A DNA stretch of 33,252 nucleotides from Actinomycetota bacterium (GCA_013697265.1 JACCXE010000102.1:1-33252); one strand, 5' to 3'. Positions 1 to 33,252 are shown, counted from the stretch's first letter. Numbers and translations are program-made. The notes: a model not told the origin generated them from the letters alone.

Positions 1-2
1 AC

Positions 3-803
3 ATTCATCGATTCGCGACGATCGATTCGACCAACAACTGGGTGATGGATCAGGCCCGATCCGGGGCCCCAGACGGCTTGGTAGCGGTGGCCGCGGAGCA
101 GACCGCGGGCCGGGGCCGGCTCGGCCGAAAATGGATCGCGCCAGCGGGCGGATCGTTGCTGATGAGCGTGCTGCTGCGCCCGACGTCGTTGCCGGCCGAC
201 CGGCTTCATTTGGCCACCGCGGCGGTTGCGATGGCCGGCGCCGACGCCCTCGGGCTGATCGCCGGAGTCACGCCGTCGCTCAAGTGGCCGAACGACCTGC
301 TGATCTCGGACAAGAAGGTCGCCGGGGTACTCACCGAGGTGGACGGACCCACCGAGAACGGCTCGATGGCCGTGGTCGTCGGCATAGGTATCAACTGCAC
401 GTGGCCCGATGACTTGCCGCCCGAGATCTCCGACATCGCGATCGCCGCGAATCACGCCGCGGGCCGGCCGGTCCACACCGAAGACGTGCTCGACTCGCTA
501 CTCGAGCACCTCGCCAACCGCCTCGACGCGGGCTGGAACACCATTGCCCGCGAGTACAACTCGCGGGTCGCCACGGTTGGCCGCGACGTGCGCGTCGAAC
601 TGGCCGACGAGTCGTTCACCGGCATGGCCGCCGAGGTCGAACACGACGGCGCCCTCATCGTGATCACCGACGCCGGCCCCCGCCGTGTCCTCGCCGGCGA
701 CGTGGTGCATCTTCGGCCCGCAAGCTTCGCTTGCTCGCCGAGCTCGAACCCCGCGACACGCAGTCTTGCCTCCGGACCGGCAAAGCCGGATCCTTCGGCG
801 TGA
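3..803 (+). CDS. birA: biotin--[acetyl-CoA-carboxylase] ligase, 5'-truncated by window edge
   Basis: The frame of ORF 42..803 stays open back to base 3 (IHRFATIDSTNNWVMDQ...). 'IDSTN' and 'GRGRLGRKW' are biotin-protein-ligase signature motifs. A roughly 30-aa low-complexity tail follows 'GDVVHLR'. Confidence 0.85.
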   Translation: MHRFATIDSTNNWVMDQARSGAPDGLVAVAAEQTAGRGRLGRKWIAPAGGSLLMSVLLRPTSLPADRLHLATAAVAMAGADALGLIAGVTPSLKWPNDLLISDKKVAGVLTEVDGPTENGSMAVVVGIGINCTWPDDLPPEISDIAIAANHAAGRPVHTEDVLDSLLEHLANRLDAGWNTIAREYNSRVATVGRDVRVELADESFTGMAAEVEHDGALIVITDAGPRRVLAGDVVHLRPASFACSPSSNPATRSLASGPAKPDPSA

Positions 804-831
804 GGCTCGGTGTGAACTGGTCCGCTAGGCG

Positions 832-1659
832 TTAGGCCTTGCGCGCTTCGGTGTAGGCGGCGTGGGCGACGGTCGTAATGGGGCCGGGGCCGTCCCAGGT
901 GCCCACGCCGATCACTTCGCACACCGCTTGCACCTCGCGGGTGGTCGAGGTGACAAATACCTCGGTGGCGCGGCCCAGGTCGTCCATCGAGAAGAGGCGC
1001 TCGACCGCCCCGTAACAACCGATCACCACGCCGCGGGTTACGCCTGCGAGACACCCGGTGGACAGCGGCGGCGTGACGAGTTGGTCGCCGATCACGGCGA
1101 ACAGGTTCGTGCCGGTGCCCTCGCACACGTTGCCCTGTGTGTCACAGAACAACGCCTCGTCCGCGCCGGCGTCGTGTGCGACGTGTAACGCGACGACGTT
1201 CTCGGCATACGACGTCGTCTTGAGCCCGGCCAACGCGCCGCGCTCGTTGCGGGGCCAGGGGACGGGCGCCAGCGTCGACGTCGGGGGCCAGGCGGCTTGG
1301 GGCGCGGCGGCCACGATCACGGTCGGAGTCGCACCGCCCCGGTCCGAGCCGCGCGGCCCGGCGCCGCCGGTGACGGTTATGCGAACGCGCATGGTGGCGC
1401 CCGCCGGGCCGGCGGAGTCGATCACCTCGCGCATCGCGACCATCAGGGCCGAGTCGTCGAACGGCACCTGCAGCGCGAGGCCCGCGGCTGACCCTCGCAG
1501 TCGGATCAGATGTTGGTCGGCGAAGGCCAACCCGGTGTCGGGGTACGACAGCAGCGTCTCGAACACACCGTCGCCAACGGTGAAGCCGTGGTCGAACACT
1601 GACAACGCCGCGACCGACGGATCGACCAGCGCGCCGTTTACCCACACAGATCCCGTCAT
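832..1659 (-). CDS. pabC: class IV aminotransferase fold, probable aminodeoxychorismate lyase
   Basis: ORF 832..1731 trimmed to the ATG at 1659 (MTGSVWVNGALVD..FDHGFTVGDGVFETL), preceded by GGGGAAG. This is a typical class-IV (BCAT/ADCL) N-terminus. It sits next to a chorismate-binding enzyme gene. Confidence 0.75.
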   Translation of the reverse strand: MTGSVWVNGALVDPSVAALSVFDHGFTVGDGVFETLLSYPDTGLAFADQHLIRLRGSAAGLALQVPFDDSALMVAMREVIDSAGPAGATMRVRITVTGGAGPRGSDRGGATPTVIVAAAPQAAWPPTSTLAPVPWPRNERGALAGLKTTSYAENVVALHVAHDAGADEALFCDTQGNVCEGTGTNLFAVIGDQLVTPPLSTGCLAGVTRGVVIGCYGAVERLFSMDDLGRATEVFVTSTTREVQAVCEVIGVGTWDGPGPITTVAHAAYTEARKA

Positions 1660-1690
1660 CTTCTTCCCCGGACAGGCACCCGCAGGCCCT

Positions 1691-1806
1691 CGTTCGGCCT
1701 TATGAAACGACGCGGCTTTGCGACATCGCAAGTAGCCGCCTCGATAGCTCCCGGAGGTCTGCCGTTACCGATGCCGCAAAGCCGCGCCGTTTCTTCAGGC
1801 CGAACG
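1691..1806 (-). repeat. 116-nt near-perfect extended hairpin (MITE-like insertion or structured RNA) splitting repeat copy 1
   Basis: 1691-1700 pairs with 1797-1806 (10 bp). 1704-1728 pairs with 1769-1793 (25 positions). The only two non-Watson-Crick positions (1710/1787 and 1723/1774) are A.C on the plus strand but U.G on the minus strand. The apical region is 40 nt. Confidence 0.6.
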
Positions 1807-1860
1807 CCTCCTCCGCAACTCGGGGCCCCTCGCTTCGCTCGCCCCAAGGCGGCCGTCCGG
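1807..1860 (-). repeat. structured intergenic repeat, copy 1 (hairpin 1813-1852), directly 3' of pabB
   Basis: The architecture matches copy 2: CCGC-AA-stem(1819-1826)-14 nt loop-stem(1841-1848)-GCGG. The three outer stem pairs differ from copy 2 but remain paired. One of them is G.U on the minus-strand RNA only. Confidence 0.6.
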
Positions 1861-1867
1861 CGTGCTT

Positions 1868-2869
1868 TCATTGTGATGACGCTACCGAGAGCAGGCGGCG
1901 GGCCTTGAGTTCGGTCTCGGCCCACTCGCCCTCGGGTGTCGAGTCCCACGTGATGCCGCCCCCCGTGCCGAAATGAATCTGGTCGTCGGCCAACCAGAAC
2001 GTACGGATGCCCACGTTCAGATCGCCCACGTTTCGCTCGGCGTCGACCCAACCGATGGCGCCGCAATACGGGCCCCGGGGGACAGGCTCGAGCGCGGCGA
2101 TCATCTCGAGTGCGGCCAACTTGGGTGCGCCGGTGACCGACCCCGGGGGGAACGTCGCTTCGAACAACTCGGCCCAACCCGCACCGGCGCGCAGGCGACC
2201 GGTGACGGTCGACACCAGATGGAACAGGCCGGGATGCGGCTCGACCGCGCACAACGCCGGCACCTCCACCGAGCCGAACTCGCACGCCCGCCCGAGGTCG
2301 TTGCGCACCAGGTCGACGATCATCACGTTCTCGGCGTAGTCCTTGGCCAGGAAGCCATCGATGGTCGCCGCGGTGCCTTTGATCGGTTGCGAAATCACGA
2401 CGTGGCCGTCGCGGCGCACAAACCGCTCGGGCGACGCCGACGCGACGTGCACGCCGTGATCGGGGAGACGCACGACGGCCGAATAGGGCGCCGGATTGCC
2501 ATCGGCCAGCGCGGCGCCGAGGGCGGCCACGTCGGCGTTGGCGGCGACCGGCGCCGACAACACCCGGCACAGGTTCACTTGGTAGACGTCGCCGCGCGCG
2601 ATCGCGTCGCGCACGGCCTCGACGCCTTTGGTGAAACCGTCCTCATCGAGCGATGACGTCCACTCGTCGCGTGTCGGCCCGACCCAGGGCTCGAACGGCC
2701 ACGGCGACGCGGCGCGAACGTCTTCGAAACGGGCGCATACGACGTCGCCCTCGAATCCGGTGACGACCGCCCACACGCCAACGCCACCATCGAGCGCGGC
2801 AACGTCGGTCGTGACGTCGACGAGCCCGGTGAGGAGCTGTCCACCCACGACGGCGAGGGACGCGACCAC
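1868..2869 (-). CDS. pabB: chorismate-binding enzyme, probable aminodeoxychorismate synthase component I
   Basis: The C-terminal half carries 'FPPGSVTGAPKLAALEMIAALEPVPRGPYCGAIGWV' and 'IRTF..GGGITWDSTPEGEWAETELK', the chorismate-binding family signature. The ORF 1868..3103 N-terminus overlaps the divergent acd gene. I trimmed it to the GTG at 2869, which has a TANNNT box exactly 6 nt upstream. The product is short (333 aa) for PabB/TrpE. Confidence 0.72.
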   Translation of the reverse strand: MVASLAVVGGQLLTGLVDVTTDVAALDGGVGVWAVVTGFEGDVVCARFEDVRAASPWPFEPWVGPTRDEWTSSLDEDGFTKGVEAVRDAIARGDVYQVNLCRVLSAPVAANADVAALGAALADGNPAPYSAVVRLPDHGVHVASASPERFVRRDGHVVISQPIKGTAATIDGFLAKDYAENVMIVDLVRNDLGRACEFGSVEVPALCAVEPHPGLFHLVSTVTGRLRAGAGWAELFEATFPPGSVTGAPKLAALEMIAALEPVPRGPYCGAIGWVDAERNVGDLNVGIRTFWLADDQIHFGTGGGITWDSTPEGEWAETELKARRLLSVASSQ

Positions 2870-2875
2870 ATTGCC

Positions 2876-2881
2876 AGCGTA
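2876..2881 (-). promoter_or_regulatory. candidate -10 box (TACGCT on minus strand) for a leaderless pabB mRNA
   Basis: The minus strand reads TACGCT, then 6 nt (GGCAAT), then GTG 2869. It overlaps the plus-strand box by 2 nt (agcgTAcgat). Confidence 0.35.
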
Positions 2882-2885
2882 CGAT
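2880..2885 (+). promoter_or_regulatory. candidate -10 box (TACGAT) for a leaderless acyl-CoA dehydrogenase mRNA
   Basis: A TANNNT hexamer is followed by exactly 6 nt and then ATG 2892. There is no SD-like purine run in the 22-bp intergenic region. Confidence 0.4.
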
Positions 2886-2891
2886 CGCCGT

Positions 2892-4037
2892 ATGGACCTG
2901 GAGTTCAGCGACGAACAAGAGCAGTTCCGAAAGGTCGTACGCAACTTCGCCGAAGCTGAGATTGCGCCGAGCGCCGAGGCCTGGGACCGCGACCACTTCT
3001 TCCCGATCGACTGCGTGCACGCCATGGGCGCGCTGGGCCTGTTTGGCCTGCCGTTCCCCGAGGAATACGGCGGTTCGAACTCCGACTTCGCGACAATGTG
3101 CATCGCGATCGAAGAGATCGCCCGCGTCGATCAGAGCATGGCGATCACCCTCGAAGCAGGCGTCGGCCTCGGCGCCAACCCGATCTTCACCTTCGGGACC
3201 GAGGCCCAGCGCCAACAGTGGCTGCCCGACCTCATAGCCGGACGCAAGCTCGGCGGCTTCGGCCTCACCGAGCCCGACGCCGGTAGCGACGCCGGCGGAA
3301 CCCGCACCACCGCCGCGCTCGACGAGGCGACCAACGAATGGGTGATCAACGGCGAGAAGGCCTTCATCACGAACTCCGGTTCGTCGATCACGTCGCTGGT
3401 AACGGTCACGGCCCGCACCGGCCCTGGCGAGATCAGCGCCATCATCGTGCCCGAGGGCACGCCCGGGTTCACCGTGCAGCCGTCGTACCGCAAGATGGGT
3501 TGGCACGCCTCGGACACCCATGGCCTCACGTTCAGTGACTGCCGGGTGCCGTCCGAGAACCTGCTCGGCGAGCGCGGCAAGGGTTTCCGCCAGTTCCTGG
3601 CCACGCTCGACGACGGACGCATCGCGATCGCCGCGCTCGCGGTCGGCGTGATTCAGGCGTGCCTTGAGCAGAGCGTCGAATACGCCAAGAACCGCAACGC
3701 GTTCGGCAAGCCCATCGGCGCCAACCAGGCGGTGGCCTTTGCGTGTTCGGACTTGGCGGTGATGGCAGACGCGGCGCGCGCCCTCACCTACAAGGCCGCA
3801 TGGGCCAAAGACAACGGCCGCCCGTTCAAGGCCGAGGCCGCCGTTGCCAAGCTGTACGCGACCGAAAACGCGATCACTGCTACCCGCATGGCCACGCAAG
3901 TCTTCGGCGGCTACGGATTCATGGACGAGACGCCCGTCGCCCGCCACTACCGCGACGCAAAGATCCTCGAGATCGGCGAAGGCACCAGCGAGATCCAACG
4001 CCTAGTGATCGCCCGCCACCTCGGGCTGCCTCTTTAA
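2892..4037 (+). CDS. acyl-CoA dehydrogenase (short/branched-chain type)
   Basis: MDLEFSDEQEQFRKVVRNFAEAEIAP..., 'GLTEPDAGSDAGG', 'QVFGGYGFMDETPVARHYRDAKILEIGEGTSEIQR'. This is the full ACAD architecture. The ATG at 2892 is chosen over the ORF-track start at 2628. Confidence 0.92.
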   Translation: MDLEFSDEQEQFRKVVRNFAEAEIAPSAEAWDRDHFFPIDCVHAMGALGLFGLPFPEEYGGSNSDFATMCIAIEEIARVDQSMAITLEAGVGLGANPIFTFGTEAQRQQWLPDLIAGRKLGGFGLTEPDAGSDAGGTRTTAALDEATNEWVINGEKAFITNSGSSITSLVTVTARTGPGEISAIIVPEGTPGFTVQPSYRKMGWHASDTHGLTFSDCRVPSENLLGERGKGFRQFLATLDDGRIAIAALAVGVIQACLEQSVEYAKNRNAFGKPIGANQAVAFACSDLAVMADAARALTYKAAWAKDNGRPFKAEAAVAKLYATENAITATRMATQVFGGYGFMDETPVARHYRDAKILEIGEGTSEIQRLVIARHLGLPL

Positions 4038-4040
4038 CCC

Positions 4041-4112
4041 GGGCGGGCACCCCGCAGGCCCGCTCCTCCGCAAGGTGGGGCCCCTCGCTGCGCTCGCCCC
4101 ACCGCGGCCGTG
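4041..4112 (-). repeat. structured intergenic repeat, copy 2 (hairpins 4043-4063 and 4068-4107); possible factor-independent terminator between convergent genes
   Basis: It shares '..GGCACCC(C)GCAGGCCC..CTCCTCCGCAA-[8 bp]-CCCTCGCT(G/T)CGCTC-[8 bp]-GCGGCCGT' with 1672-1690 plus 1807-1856. The stem GGTGGGGC (4074-4081) / GCCCCACC (4096-4103) is extended by CCGC/GCGG across an AA bulge. Confidence 0.6.
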
Positions 4113-4124
4113 GTCGCGTACTCA

Positions 4125-4970
4125 TCATCGCTTCGTCGAGGTGGCGAGTTTCCAGTCGGCGTAGCCCTTTCGGGCGCGGCGGGCGGCGAAGAATTTGACG
4201 GCGGCCAGCGCGGCGACGTGGCCCCACTCACGGGGCGGGTACGCAACGAGGGTCTTGTAGATCGACGTCGCCTCCCGCGGCGGCGCAGCCATCGGCAGGC
4301 CGAGCTCGCGCATTTGCTGTTTGCCTGCCTCGGCCCGCACGCGCTGGCGCCAAAGGTCGCGCCAACGCGTCGGCAACTGCACCGTCGCGGTCGCAAGCGG
4401 CGTCTGCACAACCTGGCCCGTCGCGCTCAGCTGAGCGAACAGCCACGCGTCGTCGAGCAACACCTCGGTCGGCATCTCCAACGGCAACGCCGCGGTTCTA
4501 GCGGCGTAGAGCGTGCCCAGCAACCCGCCCCAGTCGAGGCGGTGGGGCACGAGCGCGATTTGTGCGACGAGCCCCTCGCCCACGTGCGCCTGCTTGGCCG
4601 CGGTGGCGACGACGCCCGGCGCGTCTAGTCCGTCGATCAGCGCGGGCAAGGCCCACTTGTTCACCGTGACGTCGGCGTCGACGAAGACGTGCACGTCACC
4701 CGGCTCGTCTCGAAGCGCAGTCCACGCCGCAGGCTTCGACGCCACGTTCAACAACCGCACCAAGGCCCGGCCCGGGTTGTCGCGCAGCGCGGCGGCGGCG
4801 GCGCCGTTGGCTGGGTCGTCGCCGTTGATGCACACCACGATCCGCCACGGCTCATCGAGTCGTTCCGCTGACTCGGCCAGCGACGTCACGGTCCGCGCAA
4901 TTCCCGGCTCGTCGCGGTGGCAGGGCACGCCGATCACGATGCGACGCGTCAACGGGTTGCCGCCTTCCAC
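4125..4970 (-). CDS. family-2-like glycosyltransferase
   Basis: 'IVIGVPCHRDEPGIARTVTSL..WRIVVCINGDDP..SKPAAWTAL..HVFVDADVTV' has a GT-A/GT2 layout with a DAD motif. The start is either GTG 4970 or TTG 4952, which overlaps the upstream stop (TTGA). The upstream part of ORF 4125..5744 is out-of-frame overlap with the next gene. Confidence 0.68.
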   Translation of the reverse strand: MEGGNPLTRRIVIGVPCHRDEPGIARTVTSLAESAERLDEPWRIVVCINGDDPANGAAAAALRDNPGRALVRLLNVASKPAAWTALRDEPGDVHVFVDADVTVNKWALPALIDGLDAPGVVATAAKQAHVGEGLVAQIALVPHRLDWGGLLGTLYAARTAALPLEMPTEVLLDDAWLFAQLSATGQVVQTPLATATVQLPTRWRDLWRQRVRAEAGKQQMRELGLPMAAPPREATSIYKTLVAYPPREWGHVAALAAVKFFAARRARKGYADWKLATSTKR

Positions 4971-5800
4971 GCCTCGCGGGCCTGGCCCCGGTGGCGGCCC
5001 AATCCGTACACCACCGTGCCGACCGCGCCGAACGTACGCCGGGCCAGGCGGCCGTCGTGCTTGTCGAGATACGTCGCGAGTGCGCGCGTCCGCAACGCCG
5101 CGGCCTCGTCGGCGTTGGTCGACGCGTCGACCGATACCCCACCGACGTGGTCGACGCGCACCGAGGGGTTGACCACGACCCGCTTTCCGGTCGACCGGAT
5201 GCGGCGGCAAAAGTCGGCGTCTTCGGCGAACAAGAAGAAGCGTTCGTCGAAGCCGCCGATCGCGCGCACGATCGGCATAGGCACGACGGCGGCGGCCGTG
5301 TGCAACCAGTCCGCATCGACGAGTGAGGCCCCGTTTACTGCAGGTAGTCGAGGCCGCACCGGCTTGCTCAGCCGCGTCATACCGCGCAACGCGGCGCCGA
5401 GCGACAAGTCGTCTTCCACCATCGCTTGCGGCGCACCGTCCGCGCCGATTAACAGGGGACTGACGAGGCCGATGTTGGGTTCGTCGAGAGTCGCCACCAG
5501 CGCGTCGATCGAGCGGGCGGGCCACAACGTGTCGGGATTGGCGAACACGACGACATCCGCCGTCGTTGCGAGCGCGGCCACACCCTCGTTGTTGGCCCGG
5601 GCGTAACCCGCGTTCCCTCGGCGTCGGATTACGCGGTTGGCGCCCGCCCGCTCGGCGAGCTGCGCACTGGGGTCGTTCGACGCGTTGTCGACCACGACGA
5701 TTTCGGCCCGTCCGGAATAGGCCGCTCGCAGCGAACGCACGCACGCCGCAATAGTGGAAGCGGAGCGGTACGTCACCAAGACGATGCCGACCGTCGCCAT
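4949..5800 (-). CDS. GT2 glycosyltransferase (WbbL/GlfT-like rhamnosyl/galactofuranosyl-transferase class)
   Basis: MATVGIVLVTYRSASTI..EIVVVDNASNDPS..RGNAGYARANNEGV..FLFAEDADFCRRI. The ATG at 5800 is chosen. The ORF-track extension to 6433 overlaps the LCP gene antisense. Confidence 0.82.
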   Translation of the reverse strand: MATVGIVLVTYRSASTIAACVRSLRAAYSGRAEIVVVDNASNDPSAQLAERAGANRVIRRRGNAGYARANNEGVAALATTADVVVFANPDTLWPARSIDALVATLDEPNIGLVSPLLIGADGAPQAMVEDDLSLGAALRGMTRLSKPVRPRLPAVNGASLVDADWLHTAAAVVPMPIVRAIGGFDERFFLFAEDADFCRRIRSTGKRVVVNPSVRVDHVGGVSVDASTNADEAAALRTRALATYLDKHDGRLARRTFGAVGTVVYGLGRHRGQAREAWKAATR

Positions 5801-5863
5801 GGTCACGATGGTAGGGGGTGATCCTGTTCCGGCTGGGTTGGCCAAGTAGCCTGACGTCCTGCC

Positions 5864-7663
5864 ATGGCGATACCCCCCGTCCCGGGCAAGAAACTCAACC
5901 GGGCCAAAGCCGCTCCGAAAAAGCAACCCCAACACTCCGCGTCGGCGAAGAAAAAGGCCGCGGCGAAGCAGGGTGCTGCGCGCAAGGTGCCCGTCAAGGC
6001 GACCTCTCGTGAGCGGGCCGAGACCGCGAAACAGTCGCCCAAGCCACGCCCGGTAACGCAGTCGCAGCCAAACGCGCGCAGAGTCCCGGTTCCGCCCGAC
6101 AGTCCGATTCCCGTCGTGGCTGGCAAGGCGAAGAGGCACCACGCGCACAAGGGGCTGCACCGCGCCTTGATCGGTATGAACGTCTTTCTGGTGTTGTGCG
6201 TTGTGGCCACCGGCGGCGGCTATGCGTATTTGAAGTTTCGCCTCGGCCAGCTCGACCGCATCTCCATCGGCTGCGCGCTGCGCAACTGCGGCGCCGACGA
6301 CCCCGACGAGCCTATGAACGTGCTGCTCGTCGGCTCCGACACCCGGGCGAACATCTCCAAAGCCGAGCAAGCCAAGTTCGGCAACGAGGCCGACGTCGGT
6401 GGCGAACGCACCGACACGATGATGGTGCTGCACGTCGACCCGAGGGCCGAGAAGGCGTCAATCCTCTCCATTCCGCGCGACCTCTACGTGCCGATCGCGG
6501 GCACGAGGATCACCGACCGGATCAACACCGCATTCGCGTTGGAGACCAACGCGCGCTCGACCGCAACGACTAGGTCGAAGGCCACGGCGACCACGAGCCT
6601 CGCCGGAGGCTCGACGATCCCGGCCTCGGCGATAAAGGATGGCGCCTCGCGCCTGATTGCCACCATCCGTCAGAACCTCGGCATCGAAATCGACCACTAC
6701 ATGGAGGTCGACTTCAACAGTTTCCGCTCGATCGTGAACGCGGTCGGAGGCGTCACCGTTCCGTTTCCGGCGCCGGCCCGCGACAAGTTGGCCGGCCTCG
6801 ACGTGAAAACGGCGGGCTGCGTAGCTCTCAGCGGTGACCAAGCCCTGGCCTACGTGCGCAGCCGTCACTTCCAGTACTTCGAAAGCGGTCGCTGGCGAAC
6901 GGACCCCACTGGTGACATCGGCCGCATCCAGCGGCAGCAAGACTTCATTCGGCGCATGCTGCGCAAGGCGATCAGCAAGGGTGCGCGTAATCCGATCAAG
7001 CTGAACTCGTTGATTAATGCCGGCGTGGGCAACGTGAAGCTTGACTCCGCGCTGTCGAGCAAAGACTTGTTCCGGATCGGTAAGCAGTTCAAGTCGCTGG
7101 CGCCCGAAGCGGTCGACATGTTGACCCTGCCGGTCGACGATTTCCGCACGTCGGCCGGAGCCGCGGTGCTCAAGGTTCGCTCTGCTGACGCCCGCGAGAT
7201 CGTCGACCGGTTCAACGGGGTTGGCCAAGAACCCGCGACGACGCCGGCTGGGGCCATCCCCAATATTTCGCCGGTCCAAATCAGGGTTCTCGTACTCAAC
7301 GGCACCGGCGTGAACGGCCAAGCCGGCCAGGTACAGCGATCGTTGTCCGGCGTTGGTTTCGGCACCGGTGGAGTGGGCGATGCGCCCGGCGGCTTCGGCA
7401 AGGCGAACACCGAGATCCGCTACGGCGAAGGGCAATTGCAGAAGGCGCAGGTGCTCGAGGCTTACGTCGTGGGCGGGGCCAAGCTCGTGAAAGACACAAC
7501 GCTCAAGGGAGGCGACATCCAACTGATCGTGGGTGGCGGCTACGGCGGCATCCGGTCCACGTTGAAGCCGGTGACCGGTTCGACGTCGAGCATTCCCGCC
7601 ACCACCAGCACCACCCGCGGCCCCGTTCCCACTCCTAAGGGCGCCGCCGCCCTCGCCTGTTAG
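5864..7663 (+). CDS. LytR-CpsA-Psr (LCP) family glycopolymer-peptidoglycan ligase with C-terminal LytR_C-like domain
   Basis: A Lys/Ala-rich cytoplasmic tail is followed by a TM segment ([19 protein letters not shown]). LCP core: '[79 protein letters not shown]'. The C-terminus has '[16 protein letters not shown]'. The exact start is uncertain. Confidence 0.9.
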
Positions 7664-7679
7664 TCGTAAGGTCCGCGGG

Positions 7680-8561
7680 ATGAAGGGGATTGTTCTTGCC
7701 GGAGGCAGCGGCACGCGCCTGCACCCGGTAACGCTCGGGGTGTCGAAACAACTGCTGCCGGTTTACGACAAGCCGATGGTCTACTACCCGCTGTCTGTGC
7801 TGATGCTGGCGGGCATCCGCGACATCCTGATCATCTCCACGCCCCACGACCTGCCGCTGTTCAAACAGCTACTGGGGGACGGCACGAGCATCGGCGTGTC
7901 CTTCACCTACGCCGAGCAACCCACGCCGGGCGGCCTGGCTGAAGCATTTCTCATCGGTGCCGATTTCGTGGGCGACGACTCGGTCTGTCTTGTGCTCGGC
8001 GACAACATCTTCCACGCCGAGGGCCTCGGTGACCTGCTGCACAACGCGGTGGCCACGCTCAATGGCGCGACCGTCTTCGGCTACAAGGTCGACGACGCCG
8101 AGCGCTACGGCGTTGCCGAGGTCGACGCGGACGGACGCGTGACGTCCATCGAAGAGAAGCCGGCGAAGCCGAAGTCGAACATCGCGGTGACGGGGTTGTA
8201 CTTCTACGACAACGACGTGGTGCAAATCGCGGCGGACCTGCCGCGCTCGGCGCGGGGCGAACTCGAGATCACCGACGTGAATCGCGTTTATCTCGACAAG
8301 GGCCGACTGAACATGGTGAAACTCGGCCGCGGTACCGCGTGGCTCGACACGGGCACCCACGACTCGCTGCTCGAGGCGGGCACGTTCGTGCAGGCGCTAA
8401 TCCATCGCCAGGGTTTGCAGATCGCGTGCCTCGAAGAGATCGCGTTTCGCCAAGGCTTCATCGACTTAAACCAGCTCACCGTGCTCGCCGACAAGCTCGG
8501 CAAGTCGCGCTACGGCGAGTACCTCCGCGCCGTGTCGGCCGACCCCGATCGGTTCGCGTAG
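7680..8561 (+). CDS. rmlA: glucose-1-phosphate thymidylyltransferase
   Basis: [53 protein letters not shown] is a near-canonical RmlA N-terminus, and the length is full. Confidence 0.95.
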
Positions 8562-8563
8562 GC

Positions 8564-8944
8564 GTGGCGTTTCCCCGCAACGAGCGCACCAGCCGGCTCG
8601 GCCTCGTCGCGTTGCTGCTTGTCGCCGGCACGGCCCATTTCTTGGCGCCGAAGCAGTTCGACGACATCGTGCCCAAGTTCCTCGGCAACAGCCGGATCTG
8701 GACCTATGCCAGCGGTTTGGGCGAACTCACCGGCGCGGCCCTGCTCGCCCGCCGCTCCACGTCGCGCCTCGGCGGGTGGTGGGCGGCAGCCCTGTTGGTG
8801 ATCGTTTTCCCGGGCAACGTCTACGCCGCGGTAAAGCCAGTACCGCCTTTTGACAACCCGGTGCTCGGTTACGGCCGCCTACCGCTCCAGATTCCGCTGG
8901 TGCTCTGGGCCCTGCGCCACGCCCGCAGTTCAAATCCCCAGTAG
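8564..8944 (+). CDS. small DoxX-like integral membrane protein
   Basis: The GTG at 8564 lies 2 nt after the rmlA stop. The product has about 4 hydrophobic segments (LGLVALLLVAGTAHFLAP..., WWAAALLVIVFPGNVYAA) and resembles the DoxX-like family 'FPANI' region. The ORF-track start at 8339 overlaps rmlA. Confidence 0.6.
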   Translation: MAFPRNERTSRLGLVALLLVAGTAHFLAPKQFDDIVPKFLGNSRIWTYASGLGELTGAALLARRSTSRLGGWWAAALLVIVFPGNVYAAVKPVPPFDNPVLGYGRLPLQIPLVLWALRHARSSNPQ

Positions 8945-8970
8945 GGGCCCGAAGTAGCCTCTACGGCTCT

Positions 8971-9936
8971 ATGAAGCTCTTTGTGACTGGCGGGGCCGGG
9001 TTCATCGGGTCGAACTACGTGCGCCACGTGCTGGCCAACACCGACGACGAAGTCACCGTGTACGACGCGTTGACCTACGCCGGCAACCTGTCGACGATGA
9101 AGGACGTGGACGACAGCCCGCGGTACAACTTCGTCAAGGGCAACATCGCAGACCCGGGCACGCTCGAGGACGCGATGTCCGGCCACGATGCGGTGGTCCA
9201 CTTTGCGGCCGAAAGCCACGTGGACCGGTCGATCATCGGGTCCGACGACTTTGTCAACACCAACTGCTTCGGGACAAATGTGGTCATGGACACGGCCCGC
9301 CGGCTCGAGATCGCGCGAGTCATCCACATCGGCACCGACGAGGTATACGGCTCTGTCGAGGTCGGCTCGTCCAAGGAGACAGATCCACTCGAGCCCCGCT
9401 CGCCCTACTCGGCGTCGAAGGCGGGCTCAGACCTCATCGCGCTGTCGTACTGGTCGACGCATGGGTTGCCCGTCACGGTGACGCGCTGCACCAACAACTT
9501 CGGTCCGTTCCAGTTCCCCGAGAAAGTGATCCCGCTGTTCACGACCAACCTGCTCGACGGCGAAAAGCTGCCGCTTTACGGCGACGGATTGAACGAACGC
9601 GACTGGCTCTATGTCGACGACCACTGCACCGGGGTGCACCTGGTGTTAGAGCGCGGCGCGCCCGGCGAGATTTACAACATCGGCGCCGGTAACGAGACGC
9701 CAAACCGCGTCCTCGTCGACAAACTGCTCGCCCTGCACGGCAGCGGCGAGGAGATGGTGGAGTACGTCGAGGATCGCAAAGGCCACGACCGCCGGTACTC
9801 GGTCGACATCACCAAGATCACCGAACTCGGTTGGCACAAGCAACGCACCCTCGACGAAGCCCTCGAAGAAACGGTGGGTTGGTACCGCCACAATCGCTGG
9901 TGGTGGGAGCCGCTCAAGGCCGCGAACGCGAAGTAG
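8971..9936 (+). CDS. rmlB: dTDP-glucose 4,6-dehydratase
   Basis: [21 protein letters not shown].., 'HFAAESHVDRSI', 'YSASKAGSDL', 'YGDGLNERDWLYVDDH'. Confidence 0.95.
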   Translation: MKLFVTGGAGFIGSNYVRHVLANTDDEVTVYDALTYAGNLSTMKDVDDSPRYNFVKGNIADPGTLEDAMSGHDAVVHFAAESHVDRSIIGSDDFVNTNCFGTNVVMDTARRLEIARVIHIGTDEVYGSVEVGSSKETDPLEPRSPYSASKAGSDLIALSYWSTHGLPVTVTRCTNNFGPFQFPEKVIPLFTTNLLDGEKLPLYGDGLNERDWLYVDDHCTGVHLVLERGAPGEIYNIGAGNETPNRVLVDKLLALHGSGEEMVEYVEDRKGHDRRYSVDITKITELGWHKQRTLDEALEETVGWYRHNRWWWEPLKAANAK

Positions 9937-9938
9937 CC

Positions 9939-10775
9939 GTGCGCGTTCTCATCACCGGCGCGGGCGGACAGCTCGGCCACGACCTCGTCGACACGTTCGC
10001 CGAGGTCCGTTACGAAGTCGTAGCGACCACGCACGCGTCGATGGACCTCACCGATCGCGACGCGGTGCTCTCTACGGTCGTTTCCGCCGAGCCCGACGTG
10101 ATAATTCACGCCGCGGCGTGGACCGCGGTCGACGCCTGCGAGGCCGACCCCGACAGGGCTTTCGCGGTTAACGCGGTCGGAACCCGCAACGTCGCCGAAG
10201 GGGCGCGACGTACTGGTGCCCACGTCGTGTACATCTCGACCGACTACGTCTTCGGCGGCACGAAAGACGGGCCGTATCGCGAGTGGGACGAGCCTGCGCC
10301 CCACACCGTCTACGGCGCGTCGAAGCTGGCCGGCGAGCGCGAGATCGACTCCGGCCACGCCATCGTGCGCACCAGCTGGGTCTGCGGAGCCAATGGCAAC
10401 AACTTCGTGAAGACCATGCTGCGCCTCGCCGCTGAACGCGATACCTGGGGCGTCGTCGACGATCAACGCGGCTGTCCGTCGTTCACCGCCGACCTGGCTG
10501 TCGCGATCAAGCGGCTTGCCGTCGGCCGCCTGCCCGGCGTGTTTCACCTGAGCAATCAGGGCCCGACCACGTGGTACGGCTTTGCGTGCGCGATCCTTGA
10601 GGCGGCCGGGCACGACCCGCAAAGGATCTCGCCGATCACCACCGCTGATTACCCAGTACCGGCGCCCCGACCGGCGAATTCTGTGCTCGACAACGGCGCC
10701 TGGCGTCTCGCCGGATTTGAAGCACTTGACGAGTGGCACGCGCCGCTCGCCCGCATTATCAAGGAGATCACCTGA
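9939..10775 (+). CDS. rmlD: dTDP-4-dehydrorhamnose reductase
   Basis: The GTG at 9939 lies 2 nt after the rmlB stop. VRVLITGAGGQLGHDLV.., 'IIHAAAWTAVDACE', 'YISTDYVFGG', 'YGASKLAGE'. Confidence 0.9.
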   Translation: MRVLITGAGGQLGHDLVDTFAEVRYEVVATTHASMDLTDRDAVLSTVVSAEPDVIIHAAAWTAVDACEADPDRAFAVNAVGTRNVAEGARRTGAHVVYISTDYVFGGTKDGPYREWDEPAPHTVYGASKLAGEREIDSGHAIVRTSWVCGANGNNFVKTMLRLAAERDTWGVVDDQRGCPSFTADLAVAIKRLAVGRLPGVFHLSNQGPTTWYGFACAILEAAGHDPQRISPITTADYPVPAPRPANSVLDNGAWRLAGFEALDEWHAPLARIIKEIT

Positions 10776-12046
10776 TGGCCGACATCGCCGTAATCGGAAC
10801 TGGCTACGTCGGCCTCACCACCGGCGCGTACCTGGCCCACCTCGGCCACAACGTCACATGCGCCGACGTGATCGAGGAAAAGGTCGAGGCGCTTACCCGA
10901 GGTGAGGTACCGATCCACGAAGACGGCCTCACCGACATGGTCAACGAAGGGATCCACGCCGGTCGCCTGCGCTTCGTGTTCGGCGCCACGGCCGCGGTAC
11001 ACGACGCCGAGTTCGTCTTCCTGTGTCTGCCCACGCCCCAGGGCGAGGACGGCACGGCCGATCTGTCCTACGTCGAATCGGTCGCGCGCGAGATCGCGTC
11101 CCACGTGCGTAGCGACGGCATCGTGGTGAACAAATCCACTGTCCCGGTTGGATCGAATCTGCGCGTCGCAGCGCTGCTCAACCGCGACGACGTGCACGTC
11201 GTGTCCAACCCCGAGTTCTTGCGCGAGGGACAGGCGCTGCACGACTCGCTCAACCCCGATCGCATCGTGATCGGCGCGTACGATCAAGAAGCGGCGCTAC
11301 GCCTCGTCGAGTTGTACGAGTCGCTGCACGCGCCCGTGCTCGTGACCGACCCCGCCTCGGCCGAGACGATCAAATACGTGGCCAACGCCTTCCTGGCCAC
11401 CAAGGTCAGCTTCATCAACGCGGTCGCACACTTCTGCGAGCTGGTCGGCGCCGACGTGAAAGATGTGGCGCTCGGCATGGGCCAAGACAAGCGCATCGGC
11501 TTCGAGTTCCTGAAGCCCGGTCCTGGTTGGGGCGGTTCGTGTTTTCCGAAAGATACGCGGGCGCTGATTCACATGGCCGAAGACCGCGGCTACGGGTTCG
11601 ACCTGTTGCGCAGCGTCGTGTCTGTCAACGACGAGCAATACGAACGGGTAGTCGAGAAGATCGCGTTCGCCGCCGGCGGCTCCATCGAAGGCAAGACGGT
11701 CGGCGTGTGGGGACTCACGTTCAAGGCCCGCACCGACGACATGCGCGAGTCGCCGTCGCTGTTCGTGGTCGAGCGCCTTCTGGCTCAGGGGGCGACGGTC
11801 AACGCGTTCGACCCGATGGTGAAGAAGGAACTCGACCGCATCAACGTGTGCGCCGACGCGTACGCGGCGGTCGAGGGTGCAGACGTGCTCGCAGTGCTCA
11901 CCGAGTGGGACGAATTTCGGTACCTCGACCTCGCCAAGGTGAAGGCGCTTATCGGCATGCCGACGATCGTCGACGCCCGCAACCTGCTTGATCCGGTTTC
12001 GGTCCGCCGTCACGGCTTTACCTACGACGGCATCGGCCGGCTCTAG
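10775..12046 (+). CDS. ugd: UDP-glucose 6-dehydrogenase
   Basis: [27 protein letters not shown].., '[14 protein letters not shown]', '[15 protein letters not shown]'. The ATG overlaps the rmlD stop (TGATG). Confidence 0.92.
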
Positions 12047-12990
12047 TGCGCGTAGTCGTCACCGGTGGCGCCGGGTTCATCGGCTCACACCTTTGCCGTG
12101 CGCTGCTCGATCGCGGTGATCAGGTCACCGCGATCGACAACTTGCTCACCGGCAACATTGCCAACATCGAAGAGCTGTTTGGCAATCCAGCCTTCACCTT
12201 CGTGCGCCACGATGTGAGCCAGTATGTCCACGTCCCCGGACGCGTCGACGCGGTGTTGCACTTCGCCAGCCCGGCCAGCCCAGCCGACTTCGAGCGGATC
12301 CCGATTCAAATCCTCAAGGTGGGAAGCCTGGGCACACTGCACATGCTGGGCGTGGCCAAGGAAAAAGGGGCGCGCTTCCTGCTCGCCTCTACAAGCGAGG
12401 TGTACGGCGACCCGCAGGTGCACCCGCAGCCCGAGACCTATTGGGGTCACGTGAACCCGATCGGCCCGCGCGGTGTCTACGACGAGGCCAAGCGGTTCGC
12501 GGAAGCGATGACGTTTGCTTATCACCGGGCCCACGCCGTCGACGTCCGCGTCGCCCGCATCTTCAACACATTCGGACCGCGCATGCGGCCCGACGACGGA
12601 CGCCTGGTCACGAACCTGTTGGTGCAGGGGCTCACCGGTAAACCGCTCACCATCTACGGCGACGGCTCGCAGACGCGTAGCTTCTGTTACATCGACGACG
12701 AAGTGCGCGGCCTGCTCGCGCTGCTCGACTCGGACTACGTCGGGCCTGTGAATATCGGCAACCCGAACGAGTACACCGTCGGCGAGTTCGCCGCCATCGC
12801 GCGAGAGGTAACCGGCAACCTGTCTGAGATAGTGCACGAGCCGCTGCCGGTGGATGACCCTATGCAGCGCCAGCCCGACATCACCCTGGCCGAGTCGTTG
12901 TTGGACTGGTCACCGCAGGTTGGTCTGCGCGAGGGCCTCGAGCGCACCGCCGAATACTTCCGCGCCATCCTCGCGGCTGAAGTCGCTTGA
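12046..12990 (+). CDS. uxs: UDP-glucuronate decarboxylase (UDP-xylose synthase)
   Basis: [17 protein letters not shown].., '[36 protein letters not shown]', '[18 protein letters not shown]', '[15 protein letters not shown]'. These are UXS-type motifs. The GTG overlaps the ugd stop (TAGTG). Confidence 0.88.
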
Positions 12991-13856
12991 CGTCGTTGCC
13001 CGAGCGCGTCGCCGCGGTGGTGGTGAACTACAACGCTGGCGATTACCTGCTCGACTGCGTTCGCTCCTTGCGTGAGGCGGATGTCCTGCACGTCGTCGTC
13101 GCCGACAACGCCAGCACCGATAATTCGCTCGCGGCGGTCCGCGCCGCCGATCCCGAGGTCATCGTCGTCGAGACAGGCGGGAACTTCGGCTACGGGGGTG
13201 GGGTCAATCGCGGGACGGTCGCGTCACCCCCCAGTGCTGACGTGTTGCTGGTCTGCAACGCCGACTTGATCATCGAGCCGGCGGCCGTGAAGACGATGGT
13301 GGCCGCGCTCGACGCCGAGGCCGGTGTGGGAATCGTCGGACCCCGGATCAACAACACCGACGGCACGCTGTATCCGTCGGGTCGCATCGTCCCGGGCCCA
13401 TTCGACGCGGTCGGTCACGCCTTCCTCGGCATGGTCATGCCGAACAACCGCTTCACCCGCCGCTACCGGATGCTCGACGTCGACCAGTCGGTGGCACGCG
13501 AGGTCGACTGGATCTCGGGCGCATGCTTCGCCATCCGCCGCGACCTCTTCGACCGCCTCGGTGGTTTCAACGAAGATTTCTACATGTACCTCGAAGAGGT
13601 TGACCTGTGCAGCCGGGCCCGCGCTATCGGTGCAGAAATTCGCTATGAGCCTGCGGCCCAAGTTGTGCACGTCGGCGGTGTATCGACGAAACAACTGCCG
13701 TACCGGATGCTCGCCGAGCATCACCGGTCTGTCATGCGGTGGTGGTGGCAGTCCAATCATGGGGTGACGCGATTGCTGGCGCCCTTCGTGGCCCTCGGAC
13801 TGGGCGTGCGCTTCGTGCTAGCTGTGCTGGTCCGCTCCGGACGGAGCGGCAGATGA
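12987..13856 (+). CDS. GT2 glycosyltransferase, WbbL-like (candidate linkage-unit rhamnosyltransferase)
   Basis: '[54 protein letters not shown]'. It occupies the position after rmlD where wbbL1 sits in M. tuberculosis. A TTG start overlaps the uxs stop (TTGA). The start is uncertain. Confidence 0.75.
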
Positions 13857-14383
13857 CCGGCTCCGTCGAAGGGCGGCCGCCGCTTCTCGGCCGCCACGAC
13901 GCCGTTCCTCGCCGCCGCTGGCAGTGGCTGTTGCCGCTCTTGGTCGGCCTCGCCGTGGTTGGCCTGGCCGCCGGTCTGGTCGTTCGGTTCACCAACCGCA
14001 ACGACAACCCGCGACACGCGGTGTCGAGCTACCTCGACGCGGTGCAGCACGGCAAGACCCGCAGGGCCTACGGCCAGCTGTGCGACGCCTTTCACAAGGC
14101 GGTGAGCTATGAGGACTTCGACGCCAAGTCCAAAGCCGAACGGGCGTCTTCCGGGGGCGTCCTCGGGTCCAAGATCGCCCGTATCGAGCCCAGGACCAAC
14201 GGTCAGCGTCTGGCGACCTACACGGTGCGGCGAGAGGCGGGCGACACCGTTGTCGACGCCGCTCTGGTGCGGGAGCACGGCGACTGGCGGCTGTGCGGGT
14301 TCCGGCCCCGCCCCCTGTCGGACGACGACACCTCTGTTCCACCGGCGCCGGTTGACACCGGGGGAACAACAACCACGCGGTAA
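13853..14383 (+). CDS. hypothetical N-terminally membrane-anchored protein
   Basis: The ATG at 13853 overlaps the upstream stop (ATGA). One TM segment (WQWLLPLLVGLAVVGLAAGLVV) is followed by a roughly 110-aa soluble domain (AVSSYLDAVQHGK..HGDWRLCGF). I recognise no family. Confidence 0.5.
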   Translation: MTGSVEGRPPLLGRHDAVPRRRWQWLLPLLVGLAVVGLAAGLVVRFTNRNDNPRHAVSSYLDAVQHGKTRRAYGQLCDAFHKAVSYEDFDAKSKAERASSGGVLGSKIARIEPRTNGQRLATYTVRREAGDTVVDAALVREHGDWRLCGFRPRPLSDDDTSVPPAPVDTGGTTTTR

Positions 14384-14395
14384 CGTCGCCGGGCT

Positions 14396-15127
14396 ATGGG
14401 TAAGGCCTCGAACGCTAAAAAAGTCAACCGCGCTGCCGCAACCGGCGGCGGCCGCACGGCAGGAAAGCGCACTCCGGTGCTGTGGTATTCCGCCATTTTC
14501 ATGGTCGTCGTGATTGGTGTGCTCGGCGTCGCCCTGTCCTCCAAGAACATCGCCGACAAGCAGGCCTCGGCTGAGGTCACGCCGCCGACGAAGAAAGACC
14601 ACTGGCACGCGGCCTACGGCTTCAACCTTTGTGGCGAGTGGGCCAGCGCGTTGAACGACGGCGCCGCGGGCGACACCACCGGCATTCACACCCACGGCGA
14701 CGGCCTGATCCACACGCACCCGTTCCTCAATTCGGTCACGGGCAAGAACGCAACGTTCGGCAAGCTGATGAAGATCACCGATACCGCGGTCACCGCGACG
14801 TCGGTTGACCTCAAGCGTGACAATGAGAAGTTGAAGAACGGCGACAAGTGCGGCAGCAAACCGGGCGTGCTGACGGCCCGCAGCTTCAAGAACCTCGAGG
14901 ACAAAGCGGGCACCGAGCTCAAGGGCAGTCCGTCGGCATGGAGGATCAAGGACGGCACGCTGATCACAATCAGCTTCAACCCCAAGGGCTTCAAGGTCGA
15001 GCAGCCGCCGTCGGCCGGCAACCTGTCGGACCCCAAGGACCTCGGTCAAACTCCCCAGCCGACCCCGGCTTCTACCCCGGCGCCCACCTCGGAGACCACC
15101 TCGGCCCCGCCAACGTCGGCTCCGTGA
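14396..15127 (+). CDS. hypothetical membrane-anchored protein with His/Cys cluster and Pro/Thr-rich tail
   Basis: The TM segment is VLWYSAIFMVVVIGVLGVAL. The cluster is 'HWHAAYGFNLCGEW...GIHTHGDGLIHTHPF'. The C-terminal tail is QTPQPTPASTPAPTSETTSAPPTSAP. Codon bias is consistent with the neighbouring genes. Confidence 0.5.
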   Translation: MGKASNAKKVNRAAATGGGRTAGKRTPVLWYSAIFMVVVIGVLGVALSSKNIADKQASAEVTPPTKKDHWHAAYGFNLCGEWASALNDGAAGDTTGIHTHGDGLIHTHPFLNSVTGKNATFGKLMKITDTAVTATSVDLKRDNEKLKNGDKCGSKPGVLTARSFKNLEDKAGTELKGSPSAWRIKDGTLITISFNPKGFKVEQPPSAGNLSDPKDLGQTPQPTPASTPAPTSETTSAPPTSAP

Positions 15128-16053
15128 AGGCCATAGTCCTCGTCGGTGGCGAGGGCACCCGCCTTCGTCCGCTGACCTACACCACGCCCAAGCAGCTGCT
15201 GCCCGTCGCCGGTGTGCCCATGCTTGAGCGGGTGGTGGCCCACCTGGCCGCACACGGGATCGACGAGGTTGTGCTGTCGATGGGATACAAACCGGCCGCG
15301 TTCCTCGAGGCGTATCCGAGCGACACCTGTGCGGGTGTGCCCGTCCGTTACGTCGTGGAGGCGGAGCCGCTCGACACCGGTGGCGCGATCGCGTACGCGG
15401 CTGACGAGGCCGGCGTAAACGAACGCTTCGTCGTGGTGAACGGCGACGTGCTCACCGACGTCGACTTCAGCGCGCTGATCAACAGCCACGCCGAGTCCGG
15501 CGCGCTCACCACGATCGGGCTGACACCGGTCGACGACCCGAGTCGATTCGGCGTGGTCGTCACCGACGGCGACGGGCGCGTCACTGCGTTCATCGAGAAG
15601 CCGCCCGCGGGAAGCGCGCCGACCAACCTGATCAACGCGGGCATCTACGTAATGGAGCCCGGCGCGCTGGACGTGATCGAGCGCGGGCGGCGCGTGTCGG
15701 TCGAGCGCGAAGTGTTCCCCGCGATGGTGGACCAGGGCACATTGTTCGCGTCGGCTTGTCCCGGCTACTGGATCGACACCGGTAACCCTGCCAGCTACAT
15801 CCAGGCCAACATCGACATCGGCGGCGCGTCTGCGATCGACCCCACGGCCAAGATCGACCCCGACGCGGTGATCGTCGATGCGGTCGTGCACGCCCACGCG
15901 GTGGTCGAGGCCGGGGCCCGGGTCGACCACGCAATCATCGGCGCAAACGCGGTGGTGGGCGCGGGCGCGGTCGTGAGGGACTACTCGGTCGTGGGGCCTG
16001 GCGCCAACGTTCCCGCCGGCGCGGAAGTCGTGGGCCAGCAGGTCGCCGAATGA
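15124..16053 (+). CDS. NDP-sugar pyrophosphorylase, mannose-1-phosphate guanylyltransferase-like
   Basis: The GTG overlaps the upstream stop (GTGA). 'VKAIVLVGGEGTRLRPLTYTTPKQLLPV' is the nucleotidyltransferase signature. The C-terminus has left-handed beta-helix-like hexapeptide repeats (IDPDAVIVDAVVHAHAVVEAGARVDHAIIGANAVVGAGAVV). It is positionally equivalent to M. tuberculosis manB (Rv3264c). Confidence 0.8.
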   Translation: MKAIVLVGGEGTRLRPLTYTTPKQLLPVAGVPMLERVVAHLAAHGIDEVVLSMGYKPAAFLEAYPSDTCAGVPVRYVVEAEPLDTGGAIAYAADEAGVNERFVVVNGDVLTDVDFSALINSHAESGALTTIGLTPVDDPSRFGVVVTDGDGRVTAFIEKPPAGSAPTNLINAGIYVMEPGALDVIERGRRVSVEREVFPAMVDQGTLFASACPGYWIDTGNPASYIQANIDIGGASAIDPTAKIDPDAVIVDAVVHAHAVVEAGARVDHAIIGANAVVGAGAVVRDYSVVGPGANVPAGAEVVGQQVAE

Positions 16054-17003
16054 GGGCGCTGGTCACCGGCGGCGCCGGCTTCATCGGCTCGACCCTCGTC
16101 GACCGGCTGCTGGCCGAGGGCCACGAGGTCGATGTGATCGACGACCTGTCTACCGGGAGTCTGGCCAACCTGGCCGACGCCCGGGCTACGGGTGAGGGCA
16201 GGCTCAAGATCCACACGCTCGATATCCGGTCCCGCGACGTCGTGACGGTGGTGGAGCGCCGTCAACCCGAGGTGATCTTCCACCTCGCTGCGCAGATGGA
16301 CGTACGACTGTCGGTAAAAGACCCCGTGTTCGACGCCGAGGTCAACATCGTGGGCACCCTGAACGTGCTCGAAGGCGCCCGCGCCGCCCACGCGCAGAAG
16401 GTGATCTTCTCGTCGAGCGGCGGCACGATCTACGGCACGGTCGAACCCGTTGACCTGCCCCTGCGCGAAAGCCAACCCCAGCGTCCGCTGTCGCCGTACG
16501 CGGTGGCGAAGAAGGCAGTCTTCGACTATCTGGCTGCGTACCGCGAGCTATACCAACTCGAGTTCACGGTGCTCGCCTTCGGTAACGTCTACGGCCCGCG
16601 CCAGAACCCCCACGGCGAAGCCGGTGTTGTCGCGATCTTCGCCGGGCTGTTGCTCGACGGGCGGCAATGCACTATCTACGGCGACGGTTCCCAGACGCGT
16701 GACTACGTGTACGTCGACGACGTCGTCGACTCGCTGGTGCGCTCGGTCGACCGCGGCGGCGGCCTGCTGTGCAACATCGGTACCGGCATCGAAACCTCCG
16801 TCAGCGAGGTGCACGACGCCGTCGCCCGCGGCGTTGGCGTGCAGGCCGAACCGATTTCCGCCAGTGAACGGCCGGGGGAATTGCCCCGGGTTTCCCTCGA
16901 TCCGGGCCGAGCCGCCATGCAGCTGGGCTGGCAGCCGTGGACCGGGTTCCAGGACGGCGTCAATCAAACCGTCGACTGGTTCCGCACCAAACGCGAGAGC
17001 TAG
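16050..17003 (+). CDS. NAD-dependent sugar epimerase (GalE-like extended SDR)
   Basis: [21 protein letters not shown].., 'SSSGGTIYG', 'YAVAKKA' (YxxxK), '[15 protein letters not shown]'. The ATG overlaps the upstream stop (ATGA). Confidence 0.82.
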   Translation: MRALVTGGAGFIGSTLVDRLLAEGHEVDVIDDLSTGSLANLADARATGEGRLKIHTLDIRSRDVVTVVERRQPEVIFHLAAQMDVRLSVKDPVFDAEVNIVGTLNVLEGARAAHAQKVIFSSSGGTIYGTVEPVDLPLRESQPQRPLSPYAVAKKAVFDYLAAYRELYQLEFTVLAFGNVYGPRQNPHGEAGVVAIFAGLLLDGRQCTIYGDGSQTRDYVYVDDVVDSLVRSVDRGGGLLCNIGTGIETSVSEVHDAVARGVGVQAEPISASERPGELPRVSLDPGRAAMQLGWQPWTGFQDGVNQTVDWFRTKRES

Positions 17004-17698
17004 CGGAAGAGGTCTTCGGACGGCGGACGGACAATCTCGGATGCCACCGAAGCTTCACGCAGCCACTCCGCATTGACGCCGCGGACTACGGCCACCGGGA
17101 TGCCGGCGGCCTTGCCCATCACGAGTTCGGCGGCCGAGGCGATCTCGTCGGCCACCGCCACTTCGGTCACTTGGAGCTCGCGACCGAGCGAGTCGGGGGT
17201 GCCCCGCAGGTCCACAACCGCGGCGACGCCTGCCACACCAATCGCAACGTCGGTGAGACCCTTGCGCCACGGCCGACCGAAGGTGTCGCTGACTATTACG
17301 CCGACGTTGATACCGATGTCGGCGCGCACACCGTCACGAATGCGGCGCGCCGATCGGTCGCAGTCGACGGGCAGCAGGGCCGCGTAACCGGCGGGCACGT
17401 TTGACAGGTCGATGCCGGCGTTCGCGCAGACGAAGCCGTGCGAGGTTTCGCTGATGATGAGATCCCCCCGGCGCCGCACAATGCGCACGGATTCCTGCTC
17501 GACAAGCGCCTTGGCCGCGAGCGGGTCTTCGGTGTTCACGGGAACCAGGCGGCCTTCAGCTTTGGAAACGACCTTCTGGGTTACGACTAACACGTCGCCC
17601 TCGTGCAGGGCGCCGTCGGCCGCCGCAACGATCAGCGACGCGAGCCGATCGCCGTCGTTGACCTCGCCGATGCCGACGAGACCGAAGATCGAAATCAC
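17000..17698 (-). CDS. cofE: coenzyme F420-0:L-glutamate ligase, single-domain CofE type
   Basis: 'GDVLVVTQKVVSKAEGR', 'SHGFVCANAGIDLSN', 'VIVSDTFGRPWRKGLTDVAIG', 'ELVMGKAAGIPVAVVRG'. The GTG at 17698 overlaps the cofD stop (GTGA). The product is 232 aa with no extra C-terminal domain. Confidence 0.88.
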   Translation of the reverse strand: MISIFGLVGIGEVNDGDRLASLIVAAADGALHEGDVLVVTQKVVSKAEGRLVPVNTEDPLAAKALVEQESVRIVRRRGDLIISETSHGFVCANAGIDLSNVPAGYAALLPVDCDRSARRIRDGVRADIGINVGVIVSDTFGRPWRKGLTDVAIGVAGVAAVVDLRGTPDSLGRELQVTEVAVADEIASAAELVMGKAAGIPVAVVRGVNAEWLREASVASEIVRPPSEDLFR

Positions 17699-18657
17699 AA
17701 AGACGAGTTTGCCGCGGCCAGTGCAACCCGGGCCAAAGCAGCCGCGTCCTGGGGCGTGCGCATGACGGTCGGTGCGACCACGCAACGCATGCCCGCGTCT
17801 TGGACGGCACCGGCCAGGTCGCGGTCGGCTTCGTCGATCACCAGCGTTGCCGCAAGGTCGCGATACAGCCGAGCGACGCCTACCACCGACGCGTCATGGC
17901 CGAGTTCGCGCAGCATGCGATCGGCCGGGCCCTTGAGCGCGAGGCCGGCGACAATCGGCGAGATGGCGACCGAGGATGCCCGGCGGGCCGCGAACGCGTC
18001 GCGCACACCCGGAACCGCCAGAGGAGGCCCGATCGACACGATCGGGTTGGAGGGACAGATCACCACGATGTCGGCCTCGGCGATGGCGTCGAGCACTCCG
18101 GGCGCGGGGCGCGATGCGTCGGCGCCCGCGAAGCGCACTGACTCGACGGTGACGTTGTGCTGCCGCCCGACGAAATACTCCTGAAAGCCGATCTCGCCTT
18201 CGCCGGCGACGGTGACCCGAGTCTCGAGGGGATCGTCGGTTACCGGCAACAGGTGAAGCTGTAGCCCCCACGCCCGCGTGATCTCGCCGGTGACCTCACC
18301 CAGCGTCAGTCCGTCGCGCAACCGCTGGGTGCGGTACAGGTGGGTCGCGAGGTCTTGGTCGCCGAGTCGGAACCAGGTGAGGTTCTGTTGCAACGCGGCC
18401 CCGTAGCGGTCGAGGGCGGCCATGGCGTTCCACGTTTCGCCCATGAGGCCCCAACCCGTGTCCGGGTTCACCGCGTTGGCCAACGTGTAGGTGATGGTGT
18501 CGAGGTCGGGCGACACGTGGAGGCCGTGGAGCGTGACGTCGTCGCCCGTGTTCACGATTGCGGTGACCGACGACGGCTCGACGACTTGGACCACGCCGCG
18601 CAGCATCTTCGCGGCGCCCACCCCACCCGCGAGCGCGCAGACCCGCGGCGGGGTCAC
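17695..18657 (-). CDS. cofD: 2-phospho-L-lactate / EPPG transferase (FbiA/CofD)
   Basis: 'VCALAGGVGAAKMLRG', 'IVNTGDD..HGLHVSPDLDT', 'VVICPSNPIVSIGP'. The GTG start overlaps the upstream stop (GTGA). Confidence 0.92.
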   Translation of the reverse strand: MTPPRVCALAGGVGAAKMLRGVVQVVEPSSVTAIVNTGDDVTLHGLHVSPDLDTITYTLANAVNPDTGWGLMGETWNAMAALDRYGAALQQNLTWFRLGDQDLATHLYRTQRLRDGLTLGEVTGEITRAWGLQLHLLPVTDDPLETRVTVAGEGEIGFQEYFVGRQHNVTVESVRFAGADASRPAPGVLDAIAEADIVVICPSNPIVSIGPPLAVPGVRDAFAARRASSVAISPIVAGLALKGPADRMLRELGHDASVVGVARLYRDLAATLVIDEADRDLAGAVQDAGMRCVVAPTVMRTPQDAAALARVALAAANSSL

Positions 18658-20786
18658 AGCGTGATTACACGCGCATACGACGGGCTGCCGGTTCCTGAGC
18701 CGGCCACAACGGCGCCGCCGGGCACCCGAGCGCCGGCAACCCGAGCGCCGCGATCGGCACCCGTCTGGAAAGCAAAGAAGCCGGACAGTTCACCGCCACC
18801 CAGGTTGAATACGCGAACATGCGAGCCGCCGGGGTCACCGGCACCGGTGATCACGTCGGGGCCATCGTCTCCAGCGACGTTGCCGCCACCGACGTAAACG
18901 CCGCCGGTGAACGACGGCGCGTACGCCATGAAACCGGCCACCTCGCCGCCCGAGAGGTTGAAGATGCGAACGTGGGGTCCGCCGCCCGCACCGGGGCCGG
19001 TCACGATGTTGTTGCCGGTGGCTGCCACCCGCACGCCGCCCGTGAATTCGGCGCCGTATGCGAAGAACTGGCTGAGCACGGCGCCGTCCTTGCTGAAGAC
19101 CTTGACGTGGGGACCGCCGCCCGCGCCGGGCCCGGTGATGATCTCGTCGCCCGGGTTGCTGGGGTCGACGTCGCCGCAGCCGACGTAGACGCCGCCGGTG
19201 AACGACGGAGCGTACGCCATGAACCCGCCGCCGTTCGCCGACCCGTTCGCAGCGAAGGTGCGTACATGCGGGCCGCCGCCGGCGCCGGGCGCGGTGACGA
19301 TGTTCCAGCCCGCGTCGCCGAAGTTACAGGCGGCCACGCGCACGCCGCCGCCGAAATTCGGCGCGTAGGCCATGAACTCGACGCCGGTCGTGTCGAGGCT
19401 GGCGGTCAGCACGCGCACGTGCGGCCCGCCGCCTTGGTCGGCGCCCACGATGATGCGGTCGGCGTCGCCGCCGGCGAGGCGGCCGGCGGCCACGAATACG
19501 CCCCCGGTGAAGCCGCCGCCGTAAGGGCTGAAGGGCCCAAGGCGCATCAACGCGCTGGGCAGCGTGTTGGCGCTCGAGCCCGAGTTGACCGCCGATCGGA
19601 ACGAGTCGCCGCCGACGGTCTTGGTCGCATCGGACCCGACGATGCGCACACCGCCGCCGTGATCGGCGATGTTTTGGATGACCCGGCCCGAGACGCCGAG
19701 CGGACTCTTGAACTCGATCGAGTTGAGCGTGCCCACGCGCGTGGAGGAGCTCGCGTTCAGCCACGCCTGCATGTTCGCAAGCGTTATGTCTCGCTTCCAC
19801 GTGTGTAACGAGTTCTGGCCGTTGGCGTCGTCGTAGGGATCGGGCACACCCTTGAGATAGGGCAGGGCGGTCTTGAACGCGATCTCGCTGTTTTCGGTGT
19901 GGCCGCCCGACGATGACGAGTAGAACGCCTGAATCACGTTGCCGCCATAGGTGACGACCTGGTTGTTGGTGTCGTTCACGGCCGCGACCCACTTGGCGCC
20001 GTTCGAGTTGGTTTCTTTGTCGTAGCCGACGTAGTTCTGGTCGCGCGTGTCGCCCCACAGCCCGCAGCCACATTCGGCCCGGTTCTGCCCGAGGCGGTTG
20101 ATCTTTTCGAGCGCGTAGGTGCGCGCCGCCACCGCCTGTGTTTTCAGAGCGTCAGTCGGCCACGACGACGGCACCTCACCGAGGCCGTAAAGGTACTGCT
20201 GCATGGTTTGACTCGTGATCACAATGCGCAGCGTGCTCGCCCCGGTCGCAGCCAACTCAAGCTGGCCGTATTTGTATCGGTCCCCGGTCTTGTCGAGCGA
20301 GATCGGCGCGCCGTTGTATTGCACGTAGAGGTTGTCACCGCCGCCGCCTACCGCATTAAGCCGGGGCGTGCCCGCCACCGAAACATTGAATTTCCCGCTT
20401 GCAACGTCGACCTTGATCGCCTGGCCCGATTCCGCGGTCGTGGCCACCTGTCCGGCGAGGACGATGTTCACGTGACCCGTCGGCGTCATCGTGGTGGTGA
20501 CGGGGGCCGACGTGTCCTGAGCGAGCCAGATGCGCACTTCGGAGGGCTGGGCCTTGGATTGAACCGCGGTGCCTTGGTAGTAGTGCTTGAGGATGTCCTG
20601 GTAGCCGGTGCCCTGTTGGGCGAAACCGAGAGCGCCGTATTGGCTCATCCCGACCCCGTGACCGAATCCACCGCCTTCGATGTGGAACGAAGACGGGGCG
20701 GCCGCGGCGGGTGGCGCAATGGCAACGCCGATCGCGGCGCCGATCATGGCGGCCGCGGCGAACAAACGAACGAGGACTCGCTGCAT
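18654..20786 (-). CDS. secreted SpoIID/LytB-domain protein fused to a C-terminal FG-GAP-like beta-propeller
   Basis: The ATG at 20786 gives the signal peptide MQRVLVRLFAAAAMIGAAIGVAIAPPAAAAP. 'GGGFGHGVGMSQYGALGFAQQGTGYQDILKHYYQGT' and 'YLYGLGEVPSSWPTDALKTQAVAARTYA..FYSSSSGGHTENSE..PYLKGVPDPYD' are SpoIID/LytB signatures. The C-terminal 300 aa hold repeated 'GxGGGPHV[RK]xF....F[MF]AY...FTGGV[RY]V' blades. Confidence 0.85.
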   Translation of the reverse strand: MQRVLVRLFAAAAMIGAAIGVAIAPPAAAAPSSFHIEGGGFGHGVGMSQYGALGFAQQGTGYQDILKHYYQGTAVQSKAQPSEVRIWLAQDTSAPVTTTMTPTGHVNIVLAGQVATTAESGQAIKVDVASGKFNVSVAGTPRLNAVGGGGDNLYVQYNGAPISLDKTGDRYKYGQLELAATGASTLRIVITSQTMQQYLYGLGEVPSSWPTDALKTQAVAARTYALEKINRLGQNRAECGCGLWGDTRDQNYVGYDKETNSNGAKWVAAVNDTNNQVVTYGGNVIQAFYSSSSGGHTENSEIAFKTALPYLKGVPDPYDDANGQNSLHTWKRDITLANMQAWLNASSSTRVGTLNSIEFKSPLGVSGRVIQNIADHGGGVRIVGSDATKTVGGDSFRSAVNSGSSANTLPSALMRLGPFSPYGGGFTGGVFVAAGRLAGGDADRIIVGADQGGGPHVRVLTASLDTTGVEFMAYAPNFGGGVRVAACNFGDAGWNIVTAPGAGGGPHVRTFAANGSANGGGFMAYAPSFTGGVYVGCGDVDPSNPGDEIITGPGAGGGPHVKVFSKDGAVLSQFFAYGAEFTGGVRVAATGNNIVTGPGAGGGPHVRIFNLSGGEVAGFMAYAPSFTGGVYVGGGNVAGDDGPDVITGAGDPGGSHVRVFNLGGGELSGFFAFQTGADRGARVAGARVPGGAVVAGSGTGSPSYARVITL
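18657..19550 (-). repeat. 5-6 tandem degenerate units of about 150 bp encoding FG-GAP-like propeller blades
   Basis: The blade motif GGGPHVRV/GGGPHVRT/GGGPHVKV/GGGPHVRI/PGGSHVRV recurs about every 45-55 aa in the translated minus strand. Confidence 0.75.
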
Positions 20787-20790
20787 GTCC

Positions 20791-23340
20791 TTATCTTGAC
20801 CGCTTGCGCAGCCTCCCGGGTACGCGCCTGGCAAGGCCAAGCGGTCCGTAGTGCCGGTATGTGCGGTATGAGCGCCACAGGAACGCCCGCATCCGGCGGT
20901 ACTGCATCCGCATCGGCGGCGGTAACGCCATGCTCCAGCGGCGCGGCAATTCGTCGGCCTCGAGCGGCAATTCGTAGGCCTCGAGCGGCCGGTTGACGTA
21001 GGGCTCGCTGGGCGCGACCACATCGGTCCATGCCGATGCTCGCGTCGCGGGCTGAATCGATTCCAAGATCGACAAGTAGGTGCGCGCCTGTAGGTGGGGG
21101 GACCAACGCAGCAACGCGTCGCGTCGTGCCCGCGCACCGAGGCGGTGGCGCCGCACCTCGTCGTCGAGTAATGCGTTTAGCTCGTCGGTCCAACCCTGGG
21201 GCGTGCTCGCCAGCACCCCGTTGACACCGGAGGCGATGGCTTCGCGGAACGGTTCGGTAGGTGAGGCGACGGTCGGGGTGCCGACGAGGGCGGCTTCTAA
21301 GCACTTGATCGCGCTCTTGGCCTCGTTGAACCGGCTGCCGGGCGTGAGAGGCGCAAGGTTGATGTCGAGGTCGCGCAAGACGGTCGGAAGTGCGGTCCAC
21401 TCCGTGAAGCCGAGCCGTCTCACCCGGTCGCCGAAGCGGTCAAGAGAGGCCGACGCGGCAACCAGACCAACGAGCCATAGTTCGACGGACGGGTGCGCGT
21501 CCAACGCAGCGATCACCGAAGCCTCGATCATCGCCCAGTCGTGATCGTGGGTATTGGTACCCGACAGGTATCCCATGCGAACGGGCCCGGGCGCTCGATC
21601 CTGCCGGGCCGCGGCGTCGCTTTGCTGACCGGTGAGCAGCCCCACGCCGTTCGCGAAGCGGAACGCAGCCAAACCGGTGACGGCGTTGGCATGATCGCAA
21701 AGCCCGATGGTTGAACCGATGAACGCATCGCACGCTTCGAGCGTTGTCCGGTAACGACGTACTCCCTCGAGCCACAGCGCGGCATCGTCGGGCGGCAGGA
21801 TCGTGAGCGCAGGGATCTCAGACGCGAGGTCGGGGTCGAAGATCAGATCGTCGACGTCGTAGGCCACCGGCACGCCCCGGCGGCGAGCGTCGCCGATGAT
21901 TTCCAGCACCTCCCGGGTCGCCGGCACCCGATAAACCACGATCGCATCGGCGTGCGCCGCTAATTCCGGCACGGAAGCGTCGCGGTAATGACGAACGTCG
22001 GCATGTACGCCCGCAAGCGAGAGGGCCTCGGCTGGCAAAAATGCGCGATAGCGCAGCGGCGCGCCGTCGATGCCGACGATAAAAAGAACTCGGCCGATCT
22101 TCGGCGTGCTCGACACCGTCGTGTCCGGCACCGTTTGCCCAAGCTCGCCGTATAAGTCGAGCAACCCGTCTACCTGATCCGTGATGGCACGGACGGGCAC
22201 GGCGGTCGCTTCGCGCCGCATCGCACTCAGCAACGCGTCGTCGGCGACCACGCGGCGCATCGCCTCGGTCAGAGACGAGGGGTCTGCTGCTGGCACCACC
22301 AGCCCGTTCACTCCGTCGGCCACTACTTCCTCTGGGCCCAGCGTGTCGGTGCAGATCACCGGCACCCCTGCGCTCAGCGCCTCCCGAGTTACCAGGGAGT
22401 GGGACTCGCGCATGATGCTCGGCAAAAGCAACACGTCGGTTGCCGCCCACACCGCGGCCGCTTGGTCGGGTGTAAAGGCGGGCACGCTCTGCACTGGGAG
22501 CCCGGCGAGTGATACGTCGTTGGCCACGAGGAAGTCCTCGAGGTCGTGCGCGATCATGCGCCAACCTGTGGGTACCGCAGCCGCGAGTTCGCGCGCGGCC
22601 TCCACTACCACTCGCGCTCCCTTCATCTCATTCCAACCGCCGGTATAACGGAACGTCACTCCGGCGTGCGAGGCACGCGTCGGCGGCGCAATCTCCGTCA
22701 CCTGATCCAGACCGTTCTCGTCCACCCGTAGCTTCGTGGGGTCTACGCCGTTCGCTGCCATCACGTCCGCCGCGCTCTTGGACACGCACAACAGGACGGC
22801 GGCGCGTTCCAGCGCGTCGCGCAATCGAGCGTTGCGCAAGCCAAGCCAATGATGATCGACCTCACACGGGCAGATCCCGGCGTCCACCACCAGCATGCAC
22901 GGCCGGTAGGTGCGGTCGGCGAGGAATTGCCGGGCACAGCACCACCAGAAGTCGTGCATGGTGACAACAACGGGAATTCCGGCGTCGGCCGCGGCCTCCA
23001 CGACGCCGACGCCAATTGCCTGGCACGAGTGGACATGCACAACGTCCGGGCGGATTCGCGTCAACCACTGGCGGTAGTCCGCTGTCACTACGGGGTTGTC
23101 GATGTTGTTCGCGTCCGACCAACCGACCCACGGATGGATCTCGATCCACCGAACGGGAAAACCGCTCTCGTCCTCGGCGTCCCAGGTCTGGCCCGCCGGA
23201 CGGGTGCGGTCGAAGGAGCCGGCGTATACGGACACCTCATGGCCTCGGGCGTGCATCTCCTTAGCAAGCCGCTGGGGCGCGAGGGAACCACCGGAAATGA
23301 AGTTTGGCGGGAAGTGCGCCGTGACGACAGCGATGCGCAT
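20791..23340 (-). CDS. 849-aa glycosyltransferase with two GT-B (GT4-like) modules and a basic C-terminal tail
   Basis: The N-terminal module has 'MRIAVVTAHFPPNFISGGSLAP..' and 'RESHSLVTREALSAGVPVICTD..GVNGLVVP' (EX7E). The second module has 'RVLFIVGIDGAPLRYR..' and 'NEAKSAIKCLEAALVGTPTVASP..GVNGVLAS'. The tail is rich in R/Y/W. Its stop lies 4 nt before the SpoIID start. Confidence 0.85.
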   Translation of the reverse strand: MRIAVVTAHFPPNFISGGSLAPQRLAKEMHARGHEVSVYAGSFDRTRPAGQTWDAEDESGFPVRWIEIHPWVGWSDANNIDNPVVTADYRQWLTRIRPDVVHVHSCQAIGVGVVEAAADAGIPVVVTMHDFWWCCARQFLADRTYRPCMLVVDAGICPCEVDHHWLGLRNARLRDALERAAVLLCVSKSAADVMAANGVDPTKLRVDENGLDQVTEIAPPTRASHAGVTFRYTGGWNEMKGARVVVEAARELAAAVPTGWRMIAHDLEDFLVANDVSLAGLPVQSVPAFTPDQAAAVWAATDVLLLPSIMRESHSLVTREALSAGVPVICTDTLGPEEVVADGVNGLVVPAADPSSLTEAMRRVVADDALLSAMRREATAVPVRAITDQVDGLLDLYGELGQTVPDTTVSSTPKIGRVLFIVGIDGAPLRYRAFLPAEALSLAGVHADVRHYRDASVPELAAHADAIVVYRVPATREVLEIIGDARRRGVPVAYDVDDLIFDPDLASEIPALTILPPDDAALWLEGVRRYRTTLEACDAFIGSTIGLCDHANAVTGLAAFRFANGVGLLTGQQSDAAARQDRAPGPVRMGYLSGTNTHDHDWAMIEASVIAALDAHPSVELWLVGLVAASASLDRFGDRVRRLGFTEWTALPTVLRDLDINLAPLTPGSRFNEAKSAIKCLEAALVGTPTVASPTEPFREAIASGVNGVLASTPQGWTDELNALLDDEVRRHRLGARARRDALLRWSPHLQARTYLSILESIQPATRASAWTDVVAPSEPYVNRPLEAYELPLEADELPRRWSMALPPPMRMQYRRMRAFLWRSYRTYRHYGPLGLARRVPGRLRKRSR
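20943..20984 (-). repeat. 21-bp tandem duplication (2 copies, 20/21 identical) inside the 849-aa GT gene
   Basis: gcggcaattcgtcggcctcga | gcggcaattcgtaggcctcga encodes LEAYELP/LEADELP on the minus strand. A partial third unit (gcggc) follows. Confidence 0.9.
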
Positions 23341-23379
23341 TACGGCAGATCCTAGAAGTGCGCCTACGCTGGCCGGGTC

Positions 23380-24204
23380 ATGGCGTCAGTCTCGGAGCTG
23401 GTAGAGGCGCGCGAACTGTTCCGCAACCTCACCCTGCGTGAACTGCGCGGAAAGTACAAGCAGTCCACGTTGGGGTGGGCGTGGTCGATGATCAACCCCC
23501 TCGCGACCATGCTGATTTTCGCGGTGATCTTTCATTACGTGCTCAAGGTGGAGCCGCCCACCGGCAAGCCTTCCGGGCTGCACAGCTTCCCGTTCTTTCT
23601 CCTCTGCGGACTGTTGCCATGGAACTTCCTGTCCGTCGGCTTGACCGCGGGGATGGGTGCGCCGTTGGCCAACGCCGGCCTTATCAAGAAGGTCTACTTC
23701 CCACGAGAGGTGCTGACCGCATCGGTGGTCACTTCGTGGGCGGTGCAGTTCGCGATCGAACTGGTGGTAGTGGTTATCGCGTTTCTGTTCGTAGGCAACG
23801 TAACGTTCCAGTGGCTGCCTGCCGTGGTGATGGTGATCCTGATTCAGACCGTCTTCGTGTATGGCCTTGCCTTGGGTTTGGGTGCCATCAACGTGTATTT
23901 CCGCGACGTCCAGCATTTCCTCGGCATCGCGATGCAGTTGTGGTTCTACGCGACGCCAATCGTGTATCCGATCACGCTCATTCCCGCCCACGCCAAGCTC
24001 TTCGGCCATAGCCTGCCCATGAGAGCGCTGTATGAGCTCAACCCGATGGTGCGGTTCGTCGCGATGTACCGCGACCTGCTGTACAACTTGCGGTGGTTCT
24101 CGCTCGCCGACTTCCTCTACGTCACCGGCGTCGCCGTCGTCACGCTTGCGATCGGCCGCGGCATCTTTCTCCGTCTTGAACCTCGCTTCGCGGAGGAACT
24201 ATGA
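23380..24204 (+). CDS. wzm: ABC-2 type polysaccharide export permease (Wzm/TagG-like)
   Basis: 'LRELRGKYKQSTLGWAWSMINPLATMLIFAVIF' is the ABC-2 entry motif. About 6 TM segments follow. Confidence 0.9.
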   Translation: MASVSELVEARELFRNLTLRELRGKYKQSTLGWAWSMINPLATMLIFAVIFHYVLKVEPPTGKPSGLHSFPFFLLCGLLPWNFLSVGLTAGMGAPLANAGLIKKVYFPREVLTASVVTSWAVQFAIELVVVVIAFLFVGNVTFQWLPAVVMVILIQTVFVYGLALGLGAINVYFRDVQHFLGIAMQLWFYATPIVYPITLIPAHAKLFGHSLPMRALYELNPMVRFVAMYRDLLYNLRWFSLADFLYVTGVAVVTLAIGRGIFLRLEPRFAEEL

Positions 24205-25424
24205 GCGAGGTCGCTGTTAGCGCTGAGCACGTCTCGAAACGGTTCCGTCTCTATCACGAGCGCAATAATTCGTTGAAGGTCACCCTCATGCGGCGGGGAC
24301 GGGCGAAATTCGAAGAGTTCTGGGCGCTCGACGACGTGTCGCTCGAGGTGCCGAAGGGCACCACGTTTGGCCTCATCGGCGAGAACGGGTCAGGAAAAAG
24401 CACGCTCCTCAAGTGCATGGCGAAAATCCTGCACCCTGATAAGGGCATCACGAACGTAAACGGCAAGGTGTCAGCGCTGCTCGAAGTAGGCGCCGGCTTT
24501 CACCCTGAGCTTTCCGGCCGCGACAATATCTATCTGAACGGATCGATCCTCGGCCTGTCGAAGAAAGAGCTCGACGCCAAGTTCGACACCATCGTGGAGT
24601 TCGCCGGTCTCGAGCAGTTCATCGACGCGCCCGTGAAGAACTACTCGTCGGGCATGTACGTGCGCCTCGGCTTCTCGGTTGCGATCAACGTCGAGCCCGA
24701 CGTTCTGCTCGTCGACGAAGTCCTCGCCGTGGGCGACGAGAACTTTCAGCGCAAGTGCGGTGAAAAATTTGCCGAGCTGCGCGAGCAGGGCAAAACGATT
24801 GTGGTCGTGAGCCATGCACTCGGCACAATGCGCAACCTGTGTGATCACATTGCGTTGCTCGATCACGGCGTGCTGAAGAAGGTCGGCCCGGCGACCGAAG
24901 TGATCGACAACTACGTGTCAGGCACCCACACTGATCGCATAGCCGACGGTGACGCCGACGCCCGATGGGGCTCGGGTGAGGCCCGTATCGACAAGATCGA
25001 AATTCTCGGCCTCAACGGCCAGCCCACGTCCATCGTTCACACCGGCGACCGTTGCACCTTCCGGTACCACTACTCGACGACGGAGGCGATCAAACGGCCT
25101 GTCTTCGGCCTCGCCGTTTCCACCGTGGACGGCACCCTGGTTGCGGGCCCGAACACTCGAGACGCGGGCGCTGTTCCCGAAAAGATCGACGGCACCGGCC
25201 ACGTCGATCTCACGGTCAGCAAGCTGCTTTTGCTGCCTGGGCGATACAGCATCGATGTCGGGATTTTCGATTTCACCTGCGTGCACCCTTTTGACTTTCG
25301 GCAACACGCGCTGCGCTTCGACGTCGAGGCCGGCCAACCCCATGACACTCAGGGCTTGGTGTCGCTCGACGGCACGTGGACGGTCAACGGCGCCACCCTG
25401 CGCCTGACACCGGATTCGCCGTAG
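24201..25424 (+). CDS. wzt: polysaccharide export ABC ATPase (Wzt/TagH-like) with C-terminal extension of about 160 aa
   Basis: Walker A 'GENGSGKSTLLK', signature 'YSSGMYVRL', Walker B 'LLVDEVLAVGD'. An extra beta-rich domain spans aa ~250-407 (GEARIDKIEILG..GDRCTFRYHY..GRYSIDVGIFD), like Wzt C-terminal glycan-binding domains. ATGA overlap with wzm. Confidence 0.9.
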   Translation: MSEVAVSAEHVSKRFRLYHERNNSLKVTLMRRGRAKFEEFWALDDVSLEVPKGTTFGLIGENGSGKSTLLKCMAKILHPDKGITNVNGKVSALLEVGAGFHPELSGRDNIYLNGSILGLSKKELDAKFDTIVEFAGLEQFIDAPVKNYSSGMYVRLGFSVAINVEPDVLLVDEVLAVGDENFQRKCGEKFAELREQGKTIVVVSHALGTMRNLCDHIALLDHGVLKKVGPATEVIDNYVSGTHTDRIADGDADARWGSGEARIDKIEILGLNGQPTSIVHTGDRCTFRYHYSTTEAIKRPVFGLAVSTVDGTLVAGPNTRDAGAVPEKIDGTGHVDLTVSKLLLLPGRYSIDVGIFDFTCVHPFDFRQHALRFDVEAGQPHDTQGLVSLDGTWTVNGATLRLTPDSP

Positions 25425-25430
25425 CGCACG

Positions 25431-26810
25431 ATGAAGATCGTCGTCATCACCAACGACGCGCTCGGCGCTCGCATGGCCGGTCCCGCGATCCGCGCGTCCA
25501 AGATCGCCGGCGTCCTCTCCAAGGCCGGTCACAACGTAACGCTGTTCACTACCGGCTCCTGCGAACCGTTCGACGCGCCGTACGCGACGAAGCACGGCTG
25601 GACCGACGAATTGAAACTGCTCGAAGCGTGGTGCGACGTGGTCGTGTTCCAGGGCTTTGTGATCGACGGGCAGCCCTGGCTAATTCATACCGACAAGGTG
25701 ATGGTGGTCGACCTGTACGACCCATTTCATCTTGAGCAACTCGAACTGTCCCGTGAGGCCGCCGAACACGACGTGCGCGTCGAGGTTGTCGCGTCCACGG
25801 TCGCCGTGCTGAACGAGCAGATGGCGCGGGGCGACTTCTTCCTCTGCGCCAGCGAGAAGCAGCGCGACTTTTGGCTTGGCGCGCTGGCCGCGCTCGGCCG
25901 GGTCAACCCCCTCACGTACGACGCCGACCCGTCGCTGCGGTCGCTCATCGACGTTGTGCCCTTCGGTGTGGACGACGAACCTGCCCGCCAGGTCAAGCAC
26001 GCGATTCGCGGCGTCGTTGACGGCATCGGCGTCGACGATGACGTTTTGTTGTGGGGCGGCGGCGTTTACAACTGGTTCGATCCGCTCACGCTGATCCGCG
26101 CCGTCGACGCGGTTCGCGACCGGCGCCCGAACGTGCGCCTCTACTTCCTCGGCATGAAGCACCCCAACCGTGAGGTGCGCCAAATGCGAATGGCCACCGA
26201 AGCCATGGCATTGGCCGGCGACCTCGGTCTCACCGGCAAGCACGTGTTCTTCAACTACGATTGGGTGCCCTACGAACAGCGGGCGGACTGGCTGCTCGAC
26301 GCCGATATCGGAGTGAGCACACACCTGGATCACGTCGAGACCGCGTTCTCCTTCCGCACCCGAATGCTTGACTACCTGTGGGCGGGATTGCCAATCGTGT
26401 GCACCGCCGGTGACTCGATGGGTGAACTCGTCGCCGAGCATGAACTGGGGACGGCGGTGCCGCCGGGTGACGTCACGGCGTTGGCCGACGCGCTCAACGC
26501 GCTGCTGGGCAATGATGCGCGCCGGCAAACCGCAGCAGCGGCGGTGCGCGCCATCGCGCCCAACTTCGCATGGAGTAGCGCGCTCGCCCCGATTGTCTCG
26601 TTTTGTGCCAGCCCGCGGCGGGCGCCCGACCTCGTCGATCGCGAGACTTCGGGCCGCCTGGCAGCCGTGGCCCGACGCGCCGGCCGGCAGCGACGCGGGC
26701 TCGCACACGCAGTGGCATCGGTTCGTCGGCACACGCGCAACGGGCGGCCCGGCGACGTAATGAAAATGGGCGTTCGCCGGGTGGCGGAGCGGTTTCGCGC
26801 CCGTTTCTAA
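25431..26810 (+). CDS. GT-B fold glycosyltransferase, paralog of the C-terminal module of the 1186-aa protein
   Basis: MKIVVITNDALGARMAGPAIR.., 'LLWGGGVYNWFDPLTLIRAV', 'ETAFSFRTRMLDYLWAGLPIVCT'. It is collinear over about 400 aa with aa ~700-1090 of ORF 26848..30408. Confidence 0.8.
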   Translation: MKIVVITNDALGARMAGPAIRASKIAGVLSKAGHNVTLFTTGSCEPFDAPYATKHGWTDELKLLEAWCDVVVFQGFVIDGQPWLIHTDKVMVVDLYDPFHLEQLELSREAAEHDVRVEVVASTVAVLNEQMARGDFFLCASEKQRDFWLGALAALGRVNPLTYDADPSLRSLIDVVPFGVDDEPARQVKHAIRGVVDGIGVDDDVLLWGGGVYNWFDPLTLIRAVDAVRDRRPNVRLYFLGMKHPNREVRQMRMATEAMALAGDLGLTGKHVFFNYDWVPYEQRADWLLDADIGVSTHLDHVETAFSFRTRMLDYLWAGLPIVCTAGDSMGELVAEHELGTAVPPGDVTALADALNALLGNDARRQTAAAAVRAIAPNFAWSSALAPIVSFCASPRRAPDLVDRETSGRLAAVARRAGRQRRGLAHAVASVRRHTRNGRPGDVMKMGVRRVAERFRARF

Positions 26811-26847
26811 CGCGATGCTGTGCAGACCTTGCCGGTAGGCTGATTCG

Positions 26848-29800
26848 GTGCAATGGTTGCGCTCCCAGAGCTTTGACCTCTACGGTCGCTACTCGCATGT
26901 GTGGCTGATCCGCACGCAAAGCCTGCCCGCGGCACCGCTGCGCATCCTCGACGTAGGGGACCCGTTCGGCACAATCGCGTCAATTTTCCCGGACGATCAC
27001 ACCTTCAGCCTCGACATCTACAGCGACAATCCGCCGACCGACGGCGTCCATCAGCACTTGATCGGTTCCGGGTTCGAACTGCCATTTGTCGACGCAAGCT
27101 TCGACCTCGTATGCACCCATGACGTTCTCGAGCACATCCCGGCCGCTCGCCGTACCGAGTTCATCGCCGAACTATTGCGCGTGAGCGCGGGACCGGTCGT
27201 GCTTGTTGCACCCTTCGCTGATGAACGGTTGGTGCGTGTCGAGCACCTGGTCAACTCCTATTTCGTCGCCAAGCTCGGACACACGCTGTCCGCCCTCGAC
27301 GAGCATTCACAGTGCGGTTTACCTGACCCTGTCCAGATCGTCGCGTGGTTGGAGGGGACCGGAACTCCCTTTGCGCGTTTTGGCGACGGGTGGCTTTACC
27401 ACTGGGTGGCGCTCTACTACCTCAAGGCGCACATGCTGTCGCGTGGTGCCGAAGGCCAGCTCCACGCCCTCGACCGGGCGTGCAACGAGTTGTTGCTCGA
27501 CGTCGACCACACCCAGCCGCACTACCGCACCACCTTGGTTTTGCGGCCACCGGCGAGCGTCCCCGAACTGCCGTCGTGGACGCCGCCTCCACCGCCCGAG
27601 CAGCTGCACGCTGAAGTCGACGAGCTCACTGAACTCGCCATGTCGTTGAGTGAAGCACTGGTGCCTACCGAGGATCCGGCTGCGCGGGATAGGAATGTCG
27701 CGGCGTGGATCGCGGCCCGCGCCGCGTCGTCGAGTCCGGCGCAGCAGCTGCTGGCATCGTCGCTCACCGTTGTCCTTGACAAGCTTCGCGAGATTTCGGC
27801 GCGGGACGTGCTTTCCATCGAGTCCCCGTCGGCGGACCCGGCGACCTGCCCGCGCATCGCGGTGGTGATGGTCAGCTTCAACGGCATCGACCACCTCGTG
27901 CCGTGTCTCGAATCACTGCGAGCACAGGACTATCCGGCGGAACTTACCGAAGTCATCGTGGTCGACAACGGCTCGACGGACGGTTCCCTTGAGCTGCTCG
28001 AACGTGAATACCCGTGGGTCAGGGTGCTACCCCAGGGCCACAACACCGGCTTCGCAGTCGCTGTAACCGTTGGTGTCGCCGCGGCCACCGCCGAGTGCGT
28101 CGCCTTCATCAACAACGACATGCGCGCCGACCCGGGCTGGCTCCGGGCGCTCGTTGCCGCGTACGACCCCGACCACGGAGTGGTGTGCGTGGCGGGACAG
28201 ATCCGCAGCTGGGACGGCGAGCGCGTCGACTTTGTCGACGGCGTCATGAACTTCTATGGCATGGGCAGCCAGGTCGGTTATGGCAAACCGCTGGATGCCG
28301 TAGACGTGCGTGACGGGCAGCCGTTGTTATTCGCGTGCGGCGGCTCCATGTTGGTGAGCCGCCACATCTACTTGACTTCAGGTGGCTTCGATCCGGCGTT
28401 CTTCGCCTATTTCGAAGACGTCGATTTCGGGTGGCGGTTGTGGCTGCTCGGCTACGAAGTGCGTTTCGCCGAGGACGCGATCACATACCACCGCATGCAC
28501 GGCACCTCGTCGCGCTTTGCGCTGCACCAGCGGATGGTGCTGTACGAACGCAACGCGCTGCGCTCCATCATGAAGAACTACGGCGACGACACGCTGTCGC
28601 AGGTGCTGGCCCCTGCGCTGTTGCTTCTGATGACCCGCGCCGTCGAACGCGGTGAACTGGCTAAGCAGCGCGATGCATACGAGCCAGGCGGCGATGTCGA
28701 GGCGACCGAAGTGGTCCCGCGCGTCACGCTGTCTCACCTGCACGCCGTGAACGACTTGGTGCACGACCTCGACGCGCTCGTTCCCGAACGAGCGCGGATC
28801 CAACGCGCTCGAAAGCGTGAAGACAGCGAAATCGTCGAGTTGTTCGGAACACCCTTCGCGCCGGTGCTCCACGACCCTGATTATGAGGATGTCCAGCGCA
28901 AGCTGATCGACGGTTTCGGCTTGGCCGAAATGTTCCAAAGGCATCGCGCCAGCCGCGTGCTATGCGTCTCCGCGAACGAGATCGGCGAGGAGATGAGTGG
29001 GTCGAGCATCCGCACATTCGAGATCGCCAAGGCGCTGTCGTCGACGACCCATGTCGCTGCAGCGGCGCCGGGGGAAACCGACTACCTCGTCGACGACCTT
29101 GCCGTTCTGCGCTACTCCGACGAGGCGACGTTGGTAAGCCTGGCCGCCAACAGCGAAGTCGTCTTGATCCAGGGCCATCAGCTGCGCGAGTTCCCAAGAC
29201 TGGCGAACCTTTCGAGCGTCCTCGTGATCGACCTCTACGAACCGTTCCTGTTCGAGAACCTCGAGTTGCACGGTGAGAGCGCGGCCGCCGATCTCGCCTT
29301 GCGCCAAGACGTGTCCGTGCTCAACGAGCTGCTCGACGCCGGCGATTATTTCATCTGCGCATCTGAGCGCCAGCGCGATTACTGGCTCGGCATGCTGAGC
29401 GCGCGCGGCAAGATCGACTCGGCCACCTACGCCGCCGATCCCACCTTGCGTCAGCTGATCGACGTCGTGCCCTTCGGCCTACCCAGCCACAAGCCGCGGC
29501 ACCCTCACAACGTTCTCAAGGGCGTGCATCCTGCTGTCGGCGAAGACGATCTCGTGGTGTTGTGGGGAGGCGGTGTGTGGGATTGGTTCGACCCGCTATC
29601 CGTCGTCGAGGCGTTCAATCTCGTTCTGGACCGCGTCCCGAACGCCAAGTTGTACTTCCTCGGACTACACGTACCGAGTGTCGACGCGCCGTCGATGAAA
29701 ATGGCCGACGCGGCATTGTTGCGGGCCAAGGAGCTCGGCCTGTACGACACGTCGATCATCTTCGGCGACTGGGCTCCATACGAGATACGCGAGGCCTTCC

Positions 29801-30408
29801 TGCGCGAATCTGACATAGCGGTGTCGTCAGCGAAAGATCTCGCCGAGACCCGTCTCGCCTTCCGAAGCCAGATCCTCGACTACCTATGGGCGGGCCTGCC
29901 CGTGGTGACGACGACCGGCGACGTGTTGGCCGATCTCGTGGAGCGTCACGCGTTGGGTTTGGTTGTGCCGCCCGGTGACGTCAACCGACTCGCGGCGGCG
30001 ATGGTCGACCTGTTGAGCGACGCCGGGCGCCGTGCCGAAGTCTCGGCACGCGCCGTCGCGGTGGCCGACGGCCTTCGGTGGGCCAATTGCGTCGCTCCGC
30101 TTCGCAAGGTCGTTCTGGAGCCGTGGAGATGGCGCCTCGCCCGGGGGGCGCGAGAGCGCCGCCGCCTAGTGACGCAAGACCTGCAAATTATGCTCGACGA
30201 CCGCGACGCGGAGTTGGATCGTGTGCGGGCCAACAACGACGAGTTGCGGGCTAACAACGACGAGTTGGTGTTCCTGCGTCAGCACGCGGCCGAACTCGAA
30301 GCGATCGTGGCCCACAAAGACCGGCCGTACGCGTTGGCCCGCAAGGCTCCGGGCGCACGCAGCCTGGCCGCGCTACTCCGCCGCGTGCGGCGATACCTCA
30401 GCGCCTAA
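26848..30408 (+). CDS. multidomain protein: class-I SAM methyltransferase + GT2 + GT-B glycosyltransferase + C-terminal heptad segment
   Basis: MTase motifs are 'LRILDVGDPFG' and 'FDLVCTHDVLEHIP' (nt ~26935-27240). GT2 motifs are 'IAVVMVSFNG..VIVVDNGSTDGS..GHNTGFAVAV..INNDMRADPGW..FEDVDFGWRLW' (nt ~27850-28500). GT-B motifs are 'VLWGGGVWDWFDPLSVVEAF..ETRLAFRSQILDYLWAGLPVVTT' (nt ~28950-30120). The tail is 'DRDAELDRVRANNDELRANNDELVFLRQHAAELEAIV'. It is a single uninterrupted ORF. The GTG start at 26848 is uncertain. Confidence 0.85.
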   Translation: MQWLRSQSFDLYGRYSHVWLIRTQSLPAAPLRILDVGDPFGTIASIFPDDHTFSLDIYSDNPPTDGVHQHLIGSGFELPFVDASFDLVCTHDVLEHIPAARRTEFIAELLRVSAGPVVLVAPFADERLVRVEHLVNSYFVAKLGHTLSALDEHSQCGLPDPVQIVAWLEGTGTPFARFGDGWLYHWVALYYLKAHMLSRGAEGQLHALDRACNELLLDVDHTQPHYRTTLVLRPPASVPELPSWTPPPPPEQLHAEVDELTELAMSLSEALVPTEDPAARDRNVAAWIAARAASSSPAQQLLASSLTVVLDKLREISARDVLSIESPSADPATCPRIAVVMVSFNGIDHLVPCLESLRAQDYPAELTEVIVVDNGSTDGSLELLEREYPWVRVLPQGHNTGFAVAVTVGVAAATAECVAFINNDMRADPGWLRALVAAYDPDHGVVCVAGQIRSWDGERVDFVDGVMNFYGMGSQVGYGKPLDAVDVRDGQPLLFACGGSMLVSRHIYLTSGGFDPAFFAYFEDVDFGWRLWLLGYEVRFAEDAITYHRMHGTSSRFALHQRMVLYERNALRSIMKNYGDDTLSQVLAPALLLLMTRAVERGELAKQRDAYEPGGDVEATEVVPRVTLSHLHAVNDLVHDLDALVPERARIQRARKREDSEIVELFGTPFAPVLHDPDYEDVQRKLIDGFGLAEMFQRHRASRVLCVSANEIGEEMSGSSIRTFEIAKALSSTTHVAAAAPGETDYLVDDLAVLRYSDEATLVSLAANSEVVLIQGHQLREFPRLANLSSVLVIDLYEPFLFENLELHGESAAADLALRQDVSVLNELLDAGDYFICASERQRDYWLGMLSARGKIDSATYAADPTLRQLIDVVPFGLPSHKPRHPHNVLKGVHPAVGEDDLVVLWGGGVWDWFDPLSVVEAFNLVLDRVPNAKLYFLGLHVPSVDAPSMKMADAALLRAKELGLYDTSIIFGDWAPYEIREAFLRESDIAVSSAKDLAETRLAFRSQILDYLWAGLPVVTTTGDVLADLVERHALGLVVPPGDVNRLAAAMVDLLSDAGRRAEVSARAVAVADGLRWANCVAPLRKVVLEPWRWRLARGARERRRLVTQDLQIMLDDRDAELDRVRANNDELRANNDELVFLRQHAAELEAIVAHKDRPYALARKAPGARSLAALLRRVRRYLSA
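30226..30267 (+). repeat. 21-bp tandem duplication (2 copies, 20/21 identical) inside the 1186-aa gene
   Basis: cgggccaacaacgacgagttg | cgggctaacaacgacgagttg encodes RANNDEL RANNDEL. Confidence 0.9.
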
Positions 30409-30413
30409 CTTCG

Positions 30414-31397
30414 TTAGGACACGTCGGTAGTCGACGGAGTTGTGGTCGCCGGAGTCGTGGTCGGCGAGGTCGCCGGTGTGGTGGTTGTGGCGGCGACTCC
30501 CGATGTGGTCGGGCGCTTGACTGGAGTGGTCGTCGAAAACCGCTTCGTCGTGGTGGTGGTGGTGGTGGTGGTCTCGTCGAACAAAGTCGTGCTCGTCGGG
30601 GTGGTCTGCAACGTGCGATCACACAGGCAGCCCGAACCGGGCGAGATCTCGATGATTTCGCGGGAGTGGATGTCCAGGATTCGCAGGGTGTCGAGGGCGC
30701 GCGCCGCCGGCACCACGATCACGAGACGGCGCTGGGAAAAGTCGGCCCATTCCTCGCCGCGGTACTTGGGCCTCGTGGCCGGTTCGGGGGCGGTGAGCGG
30801 GCTTCCGCTCGCGCAGCGCGTGCGGGGCAGCCCCTGGCTGTCGACGAGCACCGCTGTGCCCTTCTGAAGGACGGACTGGAACCCCACGTCTCGGTTGTTG
30901 AGCAAGCCATGGTCGGTGACCCGCGTATCGCTGCGCACGAACACGGATGTGAGCTCGCCGACGAAGGCGGTGATGTCGTCGACCGAGAGCTTGGCTCCGC
31001 CGCTCCACTGCAGCGTGGTGTCGTCGTTCAGTGCGTCGACCCAAGCCTGGGCTCTGTCACCGTCGTCGCCGAGCAGCGTCACGAGTGCGGTGGTGTCGCA
31101 GACCGGTTGCGACGCCGACCCGGCGTAGAGCCCCGCCGTCGACCCCCGCACCGACCTGATCCCGTTTTTGCCGCTCGCCCCCGCAATGGAGCCGGTCCCG
31201 ATGTCGGGCACCGCGGAAAACGCGACGCTCTTGGTGAATGGATTGCGCCCGACTACCGACAGCGCCTCGAGAAAGATCTCACCGGCTTTAGGGTGACCGG
31301 GGTCGCCGGCGCTGGACTTGTTTGAGGCGTTGTTACAGCCGGCGCCTGCGAACGCCACCGCGACGAACGCGAAAATAAGAAGTCGGAATTGACGCAT
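30414..31397 (-). CDS. probable secreted lipoprotein with Thr/Pro-rich C-terminal tail
   Basis: MRQFRLLIFAFVAVAFAGAGC has a signal peptide with a Cys in lipobox position, though the lipobox is non-canonical (G at -3). GGGGGA lies 4 nt upstream of the ATG. The C-terminal ~65 aa are mostly T/P, including T9. Confidence 0.6.
   Translation of the reverse strand: MRQFRLLIFAFVAVAFAGAGCNNASNKSSAGDPGHPKAGEIFLEALSVVGRNPFTKSVAFSAVPDIGTGSIAGASGKNGIRSVRGSTAGLYAGSASQPVCDTTALVTLLGDDGDRAQAWVDALNDDTTLQWSGGAKLSVDDITAFVGELTSVFVRSDTRVTDHGLLNNRDVGFQSVLQKGTAVLVDSQGLPRTRCASGSPLTAPEPATRPKYRGEEWADFSQRRLVIVVPAARALDTLRILDIHSREIIEISPGSGCLCDRTLQTTPTSTTLFDETTTTTTTTTKRFSTTTPVKRPTTSGVAATTTTPATSPTTTPATTTPSTTDVS
30550..30572 (-). 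repeat. trinucleotide microsatellite (ACC)7 encoding poly-Thr
   Basis: The plus strand reads gtggtggtggtggtggtggtggt. On the minus strand this is ACC x7 followed by ACG ACG, giving T9 in the lipoprotein tail. Confidence 0.9.
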
Positions 31398-31421
31398 GAG
31401 ATCCCCCGAGCTGCGCTGGGG

Positions 31422-32453
31422 CTAAATCGTTCCGTCGTCGACAGCTTGCACGATCCAGGGCACCACTTCGTCCAGCATCTCGCCGAGCGAGGTGGTTGCC
31501 TCGAAGCCCAGAACCTGCTTCGCCTTGTCGGTGGCAGGCACCCGCTTGGCCACGTCGTGTTCGAAACCGGGGTCGCTCACGTAGTTGAACGGCCGCCCGT
31601 CTTTGTGCACCTTGTTCCAGATCACCTCGGCCAACTCGAGCACCGACGTGGACTGCGCGGTGGATAGGTTGAAGTCGTTGTTCAACGCGTCCGGGTGAGC
31701 CATGGCGTCGACGATGCCACGGGCCAGGTCACCGCCGTAGGTGTAATGCCGGACCTGCGAGCCGTCGCCCAGGATGTGCAACGGGTCTTGGCCCTTCACG
31801 ACTTTCTGCACGAGGTCGGGTACCACGTGGCTCATGGCGAGTTTCACGTTGCCCGACATCACGTCGACATCACCCAGCGCCCGGCGCTCGCCGATGCCGA
31901 CGCAGTTGAAGGGGCGCACGATTGTGTACGGCAACTTGTACTGGTCCCACGCGGCGCGGGCGAAGTACTCGACCGCCAGCTTTTGGAAACCGTACGACGA
32001 CAGGGGCGGTGCGATCTTGCGCTCGTCGCCCTCGGCGCTGGGCCAGTGCTCGGTCGACTCGAACACCATCGATGAGCTCATGTACGTGACCTTCTGGAGG
32101 CGCCCGGCCTTGTGTGCCTCGATCGCCGCGTCGCAGGTCGATCCCATGATCCGCTCGTTCTGGGCCAACAGGTCGTAGGCGTAGGTGTGAAAGTACGAGA
32201 TACCGCCGATCAGCGCGGCGCCGGCGATGAGGTGATCCACCTCCATCGCCGTGGTCGTCATCAAGTCGATGTCGCGGCAGTCACCCTCGATGAAGGTGTA
32301 GTTCGCGTCGCTGTCGTAGCTCTTGGTGACCTGGCCGTACTTGCTGAGGTTGTCGACGCCGACCACCCGGTAGCCGCGGCTGAGGAGCTCTTCGACGATG
32401 TAACCGCCGATAAAGCCGGCCGAGCCGGTGACAAGAACGGTTTCGCTGTTCAG
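31422..32453 (-). CDS. NAD-dependent epimerase/dehydratase (extended SDR), proposed CTG start
   Basis: The ORF track starts at 32366, but the same frame upstream reads LNSETVLVTGSAGFIGGYIVEELLSRGYRVVGVDN, which contains the Rossmann GxxGxxG. There is no ATG/GTG/TTG between the in-frame TGA (32482-32480) and that motif. The CTG at 32453 overlaps the upstream stop (CTGA) and follows GGAAGGA. YxxxK is 'YGFQK'. Confidence 0.78.
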   Translation of the reverse strand: MNSETVLVTGSAGFIGGYIVEELLSRGYRVVGVDNLSKYGQVTKSYDSDANYTFIEGDCRDIDLMTTTAMEVDHLIAGAALIGGISYFHTYAYDLLAQNERIMGSTCDAAIEAHKAGRLQKVTYMSSSMVFESTEHWPSAEGDERKIAPPLSSYGFQKLAVEYFARAAWDQYKLPYTIVRPFNCVGIGERRALGDVDVMSGNVKLAMSHVVPDLVQKVVKGQDPLHILGDGSQVRHYTYGGDLARGIVDAMAHPDALNNDFNLSTAQSTSVLELAEVIWNKVHKDGRPFNYVSDPGFEHDVAKRVPATDKAKQVLGFEATTSLGEMLDEVVPWIVQAVDDGTI

Positions 32454-33208
32454 GGTGTTTCCTTCCGGGCGCTTTTCGCGCGCACTTGTTCAACGTTGAG
32501 GGGCGGGCCAAACGCGAACCGGTACCAGTGCAGGTAGCGCAGCAGCCACGCGGCGAGCTTGAAGTTACTGACACCGAACGTGCGGTCGAGCCAGATCGTC
32601 GGCAACTCGGCGACGGGCAGCCGCATACGCCGGGCCTTGGCCACGAGCTCGATGCCGACCTCGAACCCGTCGTCGCTGTCGATGCCTACTTCCTGGACGA
32701 AGCTGCGCTTGTAAGCCTTGAACGAGTTGGTGGCGTCGTTCGTGCCGACCCGCGCCAACAGGTGTAACGAACGCCCAGCCAAACGTGACAGAGCGGTCTT
32801 GAACGCGGGGCCGCCGACTTGTTGGCCGCCGCGCATATAACGCGACGCGGCTGCGACGACGACACCGCGTTCGACCAGGCGGGTCAGGGCGTCGATCTGC
32901 TGGGGGTCGTCGCAGCCATCGGCCATCGTGACCACCACGACATCAGCGCGGGCGTGGTCGATGCCGTAGCGGATCGCACGGGCCGGGCCCCGTCCGTAGG
33001 TGTTCACTGTCGGCACGAGGCGCGGTTCGCTGTGGGCGTACTTCTCGATCCACGGCATGGTGGAGTCGTCGCGGCTGTCGCAGACCACGAGCACCTCGCA
33101 CGGCAGCGTGACGGTTTCGAAAATGCGATCAAGGTGGGGCAGGATCGCGTCGCCCTCGTCGTATGCCGTTACCACGACGGAAACCCGCGGTTCGCCCGCC
33201 TGCTTCAT
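32450..33208 (-). CDS. GT2 polyprenyl-phosphate glycosyltransferase-like (DPM1/GtrB/PpgS class)
   Basis: 'RVSVVVTAYDEGDAI..EVLVVCDSRDDST..VVVTMADGCDDP..AASRYMRGG..NDATNSFKAYKR..AELPTIWLDRTFGVSNFK' is collinear with DPM1/GtrB-type enzymes. The start is ATG 33208 or the upstream GTG 33238. Confidence 0.78.
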   Translation of the reverse strand: MKQAGEPRVSVVVTAYDEGDAILPHLDRIFETVTLPCEVLVVCDSRDDSTMPWIEKYAHSEPRLVPTVNTYGRGPARAIRYGIDHARADVVVVTMADGCDDPQQIDALTRLVERGVVVAAASRYMRGGQQVGGPAFKTALSRLAGRSLHLLARVGTNDATNSFKAYKRSFVQEVGIDSDDGFEVGIELVAKARRMRLPVAELPTIWLDRTFGVSNFKLAAWLLRYLHWYRFAFGPPLNVEQVRAKSARKETP

Positions 33209-33252
33209 ACCTGCGTGCTCGCGCCGGTAAAGCCCCACACGTCTACGAGCGG

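Follow-up and report, generated by a model that had tools for sequence, protein, structure and literature searches.

In E. coli O9a/O8, the terminator WbdD and the polymerase WbdA, which is a two-module GT4 enzyme, are separate proteins. The coiled coil of WbdD sits between its catalytic head and a membrane-proximal WbdA-binding site, and its C-terminal end binds the membrane. Capping in these systems occurs by methylation (direct O-methyl in O8), WbdD has a C-terminal helical region and Wzt a C-terminal domain (PMC3482155, PMC11231755). In A. aeolicus, Wzt_C binds a 3-O-methyl-Man/Rha cap and elongation ends on cap attachment (PMC9445017). Terminator and two polymerase glycosyltransferase (GT) modules can also lie on one polypeptide, as in Klebsiella pneumoniae O7 ORF6 and in the WbbB proteins of O12 and Raoultella (PMC11231755). 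In ORF6, a methyltransferase-kinase produces a methyl-phosphate cap; the chain also holds a CBM, and an extended coiled coil precedes its two GT2 modules. A stand-alone GT completes the polymerase; in O12 WbbB everything is in a single chain (PMC11231755). These systems have an ABC transporter with a cap-reading CBD and dTDP-Rha-dependent GT2 module(s), and a coiled coil is a marker of terminator proteins (PMC11231755). The WbbB cap is beta-Kdo (GT99), not methyl.

WsaE of Geobacillus stearothermophilus is a protein of about 1100-1200 amino acids. Its N-terminal methyltransferase is followed by two rhamnosyltransferase domains and its gene lies right behind wzm-wzt (PMC2943079, PMC3898925). 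In the S-layer glycan (slg) cluster of strain NRS 2004/3a, this methyltransferase makes the 2-O-methyl cap (PMC2943079, PMC3898925, PMC9415975), which is terminal and is the predicted recognition target of Wzt. Both GT domains use dTDP-beta-L-Rha, form alpha-L-Rha linkages and are therefore inverting.

We analysed a stretch of 33,252 nucleotides from an Actinomycetota bacterium (the window), in which an open reading frame (26848..30408, plus strand) encodes a protein of 1186 amino acids with a methyltransferase, a GT2 module, a GT-B module and a helical, basic tail. As in WsaE, compared by its published description, an N-terminal SAM-methyltransferase precedes two GT domains in one chain, and the gene belongs to an ABC-transporter-dependent Gram-positive cluster with rml genes, near wzm-wzt, here with one GT gene between. 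WsaE was absent from the named hits of the homolog searches. WsaE is partnered by the separate GT4 enzyme WsaF, and the present cluster likewise has a free-standing GT, as does the O7 system. [quoted passage not shown] Unlike ORF6, the protein has neither a kinase nor an internal coiled coil, and its long helix lies at the extreme C-terminus. In contrast to E. coli, the GT modules are placed in cis between methyltransferase and helix. A candidate membrane anchor recalls the C-terminal end of WbdD, and a two-module GT4 protein of 849 residues is also encoded in the cluster; it has the domain layout of the WbdA polymerase and is kept in a syntenic locus (L081). The first-pass annotation knew of no characterised system with such an architecture. 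WsaE, O7 ORF6 and O12 WbbB are precedents, and the protein adds to an already characterised layout, here with a probable capping methyltransferase and two GTs beside a polysaccharide exporter.

Domain organisation of the fused protein

Residues 1-245 (26848..27582, plus strand) form a class I SAM-methyltransferase domain according to Pfam, profile matches in the PDB and AlphaFold2 (AF2)/Foldseek analyses. Methyltransf_11 matched aa 69-112 with 25.2 bits against a cut-off of 21.2; the Pfam score of this domain is low (25 bits). The AF2 model of the domain (pLDDT 86.5) contains seven strands and a helical lid, and the strand order is that of the seven-stranded Rossmann-like fold of class I methyltransferases. 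Foldseek retrieved RebM, AtmM and other SAM methyltransferases at probability 1.0 (TM 0.5-0.6), and profile searches of the PDB retrieved LahSB (3e-6) and AtmM (3e-3).

The domain is joined to the GT2 module by a helical linker (aa 246-334; 27583..27849, plus strand) of three packed helices (aa 250-270, 283-292 and 297-315, pLDDT above 85), followed by disorder at aa 319-330. This linker is poorly conserved (33% identity within the family) and short, some 85 residues whose helices AF2 packs with confidence, and it gave no coiled-coil signal.

The GT2 (GT-A) module with its C-terminal helical extension covers aa 335-700 (27850..28947, plus strand). Pfam assigned Glycos_transf_2 (PF00535) to aa 339-499 (86 bits, 3e-24) and Glyco_tranf_2_3 to aa 335-562, and PDB and Foldseek matches were GT-A enzymes including chondroitin synthase and ppGalNAc-T. 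Both the nucleotide-binding Asp (VVD373NGS) and the DXD-type motif (NND424) are present and conserved. The GT-B module (aa 701-1094; 28948..30129, plus strand) is GT4-like (PF13692/PF00534): it combines a two-Rossmann fold with a Glycos_transf_1 C-terminal half (Glyco_trans_1_4/Glycos_transf_1, aa 919-1068, 46/34 bits), and Foldseek matched it to MshA, GlgM, BshA and WaaG (TMt 0.65-0.75). The three-module assignment made at first pass is thus backed by Pfam and AF2/Foldseek, and the motifs on which it drew were located in the methyltransferase (LRILDVGDPFG, aa 31-41; FDLVCTHDVLEHIP, aa 85-98) and in the GT2 module (VVDNGSTDGS, aa 371-380; NNDMRADPGW, aa 422-431; FEDVDFGWRLW, aa 522-532).

Gene neighbourhood

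The fused gene is the last of an operon that starts with wzm (ABC-2 permease, PF01061; 23380..24204, plus strand) and continues with wzt (24201..25424, plus strand) and a gene for a free-standing GT-B glycosyltransferase of 459 aa (25431..26810, plus strand). Overlaps or gaps are -4, 6 and 37 bp, and the order is kept in L081. Wzt combines a nucleotide-binding domain (PF00005) with a true Wzt_C domain (aa 254-388; PF14524, E=9e-29), so that the C-terminal extension noticed at first pass is the carbohydrate-binding domain found on the cognate Wzt of ruler systems. Its best PDB match was full-length A. aeolicus Wzt (8dku, 3e-64). Wzt_C alone had no significant match in the PDB (E=0.27), and cap specificity can therefore not be inferred.

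The first-pass annotation had placed the fused gene directly downstream of wzm-wzt and had called its product a candidate single-polypeptide polymerase. The 459-aa GT-B gene in fact intervenes, and its product is 42% identical to aa 703-1094 of the fused protein. Upstream of wzm, a divergent gene (20791..23340, minus strand) encodes the 849-aa protein, in which Pfam recognises two stretches of Glyco_trans_1_4 + Glyco_transf_4. With these other GTs in the cluster, the fused protein probably does not polymerise the glycan alone, and the earlier description is doubtful.

The window also encodes an LCP-family ligase (LytR_cpsA_psr + LytR_C; 5864..7663, plus strand), the dTDP-rhamnose pathway genes rmlA (7680-8561), rmlB (8971-9936) and rmlD (9831-10775; together 7680..10775, plus strand), and a WbbL-like GT2 (PF00535; TIGR01556 42 bits, below cut-off; 12987..13856, plus strand), a candidate linker rhamnosyltransferase. 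These genes agree with the Gram-positive-type cluster first described. No rmlC was seen within the window, which leaves the donor sugar unproven.

The methyltransferase family and probable chain capping

At E≤1e-10, the methyltransferase family comprised 1033 representatives, which are stand-alone (often with a coiled coil) or fused to many GT combinations. The family is found within wzm/wzt clusters of several phyla. In distant phyla, separate genes are ordered wzm, wzt (with Wzt_C), a methyltransferase of the same family and a GT2+GT-B gene. As to how often fused and split genes occur, a question raised at first pass, the fused architecture is present in about 45 homologs, and separate genes in Clostridiaceae bacterium 35-E11 (L023) and low-GC Actinomycetota MAGs (L005-L007). 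In the former, the methyltransferase is 559 aa long and contains a long coiled coil (EKEELILAKDKAEQ). The latter encode two methyltransferases in tandem, both of which end in a helical extension rich in heptads; in the first of the two, 32 residues pass a crude coiled-coil criterion. These split relatives resemble our locus in the methyltransferase (28-31% identity, with the invariant residues in common), in the GT2+GT-B protein (36-43% identity) and in the order wzm, wzt (with Wzt_C), methyltransferase, GT2/GT-B. They differ in that the methyltransferase, like its partners an uncharacterised protein, is separate and has its own C-terminal coiled coil.

Wzt_C was found in 7/7 loci that pair a methyltransferase of this family with Wzt, compared with 24/43 Wzt loci without the methyltransferase. 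A coiled coil was detected in 57 of 107 stand-alone family members versus 7 of 107 after shuffling. Both observations argue against the alternative that the methyltransferase decorates internal repeat sugars, yielding a methylated polysaccharide without capping whose termination and length are set otherwise. This alternative draws on the lack of a ruler-like coiled coil separating the methyltransferase from the GT modules, and on the two tandem methyltransferases of related loci, a possible sign that methylation occurs at more than one site; we regard it as rather unlikely. The first-pass proposal of a terminator-type methyltransferase fits a conserved N-terminal class I domain that is fused to two GTs and whose family occurs in wzm/wzt clusters across phyla, and by analogy with the described systems chain capping is its probable role.

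In motif I (D35-V-G37-D-P39-F-G41), Pro replaces the second Gly of GxGxG, and SAM binding by the N-terminal domain is therefore not assured. The DVGDPFG variant is nearly invariant across the fused Actinomycetota clade. The second Gly is also absent from motif I of the low-GC Actinomycetota stand-alone homologs (DVGGYPG), and the spacing differs in that of the Clostridiaceae (DIGGAGQD). This non-canonical motif, together with the weak Pfam score, could point to a methyltransferase fold without catalytic activity, which would serve both GT modules as a scaffold or by binding the acceptor or the cap. However, the domain has many invariant residues; these include D56, at the end of strand 2, D92, E95 and H96, so that the positions customary for SAM binding and catalysis are occupied by acidic residues and His. 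Mean identity within the family is 55% for the methyltransferase, 59-67% for the GT modules and 33-36% for linker and tail, so that the domain is constrained like the GT modules. Moreover, the low-GC Actinomycetota stand-alone homologs, where the methyltransferase is the sole catalytic domain, show this variation of the motif too, and the fold resembles active sugar O-methyltransferases in Foldseek. A dead domain thus seems very unlikely.

The C-terminal tail

After the GT-B module, a basic stretch is followed by one long alpha-helix predicted by AF2 (aa 1095-1157; 30130..30318, plus strand). The modelled helix spans aa 1092-1157 at pLDDT 55-67, and its length differs from homolog to homolog. 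It contains a 21-bp tandem duplication (30224..30267, plus strand; 2.1 copies, 95% match), by which the heptad RANNDEL, single-copy in the closest homologs, is doubled. The segment aa 1105-1160 had been called heptad-like, a description that did not hold: it is simply rich in Leu and acidic residues and predicted to be helical, and 28% of shuffles equal its 3.5-residue hydrophobic periodicity (z=0.2). None of the 28-residue windows in the whole protein passed the coiled-coil criterion, which is crude but does pick up the coiled coils present in stand-alone methyltransferases of the family. The protein terminates in a predicted basic amphipathic helix (aa 1168-1186; 30349..30405, plus strand; hydrophobic moment 0.66-0.69, charge +5), a candidate in-plane membrane anchor. 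Such a C-terminus is present in 45/45 homologs, where the final 35 aa have a median net charge of +9 and the moment is among the top 1% of windows; it might correspond to the polymerase-proximal membrane end of ruler systems.

The first-pass annotation had taken the tail for a positioning coiled coil. As a classic molecular ruler, it would fix how far the terminator stands from the polymerase and hence chain length, an idea to which the long helix, its variable length, the difference of exactly one heptad created by the 21-bp duplication and the significant heptad periodicity of some homologs (P0042, z=7.0; P0009, z=2.6) lend some colour. Characterised rulers, however, put the coiled coil between a distal-end terminator and the GT modules (PMC11231755). 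Here no extended coiled coil splits the terminator from the GTs, the linker between them is short and packed, and the tail is C-terminal to both GTs, so that terminator and polymerase lie on the same side of it. The closest relatives without a methyltransferase also keep the tail (L002, match to aa 335-1182), which therefore belongs to the polymerase part. Because it is placed after the GT modules and its periodicity is at chance level, the tail cannot, on this evidence, be a terminator-polymerase ruler, and we give that reading little credence. A membrane anchor or an oligomerisation element is what it resembles more.

Integrity of the reading frame

The 1186-codon frame, claimed at first pass to be unbroken, was confirmed from its GTG start, which has a Shine-Dalgarno-like GGTAGG 9 nt 5' of it, to the stop. 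AF2 modelled the product with a mean pLDDT of 83.6 as three confident globular modules and the long helix. Three points could suggest that an assembly or frameshift artefact links separate genes: the window is a contig assembled from a metagenome, other lineages have split methyltransferase and GT genes, and frame changes disrupt a related long-read MAG locus (L001). This explanation is nevertheless effectively refuted by the continuous architecture of the approximately 45 independent metagenomic homologs from different samples (1146-1224 aa; 46-82% identity), by a continuous 70%-identical copy in the locus L081, syntenic throughout and on a 4.1-Mb contig, and by a third-codon-position G+C (GC3) of 0.80 that is evenly high along the single frame.

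Proposed function and implications

On balance, we favour the view that this uncultured actinobacterium makes its wall glycan by an ABC-transporter-dependent pathway in which the protein, a multifunctional enzyme at the membrane periphery, extends the chain and methyl-caps it for recognition by Wzt_C; the combination of terminator, polymerase and cap-reading exporter is plausible. The domain identities, their conservation, the order of the genes and the association of the methyltransferase family with wzm/wzt are shown, and the steps that follow are inferred. The GT2 (inverting type) and GT4-like GT-B modules would elongate a polyprenol-linked glycan on the cytoplasmic side, sharing this task with the upstream GT-B paralog and perhaps also with the double-GT4 protein encoded divergently. 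Rhamnose and/or mannose would probably be the donor, and the base of the chain would probably be provided by the WbbL-type linker enzyme. The N-terminal domain would then O-methylate the non-reducing terminal sugar, a direct O-methyl cap being more likely than a methyl-phosphate since there is no kinase domain. The cap would end elongation and be recognised by Wzt through its Wzt_C domain; the Wzm/Wzt transporter would export the chain, and the LCP enzyme would join it to peptidoglycan. The long C-terminal helix and the basic amphipathic helix may tether the enzyme at the membrane, and possibly oligomerise it, rather than gauge the terminator-polymerase distance. Chain length may be set by a 1:1 competition between capping and elongation tethered in cis, or by another factor.

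A more specific version of the capping model, which we put forward as a speculation with a small chance of being right, is a terminator-polymerase tethered in cis without a ruler. The coiled coil of the stand-alone proteins would have been lost on fusion in the actinobacterial clade, capping and elongation would compete at a fixed 1:1 ratio, and the helix, variable by whole heptads, would set with the basic amphipathic anchor the height of the catalytic assembly above the membrane. If true, such ruler-less cis-tethering would represent a different way of controlling chain length in a Gram-positive, LCP-linked wall-glycan pathway.

The methyltransferase and glycosyltransferase modules are fused in one chain

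The fusion encoded by the target ORF (window 26848-30408, + strand) is real. Its 1186 codons run from a GTG start without internal stops, as the first-pass annotation had proposed, and all the motifs quoted there were found in the protein. A GGTAGG motif lies 9 nt upstream of the start, the N-terminus matches, residue for residue, homologs beginning MQxLRSQSFD, and GC at the third codon position is 0.80 in the single frame. An NCBI entry 100% identical to the target, from an Actinobacteria MAG in which the window itself is the contig, carries only the name 'glycosyltransferase'. Another 45 proteins, 1146-1224 aa long and with 46-82% identity, originate from many independent metagenomes, all from uncultured Actinomycetota/Acidimicrobiia, and the three Pfam domains follow in identical order in the target and in the 45 homologs. 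One homolog, P0003 (70% identity), is encoded on a 4.1-Mb contig at a locus (L081) that is gene-for-gene syntenic with the window: cofE, cofD, SpoIID, a double-GT4 gene (minus strand), wzm, wzt with the Wzt_C domain, GT-B, the target homolog, DUF6777, epimerase and GT2.

Pfam matches in the target are Methyltransf_11 (aa 69-112; 25.2 bits, slightly above the cut-off), Glycos_transf_2 (aa 339-499; 86 bits), Glyco_tranf_2_3 (aa 335-562) and Glyco_trans_1_4 with Glycos_transf_1 (aa 919-1068). In an AlphaFold2 model of the whole protein, based on 45 family sequences (mean pLDDT 83.6, pTM 0.60), aa 1-245 adopt a methyltransferase fold of seven strands under a lid of helices. The linker that follows consists of three short helices, packed with confidence (aa 250-315, pLDDT >85), and a disordered segment (aa 319-330). 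Residues 335-700 form the GT-A module, which includes a helical extension, and residues 701-1094 the GT-B module; a single unbroken helix (aa 1092-1157, pLDDT 55-67) and a last helix (aa 1170-1185) complete the chain. No kinase-like domain is present in the target. Foldseek comparison with the PDB related the GT-B module to the retaining GT4 enzymes MshA, GlgM, BshA and WaaG (TMt 0.65-0.75) and the GT-A module to ppGalNAc-transferases and other GT-A enzymes. As the whole-model search gave glycosyltransferase matches only, the N-terminal domain (aa 1-245) was modelled (pLDDT 86.5) and searched separately. It matched class I SAM methyltransferases with probability 1.0, including the sugar O-methyltransferases RebM and AtmM, and a search of the PDB with its sequence profile concurred (LahSB, 3e-6; AtmM, 3e-3).

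Motif I of this domain reads DVGDPFG, in which a proline replaces the second glycine of GxGxG, a substitution that calls for caution as to activity. The variant is almost invariant within the target family. Stand-alone relatives from low-GC Actinomycetota, in which the methyltransferase is the sole catalytic domain, likewise lack the second glycine (DVGGYPG), and the motif of a Clostridiaceae relative, DIGGAGQD, differs in spacing. Residues D35, D56, G75, D92, E95 and H96, at the usual cofactor or catalytic positions, are invariant across three phyla. Mean pairwise identity in the family is 55% for the N-terminal domain, 67% for GT2, 59% for GT-B, 33% for the linker and 36% for the tail; the N-terminal domain is conserved to the same degree as the GT modules. 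From the family-wide variant, the stand-alone relatives, the invariant residues and this GT-like conservation, we infer that the domain is an active enzyme.

The target closes a wzm-wzt operon

A tight operon that opens with wzm (23380-24204) and wzt (24201-25424, overlapping wzm by 4 bp) ends with the target. The target had been placed directly downstream of wzm-wzt, but a free-standing GT-B gene (25431-26810, + strand; 459 aa) intervenes. Its product and the GT-B module within the target are paralogs (42% identity, E=7e-93). Divergent from wzm, across a gap of only ~40 bp, lies the gene of an 849-aa protein with two GT4 modules laid out as in WbdA (20791-23340, - strand). It is conserved in L081 and is a candidate second polymerase or adaptor. 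The longest ORF of the SpoIID-domain protein (18654-21137, - strand) overlaps the 3' end of this double-GT4 gene by ~350 bp; the L081 ortholog, with 709 aa, is free of such an overlap, so the start actually used probably lies farther downstream.

Upstream, the window contains an LCP ligase, rmlA, rmlB, rmlD, UDP-glucose dehydrogenase, epimerases, a WbbL-like GT2 and a ManC-like enzyme, after which come F420 genes, which identify the organism as actinobacterial. The presence of the LCP ligase and the WbbL-like GT2 upholds the earlier description of a Gram-positive-type cluster. No rmlC was found anywhere in the window. An ORF at 8339-8944 (+ strand), which overlaps the end of rmlA and stops shortly upstream of rmlB, was considered for this role and rejected, having only sub-threshold matches to MauE/DoxX-like membrane proteins. 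The interval from the WbbL-like GT2 to the ManC-like gene holds high-GC3 ORFs without Pfam match (13757-15253, - strand; 14396-15127, + strand); as the ManC Pfam match begins at residue 94 of that gene's own longest ORF, a 243-aa gene probably occupies this place. On the other side of the target, a DUF6777 protein (30414-31397, - strand; E=2e-45) is encoded convergently, with stop codons 5 bp apart, in a neighbourhood kept in L081. It is followed at 31422-33238 (- strand) by an epimerase and a small GT2 weakly similar to polyprenyl-phosphate sugar transferases (ArnC, AglJ, dolichyl-P-hexose transferase), which may form a system for extracytoplasmic side-chain addition. The counterpart in L081 (14521-19378) holds the epimerase/GT2 region, then UDP-glucose dehydrogenase and a protein of 605 aa that matches no Pfam family.

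The window Wzt carries a genuine Wzt_C domain (PF14524, E=9e-29), confirming the CBM-length extension noticed earlier. Among solved structures, the closest match to this Wzt is the full-length A. aeolicus protein (3e-64), whose C-terminal domain binds a 3-O-methyl-Man/Rha cap (PMC9445017). Prediction of cap specificity from solved CBDs was abandoned, the CBD of the window Wzt alone matching that of Raoultella with no better than E=0.27. Wzt_C is present in 7/7 loci with an N-domain-type methyltransferase beside Wzt and in 24/43 Wzt loci without one. Because the loci are not phylogenetically independent, this co-occurrence (one-sided hypergeometric p≈0.03) hints only faintly at capping.

The methyltransferase recurs in fused and split forms

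A scan of species-representative genomes yielded at least 583 relatives of the GT2+GT-B part. A two-module protein of ~830 aa without methyltransferase is common (Cellulomonas, Lentzea, Saccharopolyspora, Microbacteriaceae, Blastococcus, Chloroflexota, Clostridiaceae) and adjoins wzm-wzt in many loci. The free-standing 459-aa GT-B protein of the window is closer to the GT-B part of these proteins (50-57% identity) than the target module is (36-41%), which hints at a history of duplication or domain shuffling. The survey of fused versus split genes suggested at first reading gave a mixed picture: the fusion occurs in few lineages only (the window, L081 and L016, with a frame-shifted version in L001), and the modules are split in a Clostridiaceae genome (L023) and in three low-GC Actinomycetota MAGs (L005-L007). 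Linkage of the methyltransferase to wzt and the GT2+GT-B gene thus extends across phyla. In the sister loci L002-L004, which have no methyltransferase, a crude ORF scan found no other terminator gene.

The locus of Clostridiaceae bacterium 35-E11 runs from wzm and wzt (with Wzt_C) through a methyltransferase of 559 aa and a GT2+GT-B protein of 1030 aa to an ORF of 197 aa and, last, a GT-B of 438 aa. Its methyltransferase (L023, 8283-9962) ends in a long coiled coil, a near-perfect 14-residue repeat, EKEELILAKDKAEQ; it also has an unannotated middle domain of ~200 aa. The three MAGs carry two tandem paralogous methyltransferases between wzt (with Wzt_C) and the GT2+GT-B gene (L005, 9950-12226; L006; L007), which could correspond to two distinct caps or sites of methylation. 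Both methyltransferases bear C-terminal extensions of ~100 residues, apparently helical and heptad-rich, and 32 extension residues of the first pass our crude coiled-coil criterion.

An exhaustive HMMER search placed 1033 cluster representatives in the N-domain family at E≤1e-10 and 2496 at E≤1e-3. Among the best 150, 107 are 300-780 aa long and 30 reach 780 aa or more. A coiled-coil-like stretch follows the methyltransferase domain in 57/107 of the short members, against 7/107 after shuffling. The long members include methyltransferase (MT) fusions of the forms MT-TPR-GT2-GT4, MT-GT2-GT2, MT-GT1-GT2, MT-GT1-GT1 and MT-GT1. The MT-GT2-GT2 form, with more than 100 clusters in Acidobacteria, has coiled-coil-like segments between methyltransferase and GT modules (aa ~290-390). 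Given the size of the family and its many GT combinations, fusion of a terminator-type methyltransferase with polymerase-type GTs is a recurrent combinatorial theme rather than a rarity.

The C-terminal tail is not a terminator-positioning ruler

Within the tail (aa 1095-1186), a segment (aa ~1105-1160) had been described as heptad-like and cast as a coiled coil holding the terminator relative to the polymerase. Neither proposal withstood analysis. We used a/d occupancy, Fourier 3.5-residue periodicity and a stricter window criterion, home-made and crude substitutes for COILS/MARCOIL, and by all three the target tail was negative for a coiled coil: hydrophobic periodicity gave z=0.2, and no 28-residue window passed the criterion, which does pick up the coiled coils in the split relatives. 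A heptad signal does exist in some homologs (P0042, z=7.0; P0009, z=2.6). Moreover, the tail sits C-terminal of both GT modules and therefore cannot set the terminator-polymerase distance; in characterised rulers the coiled coil always holds the terminator at its far end, remote from the GT modules (PMC11231755). The closest relatives without methyltransferase (L002, matching aa 335-1182) have the tail too, which hence belongs to the GT part.

Helix length differs among homologs. In the target the helix is one heptad longer than in the closest homologs owing to a 21-bp tandem duplication (30224-30267; 2.1 copies, 95% match), so that RANNDEL occurs twice where they have one copy. Conservation in the tail is physico-chemical. 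Over its last 35 residues, every one of the 45 family members has a net charge of +3 to +13 (median +9), together with an 18-residue window that ranks in about the top 1% of its own protein for helical hydrophobic moment; the corresponding values in the target are 0.69 for the moment and +5 for the charge. We read the tail as a putative membrane anchor plus a spacer or oligomerisation helix.

Comparison with characterised systems and proposed mechanism

The architecture had been thought to be without characterised counterpart; three systems contradict this. The closest analogue is the 'trifunctional' WsaE of G. stearothermophilus NRS 2004/3a, in which two rhamnosyltransferase domains follow an N-terminal methyltransferase that makes the terminal 2-O-methyl cap. 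The wsaE gene immediately follows wzm-wzt, WsaE works with a separate GT4 enzyme, WsaF, and the Wzt of that system is the predicted reader of the methylated end (PMC2943079, PMC3898925, PMC9415975). The likeness is one of architecture and context, which makes WsaE an analogue rather than a proven homolog. By name it was absent among the matches to the full-length target, to the methyltransferase-domain profile and to P0299, an MT-GT2-GT2 relative from an acidobacterial clade. The 459-aa neighbour was considered as a WsaF ortholog and set aside, a PDB sequence search having matched distant GT4 enzymes only, without WsaF. K. pneumoniae O7 ORF6 is a single chain that joins a methyltransferase-kinase, by way of a coiled coil, to two GT2 modules, and it depends on one stand-alone GT; in O12 WbbB one chain holds all activities (PMC11231755). 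Compared with these systems, the target pairs GT2 with a GT4-like module, has neither kinase nor internal coiled coil, and ends in a helix and a basic amphipathic segment; it lacks the geometry that defines the ruler family. The chain-termination strategy is widespread across bacteria, and the division of modules between single- and multi-module proteins is flexible (PMC11231755).

The target probably works like a terminator-polymerase. Its GT2 and GT-B modules would elongate a polyprenol-linked glycan from inferred donor sugars, in cooperation with the free-standing GT-B paralog and perhaps also the double-GT4 protein. The N-terminal domain would then O-methylate the non-reducing end. Since a kinase-like domain is lacking, the predicted cap is more likely to be a directly attached O-methyl, of the kind known from E. 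coli O8, A. aeolicus and WsaE, than a methyl-phosphate. Such a cap would stop further elongation and license Wzm/Wzt export via Wzt_C, and an LCP enzyme would attach the glycan to the wall. The outline of the initial interpretation is retained here; its claims of a missing precedent, a ruler tail and a single-polypeptide polymerase are not, the target probably not being the sole polymerase.

Capping-dependent export by Wzm/Wzt is well established for Gram-negative O antigens and one Firmicute S-layer glycan. To our knowledge, it is unstudied for actinobacterial wall glycopolymers attached by LCP enzymes. The target is an uncharacterised actinobacterial multi-module glycan-assembly enzyme whose architecture has characterised precedents; with these precedents and an uncultured organism, its practical value is modest. 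It raises the possibility that chain length in an LCP-linked wall-glycan pathway is controlled by fixed stoichiometry, without a ruler. In the target clade no coiled coil separates the terminator from the polymerase modules of the single chain, whereas the relatives keep the modules split and keep the coiled coil. Together, the fused clade and the split relatives form a natural series for comparing a ruler with stoichiometry alone in chain-length control.
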